64,000 nucleotides of DNA from Pararcticibacter amylolyticus. Lineage in GTDB: Bacteria; Bacteroidota; Bacteroidia; Sphingobacteriales; Sphingobacteriaceae. The notes below the pieces were generated by a model. It worked only from the letters and a program-made list of their open reading frames with translations. It did no database searches and was not told where the DNA came from. Every line of letters starts with the position of its first letter. Position 1 is the first letter of the stretch. A program made the translations under genes and the position numbers. Positions 1-64,000 of this stretch are shown here, piece by piece. The stretch spans positions 111,276 through 175,275 of the forward strand of contig NZ_QEAS01000001.1 in assembly GCF_003130405.1 (NCBI RefSeq), written 5' to 3'.

Positions 1-45
1 CCGGTAAAAATGAAGGGTGGCTCTCTCTTATAGAAAAAGCCATCC

Positions 46-1095
46 ATGAATTACAGGAATTACACGACAGAAGACTTCTTAACCGATCAATCTTTCCTTA
101 ATTACTGCACAGCGGGCCGTAGAGAAGATATAGATTTCTGGGAAAAATGGATTGCTGACAATCCTGATAAAAAAGAGGCTATAGAAGAAGCGCAGTTTCT
201 GTTTCATTTATTACAGCAGGACCACCAGGACCGGCAGCAATACGGGGCCGAGTTAGCAAAGTTTAAGTCGCTGTTTAGTCACCACACCGCTAAGCGGCCC
301 TTGAGTGAGAAAATATTCAGGTTGCCTGTCCGCATTGCGGCAGCGGCGGCATGCCTGCTGCTGCTTGCTGTATTCTGGTTCCGTTACCAGGCCGCAAAGG
401 AGACCAGACTTGCTGCAAATAGCAGCAAGCAGGAAAGATCAAAAGAAAAGGCCGTTATTAAGAAGAAGATGGTGCTTCCCGACGGGTCCATTGTCACTCT
501 GAATGACAGAAGCTCCTTAGTCCTTTCAAAAAACTTCAACCAGTCCGAAAGGCGTGTATATCTGAAGGGGCAGGCATTTTTCGAGGTTGCAGAAAATAAG
601 ACAAGGCCATTTATTGTAAAGTCGGGCGATATCTCCACCACCGTCCTGGGAACCTCTTTTATGATCAGGAATTATGAAAGAGAAAGCTCCAGCAGGGTAA
701 CACTTTTAACAGGAAAAGTGAAAGTCGAGCGGTTTATTGCCGGGATCAGATCACCTCATACGATCGTTCTTACACCTAACCAGGAAGTTGTGATCAGAAA
801 AAAGCAAGACAACATACCTGAAAAACACCAGGTTGAGGTACCGGACATAGATAACTGGAAACAAAACATCCTTTCATTTAAAGACGCAGGCCTCGCTGAG
901 ATGATCGGACAGATAGAAGATTTGTACGGCGTTGAAATAAAACTCGGCAACACACCTTCTTCTGCTAAACATTTTACGGGTGAATTCCGCGACAAGAACC
1001 TTCATAGTGTACTGGAAGCCTTAAGCTTCTCTCAAAAATTCGATTATATCATTCAGAACAACGTGGTTCAAATACAATTCAAAGAAAATCAATAG
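46..1095 (+). CDS. FecR-family anti-sigma factor; its cognate ECF sigma factor is presumably upstream of the window
   Basis: 349 aa with a FecR-like cytoplasmic N-terminus, a single TM segment (RIAAAAACLLLLAVFWF) and a periplasmic C-terminal domain. A SusC-like receptor with an STN domain lies directly downstream. Confidence 0.75.
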   Translation: MNYRNYTTEDFLTDQSFLNYCTAGRREDIDFWEKWIADNPDKKEAIEEAQFLFHLLQQDHQDRQQYGAELAKFKSLFSHHTAKRPLSEKIFRLPVRIAAAAACLLLLAVFWFRYQAAKETRLAANSSKQERSKEKAVIKKKMVLPDGSIVTLNDRSSLVLSKNFNQSERRVYLKGQAFFEVAENKTRPFIVKSGDISTTVLGTSFMIRNYERESSSRVTLLTGKVKVERFIAGIRSPHTIVLTPNQEVVIRKKQDNIPEKHQVEVPDIDNWKQNILSFKDAGLAEMIGQIEDLYGVEIKLGNTPSSAKHFTGEFRDKNLHSVLEALSFSQKFDYIIQNNVVQIQFKENQ

Positions 1096-1125
1096 CATCA
1101 TAGACCCTTTAACTCACGAATCAGC

Positions 1126-4100
1126 ATGAAAATTAAACTACTACCAATTTACGCTCATGCATCCGGCCGGATCTTCCTGCTGGGACTACTACTTCTGGCA
1201 AGCTCAGTGATGGGTTCAGAAGTTAATCAAACTATCCGGATAGGATTTACCGGAGAGAAGATCATCCCCGCATTCCGGCAAATCGAATCAGTCACGCAGA
1301 TGCGGTTCTCCTACAACAGGGAAGATATTGATCAGGATAAGCGGGTAAGTATCCCTTCGAGAGAACGCACAATTACCGAGCTGCTGGATGAACTATCCGA
1401 TCAGACAGCGCTCAGCTTCAAAATTGTGGATAAAGATGTGATCGCCATAAGCAGGGCTGATCCGGGGATGTCCGAAGTACCGGTTATAAACACTCCGCCC
1501 GTTGCGGTGCGCGGAAGAGTAACGGATGATGCCGGAGTAGCCCTGCCTGGTGCAACCATAAAAGTAAAAGGTACAGCGAAAGGCGTTTCAACAGACATGA
1601 ATGGGATGTTTTCGGTCACAGCAGAACCAAACAGCATTTTGTTAGTTTCCTTTACCGGTTATATCAGTAAGGAAATACCTGTCTCATCCGGAACTTTCCT
1701 TACTGTTCATCTCTCCCCCGATACAAAACAGTTAGGTGAAGTGGTAGTGACTGCCCTGGGAGTAAAAAAAGAAAGAAAAGCATTGGGTTATTCTGTCACC
1801 CAGGTTGAAGGAGCTTCTTTAACCCAGGCAAGAGAAAACAACATGATCAATTCACTGGTGGGAAAAGTGGCAGGCCTTGATGTTGGCGCGACCTCAGGAG
1901 GCGCAGGTTCCGCCAGCAATGTCCTGATCCGGGGTGTTTCCAGTCTCGGCCAGACAAGCCAGCCTCTTTATGTCATTAACGGGATCCCAATGGAAAACAA
2001 GCCAGTTGGAATTAATAATAAAAACCCTAATGGAAATAGCGGCAGCCAATGGGATAATGCGCCTGACATGGGCGATGCCATCGGCAATATCAACCCGGAT
2101 GACATTGAAAGCATTTCAGTTTTAAAGGGAGCCGCTGCTTCTGCATTGTACGGCTACCGTGCAAAGGCTGGAGTAATCCTGATAACAACAAAGAGCGGCA
2201 AGGGAAACGAGATTGAATACAACTCCAATTATGTCGGGGAACAGGCAATGGACAGAACAAACTGGCAGTATGTTTACGGCCAGGGGGCCAATAACAGGAA
2301 ACCGGCTGATGCCAAAGAAGCCGCCACCTCCGGCGGATCCAGCTGGGGGGCTAAGCTTGACGGTTCTGACGTAGTTCAGTTCGATGGGGTATCAAGGCCC
2401 TACGCAGCACAAAGAAACAACATTGAGGACTTTTACCGCTCCGGAGGAAGCTGGACAAACACCCTCGCATTAAACAGAACATTTGACGGAGGAACAGTGC
2501 GCTTCTCCGCCAGTGCACTTGACAATAACTCTGTGGTGCCCAATTCGGGTCTCAACAGGCAGACCTTCAACCTTTCAGGAAATTTCAATCCCAGTAAACG
2601 ACTGACAGTTGAGGCGAAAGCGAACTACATCCTGGAGCAGGCTCATAACAGGCCCATGCTTTCGGATGGTGCAGGAAATGCTAACTTCAATGTCACGTTT
2701 CTTCCAACGAGCATTAATGTAAACGATCTGAAACCAGGCACGACGGCTAACGGAGCAGAACTCGTCTATAATGAAGGAAATGTTTACAACACGAACCCCT
2801 GGTTTGCTGCATACAATTTTGTGAATAACACCAACAGAAACCGCTTCCTGGGATCAGCCAGCCTGAGATACACTTTTGATAACGGGCTGTTTCTCCAGGT
2901 TAGAGGGGGACAGGACTACTATACTGATGTTTACAAAAATGTGGTACCATCAGGAACTGCGTATTATGCAGCAGGTAAAATAGCTGAACAGAATACACGG
3001 TTCTCCGACATTAATACAGACGTCCTGATAGGCAAATCATTTAAAGCTGCTGAGGATCTGACGGCAACACTAAATGCCGGTGCAAGTTACAGGAAGACGG
3101 AATCGGATCAGACCACCAACAATGGTTCAGACTATGCGATACCGTTTGTGTATAACATAAGCAATGCGACAAACAAATCTGTCACCCGAGGCGTCACCAA
3201 CATGGAGACTCAATCGCTCTACGGAAGCCTTGAAGTTGCCTACAGAAGTATGCTGTTTATAACAGGGACGGCGAGAACCGACTGGTTTTCAACGCTTGCT
3301 ACTCCCGGTAAGGACAATAAGCTTTCTACGTTCTATCCTTCGGTCAGCGGATCTTTCGTTTTTTCAGAGGTCTGGAAACCCGGCTTCCTCAATTTCGGCA
3401 AGCTGCGCACCGGAATAGCATGGGTTGGACAAGCAACGGACCCTTATAACACGCAGCTTGCATATATCATCAGAAGCGAGGCTCTCAATGGACAGCCTCT
3501 GGGTAATATATCCAACCCGGCCATTCCAAACTCTTCCCTTAAAGCTTCAAGTGCAAGCGAATTCGAGATCGGTACCGAGCTGCGGCTCCTTAACCGGTTT
3601 ACTGTCGATTTAACCTGGTACACTAAACGGTCCTGGGATGAGATTGTGAAAGTAATCTTAAGCCCTACAACAGGATATGAAGGTGCAATCCTTAATTCAG
3701 GAAAAATACAGAATAAAGGATTCGAAGCACTGGTTTCTGCTGATATTTTAAAGTCCAAAGATTTTAAATGGACTACCTCGGTAAATACCTCGTATAACGA
3801 TAACAACCTGCAATCGCTTGCATCAGGAACCAGGAGCCAGCCGTTTGCTACTTCCCGCTCAGGAGTAGGATTTATTAGCCACATCCTTAATATGCCTTTG
3901 CTGCAAGTGATGGCTTACGATTACCAGTACGATGGGAACGGGCAGATAGTACGCGGCAGCAACGGAGTTCCTGAAAGAGGCCTCCTTCAACCGTTCGGCT
4001 CGGCGATCAATAACTGGGCAGCCGGATGGAACAATGAGTTTTCATACAAAAACCTCAGGTTCAGTGCACTTATCGACGGCAAATGGGGTGGAAAAATCTT

Positions 4101-4491
4101 CTCGGCGACAGACTATTACGGGTATATTAACGGACTTCACCAGGCTACACTTGAGAACAGGGAAGGCACGTGGGGAACGGGGACAACAGTGATCAATGCC
4201 GCGACTTATTACAGCAATTATGCCAACAATGTATCGAAAGAGTTTGTGGAGGATGCAAGTTTCATCAAATTCAGGCAGCTGACACTCGGCTATGCTTTTC
4301 CTGACCGGCTTTTCAAAAACAGGATCAAGGGATTAACCCTCAGCCTTGTCGGCCGGAATCTTTTTATACTCATGAAGAAAACAGAGAACATTGATCCCGA
4401 GTCAAGCTATAACGCTACTTTTCCGGGCCTGGAATTAGGGGGACTTCCTCCTGTCCGCAGCATGGGGCTCAACCTAAGTGTAAAACTCTAG
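1126..4491 (+). CDS. SusC/RagA-family TonB-dependent outer-membrane transporter with an N-terminal STN signalling domain
   Basis: 1121 aa. It has a signal peptide, an STN-like segment, a carboxypeptidase-regulatory-like domain (GRVTDDAGVALPGATIKVKG), a plug (NVLIRGVSSLGQTSQPLYVINGIP) and a long beta-barrel ending in an aromatic C-terminus. It sits between FecR and SusD. Confidence 0.85.
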   Translation: MKIKLLPIYAHASGRIFLLGLLLLASSVMGSEVNQTIRIGFTGEKIIPAFRQIESVTQMRFSYNREDIDQDKRVSIPSRERTITELLDELSDQTALSFKIVDKDVIAISRADPGMSEVPVINTPPVAVRGRVTDDAGVALPGATIKVKGTAKGVSTDMNGMFSVTAEPNSILLVSFTGYISKEIPVSSGTFLTVHLSPDTKQLGEVVVTALGVKKERKALGYSVTQVEGASLTQARENNMINSLVGKVAGLDVGATSGGAGSASNVLIRGVSSLGQTSQPLYVINGIPMENKPVGINNKNPNGNSGSQWDNAPDMGDAIGNINPDDIESISVLKGAAASALYGYRAKAGVILITTKSGKGNEIEYNSNYVGEQAMDRTNWQYVYGQGANNRKPADAKEAATSGGSSWGAKLDGSDVVQFDGVSRPYAAQRNNIEDFYRSGGSWTNTLALNRTFDGGTVRFSASALDNNSVVPNSGLNRQTFNLSGNFNPSKRLTVEAKANYILEQAHNRPMLSDGAGNANFNVTFLPTSINVNDLKPGTTANGAELVYNEGNVYNTNPWFAAYNFVNNTNRNRFLGSASLRYTFDNGLFLQVRGGQDYYTDVYKNVVPSGTAYYAAGKIAEQNTRFSDINTDVLIGKSFKAAEDLTATLNAGASYRKTESDQTTNNGSDYAIPFVYNISNATNKSVTRGVTNMETQSLYGSLEVAYRSMLFITGTARTDWFSTLATPGKDNKLSTFYPSVSGSFVFSEVWKPGFLNFGKLRTGIAWVGQATDPYNTQLAYIIRSEALNGQPLGNISNPAIPNSSLKASSASEFEIGTELRLLNRFTVDLTWYTKRSWDEIVKVILSPTTGYEGAILNSGKIQNKGFEALVSADILKSKDFKWTTSVNTSYNDNNLQSLASGTRSQPFATSRSGVGFISHILNMPLLQVMAYDYQYDGNGQIVRGSNGVPERGLLQPFGSAINNWAAGWNNEFSYKNLRFSALIDGKWGGKIFSATDYYGYINGLHQATLENREGTWGTGTTVINAATYYSNYANNVSKEFVEDASFIKFRQLTLGYAFPDRLFKNRIKGLTLSLVGRNLFILMKKTENIDPESSYNATFPGLELGGLPPVRSMGLNLSVKL

Positions 4492-4495
4492 TATA

Positions 4496-6121
4496 ATGTC
4501 AGGATTATCAAATACCACCATCATGAAATTCAGCAATATTTATCAATATATCCTGGTCCTTTTGGCGATGTTTACGGGTGTTTCCTGTACCAAGGACTTT
4601 GAAGAAATAAATACAGACCCGATAAGCTACAGCAGCGGCAATTTTAACCCGAACTTTCTGCTTACCTCTGCTCAGCTTAACTATACAGGAAGCACCGACT
4701 TTGCTTACGACACATGGCGGGCTAATCTCATTTATTGTTCGACTATGATGCAGGGATTTTCCACTGTTATTTCTTATTGGGCGGGCGATAAATATATTCT
4801 CAATGAAGGCTATACCTCGGCTTACTGGGGAACCTCTGCAGTAGGAGCGTATACCGAACAGGTTAAACCCGTCACCGAGCTTATAGAGATAACAAAGGAC
4901 AAAGCTCAGTATAAAAATCTGCACCAGGTAGCCCGTATCTGGAGAGCAATTGTGATGGAGCGTATAACTGATCTCTACGGGGACGTGCCATATACAGACG
5001 CCGGCATGGGATATCACACTAATAATTATTATCCTAAGTACGACAGCCAGCAATCCATCTATGCCGGTTTACTCAAGGAAGTGGAAGAAGCCAGTGCAGC
5101 TCTTGGGAATGACGGCGGAACGATCACAGGGGATGCCATTTATAAAGGTGATATCGGAAAATGGAAGCGTTTTGGCTATAGCCTCCTGTTAAGAATGGCC
5201 ATGAGGCTAACTAAAGTTGATGAGAATACCGCCAAAACATTTGCACAGAAAGCTGTGGGCAACACGATGACGGGCAACGGAGACAACGCTTTTATCATAC
5301 ACGACGAATCAGGAGGCAGAGTAACCCAGAACCGGAACAGCCAGGTACTGAGAGGTGACGGAGGACAGGAACACTTTTATGTAAGATGGTCTGATACCTT
5401 TATAAACTTCCTGAAAGCGACGAATGATCCACGCCTGGGCAAAGTAGCAGTAACAAGGCTATACCCCGACGAATCGACAAAGGACAAAGACCAGAATCCA
5501 AACGCCATCTCTGCGCCATCGGCACAGAAAGGGATGCCCAATGGGAAAGATCTGAGCGGCATTGCGGCGCAGGACATCAGGCAGCATCCATCCTTTACTT
5601 CTTTTATTGATTATTCTTCTCCCAGCCCGGGAATGATCAAGAGAACAGGACCAACGTTTATCCTGACGTATGCAGAAACGGAATTCCTGCTGGCAGAAGC
5701 CGCTCAAAGATGGGCTATCGGCGGATCGGCGGCAGCACATTACCGAGAGGGTCTTAAAAATGCACTTACCTTCCTCGGCCAGTATGACGAGGCGATGGCT
5801 ATCAGCGAGACAGAAGCAGATCAATTTGCAGGCAATCACCCTTATAACGCGGCAAACGGCCTGTCGATGATCAATAATCAATACTGGGCACATACCGTTA
5901 CCATGCTGGATTTTTACGAGACATGGAGCAACTGGCGAAGAAGCGGATATCCCCAGCTTAATCCGGTAATATATCCGAATAACAATACGGGCGGAACTAT
6001 TCCGAGAAGGTTCCCCTATCCCGCGGCGGAAGCATTAACTAATGCCGATAACTACAACGCAGCCTCATCTTCCGTCACCGGTGGAGATAAATTAACCGGG
6101 CGTGTATGGTGGGATAAATAA
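4496..6121 (+). CDS. SusD/RagB-family nutrient-binding outer-membrane lipoprotein
   Basis: 541 aa with a lipoprotein-type N-terminus (LLAMFTGVSC). Its size and its position immediately after the SusC-like gene, with only a 4 bp gap, fit the family. The true start may be the internal Met at about 4523. Confidence 0.8.
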   Translation: MSGLSNTTIMKFSNIYQYILVLLAMFTGVSCTKDFEEINTDPISYSSGNFNPNFLLTSAQLNYTGSTDFAYDTWRANLIYCSTMMQGFSTVISYWAGDKYILNEGYTSAYWGTSAVGAYTEQVKPVTELIEITKDKAQYKNLHQVARIWRAIVMERITDLYGDVPYTDAGMGYHTNNYYPKYDSQQSIYAGLLKEVEEASAALGNDGGTITGDAIYKGDIGKWKRFGYSLLLRMAMRLTKVDENTAKTFAQKAVGNTMTGNGDNAFIIHDESGGRVTQNRNSQVLRGDGGQEHFYVRWSDTFINFLKATNDPRLGKVAVTRLYPDESTKDKDQNPNAISAPSAQKGMPNGKDLSGIAAQDIRQHPSFTSFIDYSSPSPGMIKRTGPTFILTYAETEFLLAEAAQRWAIGGSAAAHYREGLKNALTFLGQYDEAMAISETEADQFAGNHPYNAANGLSMINNQYWAHTVTMLDFYETWSNWRRSGYPQLNPVIYPNNNTGGTIPRRFPYPAAEALTNADNYNAASSSVTGGDKLTGRVWWDK

Positions 6122-6128
6122 CATGAAA

Positions 6129-6175
6129 TTAACGGACGACGCTGTCGTCGTCCGTTAATCTTCCCTTTTCCTTAT
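6129..6175 (+). terminator. Rho-independent terminator downstream of the SusD-like gene
   Basis: A perfect 13 bp inverted repeat TTAACGGACGACG / CGTCGTCCGTTAA (6129..6158) with a 4 nt loop, followed by a T-rich tract. Confidence 0.6.
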
Positions 6176-6278
6176 CTGTATTTTTCCTCCGCTTATCTCC
6201 GCTTTCCGTCCTCTTGTCAGGAAAACCTTCGGATAAACCTGGTGCAGATGCATCTTCGTTCAGCATTCGCACAATACG

Positions 6279-8387
6279 ATGAAACACTATTTACTTGCAA
6301 CGTTGATCCTCTTTACCGCATTCCGCGGGTTCTCACAAGCTATCATATCCGGCACTATAAAGAATCAGAAAGGCCAGCCCATTAAACAGGCCAATATCAT
6401 ACTCAAAAACACGTATGACGGTGCCACTTCCGACAGCACCGGGAAATTCTTGTTCAGCACAGAAGAGAAAGGAGCGTTTATCTTACTCTACTCTGCAACC
6501 GGCTACCAGGACGATAGCGTGAAATTACAACTCGACGGCAAAGCGGTAAACCTCAGCGTTCTGATGAGGAAGAAAGTGAATGAACTCGACGCCGTTACGA
6601 TCACCGCCGGAACATTCGAAACCGGGGATAAAAAGCGGGGAACCATCCTGAGTTCGCTGGACGTTGCAACAACTGCCGGCTCCAATGCCGACATCATCAG
6701 TGCCCTGCAAACTCTGCCGGGAGCACAGACCTCCTTTACTGAAAGCGGGCTGTTTGTGAGAGGAGGATCAGCAGCGGAAACAAAAACGTTCTTTGATGGC
6801 ATGCTGATTAAGAATCCTTTTAACACCCAAGTGCCCGATCAGGCATCGAGGGGAAGATTCTCTCCTTTCCTGTTCAAAGGCACCTCTTTTTCTGCCGGCG
6901 GCTACTCCGCATTATACGGGCAGGCCCTCTCGTCTGCTCTGCTTCTTGAAAGCAAAGACCTGCCCGAGAAAACCACTACCGGACTTTCTTTACTGTCCGT
7001 TGGTGCCGGCGTAGATCAGAACATCCGCTTTAAGAACAGCGCGCTAACTACAGGTGGATTCTATTATAATCTGAAACCTGCCTTTTCAGTGATCAAACAA
7101 GACCGGGATTGGGATAAGGAGCCGGAACAGTACGGAGCAACGCTGCAGTACAAGCTAAAGACATCGGATACCGGCATGTTCAAATGGTATAGCGATTTCA
7201 GCAGAACATCCCTTGGGCTTAATGTGACTGATACAGAAAACCCTCAGGAGACAGACTATTTCAGTAATACCAACAAAAACACGTACATCAATACCTCCTA
7301 CCAGGACTACCTGGCAAAGAGCTGGAAGATCCAGGCAGGACTTGCGTTCAGCAATACCTCCGATGACGGTTTGCAAAAAGAAGACCGGTACAACCGGACG
7401 GACCGGGTTTTCCAGGGAAGACTGGTAGCAACACACTACCTTTCCTCTCTCTCAAATATCAAATTCGGAGCAGAAAGCTTTGCTTTTAAAAGAGCGGAAG
7501 AGATGAACCAGCTTTCCCGGCAGTACAAAGACCAGTTAACGGCGGCTTTTTCTGAAGCTGAAATATTCATCACACCTAACCTGGCAACAAGGGTTGGTTT
7601 AAGATCTGAATATTCTTCCTGGCTGGATGAGTATAACATCGCACCGAGGGCATCTGTGGGTTACAGGACAGGTTCGTTCAGCCAGGTCTCTCTCGCATAC
7701 GGCAAATTTTATCAGAATCCTGAAGATGATTACCTCATTATGCAGCCTCTGGATTTCGAAAAAGCAGATCATTACATTCTGAACTACCAGTACAGCAACT
7801 CTGATTATACCTTCCGTGCCGAAGCTTATTATAAAGATTATTCCAGGCTTACGAGGGATTTTGACGGACAGCTCAGTAATACCGGGAACGGCTATGCAAG
7901 AGGTGCTGAGTTGTTCTGGAGGGACAGGAAAAGTATCCGGAACGCCGATTACTGGATCTCTTATTCTTTTCTTGATACCAGGCGGATCTTCGGTACTTAC
8001 CCAAGCAGGGCAGTGCCTCCTTTTGCTGCCAAACATACCTTAAATGTGGTTTACAAGCAATTCTTTGAAAAGCTGAACTCGCAAATAAGCTCTACGTACA
8101 CGTTCGCTACCGGCAGAACATACGTTAATCCCGCAAATCCGGTTTACCTGGGGGATAAAACGGGCAACTTCAACAATCTCAGTCTCAATGTCAGCTATCT
8201 TACTCATATACTGAAACAATTTACAGTGGTGTACCTGTCGGCGACCAACGTTCCGGGATTCAACAATGTTTACGGCTATCACTATTCACGGGACGGTCAG
8301 TTCAGACAAGCCATCCAACCGGCCGCTCAACGCGACTTTTTCATCGGATTACTGATGACCATCGGCGACAACACCTTTGTACGTTAA
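6279..8387 (+). CDS. TonB-dependent receptor (carboxypeptidase-regulatory-like domain, plug and barrel)
   Basis: 702 aa with a signal peptide. It has an N-terminal CarboxypepD_reg-like segment (ISGTIKNQKGQPIKQANIIL) and plug-like motifs (DAVTITAG, FVRGG). The C-terminus ends in F-V-R. Confidence 0.7.
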   Translation: MKHYLLATLILFTAFRGFSQAIISGTIKNQKGQPIKQANIILKNTYDGATSDSTGKFLFSTEEKGAFILLYSATGYQDDSVKLQLDGKAVNLSVLMRKKVNELDAVTITAGTFETGDKKRGTILSSLDVATTAGSNADIISALQTLPGAQTSFTESGLFVRGGSAAETKTFFDGMLIKNPFNTQVPDQASRGRFSPFLFKGTSFSAGGYSALYGQALSSALLLESKDLPEKTTTGLSLLSVGAGVDQNIRFKNSALTTGGFYYNLKPAFSVIKQDRDWDKEPEQYGATLQYKLKTSDTGMFKWYSDFSRTSLGLNVTDTENPQETDYFSNTNKNTYINTSYQDYLAKSWKIQAGLAFSNTSDDGLQKEDRYNRTDRVFQGRLVATHYLSSLSNIKFGAESFAFKRAEEMNQLSRQYKDQLTAAFSEAEIFITPNLATRVGLRSEYSSWLDEYNIAPRASVGYRTGSFSQVSLAYGKFYQNPEDDYLIMQPLDFEKADHYILNYQYSNSDYTFRAEAYYKDYSRLTRDFDGQLSNTGNGYARGAELFWRDRKSIRNADYWISYSFLDTRRIFGTYPSRAVPPFAAKHTLNVVYKQFFEKLNSQISSTYTFATGRTYVNPANPVYLGDKTGNFNNLSLNVSYLTHILKQFTVVYLSATNVPGFNNVYGYHYSRDGQFRQAIQPAAQRDFFIGLLMTIGDNTFVR

Positions 8388-8398
8388 AAGCAATTTAC

Positions 8399-9061
8399 AT
8401 GAACCAAATAATTAAAAAGAACATGAAACTCATCCAACTCAACACCATCGTCCTGCTTCTCTTTGTATCGTTTACTTCGTTCGCACAGTCTGAAAAGTAC
8501 CAGCTGGCGATGGGCAAAGGCCTGCAACTGCTTCAGTCGGCAAAAAGCCCCGATGAGTTCGCCGCAGCCGCAAATCATTTTGAGAGGATTGCCAGGGCAG
8601 AAAACACACAATGGATGCCATCGTATTATGCCTCTTACTGTAATCTCATTGCAGGCATTACAGGAAAGAAGGAAAATATGGATCCTCTTCTCGACAAAGC
8701 GCTGGATCAGATTGCGAAAGCAGACTCGCTTTCCGCCGGGAACAGCGAGATCTATACAGTCAGGGGCTACATTGAGTTTATGAAAATGTCCATCGACCCT
8801 ATGAACAGGATGTCTTTCATGAAAAGCGCTGCCGCCTCCTTAGACAAAGCGATAGCTCTGAACCCCGAGAACCCCAGGCCTTACCTGGTGAAAGGACAAA
8901 ACATATTTTACACCCCTGCTGCATTCGGCGGAGGCAAAGAAGCTGCAAAACCACTCCTGGAAAAAGCAGCTACAAAATTCAGTACCTTTAAACCGGATAG
9001 CAGCATGGCTCCAAACTGGGGTAAAGAAAGAAATAACGAACTGCTTGCACAGTGCAAATAA
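8399..9061 (+). CDS. Hypothetical secreted protein or lipoprotein
   Basis: 220 aa with a signal peptide (LLLFVSFTSFAQS) and an alpha-helical, TPR-like composition. It is co-directional with and adjacent to the TonB receptor and the LytS-type kinase. Confidence 0.45.
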   Translation: MNQIIKKNMKLIQLNTIVLLLFVSFTSFAQSEKYQLAMGKGLQLLQSAKSPDEFAAAANHFERIARAENTQWMPSYYASYCNLIAGITGKKENMDPLLDKALDQIAKADSLSAGNSEIYTVRGYIEFMKMSIDPMNRMSFMKSAAASLDKAIALNPENPRPYLVKGQNIFYTPAAFGGGKEAAKPLLEKAATKFSTFKPDSSMAPNWGKERNNELLAQCK

Positions 9062-9076
9062 TATATTTTATAAGAA

Positions 9077-10141
9077 ATGCGTGAAAGAGGGGCTAAATAC
9101 ACCCATAAGGGCTGGCTCATAACCAATGTTAACAATCTGTTAGGGGGGATTGTAATTGGCGTCCTGATATCTCTTTTTATTTCTGCGCTGAGGGGGAAGC
9201 TTGTAGAGCCGAGAATGTTCTTTTCGACTATAATTTTTAGTGTAATGATCTCGCTCTGCGTGATGAACGCGATCCTGATTGCGCAGTCCCTCCTGAAGCT
9301 AAGGTATGACAGAATATCTTTCATCATCGTCTTTTATGTCGCCTGCCTGCTGGGTATGGCAGCAGGAACGGAACTGTCCTTCTTCATTCTTTCGTTCACA
9401 CACGGAGTCCCGTACTATTTCTTTCATCCCCAGGACATGCTCTTCAGTGCCCTGGTTGTGATCATTATCTGCACCATCAGGTTTGTTCATCATTCGCAAA
9501 GAGCCTCCCTGCAGAACCAGATCAAACAAAAGGAGCTGGACATGATGCGCCTGACCCAGCTTAAAACGCAGGCAGAGCTCGCAACTCTCCACGCCAGGAT
9601 CAACCCTCATTTCCTGTACAATGCTCTTAATTCAATAGCGAGCCTGATTCATCACGACCCCGATAAAGCGGAGTCCATGACACTCAAACTATCTAAGCTT
9701 TTCCGGTATAGTATCAACCATAACAGCGAAGATATGGTGCAGATCAGGGATGAGATGGAGACAGGAATTACGTACCTGGATATTGAGAAAATACGTTTCG
9801 GCGACAGGATAAACTTCAACCTGGATGTCGATGACGAGCTTATGAACGCCAGAATCCCCCGTTTTCTCATTCAGCCTCTCGTAGAAAACGCATTAAAACA
9901 TGGGTTAAAGAATACAGCAGAAAAGGGTGAGCTCACTATCCGGATCCGGCGGCAAGGTGAGTCTGTTGAGATCGCAGTTGCCGACAACGGCACGCCTTTT
10001 CCCGATGAACTGCAAACCGGGTACGGACTGCAGAGTACTTACGACAAGCTTTCACTGTTATATGGCGATAACTACCAGGTATCTATCACCAATGAGCCGG
10101 TAAAGCAGATTAAGATCCTGATTCCTCTCCGATATGAGTAA
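9077..10141 (+). CDS. LytS/YehU-family sensor histidine kinase (His_kinase PF06580 type)
   Basis: The N-terminus is multi-TM, followed by the HARINPHFLYNALNSIASLI motif and a C-terminal HATPase domain. It overlaps the downstream LytTR regulator by 8 bp. Confidence 0.8.
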   Translation: MRERGAKYTHKGWLITNVNNLLGGIVIGVLISLFISALRGKLVEPRMFFSTIIFSVMISLCVMNAILIAQSLLKLRYDRISFIIVFYVACLLGMAAGTELSFFILSFTHGVPYYFFHPQDMLFSALVVIIICTIRFVHHSQRASLQNQIKQKELDMMRLTQLKTQAELATLHARINPHFLYNALNSIASLIHHDPDKAESMTLKLSKLFRYSINHNSEDMVQIRDEMETGITYLDIEKIRFGDRINFNLDVDDELMNARIPRFLIQPLVENALKHGLKNTAEKGELTIRIRRQGESVEIAVADNGTPFPDELQTGYGLQSTYDKLSLLYGDNYQVSITNEPVKQIKILIPLRYE

Positions 10142-10892
10142 GAAATATAAAACCGTTATTATTGATGACGAAGAGCTGGCAAGGCTCAGGTTAATCCGGC
10201 TCCTTAAAAACTACAGCGACACCGTGGAGATCATAGGTGAAGCAGTTAACGGGGAAGACGGATTAAAAAAAATTGAAGATCTCAGGCCTGACCTGATCTT
10301 CCTGGATATTGAAATGCCGGTATACAACGGGTTTGAAATGCTCTCAAGGTTAAAACATTCGCCTCGGGTGATCTTTACAACAGCCTATGACCAGTATGCG
10401 ATAAAAGCTTTTGAAGAAGATTCCATTGACTACCTTCTCAAACCTGTGGAGATGGAGCGGCTGGAACTTACCATTAAGAAGCTTGAAAAGATAAGTAAGC
10501 CGGAAGAAATAAGCCTTCCCATTGAATCGCTTCTGAGGCAGCTAAACGTCAAAAAAGACCGGAAAACACTCACTGTAAAGATCGGGGACCGGATACTTTT
10601 GGTTAAACCGGAGGAGATAGCCTATATACAGGCGGAAGACAAGTACGTATTCCTTTGCTGCGTCGACGGAAAAAAGCATCTCACTGATTTTACAGTTACA
10701 AGTCTTGAAGAGAAGCTACCGGATACTTTCATCAGGATCAACCGGAGTACCCTGATCAACACAGATCAGATCTCGGAAATCCGGAAAGGTTTTAATGGTT
10801 CGCTGATCTTCGTCATGAAAGACAAAGAAAAGATGAAGCTCAGCTCAAGCCGACGGTACGGGGAAGTGTTAAGAGAACATTTTGATATTTAG
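10134..10892 (+). CDS. LytTR-family response regulator
   Basis: A receiver domain (VIIDDEELAR ... DLIFLDIEMP) followed by a C-terminal LytTR DNA-binding domain. Confidence 0.85.
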   Translation: MSKKYKTVIIDDEELARLRLIRLLKNYSDTVEIIGEAVNGEDGLKKIEDLRPDLIFLDIEMPVYNGFEMLSRLKHSPRVIFTTAYDQYAIKAFEEDSIDYLLKPVEMERLELTIKKLEKISKPEEISLPIESLLRQLNVKKDRKTLTVKIGDRILLVKPEEIAYIQAEDKYVFLCCVDGKKHLTDFTVTSLEEKLPDTFIRINRSTLINTDQISEIRKGFNGSLIFVMKDKEKMKLSSSRRYGEVLREHFDI

Positions 10893-10960
10893 CTGTCTTT
10901 CAACAATTACGTATCTTTGTACAGTTACGAAGCAGTATACAACCACAATTTGAGAAGGTT

Positions 10961-11204
10961 ATGCAAGCAGTAAGTCAATTTTTCCGGGAAGAAAAGGATT
11001 TCCTTTTCCAAAGAGGCGAAGCTATAGGTGAAGCCAGAGGAGCAGAGAAAGAACGGATGATAGCTGAAAGAACGCAGTAAAGCTGAAGCTAAAATGCGCG
11101 AAGAGAAACGTGCCATTGCCATGAAATTCAAGAAACTGGGAATTTCGGTAGAGGATATTGCAAAAGGCACCGGTTTGTCCTCAGATGAAATAGAAGGGTT
11201 ATAG
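10961..11204 (+). pseudogene. Frameshifted C-terminal remnant of an Rpn-family (YhgA-like, PD-(D/E)XK) recombination-promoting nuclease or putative transposase
   Basis: Two adjacent frames read ...RGEAIGEARGAEKERMIAERTQ* and ...KAEAKMREEKRAIAMKFKKLGISVEDIAKGTGLSSDEIEGL*. This is the typical repetitive E/G/K tail and ...TGLS.EEIE.L C-terminus of Rpn proteins. No nuclease domain lies upstream. Confidence 0.4.
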
Positions 11205-11230
11205 TCAGAACTTCCCTTTCTGAATATCAG

Positions 11231-11255
11231 AGCCACCATAGAGTGGCTTTTTTTA
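11231..11255. terminator. Hairpin plus T-run terminator between the Rpn remnant and the convergent PAP2 gene
   Basis: AGCCAC-CATAGA-GTGGCT followed by TTTTTTT. An A-run precedes it on the other strand, so it may act in both directions. Confidence 0.5.
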
Positions 11256-11280
11256 TGGAGAAAAGTATGTTAAATTCCTT

Positions 11281-12060
11281 CTAAAAGGTCGCTGTAAGCG
11301 ACAAGCCTCTTCCATACGCAGAGTAATATGGGGTAAGGGCGACATTCCTGTTCTTTTGCAATAAGTTTTTCAAATGGGGGTACAGGGCATAAGTGGCTTT
11401 GACCGATAAAATACCAAATCCGGCGCCGGCAATAATGTTGCTAAACCAATGCGCATTGTTGTACACCCTCAGGATACCGGTTGCTGTTGCGGCTGAATAG
11501 GCAGCAATTCCATACCAGGCAGAACGGTCTCCGAATTCCTGGTTCATAATTTCAGCAGCAGCGAATGCAGTTGCAGTATGCCCGGAGGGAAATGAATTAT
11601 ATGACTCCTGGTTAGGCCGGAGCTGTCTCACTTTATCCTTAAAAAACCATACGGAACCTTTTGCTATCCCCAGGGAAAGGAAGCTTAGTGCCGCCTGATC
11701 CATGAGGTTATTTTTTCCTTTTATACCACTAAAGGTCAGAGCATAAGCAGCAACAAGCGGGGAATACTGCATGTAATCATCGATATCAGTCCTGAAGTTC
11801 GGATGATCATCCCTCATATCGTTATAAACATTGCGGTCAACCCTTCTCAGAACATTGTTATTTAAGGCCATAAAACCATACCCTACACAGACAGCCGGCG
11901 GGATATAACTTACTATATGTCCCATCCTGATATCTTTCTTTGCTTCATTCTCCTCTGTTGAAAACAGGTCGGGATTCTGCATACCGGTGGTAAGTGAATC
12001 GCTTGTCTGAGCTTTAGAAATAGAAGATAATAGTAATAAAACAACGAGCAGACGTTTCAT
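11281..12060 (-). CDS. PAP2-family phosphatase (secreted or periplasmic)
   Basis: A signal peptide and the PAP2 signature motifs (KxxxxxxRP-like, PSGH: FPSGHTATAFAAAE, SNIIAG). Confidence 0.8.
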   Translation of the reverse strand: MKRLLVVLLLLSSISKAQTSDSLTTGMQNPDLFSTEENEAKKDIRMGHIVSYIPPAVCVGYGFMALNNNVLRRVDRNVYNDMRDDHPNFRTDIDDYMQYSPLVAAYALTFSGIKGKNNLMDQAALSFLSLGIAKGSVWFFKDKVRQLRPNQESYNSFPSGHTATAFAAAEIMNQEFGDRSAWYGIAAYSAATATGILRVYNNAHWFSNIIAGAGFGILSVKATYALYPHLKNLLQKNRNVALTPYYSAYGRGLSLTATF

Positions 12061-12144
12061 ATATACTTATACGTTCGTTCCGATAAAGAGTTCTGATTTA
12101 CTTTGATACAACTTAAACGTTTATTTTTTTTATTGCGTACATCA

Positions 12145-14076
12145 TCATTCCTTTTTATATTCCTTCTTTTCACTTTCACTCTGAAGCTTTTTAAACAGTT
12201 CTGTACCAATCAAGGCATCTACAAGCCCGCTGTTCCCTCCTTCTTTCCCGCTTACAAGGATTTCAGGAACCAGTTTAACCCCGTTAACAGCCAATGCTTC
12301 AGCAACCCTTACGATAGCATACTGTTCAGTACCCATTGCTTCGGTCTTCTGTTTTGTCACTTCAGCTTCTGCAAGCCCTATTGCCTTAATCTTACCTGCT
12401 TCTGCAGTACCATTTACTTCGGTTGCAGATGCATCAGCCTTGGCAATGACAATCTTTGCTTCCGCGTCTGCCTTCGCATTGATCATCCTGTTCTCGGCAT
12501 CGGCCTTTGCATTAATCACCCGTGATTCTGCATCTCCCTTTGCTGCAGCAACCTTTGCCGCAGCCATTTGGGTATTGATCTCGACCTGCCGGGTGGACTT
12601 AACAATTTCCGGCTGCATATCTGCACCTGCTTTGGCGCTTTCAAACTCTTTACGCTCTACCTGAGCACTTCTTTGAATTTCATAGGTCACTCTTTCCTGC
12701 TCCGCGATTTTCCGGTCAGTGAGGGTCTTCATTAATGCCTCCGGCGGAACAATATCCCCGATAAGAGTGTCTACCCCTACTACATTATAGTCAGCCAGCA
12801 CTTTACAGATATGCCCTTTGGCATCTTCCTGTCTCTGCGAGCGATTTGATAAGAATTCGATGACATCACTTCGCTGTGCTGAATTACGGAAGTAATTGGC
12901 AATAGTCGGTTCGAGTACCTGCGATACAAGGTTTCGCATATTCCCGAACCGGGCGATCACCTTCGGTGCTTCATTTCTTGGGATATGGATAATCTGAGAA
13001 ACATCCAGGTTAAATGTAAAACCATCTGATGAGCGAACACTTATCGTACTGAGGTTTTTATCGAGTTCGTGAGCTTCCGTGCGGCTGTTGGCCCAGTTTA
13101 AAACAATATTTGTAGTAGGTACCACTTCAACAGCATGCGTATAAATGTTAATAGGATGCTTGCCGGGATCGAGAGGTTCATCCCAAACCCCTTTTTCATT
13201 CTTTTTAACTATGTTCCCGTGCTTAAAACTATCCCCGCTGGTATCTTTTCCTTCTGGTCCTACAAATGAGTTAACCACGCCGACATACCCAATTGGGATA
13301 TGCACCATCTCCACCTGTTCAACAATAACAAACCAGGGATTGAGAAAATAAGTTCCAGCCAGAATTACATCTTCCTGCAGCCCTTTCTTTCCCCCTGCGC
13401 TGATAAAAGCCATGGGGTCCTGAAAATTCCGGTGCCCGGCGACTGATCCACCCGCGATTTCTCCTTTGTCGAGAGGTTCCCCATCCAGGGTAGTAACAAT
13501 ACCTACTTTATTTTCATGAATCTGTGTAATATCTACCATCACAATATCAAACAGGAATGTATTAATACGGTAGCTGCCAGGGGTAAGAAATGCTGCTTGC
13601 GGGCCTTTCTGCCCCTTATTGTCAAGAAAAGCCTGTGCATCCTGGAACTTGTCACACTCAACCGGGCGCCCTAAGACGCGTCCTGTGTCAAGAGAGGCTC
13701 CGTCCTTCGCCTTTACCAGTCCGAGTTTCCCCTGCTCTATTATGGTAAAAGGAGCCATTGTAATGCCGAATTGCCAGGGCCACATTCCCCAGTATAAACC
13801 GGGCGCGAGAGGCTGAGCCTGCATACCAGCCTCTCCTTTGGTCGCGATAATACGCCCATCCGGCAGCCTTTTATCGCTGCCATAGAGCGCAAACTTCTTT
13901 ACCACCAAACCTATGCGGTCATCGGGAACTATTACCATCCCGAAGAAAACCCGCAGAACTAATTTGTAAAGTACCAGCGCTGCGATAAGAGGCAGCACCC
14001 AAATCAATTGAAAAAATAAACCGGTCATTGTTTGAAGATTTAAGCAAACACCCTTTAGGTACGGGCTTTGGATCAT
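12145..14076 (-). CDS. Flotillin-like SPFH/band-7 domain protein
   Basis: An N-terminal TM segment, an SPFH domain, and a C-terminal coiled-coil with A/E-rich repeats (AKADAENRMINAKADAEAKIVIAKADA). It is directly upstream of the PAP2 gene on the same strand. The true start may be the Met at about 14028. Confidence 0.75.
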   Translation of the reverse strand: MIQSPYLKGVCLNLQTMTGLFFQLIWVLPLIAALVLYKLVLRVFFGMVIVPDDRIGLVVKKFALYGSDKRLPDGRIIATKGEAGMQAQPLAPGLYWGMWPWQFGITMAPFTIIEQGKLGLVKAKDGASLDTGRVLGRPVECDKFQDAQAFLDNKGQKGPQAAFLTPGSYRINTFLFDIVMVDITQIHENKVGIVTTLDGEPLDKGEIAGGSVAGHRNFQDPMAFISAGGKKGLQEDVILAGTYFLNPWFVIVEQVEMVHIPIGYVGVVNSFVGPEGKDTSGDSFKHGNIVKKNEKGVWDEPLDPGKHPINIYTHAVEVVPTTNIVLNWANSRTEAHELDKNLSTISVRSSDGFTFNLDVSQIIHIPRNEAPKVIARFGNMRNLVSQVLEPTIANYFRNSAQRSDVIEFLSNRSQRQEDAKGHICKVLADYNVVGVDTLIGDIVPPEALMKTLTDRKIAEQERVTYEIQRSAQVERKEFESAKAGADMQPEIVKSTRQVEINTQMAAAKVAAAKGDAESRVINAKADAENRMINAKADAEAKIVIAKADASATEVNGTAEAGKIKAIGLAEAEVTKQKTEAMGTEQYAIVRVAEALAVNGVKLVPEILVSGKEGGNSGLVDALIGTELFKKLQSESEKKEYKKE

Positions 14077-14337
14077 ATCTGCAGCATTTCATCACCTAAG
14101 CTGCGGCAGATTAAAATTACATATATCTTTTAAGTATTGATAATAATTGAAAAATTTCTTTCTCGTCCTGCAAGGCTCTGCTGCCATCGCAGCTCCGGCA
14201 ATTAATCTCAGTTTACTCCCGGCTTTTTCAAAATGAAAAAAAAGCTTTCCATTTTGAAAAAAAACCGAAACCTCAGCGCAATAAGAAAACGAAATAAACA
14301 GATTATTATCAACCACTTATCTAACACTAAATCAAAC

Positions 14338-14353
14338 TGGCACCCCCATTGTC
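14338..14353 (+). promoter_or_regulatory. Candidate sigma-54 (-24/-12) promoter upstream of kdpFABC
   Basis: TGGCAC-cccca-TTGT matches the TGGCAC-N5-TTGCW consensus except that C becomes T in the -12 GC. A sigma-54-dependent activator is encoded at the end of the locus. Confidence 0.3.
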
Positions 14354-14379
14354 AACAGCTCTCTAAAAATGAAAAAACT

Positions 14380-14460
14380 ATGATATTCTTACTTCTTCCG
14401 GCTCTGCTTGCATGCATGTGGCTTTTTTTTAAAACTGTTGACTGGTTCGAAAAAATCTAA
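14380..14460 (+). CDS. Putative 26-aa hydrophobic peptide (MIFLLLPALLACMWLFFKTVDWFEKI) immediately upstream of kdpF
   Basis: The ATG opens a single TM-like helix and the stop codon lies 4 nt before the kdpF ATG. No homology could be assessed. It is the 3' part of a longer 75-aa ORF whose 5' part is low-complexity. Confidence 0.2.
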   Translation: MIFLLLPALLACMWLFFKTVDWFEKI

Positions 14461-14464
14461 AGTA

Positions 14465-14542
14465 ATGACAGCACTATTTATTATCGCAATCGCAGTATTT
14501 ATCTATATGGTCTATGTACTGCTCAGACCTGAAAAATTCTAA
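14465..14542 (+). CDS. kdpF: KdpF, small subunit of the K+-transporting ATPase
   Basis: A 25-aa single-TM peptide MTALFIIAIAVFIYMVYVLLRPEKF. The stop codon is 9 nt before the kdpA ATG, which fits the usual position and length of KdpF. Confidence 0.6.
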   Translation: MTALFIIAIAVFIYMVYVLLRPEKF

Positions 14543-14551
14543 AAAATCATC

Positions 14552-16270
14552 ATGAACACAGAACTACTTGGTATCGCCGCAACATTCCTGATCACACTGG
14601 TCATTGCGATACCTTTGGGAAAATACCTCGCGAAGGTATTTGCAGGAGAGAAAGTCTGGACAGACTTTCTCAGCCCGTTTGAAAATGGGATCTACAAGCT
14701 CTCGGGGATCAATCCACGTGAGCAGATGAACTGGAAGCAACACATGAAAGCGATGCTCACGATTAATTCGGTGTGGCTGATCTATGGCTTCTTTGTGCTA
14801 CTGTACCAGGATAAGCTTCCTTTGAACCCCGACGGCAATCCGGGCATGAGTGCCGATCTGTCGTTTAATACGATCATCAGCTTCGTCGTCAACTGCAACC
14901 TGCAGCACTATTCAGGAGAAACCGGGGTCAGCTACCTCACCCAGCATTTCGTCCTGATGTTCCTTCATTTCACCAGTGCAGCCACGGGTATTGCATCAGC
15001 CATTGTGGTGTTCAAAGCATTCAGGGACAAGACTGTTACTTCTCTCGGAAATTTCTGGGAATTCTTTGTACGCTCCATTACGCGCCTCTTGCTTCCTCTT
15101 TCAATAATCATCGCACTGATCCTTGCTTTTAGCGGGACGCCGGCTTCTTATAAAGGCAAAGACCAATATGTCTCTTTACAGGGAGATACCGTTAACGTAT
15201 CCAGGGGACCAGCTGCACAGATGATCGCCATAAAACATCTCGGAACAAACGGAGGAGGATGGTTTGGTGCAAATTCCGCGCATCCTCTTGAAAATCCCTC
15301 TTATCTGACAAACATGGTCGAAATGATCGCACAGGTGATCATACCCGTTGCAATGGTGATCGCCTTTGGTTACTTCATTCGCCGGAAAAAACTTGGCTGG
15401 ATCATCTTCGGGGTCATGACCGCAGGCCTGTTTTTGTTACTGATCCCAACTATCAGCAGTGAACTTTCGGGGAACCCGTCTATTGCGAAGATGGGCATCA
15501 GTCAGTCAACTGGCGCAATGGAAGGTAAGGAGGTGCGTTTCGGGCCAGCTGCTTCGGCTTACTGGAGTACAGTAACGACTATCATTTCCACCGGATCTGT
15601 AAACAGCATGCACGATAGCACCATGCCCCTTACCGGGTTATGGCAGATGCTTGCAATGATGATCAACTCTTTCTACGGCGGTTGCGGAGTTGGCGTCCTC
15701 AATTATCTGATCTACCTCATCATCGCTGTTTTCATTTCCGGATTAATGGTAGGCCGTACGCCGGAGTTCCTCGGGCATAAAGTAGAAGCCAGGGAAGTCA
15801 AAATTGCGGCGTTAATCACCCTGCTGAGCCCGCTGCTGATCATGGCAGGCACGGCACTCGCCTGCTTTGTTTATACAGACTATGGCCATGCTGACTGGGC
15901 TGTTAAACCGGCCAGCTGGCTCAATAATCCCGGGTTTCACGGATTCTCGGAAATGCTGTACGAAATGACCTCTTCCAACGCCAATAATGGCTCCGGCTTC
16001 GAAGGACTGGGAGATAATAACATTTTCTGGAACGTTTCGACAGGCTTTGTACTGATCCTCGGTCGTTTCCTGCCGATCATCGGGCCAGTAGCTATCGCCG
16101 GGCTCCTTGGCCAGAAAAAGTACATACCGGAGTCGGCAGGTACACTCCGCACTGATACCATAACCTTCGGAATAATGACCCTCGCGGTGATCCTTGTTCT
16201 GAATGCTCTATCTTATTTCCCTGCCCTGGCATTAGGCCCGCTGGCAGAATATTTTTCAATGCTTAAATAA
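14552..16270 (+). CDS. kdpA: Potassium-transporting ATPase subunit A (KdpA)
   Basis: 572 aa, polytopic. It carries KdpA selectivity-filter-like motifs (NTNGGG-like: [16 protein letters not shown]) and its gene order is followed by kdpB and kdpC. Confidence 0.9.
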
Positions 16271-16272
16271 AA

Positions 16273-18312
16273 ATGAAACAACAATCCAACAGGTTATTTG
16301 AGCCGGCACTCGTGAGTGCCGCACTGAAGCAATCATTCATAAAATTAGATCCGAGGCTCATGGTCAGAAACCCGGTGATGTTCACCGTGGAGATCGGCAC
16401 AGCCGTCATGCTATATATCAGCGTCTATTCTTTCGGCAACAGCGGACAAGGTTCTTTTGGCTACAACCTCACCATATTCCTGATTCTCCTGCTGACAGTA
16501 CTGTTTGCCAATTTTGCTGAAGCGATAGCCGAAGCTAGAGGAAAGGCACAGGCTGACAGCCTCCGCAAAACGAGGGAAGATACCCCTGCGAAAGTCATAA
16601 AGGCCGATGGTTCCGTAGAAACCCGTTCTTCCGCTACACTACGTAAAGGAGAAGTATTTTTCTGTGAGGCAGGAGATATCATCCCCACAGACGGCGAGAT
16701 TATCGAAGGCATTGCCACGATCGACGAATCGGCCATAACAGGAGAATCAGCCCCGGTGATCAGGGAATCGGGAGGAGATAAATCATCAGTAACGGGTGGA
16801 ACAAAAGTTCTGTCCGACAGGATCAAAGTTGAAGTAAGCTCCCAGCCGGGAGAAAGCTTTCTTGATAAAATGATCGCTCTGGTTGAAGGAGCCTCCAGGC
16901 AAAAAACGCCTAACGAAATTGCATTGACGATCCTTCTTGCCAGTTTTACGCTGATCTTTATCATCGTCTGCGTTACATTGAAACCGTTCGGCGATTATGC
17001 CAATACTCCTATTACGGTAGCTGCACTGATCTCCCTGTTTGTATGTCTCATTCCAACCACTATCGGCGGACTTCTTTCTGCAATAGGAATCGCTGGAATG
17101 GACCGGGCGCTCAGGGCAAACGTCATCACAAAATCGGGCAAAGCAGTAGAAACTGCCGGTGATATCGATACCCTCCTGCTCGACAAAACGGGCACCATTA
17201 CCATCGGAAACCGCAAGGCTACACACTTTTATTCTTTACCCGGCGTAACTGAAGAGCATTTTGTTAAAAGCAGCCTCCTGGCTTCATTGTCCGATGAAAC
17301 CCCCGAAGGGAAATCGATCGTCGAACTGGCCCGGCAGACTCTTCGTCCGGGTGCGTTCAATTTGCCGGAAAGCTCTTCCATGACGTTTGTAAAGTTTACT
17401 GCGGAAACCCGTTCCAGCGGCGTGGACCTCAGTGATGGCACCCGGATAAGAAAAGGAGCAGCCGATGCGATCCGGAATATTGCATTAAACTCCGGGAATG
17501 AGTTCAGTGAAGATATAGCGAAGGAAGTGACCAGGATCTCATCGAACGGGGGAACTCCGCTGGTGGTTTCGGAAAACGGGAAGCCGCTGGGAGTCATTGA
17601 GCTCCAAGACATTATCAAGCCGGGAATCCAGGAACGTTTTGAAAGGCTTCGCCGGATGGGCGTTAAAACGGTGATGGTAACCGGCGACAACCCTCTCACA
17701 GCAAAATACATCGCCGAAAAGGCGGGTGTCGACGACTTTATTGCCGAGGCAAAGCCTGAAGATAAAATGAACTATATCAAACACGAACAGGCCCAGGGAA
17801 AACTGGTGGCGATGATGGGAGACGGAACAAATGATGCTCCGGCCCTCGCCCAGGCCGATGTCGGGGTAGCGATGAACAGCGGTACACAAGCCGCCAAAGA
17901 GGCGGGAAACATGGTAGACCTGGACAATGACCCTACGAAACTTATTGAAATTGTTGAGATCGGCAAGCAACTGCTGATTACACGGGGCACGCTGACAACC
18001 TTCTCCATTGCCAATGACGTCGCCAAGTATTTTGCAATTGTTCCGGCACTGTTCATCGCTTCCATCCCGGCGCTTCAGGGACTGAACATCATGGCACTCC
18101 ACAGTCCCGAGAGCGCTATTCTTTCAGCCGTGATCTTCAATGCTATTATTATACCGATCCTGATCCCGCTGGCGCTGAAGGGCGTGGCTTACAAACCCCT
18201 GGGTGCATCCGCCCTCCTTCGCCGGAACCTCCTGCTTTATGGCATCGGAGGGGTAATTGTCCCTTTTATCGGGATCAAGATGATTGACTATCTCGTTGCA
18301 CTTTTTATTTGA
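16273..18312 (+). CDS. kdpB: Potassium-transporting P-type ATPase subunit B (KdpB)
   Basis: 679 aa with the P-type ATPase motifs DKTGTIT (phosphorylation site), TGDN and [10 protein letters not shown]. Confidence 0.9.
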
Positions 18313-18887
18313 TTCATAAAATGAAAAAGTATTTTTTTCAGTCGCTAAGACTCACTCTGATCATGCTGGTATTACTCTGCGTGATCTATCCCCTCGTTGT
18401 CGCTTTCATAGCCCGCTTTTCGGAAGGCAAAGGTGACGGTGCCGCAATCCTTGAAAACGGAAAGAAGATCGGGTATGCTAACATCGGACAGTCGTTTACC
18501 AGGCCGGAATATTTCTGGGGAAGGCCCTCGTCAGTTGGATATAACGCTGCAGGATCAGCAGGGTCCAATAAAGGCCCGTCTAATGCAGACTACCTGAAGG
18601 AGGTAAACAACCGGATCGACAGCTTGCTGAAATATAATCCCGGGTTGAAGAAGAATGAAATCCCTGCTGATATGGTGACAGCCTCCGGCAGCGGTCTTGA
18701 TCCCGACATATCGGTAGCAGGGGCGAGAATTCAGATCTCCAGGGTAGCAAAAGCCCGCGGCATCAGTGCCGAACAACTTGAAGAACTCGTAGATCAGGCA
18801 ACAACACCTCCCTTCCTCAACCTGTTCGGCCCCTCAAGAGTAAACGTTCTTAAGTTAAATCGTTCCCTTGACAACCTTTCAAGGTAA
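18309..18887 (+). CDS. kdpC: Potassium-transporting ATPase subunit C (KdpC)
   Basis: About 190 aa with a single N-terminal TM segment and the conserved ASGSGLDP KdpC motif. It overlaps the kdpB stop by 4 bp. The start may be the Met at 18321. Confidence 0.85.
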
Positions 18888-18912
18888 TTTCTGCTACAAG
18901 CAAATCATTCAA

Positions 18913-19980
18913 ATGAAAAAAGCTCTTATATTTTGCGCTGCTTTAGGAGCAGCCTGTACCTCTTATTCCCAGGAAAACCCGTTGAAAATCTCGGGTTACC
19001 TGGAGACCTACTACGGCTACGACTTTAATAAACCGTCGGATAATAACCGTCCCGGATTTGTATATTCGCATAACAGGCATAACGAAGTGAACCTCAATCT
19101 GGGTTTTGTAAAAGCGGCGTTCGATAATGGAAATATGCGGGCGAACCTTGCCCTGATGGCAGGTACCTACAGCAACGCAAATCTTGCAGCAGAACCAGGA
19201 GTGTTTAAGAATATCTTTGAAGCGAATGCGGGGATAAAACTTTCCGGGAATGCAAACTTCTGGCTTGATGCGGGGATCTTTTCATCGCATATCGGTTTTG
19301 AAAGCGCCGTTTCGAAAGACTGCTGGGTGTTAACCAGGAATATATCCTCAGAAAATACCCCTTATTATGAATCAGGGGCGAAGCTCTCCTATAGCACAAA
19401 TAACGGACAGTTTTCTGCTGCTGTTTTGTTCCTTAACGGATGGCAGCGGATGAACAGGCAGGATGGGAACAGCCAGGCTGCGGGAGGACTGCAACTCACC
19501 TGGAAACCCTCCTCAAGTCTCACTTTTAACTACAGCAATTATCTTGGTTCAGAAGGTGCCGACTCCGTCAGGGTAAAGAGGTTCTACCATAACTTCTATG
19601 GCATTGTACAAATGACGGAGGATCTGGGATTAACAGCTGGCCTGGATTACGGAATGCAGCAAAGCACGAAGGGAAGCAGCCACTATCAGCATGTGGTCTC
19701 ACCGGTGGCTATTGTCAGGTACCGGATGGCAGAAAAGTGGGCCGTGGCCGGCAGATTTGAATACTACCGGGACAAGGATGGTGCGATCATTTCTACAGGA
19801 ACACCCTCAGGCTTTGATACAAAAGGCTATTCATTGAACGTAGATTACGCGCCATTTCCAAACGCCCTTTTCAGAATGGAAGGCAAGGTATATGACAGTA
19901 AAGACAAGTTATTTATAAGAGACGGTAATCCTGTGAACTACAATGCTGCCATAACAGGAAGTATCGCAGTAGCATTTTAG
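18913..19980 (+). CDS. Outer-membrane porin embedded in the kdp locus
   Basis: A signal peptide (MKKALIFCAALGAA) and beta-strand-rich sequence with alternating hydrophobic residues, ending in a C-terminal F. Its position between kdpC and kdpD matches the arrangement reported for Bacteroidetes kdp clusters. The supplied ORF starts 45 nt earlier, inside kdpC. Confidence 0.6.
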   Translation: MKKALIFCAALGAACTSYSQENPLKISGYLETYYGYDFNKPSDNNRPGFVYSHNRHNEVNLNLGFVKAAFDNGNMRANLALMAGTYSNANLAAEPGVFKNIFEANAGIKLSGNANFWLDAGIFSSHIGFESAVSKDCWVLTRNISSENTPYYESGAKLSYSTNNGQFSAAVLFLNGWQRMNRQDGNSQAAGGLQLTWKPSSSLTFNYSNYLGSEGADSVRVKRFYHNFYGIVQMTEDLGLTAGLDYGMQQSTKGSSHYQHVVSPVAIVRYRMAEKWAVAGRFEYYRDKDGAIISTGTPSGFDTKGYSLNVDYAPFPNALFRMEGKVYDSKDKLFIRDGNPVNYNAAITGSIAVAF

Positions 19981-19986
19981 AATCTG

Positions 19987-21114
19987 ATGGATCAAAGCAG
20001 GGACGATTCGGTACGGCAATTCCTTGAGCTTGTTAAAAGATCAAGGCGGGGAAAATTTAAGATCTACATTGGCATGAGCGCCGGCGTCGGTAAAACATAC
20101 CGGATGCTACAGGAGGCTCATGCCCTGCTGCGTAACGGCATCGATGTCAGGATCGGTTACATTGAGACCCACGGAAGAGCCGAAACTCATGCTCTCCTGG
20201 AAGGCCTTCCCCTGATCCCGCGGCGGGCCATCTTTTACAAAGGCAAAGAACTGGAAGAAATGGACCTTTCGTCTATTCTCAGCAGGCACCCGGAAGTGGT
20301 GATTGTCGATGAACTCGCTCATACGAATGTCGAAGGGAGTAAAAATGCGAAGAGATGGCAGGACGTAACCGATATACTGGAAGCCGGGATCAATGTGATC
20401 TCTGCACTTAATATCCAACATATCGAAAGCCTGAACGGGGAAGCGGAGGAAATAACCGGCGTTAAGATCTCTGAGCGGGTTCCCGACCGCGTGCTGGAAA
20501 TGGCAGACGAGATCGTGAATATTGATCTCACTGCCGATGAGCTGATCGGGCGCCTCCGGGAAGGTAAAATTTATGACAGCAGCAAAATCAGGCAGGCTCT
20601 CAGCAACTTTTTTCAATCAGACAAGATCCTTCAGCTCCGCGAGCTGGCATTGAGGGAAGTTGCTCATCACCTTGAGAAAAAAATTGATACAGAGATCCCA
20701 AAGCAGATAAAACTAAGGCCAGAACGCTTCATGGCTTGCATATCATCCAACCAGGAGATTGCCAGGACCGTTATCCGCAAAACAGCAAGGCTTGCTTCTT
20801 ATTACCGCTCACCGTGGATCGTTCTTTATGTCCAGGCAGACAGCGAAAGCGGGCAGCGGATCCGGCTGGACAAGCAGCGGCATCTGATCAATAATTTCAA
20901 GCTGGCTACAGAACTGGGCGCTGAAGTAGTGAAGATCAAAAGCAATGAGATCACCCGCACCATTATGACGGAGGCAGAAAAACGCGAGGTAACCACCATT
21001 TGTATCGGAAGGCCGCATCTTAACCTGCTCCAGGTAATACTGCGGACAGCTATCTTTAGCCAGCTTTTAAGAAAGATCGCTGTTACGGACACCGATTTAA
21101 TTATATTATCATAA
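19987..21114 (+). CDS. kdpD: KdpD sensor-domain protein (KdpD N-terminal domain plus Usp domain) lacking TM and kinase portions
   Basis: A Walker-A GMSAGVGKT near the N-terminus and a KdpD N-domain signature, followed by a universal-stress-protein-like domain. It is 375 aa with no histidine-kinase core. Confidence 0.8.
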   Translation: MDQSRDDSVRQFLELVKRSRRGKFKIYIGMSAGVGKTYRMLQEAHALLRNGIDVRIGYIETHGRAETHALLEGLPLIPRRAIFYKGKELEEMDLSSILSRHPEVVIVDELAHTNVEGSKNAKRWQDVTDILEAGINVISALNIQHIESLNGEAEEITGVKISERVPDRVLEMADEIVNIDLTADELIGRLREGKIYDSSKIRQALSNFFQSDKILQLRELALREVAHHLEKKIDTEIPKQIKLRPERFMACISSNQEIARTVIRKTARLASYYRSPWIVLYVQADSESGQRIRLDKQRHLINNFKLATELGAEVVKIKSNEITRTIMTEAEKREVTTICIGRPHLNLLQVILRTAIFSQLLRKIAVTDTDLIILS

Positions 21115-21120
21115 AAGACA

Positions 21121-22878
21121 ATGAAAATAAAAACCAAGCTGAGACTGGGATTTGGCTTTCTGTTTGTCATTATCATGGCATTCGGTGCGATGGGCATTTA
21201 CTATATCAACCGGATATCTGAAAGCTCGAAAGTGATCCTGAAAGATAACTACGAAACACTCCGGTATACCCGTGCAATGGAGGAGATCCTGAATGAGCAC
21301 AACGTTCCTCTTAAGGGCGGAGCATTAAAAACATTTAACAGCAACTTCCTTTCTGAGTCCCGCAATGTCACCGAAGAAGGAGAAAGCGAAGAAGTGCTGG
21401 CACTTAAGGAGCAGGTTAAGATCCTTAACAGCAGCACAACCTCTGCCACCGGACGGGACGCTGCTCTGCGGCGGGTAAGAAAACATCTTCTGAATATTGA
21501 AGACCTTAACATGCAGGCTATAGTGAGGAAGAACAATGCCGCACAGGAGTCGGTTAATAAAGCCGCTGCTTACCTGGGGTTAATAGGCTCGTTCACGTTC
21601 CTGATACTATTTACCTTTGTTGTCAATTTTCCCGGCTATGTTGCAAATCCGATCAGGGAGCTCTCTGAAGGCATCAGGCAGATCAGCCGCAGGAACTACA
21701 AACAAAGGCTGCATTTCAAAACAAATGATGAGTTCGCCGAACTTGCTGCTTCATTCAACGAAATGGCCTCGCGTCTTGATGAGTGGGAAAACAGCAGCCT
21801 GGCAACGATCAGGTCTGAAAAACTACGTATAGAGGCAATCATAGAAAACATGCACGACCCGATCATAGGCCTGAACGAGAAAGCAGAAGTGCTTTTCATT
21901 AATAAAGCGGCGGAAAACATCCTGAACCTCGATCAGCAAAAAACAACAGGTCAGGTAGCTACGGAAATAGCCGCCGGGAATGACCTGCTAAGGACCATCC
22001 TCGATAAAAACGCGAACGACAGGTTACTTAAGATCTTTGCCAACGGAAAAGAATCATTCTTCAGCATGGAAAGCCGCGAGATAGAGGTACCGGCCTACCC
22101 GGCGGGAGATACGGAAAGAGCATTCCAGGTAACTTCTGTCCCGGCGGGAACTGTGTATATTTTACGGAATATCACAGAATTTAAGGAGCGGGATGAAGCT
22201 AAGACCAACTTCATAGCAACTATATCACATGAGCTTAAAACACCCATCTCATCCATCAAGATGAGCCTGAAGCTCCTTAAAGACCAGCGTGTGGGAAATT
22301 TAAACGGGGAGCAGGATGAGCTGATCTCGCATATTAAAGATGATACTGACCGGTTACTAAAGATCACCACCGAGCTTCTTGACCTCTCGCAAGTTGAAAC
22401 AGGGAACATCCAACTGAACCTCAAGCGTACACATCCCCTTGAAATCGTGAACTATGCCATAGAGGCAATGCGCTTTCAGTCCGAACAGAAAGGCGTGCAG
22501 CTTGAGCTCATCAGCAGGCACCACCTTCCGGATATCAATATAGACACTGAAAAAACTGCGTGGGTACTCATCAACTTCCTTTCGAATGCACTCCGTTACA
22601 GCAGCGAAAAGTCAAAGATCATTATCCAGTTGAACCAGGTGAACGGTGAGATTGAGTTTTCGGTAAAAGATTTCGGAAAGGGAATTGAAGATCAATACAT
22701 TCAGCGACTCTTCGACCGTTATTTCCAGATTCCTGCAGATGGGCAAAATAAGTCGGGATCGGGCCTGGGGCTGGCAATCTCTAAAGAGTTCATAGAGGCC
22801 CAAAACGGCAGGATATGGGTAGAAAGCGCATTGGGAGAGGGCAGTAAATTCAGTTTTGCTATTCCTGCAGCCGGCTGA
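21121..22878 (+). CDS. Sensor histidine kinase (two TM segments, HAMP, PAS-like, HisKA, HATPase), the likely kinase half of a split KdpD
   Basis: TM1 and TM2 flank a periplasmic loop. There is a HAMP-like segment, an H-box ISHELKTPISSI and C-terminal N/G1/G2 boxes (GSGLGLAISKEFIEAQNGRIWVES). Confidence 0.8.
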   Translation: MKIKTKLRLGFGFLFVIIMAFGAMGIYYINRISESSKVILKDNYETLRYTRAMEEILNEHNVPLKGGALKTFNSNFLSESRNVTEEGESEEVLALKEQVKILNSSTTSATGRDAALRRVRKHLLNIEDLNMQAIVRKNNAAQESVNKAAAYLGLIGSFTFLILFTFVVNFPGYVANPIRELSEGIRQISRRNYKQRLHFKTNDEFAELAASFNEMASRLDEWENSSLATIRSEKLRIEAIIENMHDPIIGLNEKAEVLFINKAAENILNLDQQKTTGQVATEIAAGNDLLRTILDKNANDRLLKIFANGKESFFSMESREIEVPAYPAGDTERAFQVTSVPAGTVYILRNITEFKERDEAKTNFIATISHELKTPISSIKMSLKLLKDQRVGNLNGEQDELISHIKDDTDRLLKITTELLDLSQVETGNIQLNLKRTHPLEIVNYAIEAMRFQSEQKGVQLELISRHHLPDINIDTEKTAWVLINFLSNALRYSSEKSKIIIQLNQVNGEIEFSVKDFGKGIEDQYIQRLFDRYFQIPADGQNKSGSGLGLAISKEFIEAQNGRIWVESALGEGSKFSFAIPAAG

Positions 22879-22880
22879 CA

Positions 22881-24221
22881 CTACTTCGCTGCAGGGATCT
22901 TATATTCTTCCATCTTCCGGTATAAGGTGGTGAGCCCTATCCCAAGAAGCCTGGCAGTCTCCGTTTTATTCCCACCGGTATGGCTCAGTACCTTCATAAT
23001 ATGCTGCTTTTCCATGGTTTGCATATCAAAAACAGGCCCGTCGGGCAATGAGGCATTAAAACCTGCAGGAAGGAGATCTGCCGTAGCTACCGGCTCATCT
23101 GCAAGAATCGCGACACGTTCCATCACATTTTTCAGTTCGCGTATATTTCCTTTCCAGGGATGTGTGTTCAATGCCCGGATAAATCCGGAGTCCATCGAAA
23201 AGGGCGGCTTATTCATCTTCTCAGCAAAATCATCCAGGTAATATCCTGCGAGTATTCCGATATCTTCCCTCCTTTCCGAAAGAGATGGCAGGGCTATTGT
23301 AAAGACCGACAGCCTGTAAAAAAGGTCTTCTCTGAAATTCCCTTTCTCAGCCTCTCTCTGCAGGTCGAGGTTAGTCGCCGCAATAATTCTCACATCAACC
23401 GTAGTTGGCTTTGTGTCTCCTACTTTGATGAAGCTTTGACTTTCCAGTACACGAAGCAGCCTCGCCTGCAGGGATAGATTCATCTCTCCTATTTCATCCA
23501 GAAAGATTGTTCCGTTATTTGCTTCTTCAAGGAGCCCCTTCTTATCTTTCAGCGCCCCTGTGAAAGCGCCTGCTTTATATCCAAAAAGTTCACTTTCGAG
23601 CAATTCGCTGCTAAAGCCGCTGCAATTTACAGCAATAAAGGCTTTTTCTGCCCGGGGACTTCCATAATGAATGGCATTGGCAAACACTTCCTTACCCGTT
23701 CCCGTTTCGCCCTGCAGCAAAACTGTCGTATTAGTTTTAGACACCCTTAATGACAGTTCAACCGCCTTTTTTATAGCAGCCGACCGGCCGATTACCTGAT
23801 CGAATCCATATTTCCTTTTGGTTTTGTCGCGGGGGAAGGCTTTATTGCCTCCCAGGCGTACCTTCTCCATTGCCTTAGCCACAAGCGGGATGATCTTATC
23901 ATTATCATCTCCCTTGGTGATATAGTCGAAGGCCCCCCTTTTGATAGCAGAAACGCCGTCTTCGATGCTGCCAAACGCCGTGAGGTTTATCACTTCAACA
24001 AATGGCTTGCTTTGCTTTATTAAGCGGACAAGTTCTATCCCGTTGATGTCGGGCAGTTTCACATCACTGAGAACAACGTCGACGTCCTCCTGGTTGAGTA
24101 TCCTCAGACCGTCTTTTGCTGTATACGCCTGTAAAAGACGGTAGCCTTCCAGCTCAAGGATCCGGGAAAGAAGTCCGGCCAGTTTCTTTTCGTCATCTAT
24201 CACCAGTATCGTGCCTTCCAT
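22881..24221 (-). CDS. Sigma-54-dependent Fis-family response regulator (NtrC-like)
   Basis: A receiver (MEGTILVIDDE ... D), an AAA+ sigma-54 activation domain (GETGTGKE, GAFTGA-like) and a C-terminal Fis HTH. Its stop is 3 bp from the stop of the convergent kinase. The start was chosen at MEGTIL (24221) rather than the longer ORF. Confidence 0.85.
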   Translation of the reverse strand: MEGTILVIDDEKKLAGLLSRILELEGYRLLQAYTAKDGLRILNQEDVDVVLSDVKLPDINGIELVRLIKQSKPFVEVINLTAFGSIEDGVSAIKRGAFDYITKGDDNDKIIPLVAKAMEKVRLGGNKAFPRDKTKRKYGFDQVIGRSAAIKKAVELSLRVSKTNTTVLLQGETGTGKEVFANAIHYGSPRAEKAFIAVNCSGFSSELLESELFGYKAGAFTGALKDKKGLLEEANNGTIFLDEIGEMNLSLQARLLRVLESQSFIKVGDTKPTTVDVRIIAATNLDLQREAEKGNFREDLFYRLSVFTIALPSLSERREDIGILAGYYLDDFAEKMNKPPFSMDSGFIRALNTHPWKGNIRELKNVMERVAILADEPVATADLLPAGFNASLPDGPVFDMQTMEKQHIMKVLSHTGGNKTETARLLGIGLTTLYRKMEEYKIPAAK

Positions 24222-24331
24222 AAACAATATTATTTTGTAAATTAACGAATTAAAAAGATCAGGGTGCAAATTAAAGAAAGCTGTATCTTTTTTTCCCGGC
24301 CAACGTATAAGGGTAAATCTAATTAACGCAT

Positions 24332-25576
24332 ATGATTGTAAATAGTGGGGCACTTACTCAGCAGCCAAACGCCTGCATTTCTGTTTGTGGTATACCTCAA
24401 AAGCCGGATCATCATCAAAAAGCGGATCTAAGCGGACAATTAAAAGAATTTTTTACTCATATATTTAATACCGACAGCTGGCCTGCCAGATGGCATTGCG
24501 GAATCTGGAGCGACTTTCATGGCTGGCTGTATATTCTGTCGGACTTCGCTATCTGGGCTGCATATTTTGCTATTCCATTCCTTCTCTACCGTATTATCAG
24601 CAAGAGGAAAGACCTTCCCTTTCCAAAAATGCTGTGGTTGTTTAGTGCATTTATCTTCCTTTGCGGGACAAGCCACTTCCTTGATGCGGTGATCTTCTGG
24701 TGGCCGGCTTACAGGCTGAGTGCACTTGTCCGCTTTGCCACGGCAGCGGTATCAATCAGCACCGTTTTCGCCCTGTATAAAGCACTTCCAATGATTTTTA
24801 ACCTGAGAACAGTAGACCAGCTTGAAGCTGAAATCTGCGAGCGAAAAAAAGCAGAAGAAGAGACCCGTCATCTCCAGATACATAAAAAAGCGGCTGAAGA
24901 TCTCATGGCTAAAAAAGATGAGTTTATCAGCATTGCCAGCCACGAACTAAAAACACCGGTTACCAGTGTAAAAGCATGCCTGCAGTTATTGGAAAGAGCT
25001 GCCCTTAAGGAGCAGAGCCTGAAAGACCTGTCGCCATTTGTAACTAAGGCCGTCAGACAGATAGACAAACTCTCTCATATTGTCAACGACCTTCTGGATG
25101 TATCGCGGATACAATCGGGACAGCTGGAACTATACAAGACCAGTTTTAACCTGATGGAAATGATAAAAGACTGTGCTGACCAATTCAGAATCATGGACAG
25201 CAGACACTCCATCAGAATAGACGGAGATCCGCATCTGACCGTTCTTGCAGACAGGAGCCGGCTGGACCAGGTAATATGCAACCTGCTTACCAATGCGTTC
25301 AAATATTCACCAGGGAATAAACTGGTAATCATTTCTCTTAAGCCTTCGGAAAATGACACAGTAAAGATTGAGATAACCGACCATGGGATTGGCATTCCGG
25401 AGGAAAAATCCAAACAGATCTTCGACCGCTTCTACCGTGTGGAAGATACGTCCCAGTATTTCCAGGGCGTGGGCCTAGGTCTGTATATTGCATCTCAGAT
25501 AGTAAAACAGCACGGCGGCACGATAGGGGTAAACAGTACTCCGGGTAAAGGCTCAACATTCTGGTTCACCATCTGA
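24332..25576 (+). CDS. Histidine kinase with an N-terminal ethylene-binding-domain-like (ETR1-type) 3-TM sensor, then coiled-coil, HisKA and HATPase
   Basis: Residues around 60-160 align by eye to the Arabidopsis ETR1 transmembrane ethylene-binding domain. ILSDFAIWAAYFAIPF matches ISDFFIALAYFSIPL, PFPKMLWLFSAFIFLCGTSHFLDAVIFW matches [28 protein letters not shown], and there is a third helix. The Cu(I)-ligand Cys and His (CGxxH, coding 24662..24676) and the Asp, Tyr and Ile-Pro positions are conserved. There is no GAF domain. The H-box is ISIASHELKTPVTSV. Confidence 0.8.
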   Translation: MIVNSGALTQQPNACISVCGIPQKPDHHQKADLSGQLKEFFTHIFNTDSWPARWHCGIWSDFHGWLYILSDFAIWAAYFAIPFLLYRIISKRKDLPFPKMLWLFSAFIFLCGTSHFLDAVIFWWPAYRLSALVRFATAAVSISTVFALYKALPMIFNLRTVDQLEAEICERKKAEEETRHLQIHKKAAEDLMAKKDEFISIASHELKTPVTSVKACLQLLERAALKEQSLKDLSPFVTKAVRQIDKLSHIVNDLLDVSRIQSGQLELYKTSFNLMEMIKDCADQFRIMDSRHSIRIDGDPHLTVLADRSRLDQVICNLLTNAFKYSPGNKLVIISLKPSENDTVKIEITDHGIGIPEEKSKQIFDRFYRVEDTSQYFQGVGLGLYIASQIVKQHGGTIGVNSTPGKGSTFWFTI

Positions 25577-25580
25577 CGCC

Positions 25581-26360
25581 CTATAGCAGAAAGGCTTTAA
25601 GCGCTTTCTTTGCATAGTTTCCCCAGTCTTTTAATGCCGACATGATGGTTTCCCTCAACTGCATGGAGTTTACCTGCTTCCCTTTGGCAGGGGCTGCCAG
25701 TGCATTAGGCAGCACAGACTGGTCGCTTACCTTCGTGGCAAACCAGGTGATGTTCTCATGCGGAAGAGCTACTCCCAGAATCATACCCGGCAGGCCGGAG
25801 AAAGATTCAGGGCCACCCGACACAGGAATTTTGTCTGTATAAAAGGCCACCACATAAATGGAATCGAGAATAAGAGCGTTGGCACGGCGGCATTGATAGC
25901 CCGCTATTTCCCGCGTTTGATCCGTTATCTTCCAGTTGATCCTGCGAATGTTGTCTTTAACAAGAAAGGTTTCTTCGTACACATGCTTCTGAATAATGCT
26001 GGTTCCGGCCGACAGGTTGGAGTATACGGAATTGTTCTGCTTCACCATCGGATCGTTCGACCAAAGCCGCTGGTTCCCTTCCTGCTCTTCCGCAGGTTTA
26101 AACAACGTGATATTTTTCGAAAAGGTCAGCGTACTTTTCATCTTAAGAAACTGAGGCTGGCTTTTTACATATTGCTCGTAAGCCTGTTGCCAGAATGAAT
26201 CCCCGGCGTTGTCTGCCATGTCTTTTTTGATCAGGGCGTACATATTCACGCTCTTTTCAAATTCAATCACCCCATCCGTAACAAATCGTACATACTGGGC
26301 AAAACATATATTGCAGCTCACCAGTAAAAACAAGCTCAGAATAATTATTTTCTGTTTCAT
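25581..26360 (-). CDS. GLPGLI-family protein (TIGR01200-like)
   Basis: 259 aa with a signal peptide and the family-defining motif FSGLPGMILGVALPHE near the C-terminal third. It is 8 bp from the upstream beta-barrel gene on the same strand. Confidence 0.7.
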   Translation of the reverse strand: MKQKIIILSLFLLVSCNICFAQYVRFVTDGVIEFEKSVNMYALIKKDMADNAGDSFWQQAYEQYVKSQPQFLKMKSTLTFSKNITLFKPAEEQEGNQRLWSNDPMVKQNNSVYSNLSAGTSIIQKHVYEETFLVKDNIRRINWKITDQTREIAGYQCRRANALILDSIYVVAFYTDKIPVSGGPESFSGLPGMILGVALPHENITWFATKVSDQSVLPNALAAPAKGKQVNSMQLRETIMSALKDWGNYAKKALKAFLL

Positions 26361-26367
26361 GATATTT

Positions 26368-29160
26368 CTATTGTTTAGGAGCTCCGCCCATCTTGTTAAA
26401 ATCCCAGATAAGCGACAGCATAAAGTATCTTCTGATATTCGTATAGTTTGTTTCCGTCAGGGAAGTCCCTGAAGCATAGCGGTCAAACCCTTTATTCTGG
26501 TTCAGCAAATCATACCCTTTAAGAGATAAGCGCAACTGGTCCTTTTTGGTGAACGTTTTGTCTAAAGAGGCATTCCAGATAAAGCGCCTGAAATCGCTGT
26601 TAAAGGACTCTGTCTTCTCGCGGTATTCATAATTCCCGTCAGATGACAATTGCAGTTTCCAGGGCAGATAAACCATAAACTCCCCCCGCGAGAAATATCC
26701 CATCCCATTATTATTTAAGTTCTTCTGAAGGGAAGATTCACTGATGTTATAGTTAGGGTTAAATGATACATTGAACTGGTACTTCTTCTCTTTATATTTT
26801 GACAGGGAGATCCCTCCTGAATAACTATATGAGTTGGTTTTGTTGAGGGCGCTGTTTATATAATTATAGCTCGTATTACCACTTACATAGAAGTTAAGGC
26901 CCGCATTGACCCCAAGTTTTTTTAGTTTGCGGTCGAAATAAGCACTGAGATACATGTTGGTAGAATTCTTGTCTTTGAGATTGAACGACCTGTAGATGCT
27001 GTTTCCGGAGGAGTCTATAACAGAGTTATTCACAATAGGATCCATCGTAAAACCGTAGGACCCGCTGATCCAGATAGATCTTTCTGTCAGCACTTTGTAG
27101 GAGTTATAGTTCATATCAAAACGGTTCGTAAAAGAAGGCTTCAGGTCTGGATTCCCCTCTGTCACATTCAGAGGATCAGTATTTTCACGCAAAGGCTGGA
27201 TCTGGCTGATTCCCGGCTGGTTAGTATTTCCCCTGTAGCTTACCCGGTACGAACGCTGCTGGGAGAACCTATGCTGAAGACTTGCTTCAGGCATCCAGTT
27301 TGTGAAACTCCGTTTAAACCGGGAACCCCTATATTCGTCTTTCTGATTAAAGTTCACTGCTGAAACGCGGCTGCCGAAGTTGACGGTCGTTTTCTGCCCT
27401 TTCCTGTAGTTAAAGATCATCCCTCCCTGGTTAGAATACTGATTGAAGGTATAGTTATTACTGTATGCGGTATCCAACTGGTCGTATCTTCCATCAGTAG
27501 ACAGGTTAAAAGACCTTCTGTCTGATTGATTGCTGTTGCCCGAAAACCCATAGTTCAATACAACAGAAAAATTTTTCGCAAGGGGTTCTGTATAGGTCAG
27601 ATTGCCCCTAAATGACTCGTTATCAGCATCGCCTGTTTTATATTGATCAATATCTCTTACACCTGTGGAATCCCCGTTTTTATAGTACCTGATCCGGGAA
27701 GCCAAAAAACCTTTACTATCGTTCTGGTTAATCGAGCCGTTAAGATTCAGCGAGAGTGTCCTGCCCTTTTTTCTAAACTTCATGGTCCAGAGCGCACTGG
27801 CGTTGAAAACCTTACTATCACCGTTGTTCGTAACCCTCCTGTTTTCATCGTTCAGCATCATTTCGTCCCCGTTCCTGTTGAAAGAAGCATAATTGGTCCG
27901 GGTCTCATTTCTCTTTGCGGTACCGTCAACGGATACCCTTAAAGTAGAGGTGGTATCAAACTTCACCTGGTAGGTAACATCCAGTTTTTGGCGGGTGACG
28001 AAATTATCAAATAACTGGCTGGAGTTACCGAGGATCACACCATCCGACAGATTTTTCTGTGAAAGGACATCCTTTGAACCCTCTACACCAAGCGACCCTA
28101 TTTTATAATTTGCATTGACAGACTGTTTGTCGTTATTCCATTTACTGTCGTAATGAGCTCCTGCATTCTTTGCACTGGGGATCCCTTCGCCGTTATACCG
28201 TCCGTCAAAAGAATCCAGCTCATCCCCACCGCCGCCCATAATCATAATCCCGCCGTCATCTGTAAACTCGACATTCGAAGCAGCTCCGTATTTTGTGTTG
28301 TCGTTCCAGCCCAGACCGGTCTTCCCGGTATTCGAGATGGTTCCATATACTGCAAACTTCTTCTTACCCTTAAAGGCATTAAACATGGCCTGTCCTTCGT
28401 AGAACTGGTCATTGCCCCCTCCTACATCCGACTTTCCAAAAAATCCGTTCTTCTTATCTTCCTTTAATTTCAGGTTTATAGTCTTGGTCCTTTCTCCGTC
28501 ATCTATCCCGGTAAAGGTTGCCTGATCGCTCTTTTTGTCGTACAACTGCACCTTATCCACCATATCGGCCCTCACGTTTTTAGTCACAAGTGTGGGGTCG
28601 TCACCAAAAAATTCTTCCCCGTCTACGAGCACCTTCTGAACCGTCTGCCCCTGTGCGGTTATCTTCCCGCTTTGGTCAACCTGGATTCCCGGCAACTGCT
28701 TGAGCAAGTCTTCCACCTTAGAGTTTGGCTGAATTTCGAAACTCCCGGCATTGTACTCGGTGGTATCCCCTTTTATCTTAATGGCAACGGCCTTCCCTTT
28801 TATAATCACGTCCTGCAGCAGGGTCGACTTCAGGATCATGTTAATATTACCGAAATCGATCTCTCTTTTAGTTGAGTCAAGGATAAAATGCTCTACATAA
28901 TCAGCATAACCGGGATAGGTTACCAGCAGGATAAGCTTACCTTTCGGCAAACCGGAGATAGAAAAGGCCCCTTCGCGGGATGCCCTGGTGAACTTGCAAA
29001 GAACAGAATCTTTAGCTCTTAACACGCTTACCGAGGTATTAAGCAATTTGATTGAGGAGGCGGTATCGCCGACAACGCCTTTGACGGAAAAGCCGCTTTG
29101 TGCGGACAGACAGGCTGGCAGCAAAAAAAACAGGCTCAGGAGAATTTTTTTGGCTAACAT
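26368..29160 (-). CDS. Outer-membrane beta-barrel family protein with an N-terminal carboxypeptidase-regulatory-like domain (OMP_b-brl_3-type architecture)
   Basis: 930 aa with a signal peptide and a CarboxypepD_reg-like beta-sandwich (GFSVKGVVGDTASSIKLLNTSVSVL). It has a TonB-receptor-like plug region but no obvious TonB box. A long N/S/T/Y-rich beta-barrel ends in an aromatic-rich C-terminus (LSLIWDFNK). Confidence 0.65.
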   Translation of the reverse strand: MLAKKILLSLFFLLPACLSAQSGFSVKGVVGDTASSIKLLNTSVSVLRAKDSVLCKFTRASREGAFSISGLPKGKLILLVTYPGYADYVEHFILDSTKREIDFGNINMILKSTLLQDVIIKGKAVAIKIKGDTTEYNAGSFEIQPNSKVEDLLKQLPGIQVDQSGKITAQGQTVQKVLVDGEEFFGDDPTLVTKNVRADMVDKVQLYDKKSDQATFTGIDDGERTKTINLKLKEDKKNGFFGKSDVGGGNDQFYEGQAMFNAFKGKKKFAVYGTISNTGKTGLGWNDNTKYGAASNVEFTDDGGIMIMGGGGDELDSFDGRYNGEGIPSAKNAGAHYDSKWNNDKQSVNANYKIGSLGVEGSKDVLSQKNLSDGVILGNSSQLFDNFVTRQKLDVTYQVKFDTTSTLRVSVDGTAKRNETRTNYASFNRNGDEMMLNDENRRVTNNGDSKVFNASALWTMKFRKKGRTLSLNLNGSINQNDSKGFLASRIRYYKNGDSTGVRDIDQYKTGDADNESFRGNLTYTEPLAKNFSVVLNYGFSGNSNQSDRRSFNLSTDGRYDQLDTAYSNNYTFNQYSNQGGMIFNYRKGQKTTVNFGSRVSAVNFNQKDEYRGSRFKRSFTNWMPEASLQHRFSQQRSYRVSYRGNTNQPGISQIQPLRENTDPLNVTEGNPDLKPSFTNRFDMNYNSYKVLTERSIWISGSYGFTMDPIVNNSVIDSSGNSIYRSFNLKDKNSTNMYLSAYFDRKLKKLGVNAGLNFYVSGNTSYNYINSALNKTNSYSYSGGISLSKYKEKKYQFNVSFNPNYNISESSLQKNLNNNGMGYFSRGEFMVYLPWKLQLSSDGNYEYREKTESFNSDFRRFIWNASLDKTFTKKDQLRLSLKGYDLLNQNKGFDRYASGTSLTETNYTNIRRYFMLSLIWDFNKMGGAPKQ

Positions 29161-29257
29161 TACATTGGTTTTTCTGACGCCAATGTATAACTAATTTCTT
29201 AGTCACCAAAATGTTTAACACTTATTAACAGATTTTAAAACACTCACCAACAATATT

Positions 29258-30346
29258 TTAAAACTGCGGCGATTTTACAGGCTTCATCGGGTTGGCAGCA
29301 AACCATTGCATGAAACCGTCCCATTTTACCTTGTTCCTTGCAAGCCAGAAATTAAACGTGATTTCGTCGCCTTTCAGTAGCAGCCAATGGTTGTAAGCTT
29401 CGAAATGTCCTGCATCAGCAATGCGTTTCTGGTAGTCAAAAAGTGCATTAGGATATGCTTTGTTAAAGGAGTCGTTAAAATATCTCTCCATGAAGCTCGT
29501 CCTGATCCTGTCGAGCGAATTAATGTCGATCGTTTTTTCGTTTTTCAGGGCCAGCAGCAGCAAAGGCTCATACGCGCCCATACCGAACGGAAGCTTCATC
29601 TTGTTTCCGCTGTTGAAATTACCCATATCAATTGCAGCACTTTTACTGAAACTTACACTGTAAGAACTATCGGGCATCAGTTTGATCTCACTTTTGTAAG
29701 TATCAAACAACAGCTTACTGATCTCTGCAGTCCTGTCGCTGTTACGCTCAATATTCATGAAGATTTCCCCATAGATCATCCCCTTTACTTCTTCGGTAGA
29801 GCCGCAATATATCTTTGAAGCCCAGTAATAGTTTGACGCAAACCCGGGTGCCATCTCAATACCTTTCTCGTAATAAGGCAGTGCCTGCGTATACCGCTTT
29901 TGCATTAACTCCATATTTGCCCGCTCCAGGTAGAGCTCTCCGGCAGAAGGAAACTTTTTTATTCCTTCTTCATACGTACTGACAGCCTTTCCCCTGTCGC
30001 CATTCAAGTCGTATGAATTACCGAGCAGCTGATAAACCCTTCCGAAACAATCCTTATGAACCAGCAGCGCGGTCAGAATCTCTATACTTTTTGCATACTC
30101 TTTCTTCAGATAATATGCATAAGCCGATTCATAGGGATAAATAATATTCCCCGGATCGAGCTGCATGCATTCTTTAAGAAGCTGAAGAGATTCATCGGCC
30201 TTGCCGCTGTCCATTAATTCAATAGCCTGATCGCCTTTCTTTGCAGCGCGTTCGATGTTTGTCTGGGAGAAGACGCAGGAGCAGGCAAAAAGAAGGAAGA
30301 AGAGAAGACAGGTGCTATATTTCATTTTAAGGAATTTGAGAATCAA
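29258..30346 (-). CDS. TPR-repeat protein with a C-terminal domain of unknown function
   Basis: A signal peptide or lipobox-like N-terminus (LLFACSCVFSQ). TPR-like helices fill the first approximately 180 aa. Confidence 0.5.
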   Translation of the reverse strand: MILKFLKMKYSTCLLFFLLFACSCVFSQTNIERAAKKGDQAIELMDSGKADESLQLLKECMQLDPGNIIYPYESAYAYYLKKEYAKSIEILTALLVHKDCFGRVYQLLGNSYDLNGDRGKAVSTYEEGIKKFPSAGELYLERANMELMQKRYTQALPYYEKGIEMAPGFASNYYWASKIYCGSTEEVKGMIYGEIFMNIERNSDRTAEISKLLFDTYKSEIKLMPDSSYSVSFSKSAAIDMGNFNSGNKMKLPFGMGAYEPLLLLALKNEKTIDINSLDRIRTSFMERYFNDSFNKAYPNALFDYQKRIADAGHFEAYNHWLLLKGDEITFNFWLARNKVKWDGFMQWFAANPMKPVKSPQF

Positions 30347-30359
30347 AACGGAATTATTG

Positions 30360-31385
30360 TCATTTCATACCGAACACTTTATCCAGGAAGGACGAGATGT
30401 AGTTCAAAGTGGGGTCAAACCAGGGCTCAAACAAACAAAACGTATGAGGAGAATCCGGAAATGACTGCACTTCTGAGTACACATTAAAGGACTGCAATAT
30501 TTTGCGGAAATCGTCACGTCCGGCATGCATCCGGTCGACCGAACTATTGATAAAAAGAAAAGGAGGGCTGGGCTTTCCCGCATGCGTTAAAGGAGAAGCA
30601 TCTTTCCAGAGCTCCGGCTTTTCTGCCTTCTTATAGCCGAACCAGTAAGTAGCAGCCGAAATAGATTTAGTATCATCTCCTTCGCCTGATTCGGGATGAA
30701 CAAAAGAGAGTGTTCCGTCAATATCGACGACGGCATTCACGCCGGCTGGAACCTTTTTATTCCCGTCAGGGTTTTCGAACCGCTTATCAGCGTTGGTAAC
30801 CCCCAGAAAGGCAGCCAGCTCTCCACCTGCTGAAAAACCTAATGCTGCTATTTTTTCCGGGTTAATATGATATTTCCGCGAATTCTTCCTGATCCAGCGT
30901 ACTGCCTCTTTCAGATCGTAAACAGCAGCGGGATAACGGGCCACGGTCGAAAGACGGTAATCTGCTGTAAAACATGCTACGCCTGTAGCCGCAAGCCTTT
31001 GCGCAAGAGGAATATGCTGGCTCCTGTTTCCGCTTCTCCATCCGCCGCCGTGGATAATTAAGACGGCGGGAATTCCTCCTGCCTTTCTTCCCCCTGCGGG
31101 ATAAAAAGCATCCAGCCGAAGCTCTATACCTCCAGTCCTGAAATATACTATATTCCTTTCTTCCTTTACATCCGCGGAAGGCTGCTCTTCCACCAGTCTG
31201 ATCTGAGGATACTTTTTCTTTGCTGATTTAAATGCACTGTAGTTGGTAAAGCTGGTATCCGGCTTACCTGTTAAACCGGCAGTCATCTGCGCCTTCACCA
31301 CGGGAGCCAGCAGGTAAAATCCCAAAAAAAGACAGAACAGTTTCATTCGTTTACCAGCCGGAAATATCTTCATAATAAGCAACAT
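30360..31385 (-). CDS. Alpha/beta-hydrolase-fold esterase/lipase
   Basis: A signal peptide, an HGGGW oxyanion motif, a GFSAGG nucleophile elbow and a C-terminal His region. Confidence 0.75.
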   Translation of the reverse strand: MLLIMKIFPAGKRMKLFCLFLGFYLLAPVVKAQMTAGLTGKPDTSFTNYSAFKSAKKKYPQIRLVEEQPSADVKEERNIVYFRTGGIELRLDAFYPAGGRKAGGIPAVLIIHGGGWRSGNRSQHIPLAQRLAATGVACFTADYRLSTVARYPAAVYDLKEAVRWIRKNSRKYHINPEKIAALGFSAGGELAAFLGVTNADKRFENPDGNKKVPAGVNAVVDIDGTLSFVHPESGEGDDTKSISAATYWFGYKKAEKPELWKDASPLTHAGKPSPPFLFINSSVDRMHAGRDDFRKILQSFNVYSEVQSFPDSPHTFCLFEPWFDPTLNYISSFLDKVFGMK

Positions 31386-31467
31386 TATACGTGTATGGCG
31401 CGCAAAGGCATTTTTTAGTCTTTAAATTGAAAGATTTAATATCTTAGCAATTCAGTTTTTAACAGGC

Positions 31468-32064
31468 ATGCAATTTAAAGAGGCGGAGGCATTTATTCTA
31501 AATAAGCTGAAAAATGAGCTCTCCGGTCATTTGACTTATCACAATGCCGGCCATACAGAAGACGTGGTCAGTGCAGTGAAAATGATCGGAAGAGGGGAGG
31601 GACTCGATGAGACCGAAATCTCCCTGCTTCAGGCAGCCGCTCTTTTTCATGATACAGGATTCTTATCCGGCCCGGAAAATCATGAAGAAAAATCCTGTAG
31701 TCTTGCAAAAGACATGCTGCCTGCTTTCGGATATCCCCCGGCAGATATTGAAACTATCTGCAGGCTGATTATGGCAACAAAGGTTCCGCAAAAACCCGGA
31801 GATCTGCTTTCGGAGATTATCTGTGATGCTGATCTGGATTACCTGGGAAGAGACGACTTTTTCATTATTTCTGAAAGGCTTTACGAGGAACTTCGCAGCA
31901 TTAACCCGCGGCTTACCCGGCAGCAATGGGATCTTCAGCAGATCAGCTTTCTAAGGAAACACCACTATTTTACCAGGACATCCATACAACAGAGGGAAGA
32001 AAAAAAAACAGCACATCTCAACTTATTAAAATCAAAAACACCAAACACAATCAATGAAAGATAA
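31468..32064 (+). CDS. HD-domain phosphohydrolase
   Basis: H...HD metal-binding motif (HNAGHTEDV ... AALFHDTGF ... D). Confidence 0.7.
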   Translation: MQFKEAEAFILNKLKNELSGHLTYHNAGHTEDVVSAVKMIGRGEGLDETEISLLQAAALFHDTGFLSGPENHEEKSCSLAKDMLPAFGYPPADIETICRLIMATKVPQKPGDLLSEIICDADLDYLGRDDFFIISERLYEELRSINPRLTRQQWDLQQISFLRKHHYFTRTSIQQREEKKTAHLNLLKSKTPNTINER

Positions 32065-32929
32065 CGGCCGCCGCTTTTCGCCAGTCATAACAGACTTCAT
32101 TTATGCTATCTCGGGTATATTATTTTGTGGATTTGCTTTACAGGGCTTCCTGGTACCGAATAAGTTCTTCGACGGAGGTGTCACCGGAATATCTCTTTTG
32201 ATCCATGAGTTGTACCACATTAATATCGCGATAGTAATAGTCATTGCCAACCTTCCTTTTATTGTAGCTGCTGCATTCCAGGTAAACAGAAAATTTGCGT
32301 TGAAAACGCTTGCCTGTGTCATTGGACTTGGGATCTGTCTCCTTGTAGTACCTTACCCGGTTATTACATCCGACAAATTACTGATCTCGATCTTCGGAGG
32401 CGTCTTTATGGGAATCGGCGTCGGACTGTGCATGCGCGGAGGCTTTGCTCTTGATGGTATTGAGGTACTGGCCCTTTATACATTGAAAAGAAGCAGCTTT
32501 ACCATCAGCGAAATTATCCTGGGAATAAATATCATCATCTTCCTGATTGCAGCAGTGCATCTGGGTCTTCCGACTGCCCTGTATTCAGTCCTCACTTATT
32601 ACACGGCTTCGCGAACGATAAATTTTGTTATCGAAGGTCTTGAAGAATACACCGGCGTTACTATTATATCAGGAGAAAGTGAGAACATAAAACAACGGCT
32701 GGTCCTTGAAATGGGAAAAGGGATAACGGTTTATAAGGGAGAAAGAGGGTTTCTGAAAGAAACCTACAACATCAGTCAGCCCTGTGATATCGTGTTCACG
32801 GTTGTAACGCGGCTTGAAGTACGCAGGCTGAGAAACCTGGTACATAAAGTAGATCCCAAGGCGTTCGTGTTTACCAATACCATAAAAGAAGCTGCTGGCG
32901 GGGTGCTGACCAGGAAAGAAAGACATTAG
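32054..32929 (+). CDS. YitT-family membrane protein (DUF161 and DUF2179)
   Basis: A polytopic N-terminus followed by a C-terminal soluble DUF2179-like domain. It overlaps the HD gene by 11 bp. Confidence 0.65.
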   Translation: MKDNGRRFSPVITDFIYAISGILFCGFALQGFLVPNKFFDGGVTGISLLIHELYHINIAIVIVIANLPFIVAAAFQVNRKFALKTLACVIGLGICLLVVPYPVITSDKLLISIFGGVFMGIGVGLCMRGGFALDGIEVLALYTLKRSSFTISEIILGINIIIFLIAAVHLGLPTALYSVLTYYTASRTINFVIEGLEEYTGVTIISGESENIKQRLVLEMGKGITVYKGERGFLKETYNISQPCDIVFTVVTRLEVRRLRNLVHKVDPKAFVFTNTIKEAAGGVLTRKERH

Positions 32930-32950
32930 CAGGTGATTCACGCGCTAAAA

Positions 32951-33994
32951 TTATTCGAGCACCTCGTAGATCATCACCGGAGCGCTTTTGTTCTTCAGAA
33001 CAACCTCTCCAACCTCGTTACATTTGAACGACTCGTTTACCTGGCGATAAACCTTTTCGCTTATCACGATCTGTCCGGCCCGCGCTGCCGACTGAAGCCG
33101 CTGTGCCACATTAACAGCATCTCCAATGACGGTATAATCCAGCCGCTTGAGGGAGGCCGACCCTATATTTCCCGATATCATTTCTCCGGAATTGATACCG
33201 ATCGAAACCGCCGCTTTAAACTTCTTATCCCCGTAAGATATCTCTTCTGCGTTTTTCAACTGGTCTCTTACAGATAATGCAGCTTCAATTGCCCTGTCAA
33301 GATGATATTCTCCGCGGAATATCGCCATCACTGCATCACCGATAAATTTGTCTACCTGCCCTGACTGAGCAATTATTTCCTTTACAATCAAATCAAAATA
33401 GCGATTTACCAATTCTACTACCGTATTGGCCGGGACATTCTCTGTGATCGCTGTAAAGCCGCAGATATCTACAAACATTACAGAAGCTTCAATACTCTCA
33501 TTTGAAAGCAGGGAATTCTCAAATTCTCTATGGGTCATAAAGCTAAGGACATTCTCGTCGACATACATTCTGAGAATATTGTTTTCTCTTATAGCCTCTA
33601 TTGTTTGTCTTAACTGGTTCACATGCTGAACCGTCTTTTCCATGGTCACCTCCAGATCGTCAAAATTGACCGGTTTGCAGATAAAATCGTAGGCACCCCG
33701 GTTCATTGCTGTACGGATGTTTTCCATATCTCCATATGCGGATACCATTACAGCCTTTGTGAACGGACTTGCTTCGGGTAATTTAGTAAGCAGGGTGAGG
33801 CCGTCCATTTCCGGCATGTTGATATCACTGAGAATAATATCGATATCCGGATGCTCTTTCAGTGCACTCAGGGCTTCCACCCCATTGTTTGCAAAAACAA
33901 AGTCGTATACCTTCTCTCTTATCTTTCGCCTGAACTTCTGTTTAATAAGAAGTTCGAGATCTGTTTCATCGTCTACCACTAATATTTTAGCCAT
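32951..33994 (-). CDS. Response-regulator receiver fused to a class III adenylate/guanylate cyclase catalytic domain
   Basis: An N-terminal REC (ILVVDDE ... [10 protein letters not shown]) and a C-terminal CHD domain with the [12 protein letters not shown] and GDAVMAIF motifs. Confidence 0.8.
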
Positions 33995-34370
33995 TATATT
34001 CTATATTCCTTATTTTCTCCTTCAGTTTATTAAAATCAAGCGGTTTGGTAAGAAAATCGTCAGCACCCAAATCCAGCGCCCGCTGAAGGTTTTCGGGGTC
34101 GCCGTATGCTGTGATCATCATCACGAGGGGAGGTGCCAGAGGATGCTGTTCCCTTATATTCTGCAATAGCTCAAGACCGCTCATGCCGGGCATATTGATG
34201 TCCGACAGAATCAATACAACTTCTGAAATGCCTGTGGTAAGAAAAGACAGGGCATCCTCACCGGAGAGTGCAAAGTTCAACTCCACCTCTCCTTTTCGTA
34301 TTTCTTTCCTGAACAATTGCGTAAAAAGAGGTTGCACATCGGCCTCGTCATCAACTACCAGTATCTTCAT
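33987..34370 (-). CDS. Single-domain (CheY-like) response regulator
   Basis: 127 aa containing only a REC domain (ILVVDDEAD ... [13 protein letters not shown] ... K). It overlaps the downstream cyclase gene by 8 bp. Confidence 0.8.
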
Positions 34371-34387
34371 GTTCCTTTTAATTGTTT

Positions 34388-35764
34388 TTAAGCCAGCGGA
34401 AGCAGGATGGTAAACTCTGCAAATTCACCTTCTTTCGAGTCGACCTTCATCTCGCCGTTATGTCCTTTTGTGATGATATCATAGCTAATAGAAAGCCCAA
34501 GACCGGTGCCCTGTCCAGCAGGCTTTGTGGTGAAGAAAGGTTGATACAACTTTTCCAGCACAGTTTCGGGAATACCCATCCCATTGTCCCTGATCACTAA
34601 TTCCAGCATTTCCGTCCCATTTTCCGAAACGATCTTCCGGCTCGACACCCACACAGCAGGGCCGTACGTCTCCGGCTGTATCTTTTTCTTTTCTGATACA
34701 GAATAGAAAGCATTGTTAAATATATTAAGCAATACCCTCCCTATATCCTGCGGTACGGCTTCAACCATTCCTACCGAGGGATCCAGATCGGTATGCATAG
34801 CCGAATTAAAGGATTTATCTTTTGCCCTGAGGCCATGATAACTTAATCTCAAATATTCATCCGCAAGGGCATTAATATCAGTCGGTTCCTTCTTCCCTGT
34901 ATTAGTCCGGGAGTGCATAAGCATTCCCTTTACTATACCGTCAGCCCTTTTCCCATGGAAAACTATTTTGCTGAGATTCTGCTTCAGATCCTGGAGGATT
35001 TCATCGGCATATTCTTTATCGCTCTCAGAGATATTTTGTAAAGGCCCTGCTTTTAACTCCTCCAGAAGTTCTGCACTCACTTCCGCAAAATTGTTAACGA
35101 AATTCAGGGGATTTTGTATCTCATGGGCTATTCCTGCTGTTAGCTCTCCTAACGAAGCAAGTTTCTCCTGTTGTACCAATTGAGTTTGCGTCGCCTGCAG
35201 CTGCAGCACTATTTTTTCAAGCTCTTCCTTTTGTGCAAGAAGCTCGCCGGTTCGCTCCTGCACCTCAATCTCCAGTGCGGCTTTCCGCTCCGCAATGATC
35301 CTGTTCTGCGCATCTTCAGCCAATCTCCTGAGGAGTTCCTGTTCCTGCGCTTTCTGCTGTTTCCGGATAATAAACACAAACGCCAGCAACCAGACAACCG
35401 CAAAGAACGTTGCTGCTGAAAAGTAGTCATCCCATCTTTCATAAAAATCCCGGTTAAGCAATTTAACAGAGTCTTCAACCAGGGCAACGAAAAACATCGG
35501 TAAGACAGCAACAATTACCGGCCTGGCCTTTCTGAACTCATGTACCTTCAGTACAGCACCGATACTGACGAACAGAAGAAAATTCCAGATCCAGTTAAAC
35601 CAGGGTCTTGAAGACGTAACTGCTTCAACAACCAGCAATGCAACAATAATAAACTGAACAATCAGGAAGATATCTTTCCATTTCGGATAAACGGAAGATC
35701 CTTTCAGTTTCTTATTGAGGTATTGAACAAGAAATAAGATTGTCAGAAAAGGGAATAGCGACAT
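34388..35764 (-). CDS. Membrane-bound sensor histidine kinase
   Basis: Four TM helices at the N-terminus, then a coiled-coil, an H-box GIAHEIQNPLNFV and an HATPase domain (GTGLGLSIS). Confidence 0.8.
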   Translation of the reverse strand: MSLFPFLTILFLVQYLNKKLKGSSVYPKWKDIFLIVQFIIVALLVVEAVTSSRPWFNWIWNFLLFVSIGAVLKVHEFRKARPVIVAVLPMFFVALVEDSVKLLNRDFYERWDDYFSAATFFAVVWLLAFVFIIRKQQKAQEQELLRRLAEDAQNRIIAERKAALEIEVQERTGELLAQKEELEKIVLQLQATQTQLVQQEKLASLGELTAGIAHEIQNPLNFVNNFAEVSAELLEELKAGPLQNISESDKEYADEILQDLKQNLSKIVFHGKRADGIVKGMLMHSRTNTGKKEPTDINALADEYLRLSYHGLRAKDKSFNSAMHTDLDPSVGMVEAVPQDIGRVLLNIFNNAFYSVSEKKKIQPETYGPAVWVSSRKIVSENGTEMLELVIRDNGMGIPETVLEKLYQPFFTTKPAGQGTGLGLSISYDIITKGHNGEMKVDSKEGEFAEFTILLPLA

Positions 35765-35910
35765 GGATCTAAAAGTAATTAAAATCTCCTTTCAAACTAT
35801 CCTTTTCTTTCAAAGAAGTATAACAGAAAGCAATTTACCCGGGAATGGTATGCCTTTTTCCTGATAAGGTATGGATGCCTCCGGCAGAATGGAGACATCC
35901 AGTGTAAAAA

Positions 35911-36321
35911 TCAAATCAGCTTGGCTTCAGAACTAATTTCCGTATCCAAAAGTTTTGAAATAGGGCAATTTTCTTCAGCATCTTTTACTGCTTCCTGGAA
36001 TTGCTCCTCCGTGATATCCGGAACTTTCCCTTCTACAATCAGATGAGATTTGGTAACCGCGCCATTTTCAAAAGTGATCTTACAGGTTGTAGTCAGCTGG
36101 TCGGCTGTAAAACCTTTTTCATTCAGAACAAAACTTAACTTCATAGTAAAACATCCGGCATGCGCTGCAGCCACCAACTCTTCCGGGTTGGTCCCGATAC
36201 CCTCCGCAAAGCGGGAGTTAAAAGAATACTGCGTGTTGTTTAATACCGTACTTTGAGTACTCAAATGTCCGTTTCCATCCTTTCCGGATCCGTTCCAGAC
36301 AGCAGTTGCATTTCTGATCAT
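35911..36321 (-). CDS. OsmC/Ohr-family peroxiredoxin-like protein
   Basis: 136 aa with an OsmC fold signature and paired Cys (AHAGCFTM ... EENCPI). Confidence 0.8.
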
Positions 36322-36413
36322 GATTTAATTAGTTTTTACGGGTATTTTCCCTCTGTTTCAACCTTAGCAAAACAAAGGAGTATAGCTTTAGTTTTTTTAC
36401 AACATCTAAAACA

Positions 36414-36566
36414 ATGAAAGACACCAATCAAATTATCGGTCTTGTGGCTGGTATCTTTACCTCTTTTTCTTGTCATGCTAACCGGCAACTCATTATAGAC
36501 ATATTATGGTTTCCAGAAGGACGATGTCCCGATCATCCTCACGAACATTTTCCCTGCACTTCTTAA
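36414..36566 (+). CDS. Hypothetical 50-aa protein with an N-terminal TM helix and a Cys/His-rich tail
   Basis: MKDTNQIIGLVAGIFTSFSCHANRQLIIDILWFPEGRCPDHPHEHFPCTS. It lies in an otherwise non-coding, AT-rich gap. No homology could be assessed. Confidence 0.2.
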   Translation: MKDTNQIIGLVAGIFTSFSCHANRQLIIDILWFPEGRCPDHPHEHFPCTS

Positions 36567-36783
36567 TGGATCTATGCTACTTTTAACATTCAAATACAGA
36601 AAAAAATTAAAAAATACACCACAGTAGGCTATTCATCAACTATAAAACACAAAATTTTAAATAAAAATTAAAGAAAAAGAGTCAAAAATGAACTTAACCC
36701 ATAAAATACACATCTAAATTGCCGAAAAAAACCACATATGTTGTAAAAAATTAAATTAAAATCAATTTTTATTAAAAAATTAC

Positions 36784-36814
36784 TTGACAAAACAATAATT
36801 AACTACTATATTTG
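36784..36814 (+). promoter_or_regulatory. Bacteroidetes-type sigma-A promoter (TTG ... TAnnTTTG)
   Basis: A TTGACA -33 element (36784..36789), a 20 nt spacer, and TATATTTG matching the -7 consensus TAnnTTTG (36807..36814). It lies in a very AT-rich intergenic region. Confidence 0.4.
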
Positions 36815-36833
36815 TATCAACAAAGAAAAAAAC

Positions 36834-36899
36834 TACAGGAAGATATTAAATCAGGTGAAGCAAAAGCTTCGGAGGTTCGAATCCTTCTCCTGCAACTCC
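36834..36899 (+). ncRNA. tRNA-like minihelix or truncated tRNA pseudogene (acceptor stem plus T-arm only)
   Basis: Canonical T-arm GGAGG-TTCGAAT-CCTTC (T-loop GGTTCGAATCC) followed by the acceptor 3' strand TCCTGCA and a discriminator A. Upstream TACAGGA pairs with it at 6 of 7 positions. The intervening approximately 30 nt cannot form D or anticodon arms, and no CCA is encoded. It sits about 20 nt downstream of the promoter above and about 40 nt upstream of a weak hairpin plus T-run. Confidence 0.3.
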
Positions 36900-37172
36900 T
36901 TTCAATAATTTAGGTTTATAATTGGTTAGTTTGAGCTCCTGCCCATCAGGGGCTTAATTTTTAAACTGCCAGATCATTTAAACGCGAGCTTGCTACAACT
37001 GATTTAATCTGCGTTTTATTTTTAATGTATTTTACCTCCAGGTCAAATGCATTCAGCCAGCTTAATACCAGAATCAGAGACTGCACATAACACCTTTCGC
37101 AACCCAATTTCCACACAACGGCGTTAATTAATATTTGCTCCTTTGTAAAAATTTGCTTTTCTTGTTGAAATT

Positions 37173-38291
37173 TTGGCAATGAAAAAAAAGAAACAATACA
37201 AGTTTAATAATTTCTTCACAAAGACTATCACCATCCTGACAGTTATTGCTGCCATTGCACTGATAGTAAGCGATTTCGCAGGAAACATCGATCCTAATAC
37301 TTTCTGGATTCCCGCTTTCGCCGGACTGGCTTATGTGCCTCTTTTCCTGGTGAATTTTGCATTTCTCATTTTGAATATTATCCGGCGCAATAAATGGATT
37401 AGCCTGGCACCCTTACTGGCCTTGCTGCTGGGCTGGAATATTGCGTCGGACACCTTCAGTTTAAAACCGTCTTCGCCACTGGCAGCAAAAGCATCCCCGG
37501 GTGCATTGAGGCTTCTTACCTGGAACATTCATTATTTTCAGGATATTTATGATAGTCCCGCTGAAGAATCCCAGGCCAGTATGTTATCATTAATAAAATC
37601 GTCAGCAGCTGATGTCGTTTGCCTTGAGGAGTTTGCCATCATTTCAGGAGACACTACGAAAGGAATAGGCACCATAAAAAAACACCTTCAGACCCCTTAT
37701 TCGTTCTTTCAGCCACTGGAAGCGCCCGACAGGGGAATGGCTATTTTTTCAAAATACCCTATTACCGGAAAAGGTATGATTGCTTTTTCAGATCAGCCCA
37801 GTGGGAATCAATGTATATTTGCCGATATCCTGATAGACGGGAAAACAGTCAGAGTCTACGCCGTCCACCTCGAATCTATCAGGCTGCGTAACGAGCAGCT
37901 TAATTATATAAGCAGTCTTGTGAAGGGCAAAGAAGACAACATCAGGCCCTCTAAAAGAATTGCAGGACAAGTAAAACGCGCATTTTTAGCCAGGAGCGAG
38001 CAGGTAAAATTAGTTAAAGATGATGCGGCAAAATGCCCTTATCCTTATCTCATATGCGGCGATTTTAATGACCCACCTTCCTCATTTGCATTCCGGCAAA
38101 TGGCCCGGGGCATGAAAAGTGCATTCGCTGAGAAAGGAAGCGGCTTTTTTCCGGTGACTTATTACAGGGGATTGTTAAAATACCAAATCGATCATATCCT
38201 GGCGAGCTCACAGTTTAACATACGCTATCATCATATTATCGCTCAGAAGCTCTCTGACCACTATCCTGTTCTGGCCGATACCGAATTATAA
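37173..38291 (+). CDS. Endonuclease/exonuclease/phosphatase (EEP) family membrane-anchored protein
   Basis: N-terminal TM helices, then an EEP fold with LRLLTWNIHY ... D ... H motifs at the C-terminus (SDHYPVLADTEL). Confidence 0.7.
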   Translation: MAMKKKKQYKFNNFFTKTITILTVIAAIALIVSDFAGNIDPNTFWIPAFAGLAYVPLFLVNFAFLILNIIRRNKWISLAPLLALLLGWNIASDTFSLKPSSPLAAKASPGALRLLTWNIHYFQDIYDSPAEESQASMLSLIKSSAADVVCLEEFAIISGDTTKGIGTIKKHLQTPYSFFQPLEAPDRGMAIFSKYPITGKGMIAFSDQPSGNQCIFADILIDGKTVRVYAVHLESIRLRNEQLNYISSLVKGKEDNIRPSKRIAGQVKRAFLARSEQVKLVKDDAAKCPYPYLICGDFNDPPSSFAFRQMARGMKSAFAEKGSGFFPVTYYRGLLKYQIDHILASSQFNIRYHHIIAQKLSDHYPVLADTEL

Positions 38292-38356
38292 CCGCAAAAC
38301 TTTTTCAGTGTAAATGATTTTTCTTACATTTGTACTGTAATAATAAATATTACAGT

Positions 38357-38764
38357 ATGAACAATGTAAGATTTGCGACATCTCTTCACATCCTGACGCT
38401 TCTGACTTATATGAAAGACGAGCTCCTTTCGTCTGAATTTATTGCAGGAAGCATCAATATCAATCCTGCTGTTGTGAGAAAAGAGATCAGCAACCTGCGA
38501 AACAATGGACTGATTGAAAGCAAAGAAGGAAAAGGGGGCGGGTCGCGGCTGGCAAAACCAGCATCAGAGATCCGGATTGCCGACATTTATAAAGCGGTGA
38601 AGCCGGCAAGTGTCTTGGGAAAATCCAACACTCCTAATCCCGCATGTCCTATCGGAAAAGACATTAACCAACATATTGATAATTTATACCAGGACACAGA
38701 GAACTTCCTTCTCAAAAAACTTGAAAACATGACGCTGGAGAAATTTACAAAGAAGTTCAGTTGA
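38357..38764 (+). CDS. Rrf2-family transcriptional regulator
   Basis: A winged-helix N-terminus typical of Rrf2/BadM (MNNVRFATSLHILTLL ... GLIESKEGKGGGSRLAKP). The start was chosen at the internal Met. Confidence 0.7.
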   Translation: MNNVRFATSLHILTLLTYMKDELLSSEFIAGSININPAVVRKEISNLRNNGLIESKEGKGGGSRLAKPASEIRIADIYKAVKPASVLGKSNTPNPACPIGKDINQHIDNLYQDTENFLLKKLENMTLEKFTKKFS

Positions 38765-38824
38765 TTTTTTTTAATCAAAACTGTAACTTAACTCATTACA
38801 GACAACACATAAAATAACACAAAA

Positions 38825-39469
38825 ATGAAAGTAGCATTAATTGGTGCCGGATTTGTAGGCACACAACTCATCAGGGAATTAACCAGCAGGGGACATCAGG
38901 TAACAGTACTGGTCAGAAACACAGAAAAAATCGAAGCGGCAAACGGAGTTGAGGCCGTCAAATCTGACGTACTCCACGATCAGGAACTGGCAGAGAAACT
39001 AAAAGGCCATGATGCGGTCATAAATGCATTTAATGCCGGATGGACCAATCCCAATCTCTACAATGACTTCATGGAAGGTTCTCAAGCTATCCAGAAAGCT
39101 GTAAAAGAGTCGGGGGTAAAGCGTTTTATCACGATCGGCGGGGCCGGCAGCCTTTATATCGGCGAGCAGCAACTTGTTGACAGCCCTGATTTTCCTGAAG
39201 CATACAAAGCCGGCGCCACTGCGGCACGCGACTATTTAAATATCATCAGAAAAGAAGAAGCACTCGACTGGACCTTCTTTAGCCCGGCAATCGAGATGCA
39301 CCAGGGAACATCAGGTGTAAGAACGGGAAATTATCGCACTGGAACTGAAAACCCGGTTTTCAATAAAGAAGGAAGAAGTATCATGTCTGCAGAAGATGTG
39401 GCAGTAGTAATTGCAGATGAACTGGAAAATCCAAAGTTCATACGCCAAAGGTTTACTGCTGCATACTAA
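38825..39469 (+). CDS. NAD(P)H-binding (NmrA/SDR-like) protein, putative NADH-flavin reductase
   Basis: A Rossmann motif MKVALIGAGFVGTQL in a protein of about 214 aa. Confidence 0.7.
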   Translation: MKVALIGAGFVGTQLIRELTSRGHQVTVLVRNTEKIEAANGVEAVKSDVLHDQELAEKLKGHDAVINAFNAGWTNPNLYNDFMEGSQAIQKAVKESGVKRFITIGGAGSLYIGEQQLVDSPDFPEAYKAGATAARDYLNIIRKEEALDWTFFSPAIEMHQGTSGVRTGNYRTGTENPVFNKEGRSIMSAEDVAVVIADELENPKFIRQRFTAAY

Positions 39470-39565
39470 GAACTTAACACACAGGGCGCAGGATCCGATA
39501 GCGCCCTGTTACAAGGAATGCGGAAAATAAGAACAGCCGGAGCTCCTGAACCGGGAGCCCCGTTC

Positions 39566-40819
39566 CTAGAATGCCTTAATGATAATCCTTAAACTTGAAA
39601 TGATCACCAGCACACCTACCGCAATCAGCATCGTTTTTGTCTTCAGCTTTCCGGCCAGCCTGGCGGCTATAGGAGCAGCCAGCAAACCTCCGATGATGAG
39701 GCCGGCTATGGTTTCTATGTGACTGGTACCGAGCATAACAAAAAAGGTAAGTGCACTTCCAAGAGTCACGAAAAACTCGGTAAGGCTGACTGTTCCAATA
39801 ATGTAACGGGGAGTCTTGCCTTTTGAAATAAGTGTACTTGTGACCAAAGGCCCCCATCCCCCGCCGCCGAACGAATCCAGGAACCCTCCGGCACCCGCCA
39901 GCCATCCTGCGTGCTTTACCTTGCGCGATTCATTTTTCTTTTTAAACGCGTTTCTCAGGATCCTTAGCCCCAGAAGCAAGGTATATACGGACAAAACAGG
40001 CCGCATCCATGAACCATATTGTTCACCCAGATAAGAAAGAAGCAACGCTCCGGCGATAGCACCAATAACACCGGGAAGCAGCAGTGTTCTGAATAGTTTT
40101 TTGTTAATGTTACCAAACCGGTAATGACTAAAACCCGAAGCCCCGCTTGAAAACATCTCGGCCGTATGGATACTTCCGCTGATCGCAGCCGGATTCAATC
40201 CGGTAGAAAGCAGCATCGTCGTAGAAATCACCCCATACCCCATACCCAGGGCCCCATCAACCATCTGTGCGACAAAGCCTGCAAGTAACATGACTCCAAA
40301 AGTAGCGTCAAGATCCAGGCTTTTACCAAATGTCTCAATAGCTGTAAGCAAATTGCCAAGAGGATAATACGATGCGATGACACTTCCGGTTAAAATAAAC
40401 CCAAGTGCAAATAAACACCTTGATGCTATTTTTTTCCAATACCGCTCCCCGGCATTAAAGCGGGCAACATTCTTTCCCCTGTCTTCAGCATCCAGAACAG
40501 AAACCAAGACTCCGTTCTCTCTGGCAAGCCGTATTACCTCACGCGTAAAAGAAGTACCGGGACTCCTGATCAGAATCAGATCATAAGCGGTTATAAGATC
40601 AGGCGTCATATCCTCATGCACGGCATCGACAGGAACCGGTGATCCCTCAAAATGAAGATCGGCCTGCTCTCCGGCCTGCTTCAGCACATGCGTATTCACC
40701 CTCTTGTTCCTTTTATGCAAGGATGAAATAACCCTGGCAGCCTCAGTACTCCTGCCAACAACAAGGATCTTCAGCCCTTCATTTGTCAGAATATCTTTAT
40801 CTAAATATACTGTATCCAT
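39566..40819 (-). CDS. TauE/SafE (TSUP) family transporter fused to an N-terminal Rossmann-like NAD-binding domain
   Basis: The N-terminal approximately 150 aa form a soluble domain with LKILVVGRS Rossmann-like motifs, reminiscent of precorrin-2 dehydrogenase or TrkA-N. The C-terminal approximately 260 aa are 4+4 TM helices with the G-rich TauE repeats. Confidence 0.6.
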   Translation of the reverse strand: MDTVYLDKDILTNEGLKILVVGRSTEAARVISSLHKRNKRVNTHVLKQAGEQADLHFEGSPVPVDAVHEDMTPDLITAYDLILIRSPGTSFTREVIRLARENGVLVSVLDAEDRGKNVARFNAGERYWKKIASRCLFALGFILTGSVIASYYPLGNLLTAIETFGKSLDLDATFGVMLLAGFVAQMVDGALGMGYGVISTTMLLSTGLNPAAISGSIHTAEMFSSGASGFSHYRFGNINKKLFRTLLLPGVIGAIAGALLLSYLGEQYGSWMRPVLSVYTLLLGLRILRNAFKKKNESRKVKHAGWLAGAGGFLDSFGGGGWGPLVTSTLISKGKTPRYIIGTVSLTEFFVTLGSALTFFVMLGTSHIETIAGLIIGGLLAAPIAARLAGKLKTKTMLIAVGVLVIISSLRIIIKAF

Positions 40820-40894
40820 TTATCGATCTCCGTAACCTCCTATATACCAGCTTCGGGGACGTAAAGATATATAAAAATATTTTACTCTACTTAT

Positions 40895-40924
40895 TTGGTA
40901 GATTAAATTTATTTACTACCTTTG
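40895..40924 (+). promoter_or_regulatory. Bacteroidetes-type promoter upstream of the redoxin-like gene
   Basis: TTG (40895..40897), a 19 nt spacer, and TACCTTTG matching TAnnTTTG (40917..40924). Confidence 0.35.
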
Positions 40925-41076
40925 TTTCAATGAACAAAGCGAAGACATACTCATTTCCTTCCACACATCAAACGATGTGTTGTTCACGAATGTGCAGCAA
41001 TTTCTGTTGTTGTTAACATTCATTCACTTTTTCCAATTCCATTTTCTCTTTCATTTCAAATCTCAACTCTACAATT

Positions 41077-41688
41077 ATGTTTTCATTTATCAGCAAGGCA
41101 AACAGCTATACGCAATCACTGCACGCACCGGTATCACTTCAATCAGAAAATCCTATTTCAGACACTCCTCTAAAAGAAGGAGATCTTGCTCCTGACTTTA
41201 CATTTTCGGCTAATAACTGGCTGGGGCTCATTCCAAACGTGACATCGGTAAGAGATATAAAGTTAAGAGATCTGTATCAGAAACCCCTGGTTGTGGTATT
41301 CTATTCTGTCTACTGGAATGGTTACGGAATTAACTTCCTTAAAAGGATTGAGAAGTTACAACAAAGTATTGAAGAAACCGCCAATATTCTTATTGTGACT
41401 CCCGAACCGCCAAGAAAACTGCTAAAGGCTTTTAATGGCTATGATTTTACGTTCAATTTCTATCACGATCCCGATCAGCTTCTGGCTGAAAAGTTCGGTG
41501 TCTTCTCTGAAGAGAAGCCAACATGGAACCTGTTTTCAGGCATCGATACCAATATTCCTCTGCTCTCTGCATATGTTATTAGTTCTGCAGGGCAGATCAG
41601 CTTTAGCCATATTGAAGACTTCTCGGGTAATCTTCCTGAGAGCGATTTGCTAACGGCTGTAAATGAAGAAGGACGACTGGCGTCCTGA
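41077..41688 (+). CDS. Peroxiredoxin (AhpC/TSA)-fold protein with no cysteine, probably non-catalytic
   Basis: The AhpC/TSA hallmark GDLAPDFTF and a thioredoxin-fold core VVVFYSVYW are present. The peroxidatic Cys position is occupied and the whole 203-aa product contains zero Cys. Confidence 0.5.
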   Translation: MFSFISKANSYTQSLHAPVSLQSENPISDTPLKEGDLAPDFTFSANNWLGLIPNVTSVRDIKLRDLYQKPLVVVFYSVYWNGYGINFLKRIEKLQQSIEETANILIVTPEPPRKLLKAFNGYDFTFNFYHDPDQLLAEKFGVFSEEKPTWNLFSGIDTNIPLLSAYVISSAGQISFSHIEDFSGNLPESDLLTAVNEEGRLAS

Positions 41689-41798
41689 AAAAGACCACCG
41701 GGACAATTCTAAATAGATAAGCTTACCTGTAATGGACGGATGGAAAGTACCCACCGTTTCATACAGGAAGCTTTGGAAAATAAAAGAATTAAATCATC

Positions 41799-42563
41799 AT
41801 GTCAGCATCTCCTGCCCGAACATTAACCGCATCTTACACATCTCAAACCGAAACCAGAAACATTGTACTTCTTCATGGACTCTTCGGCAGCCTGAGTAAC
41901 TGGAAAAGCGTGAAAAAAGAATTCTCTGCGGAGTATAAAGTTCATATTCCTGAATTGCCGCTTTTTGACATATACGCTACAGGCGGACTCGACAGGCTGG
42001 TCTCAGGCCTCGAAGACTTCATAGCAATCAAGAGGATAGAAAGACCCGTACTGATCGGCAACTCATTAGGAGGACATATAGCGTTGCTCTATACGCTAAA
42101 ACACCCCGGGGGTGTCAGCGAACTTATCCTGACAGGCAGCTCAGGATTATATGAGAAGACCTTCAGCGCAAGTTTTCCGAGAATTAAAGATTACAGGTAT
42201 ATCCGCAATAAAGTGGAAGAGATATTCCACCGGAAAGAAGTGGTAAAGCGCTCTGTAGTGGACAAGGTTTACTCCATTGTTCAGAGCAATACAGCAGTTA
42301 TATCGGTATTGGGAACCGCAAAAGAGGCACGCCGCCAAAATTTGTCACCCCACTTAGACAAAATCAAAGTCCCTGTACTCCTCATCTGGGGACTTCAGGA
42401 TACGGTTACTCCACCTTCTGTAGCTCACGAATTTTACGAACGCCTTCCTAATGCCCGGCTTTGTCTCATTAATGAATGCGGCCATGTCCCGATGATGGAA
42501 CAGCCGGAACTATTCAACAAACACCTTGGCGACTTCTTAAAAAAATATCACCAGGCAGCGTAA
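41799..42563 (+). CDS. Alpha/beta hydrolase
   Basis: HGLFGS oxyanion region, GNSLGG nucleophile elbow and a C-terminal GHVP His. Confidence 0.75.
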   Translation: MSASPARTLTASYTSQTETRNIVLLHGLFGSLSNWKSVKKEFSAEYKVHIPELPLFDIYATGGLDRLVSGLEDFIAIKRIERPVLIGNSLGGHIALLYTLKHPGGVSELILTGSSGLYEKTFSASFPRIKDYRYIRNKVEEIFHRKEVVKRSVVDKVYSIVQSNTAVISVLGTAKEARRQNLSPHLDKIKVPVLLIWGLQDTVTPPSVAHEFYERLPNARLCLINECGHVPMMEQPELFNKHLGDFLKKYHQAA

Positions 42564-42624
42564 TCTACCTGGTGAATTATTTTATCAGACCTGTCTTATT
42601 ATCTTCTTAACGGATTGATCCTTC

Positions 42625-43788
42625 TTAACCTGCAATTTTCAAATCTTTTGGCAGAACACCATGATACAGTTCAGAGAGTCTTGCAACAGTATAGTCAATT
42701 TCGTCTTCCGTATTATACTTCCCGAAAGAAAAGCGGATAGCGGTACGTTCAAAATCATAATGCAGCGCTTTCAGCACATGGGAACCATGACCCGAATGAG
42801 CGGTACAGGCACTCCCCCCGGATGCACATATATTGTAACTGTCCAGGTAAGACAGCGCAGATGACATTGCCGGTAAAGGAGGCAAAGAAACGCTCAATAC
42901 GGTATAAATGCTATCTTCAGGATCAGCAGAGTTCCCGTTGAATGCCACCCCGCTTATTTCTTCCCTGATCTTTGATATCATTCTCTTTTTTAAGACAGCA
43001 ATCCTTTTCCTGTCGCCTTCCAGATCGCGGTAAGCAATTTCCAGGGCGCTTGCCAGTCCCACAATTCCTGCTACATTCTCAGTGCCAGCCCGTCTGCCAT
43101 TTTCCTGGCTTCCCCCTTTTATCAGGGTCAAAAGCCTGGTCCTTTCACCGGCATACAAAAAGCCAACACCTTTAGGCCCGTTAAACTTATGTGCCGACCC
43201 CGTTATGAAGTCAACAGGAAGAGTTTTTAAGTCAAATTCATAATGCCCCATAGTCTGAACCGTATCAGTATGAAACAAGGCATCGTATTTCCTGCATATT
43301 TCACCGATTCGCTCAATGTCGTGGAGGTTGCCAATCTCGTTATTTCCATGCATAACCGACACAAAAGCACGGCTGTTAAACGCGAGAATGCTCTCAAGGT
43401 GCTTTAAAGAAACAGTGCCCCGCTCATCATGCATCAGATACACAAGCTCTATTTCTCCATTCTTCTCAAGTGCCTTTAGTGTATTCAAGACTGCGTGATG
43501 CTCGAAAGGCGTTGTTATAGCCAGGCGTATCCCGGAAGCCCGGATAGCAGAATAAATAGCGATATTATCGGCTTCCGTTCCTCCTGAAGTAAAAAGGATT
43601 TGAGATGGTTCTGCGTTTAGAAGCCCGGCGATGGTCGCACGTGCTTTTTCCACAGCCTTTCGCGCCTCCCGCCCGGGCCCGTGTGCAGATGAAGGATTGG
43701 CAAAGCCTTCAAAGAAGTAAGGCCCCATAGCAGCGAAGACCTCCCTGTCGAGAGGGGTAGTGGCAGCATTGTCTAAATAAATCTTCAT
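42625..43788 (-). CDS. Cysteine desulfurase (class V aminotransferase, NifS/IscS-like)
   Basis: A PLP-binding SGSAHKFNGPKGVG lysine motif and the catalytic loop SGGSACT. Confidence 0.85.
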   Translation of the reverse strand: MKIYLDNAATTPLDREVFAAMGPYFFEGFANPSSAHGPGREARKAVEKARATIAGLLNAEPSQILFTSGGTEADNIAIYSAIRASGIRLAITTPFEHHAVLNTLKALEKNGEIELVYLMHDERGTVSLKHLESILAFNSRAFVSVMHGNNEIGNLHDIERIGEICRKYDALFHTDTVQTMGHYEFDLKTLPVDFITGSAHKFNGPKGVGFLYAGERTRLLTLIKGGSQENGRRAGTENVAGIVGLASALEIAYRDLEGDRKRIAVLKKRMISKIREEISGVAFNGNSADPEDSIYTVLSVSLPPLPAMSSALSYLDSYNICASGGSACTAHSGHGSHVLKALHYDFERTAIRFSFGKYNTEDEIDYTVARLSELYHGVLPKDLKIAG

Positions 43789-44006
43789 AATAAGTTTAAT
43801 TTTAACGTTAAGCTTATTCAGATCGAAAGAGAAAGATTTGCGTTTGACAGAGCAGACATGCGAACTGTCTGAATCGTATCAACTTATCTTTTCCGCCTTA
43901 GCGGACAGGAATTAGCACCTTGTACTGGTACAGGTTGCTAAGACTTCACAGGGCCTATCCCTCCGTCTTTCTGGATAAGTGTAAAAGAACACACTGCAAA
44001 TATAAT

Positions 44007-44063
44007 AATACTCTACAAACTTTATAGAGTATTTTAAAATTTATTTAAGCGGATAAAAACCGC
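44007..44063 (-). terminator. Tandem hairpins downstream of the flippase-like gene
   Basis: GCGG-ataaaaa-CCGC overlaps the stop codon, and AATACTCTA-N9-TAGAGTATT (44007..44033) follows. Both are followed by T-rich sequence on the minus strand. Confidence 0.4.
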
Positions 44064-45124
44064 TATCCCTGCTCATCTGTCTGCTTCTTTAAAAGTGACA
44101 GCACAACATAAGCCCCGATTAATGCCGGAAGGAACAAGAGGAAAGACCGTTGCAGCAATGTAAAAACTGAAAGAACGGCCTTGGGCACCATATTGGCAAA
44201 AAGGATAGCAATACCAGCTTCAGCAAAACCACTGCCTCCCGGGCTGGGAGCAAAATAGATCATAAACTGAATGAGAACCTGAACTGCTACCACCTGCGCG
44301 AACGAAGTGTGAACCCCAAGTCCCAGCAGGATGACATATTGCATGCAATATTTATTAAAGTACAATACAGCAGTAATGATCAGGCTTAAAGGAAAAAGAA
44401 AAGGATGCTCTCTAAGAAGCTTGCTGCATATCGCCTGGTAACGTATTATGCCCTTGAATGACCTGTCGGACGATGCTTCCAGTTTATCCCCCCTCTTTCT
44501 GAATATCGTGCCCAGAAGACCAGTTGCCCACTGAAGGCCACGCCCTACCCACACCGGCTTCAGGAAGGCAAGCAGGAATACCAGCAGAAAAATAAAGAAT
44601 ACAGTAAAGCCGTATTTCAATAAAGCAGGCACCAGGCCTGTTTCCAAATGATTACTCATAATCAGTATTGCCGCGAACCCTGCGAGAGGCATAAAGAGCA
44701 GGGTAGCTCCCATATTGATCAGGCTTACAATAAATCCGTCGAGCACTTTTACCCCATGCCGGTGATAAACATATAACTGAGCCGGTCCGGCCCCGCTGTG
44801 AAAAGGAGTAATTGCCCCCATGAACATATTCGCCACATTGGCCCTGAAGCTCACCCAATGAGATAAGCCGGGATATAATTTTCTTATGAAAATATGGTTC
44901 CTCCAGCTTCCCAGCATCAAATCCACGAAGACCATACCCAGGCAGATGGCGATAAACTCCGGTTCAATACGGGCAACCGCACTCAAAGCACTTCCCGTAT
45001 TATTATAAAAGAACACGGCTGCAATAGACGCGATCGTTAAAAGAACGAGCCAAAGGCTTCCCCTGATGATGAGCTTCCTCTTAAATAAGCTCTTATTAAT
45101 ATCCCTATCCTGTAAACTCTCCAT
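44063..45124 (-). CDS. Flippase-like (UPF0104, lysylphosphatidylglycerol-synthase TM-region-like) integral membrane protein
   Basis: 353 aa with about 8 TM helices and a charged N-terminus (RDINKSLFKRK) before TM1. Confidence 0.6.
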   Translation of the reverse strand: MESLQDRDINKSLFKRKLIIRGSLWLVLLTIASIAAVFFYNNTGSALSAVARIEPEFIAICLGMVFVDLMLGSWRNHIFIRKLYPGLSHWVSFRANVANMFMGAITPFHSGAGPAQLYVYHRHGVKVLDGFIVSLINMGATLLFMPLAGFAAILIMSNHLETGLVPALLKYGFTVFFIFLLVFLLAFLKPVWVGRGLQWATGLLGTIFRKRGDKLEASSDRSFKGIIRYQAICSKLLREHPFLFPLSLIITAVLYFNKYCMQYVILLGLGVHTSFAQVVAVQVLIQFMIYFAPSPGGSGFAEAGIAILFANMVPKAVLSVFTLLQRSFLLFLPALIGAYVVLSLLKKQTDEQG

Positions 45125-45139
45125 ATGAAAGCCGATAAA

Positions 45140-46570
45140 TTAAAAAAGTGAGTTTCCTTCAGTCTCTCTGACAGCCTTTCCCTTCCATTTGAGAATAGTA
45201 TTGAAAAGATCCGCGGTGCGGGCGGCGTGAGTCGCCCAGCCCTGCTGGTTATACAGCAGAGGCACCATCATATGCTCCCTGTCCAGAGACCCATGCGATC
45301 CCTTATGTTCCGGATATTCCCAGAAATCCCGCAGATCATAACCCGGCTTAGCCCCTGTAACCAAATCGCCTGCCCTGCGGCTTTGAAACAACTGTGCTAT
45401 TTGGACCAGGGCATCCGGATAGGCCGAATCAAAGGTTATATCCAAAGCCTCCCTGTGGTTCTCTGCATGAAGATCATGATCAAAACCAAACGGGTCGGCA
45501 GTAACCGGACGATAAGAATACCCTGCCCCTTTATGCTCGATAAACGCCTTGCCATCCTTGTTCTCAACATAAAAAGAATTCTCAGTCTGGCCACGGTATG
45601 AAATAAAGTTAAAGGCCTCTTCCGAAAGCAGCGCCTTTAGCCTGTCTTCGCCAAAGCATTCTCTCAGCTCCTTTTCTCTCAGCACATGAGCACCTTCATG
45701 ATTAAGCAGGTGAATACTTCCAAAAGAATTCCCGGAAATCATTACAGCAGACTTTGGTTCGTTCTTCCATATAACCGGATAATAAACGGACTTCAGATCA
45801 TGAGCTGCCATCCAGTCGCCAAGATCCAGATGACTATGGGTAGCCGTCAGGCCATGATCTGAAGTAAGAACGAAAAGCGTATCATTCCACCAGCCCTTTT
45901 TCTCCAGGAACTCTCTTACTTCTCCCAGACTCTGGTCTGCAATTTTATAAGCCTCAACCGTCCGCTGATCGCGATAATGATAATAGTGCGAATCCCAGTC
46001 AACACTGGGAAAAACGGCAAAGAGAAAATCGAAATCGTTTCCTTGCCTGAACATATCCATGATCCTGGCGTGACCCTGAAAATCTACGGGGTGATGCCTT
46101 TTAAGAAAGTGGGCACGGGTATACAGCAAACCTTTCCCTTTTTTACCAAGGTCAAACTCATCCGGAACATTCCTGGTGATCATATTATATAAATTATACG
46201 CTCTTCCCGTCAACTCGAAAAGAGTTGGTTTATCCACCGGCATATCCGTATTAAACCAGGCTGCTTCCGGACCGCAATAAGAGCGCATGGCATACTTATT
46301 CAACCGGGATCTTTTAAACTCATATTTATCGAACCACCGGATACCGGTAATCCCCATTGTACCGGGAAAATGCCCGGTAAGAAAAGGCAGGTAGGCAGGT
46401 CCCGTGGTGGAAGGGAAACAACTCGTTGCCATCCTGTAAGTACCCTCCTCAGCAATCCTGGAAAAATTAGGAAGTTCACCTTTTGAAAGAAGTTCCGACA
46501 GGACATCCGGCCTTGCTCCATCTACCAGATAAAACACGACCCGTTTCTTAGTTAACACGTATGATAACAA
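45140..46570 (-). CDS. Alkaline-phosphatase-superfamily (type I phosphodiesterase/nucleotide pyrophosphatase-like) enzyme
   Basis: N-terminal YLVDGARPD and C-terminal LTSDHG ... H metal-ligand motifs. Confidence 0.7.
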   Translation of the reverse strand: MLSYVLTKKRVVFYLVDGARPDVLSELLSKGELPNFSRIAEEGTYRMATSCFPSTTGPAYLPFLTGHFPGTMGITGIRWFDKYEFKRSRLNKYAMRSYCGPEAAWFNTDMPVDKPTLFELTGRAYNLYNMITRNVPDEFDLGKKGKGLLYTRAHFLKRHHPVDFQGHARIMDMFRQGNDFDFLFAVFPSVDWDSHYYHYRDQRTVEAYKIADQSLGEVREFLEKKGWWNDTLFVLTSDHGLTATHSHLDLGDWMAAHDLKSVYYPVIWKNEPKSAVMISGNSFGSIHLLNHEGAHVLREKELRECFGEDRLKALLSEEAFNFISYRGQTENSFYVENKDGKAFIEHKGAGYSYRPVTADPFGFDHDLHAENHREALDITFDSAYPDALVQIAQLFQSRRAGDLVTGAKPGYDLRDFWEYPEHKGSHGSLDREHMMVPLLYNQQGWATHAARTADLFNTILKWKGKAVRETEGNSLF

Positions 46571-46647
46571 ATGAGAACGGGGCCACCCTTACAGCCCCGG
46601 TATTATTGGTTTAAGTTTTTCCTATTGGATTGTCTTTTGGACGCCTG

Positions 46648-48849
46648 TTATCTTATTCTAAAGTTATAGGCAAGCCGGACGGCAAATTGTTTAGCTGACG
46701 GATATTTAACAAAATCCTCGAATTTAAAAGCCAGGTCGAGGCCATTTTTCAAAGCAAAGCCGAAAGACGGGGAATAAACGAAAGATCTGTTATGAGACCT
46801 TCCCAAAACAGAGTTCCTGATATCCTCTGGTATTTCAGATTTGTTTTCAAGGGATAAGCCTCCCCGGCAGAATCCGACTCCCACCTCTCCCGCAACATAG
46901 AAAGTCCTGCCAAGAAGCGCCCTTACGCCACCCTTAACTGGCACAGCCAGGAAATCAGTATACTTCATTATTAATTGGTACTCTGATCCGTTTGCATAAA
47001 ATGAATAACTCTCATTCATAGGCTTTGATTGATCGTCCAGGTAAATTACACCAGTTGTCAGCATCGCATCTATGTTCCCCCCCAAATGACGCATTAACCG
47101 GATATCCCCCCCTGAAGCCAGCCCATACGGATAGTCAAAAGATATCCCTCCGCTGATACCTATTCCAAGCAGCCAGTCCATATTCTTATCGGGCAGGGAT
47201 GATGCAGGTCTTATGGGAGGTTTAAAGGACGACCGGAAAGCAAGTCCACCCTGCCAGCCGATCCAGGCACGGTTGTGGCGGGGGTTCCAGCCGGAAGGTT
47301 TGTCGTAATAAATCCTATCCGATTCTTCGAAGGACGGTGCATGTCCTAAATTTTTATATCCCGGAACAGCGAATGACTGACTGTGAAGGTAGTAGTTGAA
47401 TACAGGACCACCAAACAACTCAACACCGCTGCCTAACTTCAGACTCAGAGAAGTTTCAAACCTTCCCCATAAATCATCCCATGTTCCGCTTGCGTTCCCA
47501 AGCATAAAATCTGCCTCCGCCAGCAATGAAACTTTCTTTTCAGGAAAGAACTCCCTGCCGAATCCCATTCCAAAAGCATATAGTTTCTCCGAAGGGTTGA
47601 TATTCATACCGGCCTTTATTACACTGTAAAACGCAGAAGTTCCGCTTTGAAAAGCAAGGTTCGTGTTCATCGCGTCATTCGCAGAAACGGAGACCCTGTA
47701 ATGGCCGTTCCTGATTATATTGATCAATCCTATACTCGCGCCGGAGGAGGTATCAGCCATGTTCACCAATCCAATCTGCAGCCCCTTCAGCATCTTCGCG
47801 TAATTATGAAGCCCCGCAATCTGAACCCCTCTGACAAGGGCTTCTGAATGATTGATAAAACCCGCAACCTGAACTCCGGTAGCAGTATCTAATACCATAT
47901 TGTGTACAACGGAAATCTGCAGTCCCGTCATTTTCCCGCCGGTAAGATTAAATACCCCCGAGAGCTGCAGGTATTTTGAATCCTTTTTGTTCATATTAAA
48001 CAGCCCCCCGATTTCAAAACCATTGACACCCGCAGTATACCCCCCGGCTACATTCAGCGAGAACTTATTTACGATTTGCGGACTGAGCAAACCATGAGTA
48101 CTCAGTCCCGGCGCCAGAGATACCTGAAAGGGGCTGTAAGCAAAAAAACCGCGGATATTCAGGCTCTGCATCCTCTGCCTCGAAGAAGTCAGAAATGCAC
48201 CCAGACCTGTTCTCTCAATATTCTTCTCTTCGTCACTGTAAAGCTTCCTGTCTTCTGCAATTCTGGCACTAACCGGCACGGTCGCCAGCATATTAATAGT
48301 GGTGTCCCGGTAATGAAGCTTAGAAAGAGTCAGCCGGATCAAGTGATCGTCAGCAGCCCTGAAACGCATTTTAAAATACCCATGGTCATCAGTCAGCGCA
48401 GCCTGCAGCAGCCGCTTTTCGTATACGCTGGCATTCATGATCCGGTCACCAGTTCTGTCGTCCACCACAAAGCCGCTAAACGACCATGACTGTCCGCTCC
48501 CGGTGATATCAGGATTCAGAATAGTAAGCCCGGGCAGCCGGAGGGTGATTACAACATTATTTCCGTTTTCAATCAGATCAAATCTTTTCTTAAACAACAA
48601 ATTAAAAAGCTCTTTCAGGTTCGTCCTATTTGCATGAACACTCACAATACTGTCGGCATTCAGCAATGTACTCTCGTATGAAAAGAAACACCCGGTTTTA
48701 TTTTCCGCTAATTGCAGTACATCTCTCACTGGCCGCCTGTCAGCATGAATACTCATTTCACGCTCCAGAGGCCCCTGCCCCATCACATTGAATGCCAAAA
48801 ACGAGAACAGGAAAATCAGAAGAGCTTTATTCAATAATAAACTGGCCAT
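46648..48849 (-). CDS. STN-domain outer-membrane protein with a carboxypeptidase-regulatory-like domain and approximately 10-11-residue G.Q..G..N repeats; it does not have a SusC or classic TonB-receptor layout
   Basis: A signal peptide, an STN-like segment (RPVRDVLQLAENKTGCFFSYE ... LKELFNLLF), a CarboxypepD_reg-like segment (FSGFVVDDRTGDRIMNASVY), repeats (GLQISVV, GVQVAGFINH, GVQIAGLHNY, GLQIGLVNMA, GASIGLINI) and a C-terminal beta-rich region ending in an aromatic. Its start overlaps the FecR stop. Confidence 0.55.
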   Translation of the reverse strand: MASLLLNKALLIFLFSFLAFNVMGQGPLEREMSIHADRRPVRDVLQLAENKTGCFFSYESTLLNADSIVSVHANRTNLKELFNLLFKKRFDLIENGNNVVITLRLPGLTILNPDITGSGQSWSFSGFVVDDRTGDRIMNASVYEKRLLQAALTDDHGYFKMRFRAADDHLIRLTLSKLHYRDTTINMLATVPVSARIAEDRKLYSDEEKNIERTGLGAFLTSSRQRMQSLNIRGFFAYSPFQVSLAPGLSTHGLLSPQIVNKFSLNVAGGYTAGVNGFEIGGLFNMNKKDSKYLQLSGVFNLTGGKMTGLQISVVHNMVLDTATGVQVAGFINHSEALVRGVQIAGLHNYAKMLKGLQIGLVNMADTSSGASIGLINIIRNGHYRVSVSANDAMNTNLAFQSGTSAFYSVIKAGMNINPSEKLYAFGMGFGREFFPEKKVSLLAEADFMLGNASGTWDDLWGRFETSLSLKLGSGVELFGGPVFNYYLHSQSFAVPGYKNLGHAPSFEESDRIYYDKPSGWNPRHNRAWIGWQGGLAFRSSFKPPIRPASSLPDKNMDWLLGIGISGGISFDYPYGLASGGDIRLMRHLGGNIDAMLTTGVIYLDDQSKPMNESYSFYANGSEYQLIMKYTDFLAVPVKGGVRALLGRTFYVAGEVGVGFCRGGLSLENKSEIPEDIRNSVLGRSHNRSFVYSPSFGFALKNGLDLAFKFEDFVKYPSAKQFAVRLAYNFRIR

Positions 48850-49801
48850 TTATACGGGTAACTTTACAATCAAGCACTACGGACAGGACGTGCAGCACCT
48901 CTTCCGGTTTAGTATCTTTATCTATCTTCATGGTCAGCAGACGGTTTTTAAGTTCGTCAGAGGCAATCAGCATCTTTACATTATACTTTTTGCTCAGAAC
49001 ATCGGTCACCATCCACAAAGGGGTCTTTTCAACATGTAGTCCCTCTGTGAAATAATAATCATACAGAAGGTATTTGTTAGCAGACTTCCTCAGGCGGCCG
49101 GTATCTACATTCATTGATACTTTTTCTGAGCGTCCCAGCAATACTGATTCCCCAGCTCTGCTTACTTTCACGCGCCCGGAGGCAACAATCACCTCCAGCT
49201 CTTTGTCTTTTGTCCGCACATTAAATGAAGTACCCAGTACTTCAATCTCACAACCACGATAGCGCACGACAAACGGCCGGCGGGAATCCTGTTTTACAGA
49301 AAAAAAGCTCTCCCCCTGATCCAGATCTACTGTTCGCCCTTTGCCGGTTCGTCCATATTCAAATGTCAGATCTGTGTTCCTGTTCAGCGCGACAACTGTT
49401 CCGTCCGGTAAGGTGTCTGTGAGCACCTGATTTCCGCTCGAAAGCCTTTGTTTCCACGGATTCCCGGTTTTATACCATAGAAACCAGCCAAATCCGATCC
49501 CAATCAGCAGGATTGCCGCAACGCCGCTCAACCAGCGGTTCCCGAACCGGCGGTATTCAAATAGCTTCCCGGCATTTGCTCTTTCTTCAAATCGCTCCCA
49601 GGAGAGGTCGGTGTCAGGCACGGCAACAGCCGCAACATCTCTATCCATTTCCAGCACGCCGGTCAGGCGATCCAGATAATCCCTGTTTCTTACATCGCCA
49701 GCCAGCCATCGCTCCACCATCTTATTTTCCCCGGGATCTGTTTCGCCCTGAAGGAACTTTGCCAGGAGAGCATCGTTCATATTTCTTAAATCAGCTCCCA
49801 T
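48827..49801 (-). CDS. FecR-family anti-sigma factor
   Basis: A cytoplasmic N-domain, one TM segment (WLSGVAAILLIGIGFGWFLW) and a periplasmic FecR domain. It sits directly between an ECF sigma and an STN-domain outer-membrane protein. Confidence 0.8.
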   Translation of the reverse strand: MGADLRNMNDALLAKFLQGETDPGENKMVERWLAGDVRNRDYLDRLTGVLEMDRDVAAVAVPDTDLSWERFEERANAGKLFEYRRFGNRWLSGVAAILLIGIGFGWFLWYKTGNPWKQRLSSGNQVLTDTLPDGTVVALNRNTDLTFEYGRTGKGRTVDLDQGESFFSVKQDSRRPFVVRYRGCEIEVLGTSFNVRTKDKELEVIVASGRVKVSRAGESVLLGRSEKVSMNVDTGRLRKSANKYLLYDYYFTEGLHVEKTPLWMVTDVLSKKYNVKMLIASDELKNRLLTMKIDKDTKPEEVLHVLSVVLDCKVTRINGQFIIE

Positions 49802-49803
49802 TA

Positions 49804-50436
49804 CTATCCAATTAATCTCGTTATTATGATGATGACAATTAAAAATTCAGCCAGTCTGACTCTCAGCTTTTTCAGAGCACGCCCCATTTGTGTTTCCACA
49901 GTCTTCACCGAAATATTCAATCGCCCGGCAATCTCTCTGTAAGTGAGCTCCTCTACCCGGCTTAGATGAAAAATCGTCCGGCAATGCACAGGCAAGTCAT
50001 TCAATGCTTTCCGGTATTCCCTTTCGATATCCTTCTCTCTCAGTCGTTCCGCTCCGTGCACATTCACAGCTTCTTCCTGCGGATAGTTATTTTCCAGATG
50101 TTTCCTTTCAAGCTTTTTCCTGCTGATAACGTTCATCCCCTGGTTTCTAACGGATCTCATTAAGTAAGCCGCCAGGGAATTTACGGAGACCATCATGTCA
50201 CCTCTCCTTTCCAGTACCCTCAAAAAAACAGTCTGTACAACCTCCTCTGCTTCATCCGCGTCGCGCAACATAGAATAAGAATACCGGAACATCATCTTGT
50301 GATATTTCTTGTATACATATTCAAACGCACGCTTGTCTCCCCGGTTAAAAAGCCGGACTATATCTTCTTCGGATGTTATCTGTACTTGCAAAGGCTTTAT
50401 TATCAACTTATATACAGGGAAGACAAATAAAGGCAA
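49804..50436 (-). CDS. ECF (sigma-70 family, group 4) RNA polymerase sigma factor
   Basis: Region 2 (VQTVFLRVL) and region 4 HTH (LTYREIAGRLNISVKTVETQMGRAL). It is 3 bp from the FecR start. Confidence 0.8.
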   Translation of the reverse strand: MPLFVFPVYKLIIKPLQVQITSEEDIVRLFNRGDKRAFEYVYKKYHKMMFRYSYSMLRDADEAEEVVQTVFLRVLERRGDMMVSVNSLAAYLMRSVRNQGMNVISRKKLERKHLENNYPQEEAVNVHGAERLREKDIEREYRKALNDLPVHCRTIFHLSRVEELTYREIAGRLNISVKTVETQMGRALKKLRVRLAEFLIVIIIITRLIG

Positions 50437-50501
50437 AGGTACCCTTACAAAAGAAATAAAAAATATAAGATGTACCAGAGAACCAGGGATGCCGGTTTTA
50501 T

Positions 50502-51107
50502 TTAGTTAGAAGGGATGAACACCTTTTCAAGATGCTTTTGATATCGTTGCATGTCGGCGGCAATATTGGCGTTCTTCTCCACATCATGAAAATGCATACT
50601 CTCAAGCGGCGTCATGCCAGTAAAGGCGTTCATCCTGTGGAAACCAAACAAAGGACCGTCATCCACGCTGGTCTCCATGAAAAACTCACCAGGCAAAGTA
50701 AATGCTGCAGCCGGGGCGTTCCAGGAGGTTGTTACCATATACTTCCGGCCATGAAGCAATCCGCCTGTTCCGTAGTTGATATCAGGATTAGCAGATGAAC
50801 GTCCATCGCTTCTGTAAATGCCTTTGTTATGGCCTTCGGTGAACACCACATCAATAAACTTTTTCAATCCGTGAGGAAGCTGGAACCACCAAACGGGAGT
50901 ATGGTAAATCACTATATCCGCCCATACGTAGTTTTCCACCTGCTGAACAGGGTCATAAACTTCGTTGATATCGATATAGCGTACATCAAAGCCTGAATGG
51001 CTCTTAAAAAAACGAATACTTGCTTCTGCGATAGCCTTATTGAACCGGCCGCCGGAATGCCCGAATACCTGGCCGCCATTGATAATAAAAATCTTCTTCT
51101 TTTCCAT
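50502..51107 (-). CDS. NAD(P)H-dependent (flavodoxin-like) oxidoreductase
   Basis: A flavodoxin-2/NAD(P)H-dehydrogenase-like N-terminus (MEKKKIFIINGGQ ... ). The start was chosen at MEKKK. It is divergent from the LysR regulator. Confidence 0.7.
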   Translation of the reverse strand: MEKKKIFIINGGQVFGHSGGRFNKAIAEASIRFFKSHSGFDVRYIDINEVYDPVQQVENYVWADIVIYHTPVWWFQLPHGLKKFIDVVFTEGHNKGIYRSDGRSSANPDINYGTGGLLHGRKYMVTTSWNAPAAAFTLPGEFFMETSVDDGPLFGFHRMNAFTGMTPLESMHFHDVEKNANIAADMQRYQKHLEKVFIPSN

Positions 51108-51199
51108 CTTTTTACATTCTGCTGCAAATTTAACAACCACAATTACATCATTAAAATAATACAAATCATATCTTTGTATTATAAAAATAATGAAATACC

Positions 51200-52114
51200 A
51201 TGATTAATCTGGAATGGTTCAGAACGTTTAAAGCGATTTACGAAACCGGCTCGCTCACCGGTGCAGCAGAGTCACTTTATATATCACAGCCAGGAGTAAG
51301 CCTTCATCTCAGTTCACTCGAATCGTATGTGGGGTACAAGCTTTTCGACCGGACATCAAGAAAAATGGTTCCGACTGAACGGGGGAAAGTGCTTTACAAC
51401 TTTATTCAGGAACCGCTTGTAAAGCTGGAAAAGGCAGAGGAGCTCTTCAGCAAAAGTACTGAAAAAGAAAAGCCAACAATCAGTATCGGAATGTGTTTCG
51501 AGACGTTCCAGTTTACACTGGAACCCTACCTCCCGACACTTTCATTTAATGTGATCATTAAGTTTGGCGATTATCCCCAAATGTTAAGTGATCTTGATAA
51601 TGGTATACTGGACCTGATCATTACACCGCAAAAAGGCGACTATAAAAACCTTACTTTTAAGCCATTTTCGAAAGAAAGGATAGTGCTCATAGCCGGGGAG
51701 AAGACAGACAGCGACGCTTTTACATCCATGATTGAAACAGATCAGTATGAAGAAGCAGAACAATGGCTCCGCAATCAAACCTGGTACGGAACGGCAGGCG
51801 ACATGGAGCACCTGCGCAGATTCTGGCATCAAAACTTTGGCCGGCGCCCCGATTTCAAACCGAATTTTATTGTCCCCAACCTGAGTTCTATTGTAAGATG
51901 CCTGAGCGGCAATGCCGGGATTGCCGTGATCCCGGATTTTCTCTCAAAACGTGAACTAGAGAAAGGAAAGATCAGTTTACTTTGGGAAGGAAAAACACCT
52001 ATCGAGAATACGCTCTATTTTGCCATGCGAAAAAAGACTATATATGCGGCGGAAATAGCGCAGATAGAAGAGATCTTTGAAAAAGAAATGGGGACCCTGG
52101 CTCTTTCTGGATAA
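51200..52114 (+). CDS. LysR-family transcriptional regulator
   Basis: An N-terminal HTH (FRTFKAIYETGSLTGAAESLYISQPGVSLHLSSLE) and a C-terminal substrate-binding domain. Confidence 0.85.
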   Translation: MINLEWFRTFKAIYETGSLTGAAESLYISQPGVSLHLSSLESYVGYKLFDRTSRKMVPTERGKVLYNFIQEPLVKLEKAEELFSKSTEKEKPTISIGMCFETFQFTLEPYLPTLSFNVIIKFGDYPQMLSDLDNGILDLIITPQKGDYKNLTFKPFSKERIVLIAGEKTDSDAFTSMIETDQYEEAEQWLRNQTWYGTAGDMEHLRRFWHQNFGRRPDFKPNFIVPNLSSIVRCLSGNAGIAVIPDFLSKRELEKGKISLLWEGKTPIENTLYFAMRKKTIYAAEIAQIEEIFEKEMGTLALSG

Positions 52115-52181
52115 ATTTTAAAAAAAATCACTTTGTTGTAACCTTGATCCAATCGCCGCGTAAGAGGGGAAAACTTAATCT

Positions 52182-53096
52182 ATGGCGGTATATCTATCAA
52201 TCAGATGCAGACTCTGGGCTGCGATCCTTTTCTCCCTCGTCTTTGCAAATGCGTCAAAAGCGCAGTTAAACCAAATGACGGGGAGCTATTTTTCCAACCA
52301 GTATCTGTCTAATCCTGCAATGGCCGGCCTGAATCGCGAGCTAGTGTTAAATATGGCGATGAGCAAGCAGTGGGAGAACATTCCGGGGGGACCTAAAATC
52401 CAGTCATTCACAGCAGATTATGGTGTAAACGAAAAACTTGGTCTCGGCGTGAATATTTACAATGAAAAGTCCGGGCTAATCTCCAACACCAGGCTTCTGG
52501 CAAGTTATGCCTATCATCTCCCTTTAAACAACCACGGCAGCAGGCTCAGCTTTGGCATTTCAGCGGGCTACAGCAACGAACGTCTTGATGGCGCATCCGT
52601 CAATGGAGAGTCCAACGATGCTGTTGTGGGAAAATTCAACTATCAGAAGAGCAGCATAGACGGCGACTTCGGAGCGGCTTACCAGAACAACCGGCTTACG
52701 TTACAATTTGCTGTTCCAAAAATGAAGTCGTTGTTCCAGTCTGACGATTATGGCAGTGATGCCTACCAGACAGCGGTTTACTCAGCGGCGAGCTACAAAT
52801 TTAAATTTGCAAATACCCTCGATGGCATGAGTGTTACGCCTTTGGTTGCTTTTAGAAGTATCCGCGACTCAGAAGATATAGCTGATATGGGGGCCAATTT
52901 CACTTTTGCAAATGAGGCGGTAAATTTAATAGGCATCTATCATACAACAAAAAGTATATCGCTCGGCCTTGGAGCAACATACAACAAGCTTTTTACAGTC
53001 ACCGCGATGTACACCTCAGACACAGGCGTTCTCAGCAGCTACACAAACGGAACATTTGAACTAGGGCTTCGCTTACATATGCTGCGGGCTAAATAA
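52182..53096 (+). CDS. PorP/SprF-family type IX secretion system membrane protein
   Basis: A signal peptide, then the family-typical N-terminus (AQLNQMTGSYFSNQYLSNPAMAGL, compare with QQDPQFSQYMFN..NPAYAG). Beta-barrel-like sequence ends in an aromatic. A type-B CTD cargo gene follows directly. Confidence 0.75.
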   Translation: MAVYLSIRCRLWAAILFSLVFANASKAQLNQMTGSYFSNQYLSNPAMAGLNRELVLNMAMSKQWENIPGGPKIQSFTADYGVNEKLGLGVNIYNEKSGLISNTRLLASYAYHLPLNNHGSRLSFGISAGYSNERLDGASVNGESNDAVVGKFNYQKSSIDGDFGAAYQNNRLTLQFAVPKMKSLFQSDDYGSDAYQTAVYSAASYKFKFANTLDGMSVTPLVAFRSIRDSEDIADMGANFTFANEAVNLIGIYHTTKSISLGLGATYNKLFTVTAMYTSDTGVLSSYTNGTFELGLRLHMLRAK

Positions 53097-53165
53097 GCTT
53101 AACCTAAGTCGTCATTAATTGCTAAAGAATTTTCAAAAGGCCATAAGGGCCAAAATAAAGAATCG

Positions 53166-56100
53166 ATGAAATTTAAACTTTTAATACTTTCCGCTGCCTG
53201 CCTGTTTTTTTCTACAGGAATGAGCATCGGACAAACCATCACCAAAGTTGCCCAGGGAGCAAAACTCAGCGGTGTTGAAGGATTTTGCCTTGACAACAGC
53301 GGAAATATCTTTGCAGCTGTGACCGATTACGGAAGTGAGGATAACACGGGTTATGTTTATAAAATCACTCCAAGTGGAGTCATGACGCTTGTTGCCGGGA
53401 AAGAAACCGGATATTTCCAGGAGAAATTAAACGGACCGGCAACCGAAAGTTCTATTGACAGGCCCAAAGACGTTGCGCTAGACGCATCCGGAAATATGTA
53501 TATAGCGGGTTATGGCGGCAAAATCTACAAAGTTGACGCTGCTACCAAAATCATTACACAATTTGCAGCGGTATCCATGCCCCTAAACCTGGAAGTATAC
53601 GGAAACTACCTGTATGTAATAGCAGGAAACTACAATTCATCTTTACTTAAATACAATCTTTCCTCACCTGGTATTGCACCAGTAACACTCAAACAACAAC
53701 TTGGTCTGGCACTGGGAATAGACAAGCAGGAAAATGTGTATGTATGCGGTCAAAGCTCAGGCACAGTCTATAAAATTGCACCAAATGGAACTCAAATAAC
53801 TATCAATACCGGTTTCAACTATATCCAGGACTTAAAAATAGGATCATCGGGTGAAATGTATCTGATCAAACAGGCAGATTTTATATATAAATATATCAGT
53901 CCCGGGCTCTTCGATACTTATTCTATGCCTAGCACCACCCAAGGCTATTATATTACCTTGGATGCTGATGGCTCTGTGTATAAAACAGATGGCTATTCCT
54001 CAATTTATAAGATGACCTTCGGTCCGCCTGCGCCTACCAACATAGTTGTAACCGCCGGAAATGGTACCGTTGGGTTAAGCTGGAATGCTGTGTCAGTCGC
54101 TACGGCTTACAAGGTCTACAAAGGCACCTCTGCATCCACTTTGAACTACCTGGCCTCCGTATCTTCAGGAACTTCCTACACAGATAATGATGTTGCTAAT
54201 GGAACGACCTATTATTATTCAATTACTACCATTGATAATACAAACAAAGAAAGCAGTCAATCTTCAGCAATAAGTGCCAAGCCACTTGCCACCCCACAGA
54301 TCACTGCTCCGCAGGATATATCTGTCAATATTGATCAAAGCACCTACGTTTTAACCGCTCCGGCAAGCAACAGCCAGGGTTCATTCAGCTACACCAGCAG
54401 CAATCCCGCGATTGCAACAATAAGCGGAAGCACCGTAACGCTGAAAGCTGAAGGAGAAACGACGCTCACTGCTACGCAGGCGGCAGCTGGAGCCTATTCA
54501 ACCGGCTCTGTGACCTTTAAACTGACGGTAACCAATCTTCCGCAACCTGCTTTTGGATCATTTTCTATCGCAAGTGCGACATATGGCGACGGCCCTGTCA
54601 CCATTGCGGCACCGGCAAGCAACAGTTCAGGAGCGTTTTCATATATCAGCAGCAATCCTTCTGTTGCCTCCATAAACGGGAATATTATTACTATCCTGAA
54701 AGCAGGGACAGTAACTATCACGGCAAAACAGGCCGCCACAACTTCTTATTCCGCAGGAAGTACAGCAGCCTCACTCATTATAAAACAACATCCGCTGACA
54801 GCAGGTTACGCACCGGTAAGCCGGGTATACGATGGCAGTAACACAGCTTCTGTGAGTTTCAACCCGTTTACCCCGGCCGACGGGCTCATTGGCAATGACA
54901 ATGTGACGGTAGTTTATACTTCTGCAACGTATTCCGATAAGAATGCCGGAGATTCAAAGGTCATAACATTTAACGGCCTCGCCCTTGCGGGGACCAATAA
55001 AGATAATTATACATTAATTCCTCTTACAGTAACCGGTTCTATCACTGCAAAATTTGTTACTGCTACAGCATTACCGGTATCTAAAATCTATGACGGAAAT
55101 CAGACTGCTAACATTACTTTTAACACACTTGGCTCTGCCAACGGAAAAGTAGGCAGTGACGATGTAAGCGTTGTATATACTTCAGCCACTTATGCAGACA
55201 AGAATGTGGGAACAGGTATCCCAATTTCATTCAGCGGGCTAAGCCTGACAGGAAGTGCAAAAGACAACTACAGCCTGTCCCCTCTTCTTTTAAATGGAAG
55301 TATCATCCAGAAGCCGGTAACTGTCAGTGCGGTTCCCAATCAGAAGATATACGGGGAATCAGATCCTGCTTTAACCTATACACCGGCACAGGCTCTGATT
55401 CAGGGAGACACCTTTACAGGAATGTTAAAACGGCTGCCAGGTGAAACTGCCGGAACATATACCATTGAAAAAGGCACCCTGATATTAAATGAGAACTATG
55501 CTTTAACGTATGTTCCGGCCAGCTTTACAATCAGTAAAGCTCAGTTAACAGTAACAGCGGACGACAAAAATAAAATCATGGGCTTATCAAACCCTGCTCT
55601 TACAGCTTCATACAGCGGACTGGTAATGGGAGATGAAAGTTCACTGATCAGCAACAACATCCAGCTTAGCACATCCGTCAGCACCAGCACAGGTTTGGGT
55701 TTCTACCCTATCTCAGTAAGCGGGCCATTAGAAACAGCTAACTACAAAGTAAAGTATGTAAACGGCACACTTGAAGTCAAACCAGGTGCGCCTAAAGACA
55801 TCCAGCTTGCCATCGTCAGCAAAATATACGAAAATCAGCAGCCTGGCATTACTTCAGGGACGCTCAGCAGTACATCTGACGATCCCAATGCCATTTTCAC
55901 CTATTCGCTCGTAAGCGGTGCTGACGATAACAAGTTCTTTACAATCTCAGGAAATGAATTAAAGACTGCCGCATCTTTTGACTATGAGGCTAAAAACAGT
56001 TACATGGTAACAATAAGATCAACCACCCAATATGGATTCAGCCTTGATAAACAGTTCAGCGTGTCGGTTTCCGATATTAATGAAGTTCCGGAGCTTAATG

Positions 56101-56918
56101 AAGTAGAGAATCAGCAGATTTGTGCTTTATCGGGAGAACACGCTGTCAGGCTGACTGGAATCAGTGCCGGTCCGGAATCAGCACAAAGGATCGTATTTTC
56201 GGTAAACTCATCTATAGGAGATGCCTTCAGGAAGTTGAAGATCAACTATTCATCCGGCAACGAAGGCGTGTTATCGTACGAAGTAAAGAATGGCTTTACC
56301 GGCACCATAACAGTCGCAGTTGTGATTAAGGACGACGGCGGTACAGAAAACGGCGGTACAGATACTTTTAGCAGAAACTTCCAGATTTCTGTTAATCCAC
56401 TCCCGGAAACAACTATTACTTCAAATATTGGCACATCAATAAGCAAAGGCCTCACAGCCATTCTTACGGCTACAGGCGGAACAAAATATGTATGGGCTGA
56501 CGTAAACGGAATTATCTCCGGTCAGAACTCATCAGCACTAACTGTACGTCCGGATAAAACTAACACGTACAAAGTGACCGTTTCCAATGCAAGCGGCTGT
56601 TCCAAAGAGCAGGAGATCACGATAAATGTACTGGAAGACTATCAAACGCTGAATGCGACTAATATTCTAACGCCTAACGGAGACGGCGCTAATGATAGCT
56701 TTGTTATCAGGAACATAGACATGTATCCCGGCAATACCGTGCGGATCTACGACCGCGGAGGCAAGCTGTTGTACAACACAATGAATTACAATAATGACTG
56801 GAAAGGAACGGTCAACGGCAGTCCGTTACCTACCGGAACGTATTACTACATTGTCGATTTCGGTAAAGGAAAGCAAACAATCAAGGGATTTATTACCCTT
56901 GTCAACGACAATAATTAG
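53166..56918 (+). CDS. Large T9SS cargo/adhesin with a type-B C-terminal sorting domain (gliding-motility-associated CTD)
   Basis: 1250 aa with a signal peptide and beta-propeller or NHL-like repeats near the N-terminus. It has an FN3-like segment, Ig-like (BIG2-type) segments, repeated MBG/YDG-type modules (ATYSDKNAGDSKVITFNGLALAGTNKDNYTL ...) and a cadherin-like segment. The C-terminus NILTPNGDGANDSFVIRNIDMYPGNTVRIYDRGGKLLY ... GTYYYIV is characteristic of TIGR04131-type domains. Confidence 0.8.
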   Translation: MKFKLLILSAACLFFSTGMSIGQTITKVAQGAKLSGVEGFCLDNSGNIFAAVTDYGSEDNTGYVYKITPSGVMTLVAGKETGYFQEKLNGPATESSIDRPKDVALDASGNMYIAGYGGKIYKVDAATKIITQFAAVSMPLNLEVYGNYLYVIAGNYNSSLLKYNLSSPGIAPVTLKQQLGLALGIDKQENVYVCGQSSGTVYKIAPNGTQITINTGFNYIQDLKIGSSGEMYLIKQADFIYKYISPGLFDTYSMPSTTQGYYITLDADGSVYKTDGYSSIYKMTFGPPAPTNIVVTAGNGTVGLSWNAVSVATAYKVYKGTSASTLNYLASVSSGTSYTDNDVANGTTYYYSITTIDNTNKESSQSSAISAKPLATPQITAPQDISVNIDQSTYVLTAPASNSQGSFSYTSSNPAIATISGSTVTLKAEGETTLTATQAAAGAYSTGSVTFKLTVTNLPQPAFGSFSIASATYGDGPVTIAAPASNSSGAFSYISSNPSVASINGNIITILKAGTVTITAKQAATTSYSAGSTAASLIIKQHPLTAGYAPVSRVYDGSNTASVSFNPFTPADGLIGNDNVTVVYTSATYSDKNAGDSKVITFNGLALAGTNKDNYTLIPLTVTGSITAKFVTATALPVSKIYDGNQTANITFNTLGSANGKVGSDDVSVVYTSATYADKNVGTGIPISFSGLSLTGSAKDNYSLSPLLLNGSIIQKPVTVSAVPNQKIYGESDPALTYTPAQALIQGDTFTGMLKRLPGETAGTYTIEKGTLILNENYALTYVPASFTISKAQLTVTADDKNKIMGLSNPALTASYSGLVMGDESSLISNNIQLSTSVSTSTGLGFYPISVSGPLETANYKVKYVNGTLEVKPGAPKDIQLAIVSKIYENQQPGITSGTLSSTSDDPNAIFTYSLVSGADDNKFFTISGNELKTAASFDYEAKNSYMVTIRSTTQYGFSLDKQFSVSVSDINEVPELNEVENQQICALSGEHAVRLTGISAGPESAQRIVFSVNSSIGDAFRKLKINYSSGNEGVLSYEVKNGFTGTITVAVVIKDDGGTENGGTDTFSRNFQISVNPLPETTITSNIGTSISKGLTAILTATGGTKYVWADVNGIISGQNSSALTVRPDKTNTYKVTVSNASGCSKEQEITINVLEDYQTLNATNILTPNGDGANDSFVIRNIDMYPGNTVRIYDRGGKLLYNTMNYNNDWKGTVNGSPLPTGTYYYIVDFGKGKQTIKGFITLVNDNN

Positions 56919-56938
56919 TAAGTTCATTATAGTAAAAA

Positions 56939-56972
56939 GCAGGATGCGGTGAAAACGTATCCTGCTTTTTTT
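56939..56972 (+). terminator. Rho-independent terminator after the T9SS cargo gene
   Basis: GCAGGAT-N13-ATCCTGC hairpin followed by TTTTTTTT. Confidence 0.65.
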
Positions 56973-57007
56973 ATACAGACAACGAAGCGTATACTACAAG
57001 TCCTGTA

Positions 57008-57859
57008 TCACGCAGAAACACTCTGCCCTTTCTCTCTTAATACCAGCAGAGGTACCGTAGTATGGTAAGCAAGTTCATTAGATACACTTCTTCCGAAGAA
57101 ACTATCGAAAAAGCTCTTTTCACGCGGAATCACCATCACCAGCTGAACGTCATGAGCTTCGGCAAATTCCATTATACCTGCCGCCGGATCTTTATGCGTC
57201 ACATAAAAATACTCCGCGCCCTGTGCAGTCCAGACATCATGCAGATCCCGCTGTTCGCGAATCACGTCAGCATCAACAGAAGCTCTCTCTTCACTCACAT
57301 TAACTACTGAAAGCCTGGCCTTGAACAAGGCGGCAATCCATTTTATCCGGTGTACCGGCGTACTCTCTCTCACATCCTTCAGGTCTGTCGCAAACACTAC
57401 AGATGTTATCGGTTCAACCATAGCCTTGGGAGGTACAATCATAACGGCAACAGGGCATTCCCGTATAATGGCAACTGTATTACTCCCCATCAGAACCCTT
57501 TCTACCTTTCCCTTTCCAGAGGTACCCATGACTACCAGGTCAATCGATTCTTCTTTGATAAACACCTTGATGCCTTCTATGAACGGCCTGGTATCCACAT
57601 AAATATCCACTATCGTTCCCGAATAAGCCAGCGACAACAACTCATTTTTAAGTTCTGTCAGCTCACGGTAAACCGAATCATCGGCTCCTGATTCATAATA
57701 CGCCTGGGCAAAAGGCACTTCCGCAGCGATAGCAGCGGGGCGGGCCGAATGATAAAGAATAATGCGGAATGCACTTACCTGCGATGTCAGTGAGGCAGCG
57801 TATCTGGCGGCATGAAGAGATGCCTGCGAAAAATCGGTTAGAAGAAGGATGTTTCTCAT
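57008..57859 (-). CDS. Tandem-domain universal stress protein (UspA family)
   Basis: Two Usp domains, each with the G..G-N9-G(S/T) ATP-binding-like motif (VVMGTSGKGKVERVLMGSNT and a degenerate N-terminal copy). Confidence 0.8.
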   Translation of the reverse strand: MRNILLLTDFSQASLHAARYAASLTSQVSAFRIILYHSARPAAIAAEVPFAQAYYESGADDSVYRELTELKNELLSLAYSGTIVDIYVDTRPFIEGIKVFIKEESIDLVVMGTSGKGKVERVLMGSNTVAIIRECPVAVMIVPPKAMVEPITSVVFATDLKDVRESTPVHRIKWIAALFKARLSVVNVSEERASVDADVIREQRDLHDVWTAQGAEYFYVTHKDPAAGIMEFAEAHDVQLVMVIPREKSFFDSFFGRSVSNELAYHTTVPLLVLREKGQSVSA

Positions 57860-58384
57860 TATAATGAAAACCGCTTACTCAGCAGGAAGGTTTTCTTTTT
57901 TTACGAAATCCGTGTTTTTCAGCCACTTCCATCCTGTCAGAAACAGGGAAGATTCAACCTAAACCACGGCTGGTTTGCCGGGGACCAAGTTTCTGCGGGG
58001 AATATTACGTTAATTTTTACTTACATTTCCACACCTTCACTTTCGTTTATGTGCGTTTGGTTATAATAACTGACCGGTCGGTATACCAAGGATAGATCAC
58101 AATCAAGATCCGCTTTTCCTCTTGTCGTTTATTCTCATCTCAGGCGCAGCAGCACAACAAAACCAGGTTGTCTGTGATCTGCCTGCCCCGAAACCGATCT
58201 GACGCAAGCATTATTCTCACCATACAGTCATAAGGACTACAAAAAAACATTCCCTGTGTCTCTTATAATTCCTGATAAAGAAAAACCTTCATGTCCCCAT
58301 AAAGTTCCCGCATTGCCCGTAATTTGTAACCAGACAATCTTTACCTTTGAATTAACGGCACTATGCGGCACGAAGAAACACAAC

Positions 58385-59554
58385 ATGGAAAACAATTTTG
58401 ACGAAATAACCGAACGCAGGAACACCAACTGCTTTAAATGGGACTTAGATGGTGGTGATATTTTACCTATGTGGGTAGCAGATATGGATTTCAAAACAGC
58501 ACCCGCAGTAATACAGGCGCTTGCTGAACGGACATCGCACGGTATATTCGGTTATTCCCTTACCCCGCCGGCATTCTATAAGGCCATAACGGGCTGGTGG
58601 AACAAGAGGCACGGCTTAAGCATAAGTAAAGACTGGATAGTGCCCACCCCCGGTATACTACCGGCTTTATCAGCCACATTAACGGGTCTTACCAGTAAAG
58701 ACAGCAAAGTGGTCATCCAGCCGCCGGTATATAATCACTTCTTCGTAACGATCGAACATGGCGACTGTCAGCTCGTGGAAAACAATCTCGTCTACGAAGA
58801 AGGCCAGTACCACATTGATTTTGAGGACCTTGATAAAAAGCTAGCTGCACCGGAAGTAAAGTTGTTTCTTTTAAGCAATCCTCATAACCCTGCAGGCCGA
58901 GTATGGACAAGAGAAGAATTACAGCGCATCGGCGATATAAGTCTGAAGAATAAAGTCATTGTGCTATCAGATGAAATTCACTCAGACCTCGTCTACAAAG
59001 AACATTCACATATCCCTTTCGCTTCGCTCGGAGAAGAATACAGCTTAAATTCAGTTACCTTCGGTTCACCATCCAAAACGTTTAATCTCGCCGGTTTGCA
59101 AACCGCATATCTCTTTACCGAGAATGAGGAGTTACGGAAAACAATAACAGAAGTTCTGCAAAAGCAGGAAATGACACTGCTTAACGTATTTGGCATCGAA
59201 GGGCTGATTGCCGCATACGAAAAAGGAGAAACGTGGCTGGATGAGCTCAGGACATACCTATACGACAACTACCTCTATTTAAAAACATTTTGCAGCACTT
59301 TCCTCCCCGAAGCCGGTATCTCACCTCTTGAAGGCACCTATCTGGTATGGATAAACTGCAACGCTTTCGGCATACATTCAGATGCCCTTGCCGGCAGATT
59401 ATTGCAAAACGAACAGCTGCGCATAAGCCCGGGTAGCATATTCGGGAAACCAGGCGACTATTTTATCAGGGTCAACATTGCCTGCCCGCGGTCGCTGCTG
59501 CAGGAAGGACTGGAACGACTTGCAAGAGAGTTAAGAAAGGCAGGGCCGGCCTGA
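58385..59554 (+). CDS. PatB/MalY-family C-S lyase (class I/II aminotransferase fold; cystathionine beta-lyase-like)
   Basis: An N-terminus MENNFDEITERRNTNCFKWD typical of MalY/PatB and a PLP-lysine region SPSKTFNLAG. The start was chosen at MENNF rather than the upstream in-frame extension. Confidence 0.8.
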   Translation: MENNFDEITERRNTNCFKWDLDGGDILPMWVADMDFKTAPAVIQALAERTSHGIFGYSLTPPAFYKAITGWWNKRHGLSISKDWIVPTPGILPALSATLTGLTSKDSKVVIQPPVYNHFFVTIEHGDCQLVENNLVYEEGQYHIDFEDLDKKLAAPEVKLFLLSNPHNPAGRVWTREELQRIGDISLKNKVIVLSDEIHSDLVYKEHSHIPFASLGEEYSLNSVTFGSPSKTFNLAGLQTAYLFTENEELRKTITEVLQKQEMTLLNVFGIEGLIAAYEKGETWLDELRTYLYDNYLYLKTFCSTFLPEAGISPLEGTYLVWINCNAFGIHSDALAGRLLQNEQLRISPGSIFGKPGDYFIRVNIACPRSLLQEGLERLARELRKAGPA

Positions 59555-59788
59555 TTAATCCCTGCCCCTGCCGCCGCCTGCATCATCATTATTAATCCCA
59601 CGTTTATTTCTATAGACACAGCTCTTCTCATTCCCGAATTTGTAGCCGAAAAGAGGCAGGAACATGCAAGGATAAGGACAAAGAGTTCTTTCCCGGATTT
59701 ATACGTTTATTTTAGTATGTGTTTCTATTACAAATAAGATAGCAATAAACGTTATAGGTAAGGTTAAAATAGCGGTTCAGTACTACTT

Positions 59789-59821
59789 AAGGGAGGGGCA
59801 ATAGTAAAGGCCCCCTCCCTT
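59789..59821. terminator. GC-rich hairpin between the convergent C-S lyase and SusD-like genes
   Basis: AAGGGAGGGG-N13-CCCCTCCCTT, a perfect 10 bp stem. Confidence 0.45.
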
Positions 59822-59840
59822 ATTTAATCGTCATTTCAGG

Positions 59841-61298
59841 CTATTGAACACCAGTCCGGGTATCCCACATCATCTTTTTTCCCCAGAAACTATCTTTTAC
59901 CTCAGCGATAGTAGCTTCGCTATTCTTACCATTCAATGTGGTCTCCTCAGTTGGATATGGATATCGGAAGGGAGGACGGCTATGGCCGGGAAATGCAGAT
60001 CCTCTTGCAGCGGACAGGAGAGGAAAGTCAGTTCTGCGTTCCTCTGCCCACGCTTCATGTCCGTTTTTGAAAAGAGCGAGCCATTTTTGAAGATAAATCT
60101 GCCTGACGTTCCCTTTCCACCTTACACCCTCACTGTTTACATAAACACCTATAGCAGCAGTCGCTATTCCATTTTCCGCCAATGAGCCCGAGATACCATT
60201 ATTATAGGCATTCCCGGCCGAAACTCCTTTGGTATTCCAGCCTCTGGAAGCAGCCTCTGCAATAATAAATGCCAGTTCAGCATAGTTCATAAAGGGAGAA
60301 TAACCCGCGGCATCGTCCCTGAACCGGGCGCCAATGCGAGAGAAAAGAGAAAGCGTTGGAGAGTTGACCGGGCCAATCTCCACTCCCCTGTATTCGCCAT
60401 CAGAGGGAGCAGGTTTTGCATAAACCGGAAGACGTGGATCGTTGTACAGCTTCAGTGAGTCAATGATATTCTGACTAGGTCCATGATCATCCCGGGTGCG
60501 CGAATCATTGTTCCATGGTTCTATATAGGGACTACTTCCCGGCCATTTAAAATAAGCGTTGTCCTCATTTCCACCGAAAACAGGATATTTTGAGGGGTCA
60601 GCAAGGATCTCTTCAATGATCGATCTCGCTTGCGCCTGGTCAATGTTCGATATACGTATGGCGACACGAAGCCGCAGAGAATTACAAAATTTCCTCCACT
60701 TTGTTACGTTCCCCCCGTAAAGCAAGTCACCTTCACCCAACTGGTCGGTCCCCCCTCCAGCAAACAAGTCCGCAGCAGACTTCAGCTGAGCTATGATTAC
60801 CGGATAAATATCCTCCTGCTTATCATACTTAGGGGTGACAAAGCCCTTATCTCCCCTGATGGCCTCACTGAAAGGCAAATCCCTCCATCTGTCTGTACCG
60901 ATCTGGAGGATAAAAGCCTGAAGAGTCATCGTTGCCGCCTGCAGGTTTACAGCGCCTGTCGCCTCAGCCTTATCAATTACAAGCTGGGCATTCTTGACGT
61001 CCCTGAAATATTTATTCCAGAGATCCGTGATCGTACCACTCCGGTACATATAGCGTGCTTCATCAATATACTGAATTTTGCCCAGATGCCCACTGAAGGT
61101 CTCCGGCTCATTCATGTTGCCCCAGGCATCATAAAAATTCGCGGAGAAGTCTTGCAGCACATAGGCAAAAACATTGGTTAATGGAGCATCGACCGGTTTA
61201 TTCGGATTTGTATTGATATCCGTGAAGTCCTTTGTACAACTGCTGACAAATGAAACAGCAATCAAACCAGCGGCAATATATTTTGATAGTTTTTTCAT
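59841..61298 (-). CDS. SusD/RagB-family outer-membrane lipoprotein
   Basis: A lipoprotein N-terminus MKKLSKYIAAGLIAVSFVSSC. It sits immediately downstream of a SusC-like gene on the same strand. The start was trimmed from the longer ORF. Confidence 0.8.
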   Translation of the reverse strand: MKKLSKYIAAGLIAVSFVSSCTKDFTDINTNPNKPVDAPLTNVFAYVLQDFSANFYDAWGNMNEPETFSGHLGKIQYIDEARYMYRSGTITDLWNKYFRDVKNAQLVIDKAEATGAVNLQAATMTLQAFILQIGTDRWRDLPFSEAIRGDKGFVTPKYDKQEDIYPVIIAQLKSAADLFAGGGTDQLGEGDLLYGGNVTKWRKFCNSLRLRVAIRISNIDQAQARSIIEEILADPSKYPVFGGNEDNAYFKWPGSSPYIEPWNNDSRTRDDHGPSQNIIDSLKLYNDPRLPVYAKPAPSDGEYRGVEIGPVNSPTLSLFSRIGARFRDDAAGYSPFMNYAELAFIIAEAASRGWNTKGVSAGNAYNNGISGSLAENGIATAAIGVYVNSEGVRWKGNVRQIYLQKWLALFKNGHEAWAEERRTDFPLLSAARGSAFPGHSRPPFRYPYPTEETTLNGKNSEATIAEVKDSFWGKKMMWDTRTGVQ

Positions 61299-61329
61299 AA
61301 CATTCAGTTTATGGTGAAATGGATAATCT

Positions 61330-63984
61330 TTAGAATGTAACATTAAGTTTAAGGCCGATACTTCTGTTAGAAGGAATCTGGTATTGTTCAATACCCAAAC
61401 CATCATTATTTACCCCAAAGCCGGTTTCAGGATCAATATTGGCGAAGTTACTTTTCGATGTATGAAGCATCGCCACGTTATAAGCGAAAAGGGAGAGTCG
61501 GGCGTCTCTGACAAAACCACTCTTAGAAAGCCATTTACGCGGCAATTCATACCCCAACTGTATTTGCCTCAGCTTAATAAAGCTGCCGTCAACAATTCCC
61601 AGTTCCCGGCCGCCCCACAAACTCTGAAAATAGTCTCTTGCGCCTACCGCTTTCGTATTAACCTCTCCCGCCTCTGTCACAACACGCTCATCCGAAAGAA
61701 CGTCCCGGCCCACAACAAGGCCATTTTCACGAATGCCTCCTTTAACAGTTTCTTCGAGAACACCCGACTGGAGGCCAAACCACTGTGACACGCTGAATAC
61801 ATCGCCACCCTTTCTCATATCTATCAGGAAACTGAGCTGAAACTTTTTATAGCTGAATGAATTGCTAATCCCCCCGACCCAGTCGGGTGTGACGTTGCCA
61901 AGCACCTGGGGAGTACTGGTAAATTTTGGAAGACCATCGGACCCGACAATAATAGCACCCGAATCATCACGCTGGAATGCGGTACCCCGCATCACACCAA
62001 ATGCCTCGCCCGGAATAGCGTCAACGGTAAGACTCCATTCAGAAGTAATGTTAAAGGACTCCAGCTTTTGATTGGTGATTGGATCTTCGTACAAATCGGT
62101 CACTTTACTACTGTTTTTAGCCCAGTTGATATCCATATTCCAGTTCAGACCGCTTTCCGACTTCAATATTCCAAGCCCCATCTGAAGCTCAAGTCCCTTG
62201 TTCTGAATTTCGCCTGCATTGAGCTGCATGGACGTAAAGCCTGTAGAACCGGATATATTCACCTTCATGATCTGGTTTTTGCTCTTCTTCTGGTAATAAG
62301 TAGCATCCAGGCCAATTCTTCCGTTCAGAAATTTCAGCTCAGCTCCCAATTCAAAGCTTTTAGCCTTTTCCGGCAGGAGATTCAGAGGAGGAAGTACATT
62401 CGAAATACTGTAAAGCGTAACACCATTAAATGAGGAAGTATTAGGAGTATACGTGGCATTGCTCAGGTAAGCTTCTCCTGCACCTTTACCAACGTCAGCC
62501 CAACTGGTACGCAGCTTACCAAAGCTTAGAAAAGACTGGTTGATATCCAGAGAGTTGGTAAACACCCAACTCAGGCTTGCCGATGGAAAGAAGTAAGACC
62601 AGTTTCCTGCGGGCAAGGTTGAATTCCAGTCGTTCCGCCCCGTGAGCTCAAGATATAAAGCATCCTTATACCCTAAAGATGCCTGCCCGAAAATGCTGTT
62701 TGACCGAATCTGCTGCGTTTCCATAGCCGTGTAAGGCGATCCCTTGGCGTTGCTGATCGTAAAAAGATTTGGTACGGTAAGCTGATCGGCACCTAATGCA
62801 GAATAAATGTATTTATAATTCCTATAGTTAGCTCCCGCAGTATAACTAAGCGACAATTCCGGCGTTAGCTTCCCGCTTCCGCTCAGAACCATGTCAGCAT
62901 TCAACTCGTTCAGGTTATACTGATACTCCCTGAATTTCCCCCCTCCCCAGGTTTTATTGCTCATACTGGTGAGCGTAGAGTTCGATTTGTTGAACGTCAG
63001 TTCCTTTCTCTGTTCAGTCGACCAGTCGTCGCCCACTCTCAGCATCGCATTAAACCAGTCATGAAACTTATAAGAAACGTTAAAATTACCATACATCCGA
63101 TCTTTGTAGCGTGAGTGGGTACTGTTGTAAACATTGAAATACGGGTTATCATGGAAGTTACTATTCCAGTTGTAGGGAAAGCCGTTTGAAAATTCGTTGT
63201 CCCAGTTCGCCTCAAGGTCTTTCATATCCACCTGCCGGCCAAACCACCCACCTATTGACTGCATTGGATTAAAACTATTATATCCCTGCCCTACCAGGTT
63301 ATCATTCTCTGTCCGGATGAAATTGACTACTGTATTGATCTTTAACCGGGAGGTTACGTCCTGGGTCGTATTCAACTGAAGCGTATACCTGGTTTGGTCG
63401 GTATTGGGGATCGTTCCCTTTTGTTTTTGATTACCCAATGAAAAGCGGGTAGAACCTTTATCAGAATTAGTAGTAACTGCAACTGAATTATCTATAGTAG
63501 AACCTGTAGTAAAAAAGTCATTCACATTGTTCGGATGCGAAACCCACGGAGTTGCTATCCGGTCTCCTCTGGCATCCATAGGACTGTTATACTGCGGGAT
63601 CAACAATCCCGCATCTAGTCGTGGGCCCCAGCTCTCATCTACTCCATCATTTACACCATTTCCAAGACCATCAAAATAGCTGAATCCTACCATTTGGGCC
63701 CAGTCCTGGTAACTCACAGGATTCAGTGAATTTGAAGAACCAATATCGGAAAGCTTGAGTGCACCCGACTGATACTGCTTCCACATATATTCCTCCCCAT
63801 ACTTCCCTTGCCCATACTGATTTTGATATTTAGGAAGGATATAAGGATTTTCAAAAGAGAAACCGCCCGAGTAGTTAACAGAAAAGCCCTTTCCTGCTCC
63901 CTTACCAGTTTTGGTAGTAATGATCACCACACCATTTCCCGCCAGTTGCCCATACAGCGCAGCAGCATTGGCTCCCTTGAGCAC
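61330..63984 (-). CDS. SusC/RagA-family TonB-dependent transporter, 5'-truncated by the window end
   Basis: A barrel and plug-like region (VSVLKGANAAALYG, TonB-receptor plug motif) with a C-terminus ending in F. The ORF runs off the window end, so the N-terminus is missing. Confidence 0.8.
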   Translation of the reverse strand: MLKGANAAALYGQLAGNGVVIITTKTGKGAGKGFSVNYSGGFSFENPYILPKYQNQYGQGKYGEEYMWKQYQSGALKLSDIGSSNSLNPVSYQDWAQMVGFSYFDGLGNGVNDGVDESWGPRLDAGLLIPQYNSPMDARGDRIATPWVSHPNNVNDFFTTGSTIDNSVAVTTNSDKGSTRFSLGNQKQKGTIPNTDQTRYTLQLNTTQDVTSRLKINTVVNFIRTENDNLVGQGYNSFNPMQSIGGWFGRQVDMKDLEANWDNEFSNGFPYNWNSNFHDNPYFNVYNSTHSRYKDRMYGNFNVSYKFHDWFNAMLRVGDDWSTEQRKELTFNKSNSTLTSMSNKTWGGGKFREYQYNLNELNADMVLSGSGKLTPELSLSYTAGANYRNYKYIYSALGADQLTVPNLFTISNAKGSPYTAMETQQIRSNSIFGQASLGYKDALYLELTGRNDWNSTLPAGNWSYFFPSASLSWVFTNSLDINQSFLSFGKLRTSWADVGKGAGEAYLSNATYTPNTSSFNGVTLYSISNVLPPLNLLPEKAKSFELGAELKFLNGRIGLDATYYQKKSKNQIMKVNISGSTGFTSMQLNAGEIQNKGLELQMGLGILKSESGLNWNMDINWAKNSSKVTDLYEDPITNQKLESFNITSEWSLTVDAIPGEAFGVMRGTAFQRDDSGAIIVGSDGLPKFTSTPQVLGNVTPDWVGGISNSFSYKKFQLSFLIDMRKGGDVFSVSQWFGLQSGVLEETVKGGIRENGLVVGRDVLSDERVVTEAGEVNTKAVGARDYFQSLWGGRELGIVDGSFIKLRQIQLGYELPRKWLSKSGFVRDARLSLFAYNVAMLHTSKSNFANIDPETGFGVNNDGLGIEQYQIPSNRSIGLKLNVTF

Positions 63985-64000
63985 AGAAACAGATGCGATA

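Follow-up and report, generated by a model that had tools for sequence, protein, structure and literature searches.

The analyzed window, i.e., the whole 64-kb stretch of DNA under study, contains a complete gene at 24332..25576 on the forward strand that starts with ATG and, according to the ORF list, encodes 414 amino acids plus a stop codon. The same gene was called independently on a near-identical public contig (L001), while homologues comprise 410–416 amino acids and their alignment begins at residue 1. The host is a soil Bacteroidota, a Pararcticibacter-like member of the Sphingobacteriaceae. Judged by its sequence, the ORF clearly encodes a membrane sensor histidine kinase with an ethylene-binding domain (EBD) that carries a Cys/His copper site of the ETR1 type. 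The N-terminal tail (residues 1–62, 24332..24517) is predicted to be periplasmic and contains C15, C19 and a motif ahead of the first transmembrane (TM) helix. It is followed by the EBD with its three TM helices (ETR1_N, residues 63–157, 24518..24802), which was delineated by Pfam, hhalign and AlphaFold2. A putative cytoplasmic linker helix (residues 161–189, 24812..24898), visible in the structural model and empty in Pfam, leads from TM3 to the HisKA/DHp domain (residues 195–263, 24914..25120; Pfam E=2.1e-15), and the HATPase_c catalytic domain (residues 307–414, 25250..25573; Pfam E=8.2e-30) completes the protein. GAF, PAS or receiver domains were not detected by the Pfam search within the 414 amino acids. 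Consequently, the original prediction of a sensor that runs into HisKA and HATPase without GAF domain and without fused receiver described the layout correctly.

The same prediction had aligned the membrane domain with the EBD of Arabidopsis ETR1, and this alignment holds. In BLASTP, residues 1–141 of ETR1 matched the kinase over 125 residues at 32% identity (E=1e-12); database proteins named 'ethylene receptor' are 79–91% identical to this ETR1 query. The Pfam model ETR1_N (PF25487) matched residues 63–157 over profile positions 2–96 of 97; its score of 111.6 bits (E=2.3e-32) compares with a cut-off of 27. Profile-profile comparison likewise places these residues in the EBD family: if the Bacteroidota domain profile is compared by hhalign with a plant profile made of ethylene-receptor fragments from the database, a probability of 99.0% is obtained (E=4.6e-18, 96 columns). 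Short hydrophobic segments can in general align spuriously, and one might argue that the N-terminus is merely a membrane anchor whose hydrophobic helices resemble ETR1 by chance. However, we found no support for such a scenario, the ETR1_N score lies 84 bits above the cut-off, and thousands of homologues show no variation at the polar and functional residues. Given the Pfam, BLASTP and hhalign scores, we regard a chance similarity as refuted, with a practically negligible probability left to it.

At the level of single residues, the ligand site is complete. Helix 1 contributes D71, Y78 and I81-P82 (24542..24577), I108 (24653..24655) lies just upstream of the helix-2 copper-site motif LCGTSHF (residues 110–116, 24659..24679; LCGATHL in ETR1), and helix 3 carries the putative signalling residues R134 and S141 (24731..24754), which align with K91 and S98 of ETR1. 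The BLASTP alignment pairs D71 with D25, Y78 with Y32, I81-P82 with I35-P36, I108 with I62, C111 with C65 and H115 with H69. Hence the Cys/His pair and the helix-1 Asp, Tyr and Ile-Pro positions, all of which had been named beforehand, survive correct alignment with ETR1 and with 79 homologues. All seven ethylene-binding residues of ETR1 are kept in the kinase and are 98–100% conserved across the 79 Bacteroidota homologues: in helix 1, Asp and Tyr are each found in 78 of 79 sequences and Ile and Pro in every one, while C111 and H115, the presumed copper ligands, are invariant both in these 79 loci and in 150 diverse representatives. Among the latter, the seven positions are at least 97% conserved, with the exception of the D25 position (93%). 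Y32 of ETR1 is reportedly essential to ethylene binding, a finding said to go back to Wang et al. in 2006. The same has been reported for C65, H69, I35, P36 and I62 (PMC6586836) and for D25 (PMC10266040).

The helix-3 positions differ in their conservation. S141 is present in 79 of 79 homologues, while the K91 position is occupied by Arg in 76 of the 79 Bacteroidota sequences and by Lys in three; among the 150 representatives, Arg occurs in 81 and Lys in 51. This prevalence of Arg was counted against an ethylene sensor. Judging from the sequence, Arg is a conservative replacement of Lys91, and ETR1 carrying K91R still binds ethylene, with 63% of the binding kept; in Arabidopsis, K91R leads to lower ethylene sensitivity (PMC10266040).

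The AlphaFold2 model comprises three TM helices (residues 62–91, 98–120 and 128–156) with mean pLDDT values of 77–92 per 10-residue block, while the block 121–130 is lower at 62. The linker helix (residues 161–189) is unbroken, with block means of 89–94, and residues 1–29 and 54–57 fall below 50. A basic loop (SKRKD) connects TM1 and TM2, and the positive-inside rule predicts the tail to be periplasmic. If PDB sequences were searched for a solved EBD structure with residues 37–170 by phmmer, no match was obtained at E<=10, and a Foldseek comparison of the model with the PDB gave none below E=0.4. Ahead of TM1, the kinase carries the motif W50-P-x-R53-W54-H-C56-G-x-W59...H63-G-W. Across the 79 loci and the 150 representatives, R53, W54 and C56 show little or no variation and H63 reaches 95–100% conservation, while proteobacterial domains possess an analogous motif (PHGYCFLW). 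Three cysteines precede TM1 in this region of low model confidence: C56 is invariant, C19 is found in 67 and C15 in 54 of the 79 homologues. C15 and C19 are group-specific. Since the conserved Cys/His segment before TM1 (C56, H63) is poorly modelled, the metal site may differ from that of ETR1.

This leads to the question of whether the ligand in Bacteroidota is ethylene at all. The domain could be genuinely homologous to the ETR1 sensor and yet respond to membrane Cu(I) availability, redox state, another alkene, CO or an isocyanide. Such a reading would fit the replacement of Lys91 by Arg in most of the subfamily, the strict conservation of R53-W54-x-C56 and H63 outside the Pfam model and the extra Cys pair C15/C19. 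Plant receptors, too, accept olefins other than ethylene as well as CO as signals, if at much higher doses. However, the whole seven-residue ethylene site is under strong purifying selection, and all assayed homologues with these seven residues bound ethylene, two of them bacterial (PMC11819568, PMC6682694). For SynEtr1, which keeps all seven, this binding was saturable with 14C-ethylene (PMC6682694), and for AtETR1 it was shown experimentally as well (PMC10266040). Furthermore, a single Cys before TM1 is general in bacterial domains, ethylene binders included (PMC6682694). We thus consider a ligand other than ethylene rather improbable, and from the sequence the kinase emerges as a good candidate ethylene sensor.

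The kinase core appears fully equipped for signalling. The phospho-acceptor H204 within SHELKTP (codon 24941..24943) is invariant among homologues, and the ATPase boxes are intact with invariant columns (N box N317/N321, G1 D350-H-G-I-G, F box F364, G2 G379-V-G-L-G). In addition, solved kinases, 4i5s among them, align with the protein (E=3e-36). Since every catalytic motif is present, phosphotransfer is the expected mode of signalling, shared with the bacterial receptors SynEtr1 and AzoEtr1, rather than the CTR1-type route of plants. Our preferred reading, which we hold to be probable, is that of a dimeric EBD-family sensor kinase in the inner membrane that would sense ethylene through copper and pass its phosphoryl group to an unlinked regulator, with the neighbouring regulator serving kdp. 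In such a protein, one Cu(I) per monomer would be held by C111 and H115 of helix 2 within the three N-terminal TM helices, and D71 of helix 1 would orient the copper-site histidine. The ligand, ethylene or a small pi-ligand closely related to it, would dissolve in the membrane and bind to the copper, and a polar contact between D71 and R134 might pass the resulting change to helix 3, from where the signal would travel through the continuous linker helix straight into the DHp domain. The outcome would be an altered autophosphorylation of H204 and phosphotransfer to a response regulator.

Which regulator this might be is a matter of the gene neighbourhood. A sigma-54-dependent response regulator with receiver, Sigma54_activat (AAA+) and HTH_8 domains (Pfam) is encoded on the reverse strand at 22881..24221 and shares a divergent intergenic region of 110 bp (24222..24331, ORF coordinates) with the kinase gene. 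Further upstream lies the kdp locus (14338..22878, forward strand; Pfam and promoter-motif scan), which comprises a kdpF-like ORF (14465..14542, forward strand), kdpA, kdpB, kdpC, a BBP2 porin, a protein with the KdpD N-terminal domain and a HAMP-PAS histidine kinase. The position of the regulator, the 110-bp gap and the kdp locus nearby are as originally described, while the regulator had been left as either partner or unrelated neighbour of the kinase. Our results shift the balance toward the latter and make a partnership less likely. Orthologues with 67–74% identity are found directly upstream of kdpF/kdpA in three other loci (L083, L084, L085). The best sigma-54-type match of the 64-kb window, and the only one with a single mismatch, is located upstream of kdpF (14338..14352, forward strand), while the window-wide total for TGGCAC-N5-TTGC with up to two mismatches (46 found, 53 expected) is not above chance. 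Matches of this type were absent from 24222..24331 and from the regions upstream of the Porph_ging/OMP genes. A sigma-70-type promoter match was not found in 24222..24331 either, and a scan for such promoters and terminators around the kinase gene delivered nothing useful; the consensus does not cover Bacteroidota promoters. The idea that the regulator has paralogues forming an 'EBD-linked' clade of their own was considered and rejected: pairwise identities are star-like (65–75%) and therefore provide no evidence for two paralogous regulator families. Judged by these sequence comparisons, the regulator at 22881..24221 most likely serves the kdp operon.

Nevertheless, the short divergent gap invites the idea that kinase and regulator form a cognate two-component pair, through which an ethylene/copper signal would govern genes dependent on sigma-54; if the adjacent kdp operon were among them, two kinases would feed one regulator. 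Arcticibacter sp. MXS-1 (L003) and a metagenome contig (L086) retain this divergent arrangement where the regulator adjoins no kdp genes, and a functional link may exist. Likewise, the two window kinases are similar, yet not identical, in their DHp specificity residues (H+7, +8, +11, +12, +15: T/S, S/S, A/M, C/S, L/L). However, the flanking PAP2, Porph_ging, OMP and TPR genes of both loci are syntenic with the window as well, so that the kept adjacency may only reflect close relatedness. Among 81 loci searched by tblastn, the regulator stands beside the kinase only in the two Pararcticibacter copies and in Arcticibacter, and in none of about 75 homologue loci from other genera are the two genes neighbours. 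Furthermore, the kdp locus already possesses its own kinase and KdpD-N protein, and both the star-like group of kdp-linked orthologues and the kdpF promoter match tie the regulator to kdp. A cognate pair is thus unlikely in our view. Less likely still is a scenario restricted to Pararcticibacter and Arcticibacter, in which the regulator driving kdp acquired the kinase as an additional input and ethylene from plants or soil would tune high-affinity K+ uptake or other sigma-54-dependent genes. If true, a plant hormone would be wired directly into bacterial ion homeostasis, and two kinases would converge on one enhancer-binding protein in rhizosphere Bacteroidota.

In other genera the kinase has no conserved neighbouring regulator. 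The genes upstream of 75 homologues are of mixed kinds and contain a receiver domain in only three cases. Downstream, 38 stand-alone receivers were found, all of them in loci with a kinase that is at most 40% identical to that of the window or gives no full-length match (tblastn); the kinases beside these receivers comprise about 400–687 amino acids and mostly belong to a PAS class of about 535 amino acids. Copper-handling or ethylene-metabolism genes were not found as conserved neighbours, and the genes up- and downstream are heterogeneous. Since its orthologues in other genera lack a conserved adjacent regulator, the kinase looks like an orphan, and the gene for its response regulator probably lies at another place in the genome, in line with our preferred reading of phosphotransfer to an unlinked partner.

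To our knowledge, only two bacterial ethylene receptors have been characterized, SynEtr1 from a cyanobacterium and AzoEtr1 from an alphaproteobacterium. Ethylene is a major gas signal of plants and soil, and rhizospheres are rich in Mucilaginibacter, Pedobacter and Dyadobacter. The kinase subtype described here is found in at least 303 species-level genomes, including these three genera. A search for the EBD in a library of 1.84 billion proteins yielded 7,480 cluster representatives. Judged by these matches, the kinase is an uncharacterized member of an already catalogued family with thousands of bacterial proteins and no rarity. The original view of a family characterized in plants and a few cyanobacteria only was therefore too narrow, all the more since the proteobacterial AzoEtr1 of Azospirillum brasilense was shown in 2025 to bind 14C-ethylene in a saturable manner (PMC11819568). 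Similarly, the missing GAF domain had been pointed out, while its absence is the rule among the nearest bacterial members by domain content: GAF occurs in 2 of 76 and PAS in about 43 of 76. Within the Bacteroidota two layouts exist, a minimal fusion of sensor to kinase and a PAS-containing form with adjacent receiver. In the literature covered, we found no Bacteroidota protein with demonstrated ethylene binding, and full-text searches combining ethylene receptor or binding domain with Bacteroidetes or with these genera returned nothing relevant.

Taken together, Bacteroidota widely carry EBD kinases with a complete binding site, which extends a known system class to another phylum and opens no new one, and the likely assignment of the neighbouring sigma-54 regulator is corrected. 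For biochemical work the minimal sensor-kinase form is appealing: because a single helix joins sensor and DHp domain, the coupling of ligand to kinase would be open to direct measurement. An experimental structure, which would be the first for this domain, may also be easier to obtain with this form.

If compared to known systems, the kinase combines features of several receptors. With ETR1 and ERS1 of Arabidopsis (subfamily 1) it shares the 3-TM fold family, the Cys/His copper ligands, the residues equivalent to Asp25, Tyr32, Ile35-Pro36, Ile62 and Ser98, and a histidine kinase domain that follows; its N-terminal cysteines might likewise link a dimer by disulfide bonds. However, plant receptors contain a GAF domain and, in the case of ETR1, a fused receiver; they are located in the ER membrane and rely mainly on CTR1/EIN2 instead of phosphotransfer. 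In contrast to ETR1, the kinase carries Arg in place of Lys91, and its N-terminal tail of 62 residues contains an additional conserved motif. In Synechocystis sp. PCC 6803, SynEtr1 (slr1212/UirS/PixA) resembles the kinase in having a single conserved Cys before TM1, comparable to C56, yet it bears a PAS domain and a cyanobacteriochrome GAF photosensor between sensor and kinase and is thus a light receptor as well, while the kinase described here lacks any second sensor module. AzoEtr1 has much in common with it: an N-terminal 3-TM EBD with all seven binding residues, a canonical histidine kinase output without fused receiver, presumed phosphotransfer signalling and a soil- and plant-associated host. 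It differs by a PAS domain between sensor and kinase, which are joined directly at HisKA in our case, and by a response-regulator gene immediately downstream (PMC11819568), whereas the present kinase has no conserved adjacent regulator. Moreover, AzoEtr1 is alphaproteobacterial and experimentally validated, while the present kinase is a candidate from the Bacteroidota. A further comparison is provided by the EBD-PAS-HK class of the Bacteroidota (e.g., Dyadobacter and Mucilaginibacter, loci L027, L043 and L062), which stems from the same phylum, shares the N-terminal motif and possesses sensor domains 61–73% identical to that of the kinase. Its members comprise about 535 amino acids with a PAS domain, in contrast to the kinase, whose class is shorter (about 414 amino acids) and has no adjacent partner. 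They are followed by a receiver-only gene (about 135 amino acids) whose start codon often overlaps the preceding stop codon, a gene layout that comes close to that of AzoEtr1.

The gene at 24332..25576 (+) is an ORF of 414 codons with an ATG start, just as originally predicted, and judged from its sequence the product genuinely belongs to the ethylene-binding-domain family: its ligand site is complete and its kinase looks active. An identical gene call is found on a near-identical public contig, and homologs of 410-416 aa, aligning from their first residues, back the start position. In addition, the sensor domain is 100% identical to that of locus L002, from a metagenome-assembled genome of a Pararcticibacter sp. 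(Sphingobacteriaceae). Pfam analysis revealed ETR1_N (PF25487, "Ethylene receptor 1-like, N-terminal domain") at residues 63-157 (111.6 bits, cut-off 27, E=2.3e-32), HisKA at residues 195-263 and HATPase_c at residues 307-414, with nothing further above noise. This agrees with the proposed order of HisKA and HATPase after the sensor, without GAF or fused receiver. NCBIfam recognized the generic kinase core and nothing more, while this core aligned to solved kinases with E=3e-36. Since the phospho-acceptor H204 and the N, G1, F and G2 boxes are intact and invariant among homologs, the kinase should be catalytically active.

The original prediction of an ETR1-like sensor was followed up by BLASTP against residues 1-141 of Arabidopsis ETR1 (E=1e-12, 32% identity over 125 residues). 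The query, taken as the ETR1 sequence, agrees in its numbering with published positions, and in a database search it retrieved proteins from plants that bear the name "ethylene receptor", share 79-91% identity with it and all have PF25487. In the BLASTP alignment, the postulated copper ligands C111 and H115 pair with ETR1 C65 and H69, and the helix-1 positions D71, Y78 and I81-P82 with D25, Y32 and I35-P36, while I108, R134 and S141 correspond to I62, K91 and S98. A profile-profile test independent of this query, with 17 plant receptor fragments from the database against 11 Bacteroidota domains, kept the same register (hhalign, 99.0% probability, E=4.6e-18, 96 columns), so that the sensor region is placed in the ETR1_N family here as well. 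The original identification is correct and held up in the sequence tests that it had set as decisive. For ETR1, Y32 is said to be needed for ethylene binding, as reportedly found by Wang et al. in 2006. Residues C65, H69, I35, P36 and I62 are named as essential for this binding in PMC6586836, and D25 in PMC10266040. All seven are 98-100% conserved across 79 Bacteroidota homologs and at least 97% conserved in 150 diverse cluster representatives, with the D25 position at 93%. At the position of K91, 76 of these 79 Bacteroidota homologs have Arg; in ETR1, K91R kept 63% of ethylene binding and lowered sensitivity in planta (PMC10266040).

An AlphaFold2 model of residues 1-190 (mean pLDDT 75) comprises helices at 62-91, 98-120 and 128-156, followed by an unbroken helix at 161-189 running to the dimerisation/phosphotransfer (DHp) domain. 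Mean pLDDT of 10-residue blocks was 77-94 in the helices, except for block 121-130 (62), and residues 1-29 and 54-57 were modeled poorly. Sequence and fold searches of the PDB gave no solved structure of an ethylene-binding domain. Because the TM1-TM2 loop is basic and the number of helices odd, we infer the ETR1 topology, with the N-terminus outside and the kinase inside. The 62-residue tail carries conserved cysteines C15 and C19 (24374..24388, residues 15-19), specific to the group of this kinase, and ahead of TM1 the strictly conserved motif W-P-x-R53-W54-H-C56-G-x-W...H63-G-W (24479..24526, residues 50-65). Proteobacterial domains show the analogous PHGYCFLW...H instead, and cyanobacterial receptors are described with a single cysteine at the pre-TM1 position that may substitute for the plant disulfide pair (PMC6682694). 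Given this correspondence, the pre-TM1 segment is a general bacterial feature outside Pfam ETR1_N. It could serve disulfide dimerization or form a second metal site.

The neighboring sigma-54-dependent response regulator (22881..24221, -; receiver, sigma-54 AAA+ and HTH_8 domains in Pfam) and the final gene of the kdp locus (14338..22878, +) are convergent. This locus comprises a kdpF-like ORF, kdpA, kdpB and kdpC; a BBP2 porin gene is embedded in it, and KdpD is split into a free-standing protein for its N-terminal domain and a 4HB/HAMP/PAS histidine kinase. The sigma-54 regulator is probably the kdp regulator. Its orthologs (67-74% identity) lie directly upstream of kdpF/kdpA and co-directional in Mucilaginibacter mali and two metagenome contigs, whereas in the window it is downstream and convergent. 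Furthermore, the sole TGGCAC-N5-TTGC match with one mismatch in the whole window, the sigma-54-type -24/-12 match TGGCACCCCCATTGT (14338..14352, +), is located just upstream of the 25-aa kdpF-like ORF; weaker matches across the window did not exceed chance in total. The stretch from this site to the kdpF-like ORF holds another ORF, small and hydrophobic (MIFLLLPALLACMWLFFKTVDWFEKI; 14381..14461, +), which may encode a leader peptide or a membrane peptide, or may have no significance.

That the kinase signals to this regulator seems unlikely to us. The original prediction had considered the regulator either a partner or an unrelated neighbor. The kdp-linked orthologs speak for a kdp regulator; against it, Arcticibacter sp. 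MXS-1 and the near-identical metagenome contig L086 retain the divergent pair, with a glycosyltransferase in place of kdp. However, the wider flanks of the Arcticibacter-type loci are syntenic with the window as well, so the adjacency may reflect mere close relatedness. Regulators from kdp-linked and kinase-linked contexts formed no two distinct clades. In the region that holds the kdp potassium pump in the window, Arcticibacter sp. MXS-1 (L003, 3262..3864) and L086 (4292..4870) instead have a gene for a TMEM175-family potassium channel, at a distance of a few genes upstream from the pair. The kinase itself is best described as an orphan, since its true orthologs have heterogeneous neighbors on both sides and a receiver in only 3 of 75 upstream genes.

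Elsewhere, SusC/SusD pairs are among the typical Bacteroidota genes of the window, as is a gene for a type IX secretion cargo protein. A 1250-aa surface protein (53166..56918, +) combines a type IX secretion signal (CHU_C) with repeats of the YDG, MBG_2, Big_2 and cadherin-like types, and a 733-aa ORF (46648..48849, -) had no Pfam match at E<=1e-5. A SAM riboswitch (43881..43981, -; RF00162, 89.6 bits, E=5e-20) immediately precedes an ORF of the class-V aminotransferase family (42625..43788, -).

Such kinases, originally described as characterized in plants and a few cyanobacteria, are not confined to these groups. Searching 1.84 billion cluster representatives with the domain alone (phmmer) gave 7,480 matches at E<=1e-3, of which 4,633 reached E<=1e-10. 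Among 76 sampled representatives, all carried ETR1_N, 55 HATPase_c, about 43 PAS and 8 a fused receiver; GAF occurred in just two, so its absence is normal in bacteria. The best 120 full-length homologs, from Arcticibacter, Mucilaginibacter, Pedobacter and Daejeonella, all have PF25487 in precomputed annotation, and a pattern scan of a single genome for each species yielded 303 loci that encode the subtype of the window kinase, additionally covering Dyadobacter, Hufsiella, Chitinophagaceae and Flavobacteriales. Published surveys, one based on 1,221 eukaryotic and prokaryotic domains, state putative ethylene receptors for several bacterial phyla (PMC11819568, PMC10266040), and ethylene binding was shown for AzoEtr1 of Azospirillum brasilense (PMC11819568) and SynEtr1 of Synechocystis (PMC6682694). 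Our literature searches, which did not reach key earlier surveys, found no paper on any Bacteroidota member. The protein is a further uncharacterized member of a known, catalogued family; it represents a minimal sensor-to-kinase architecture in Bacteroidota, a phylum for which these searches showed no studied member.

Based on homology to three experimentally validated receptors, the window kinase is a credible candidate ethylene sensor that would act by phosphotransfer. Two layouts occur among 79 Bacteroidota loci: a class of ~414 aa with the sensor joined directly to HisKA, to which the window kinase belongs (50-66% identity), and a class of ~535 aa with a PAS domain. Stand-alone receivers of ~135 aa make up 38 of 76 downstream neighbors, often overlapping the kinase stop codon, and go with PAS-class kinases as well as with a short class that is more distant. 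A PAS-class kinase followed by an overlapping receiver gene is seen for example in L027 (7902..9503 and 9496..9900), L030, L043, L049 and L062. AzoEtr1 is arranged as sensor-PAS-kinase with a regulator downstream (PMC11819568), a layout like that of the ~535-aa Bacteroidota class with its adjacent receiver.
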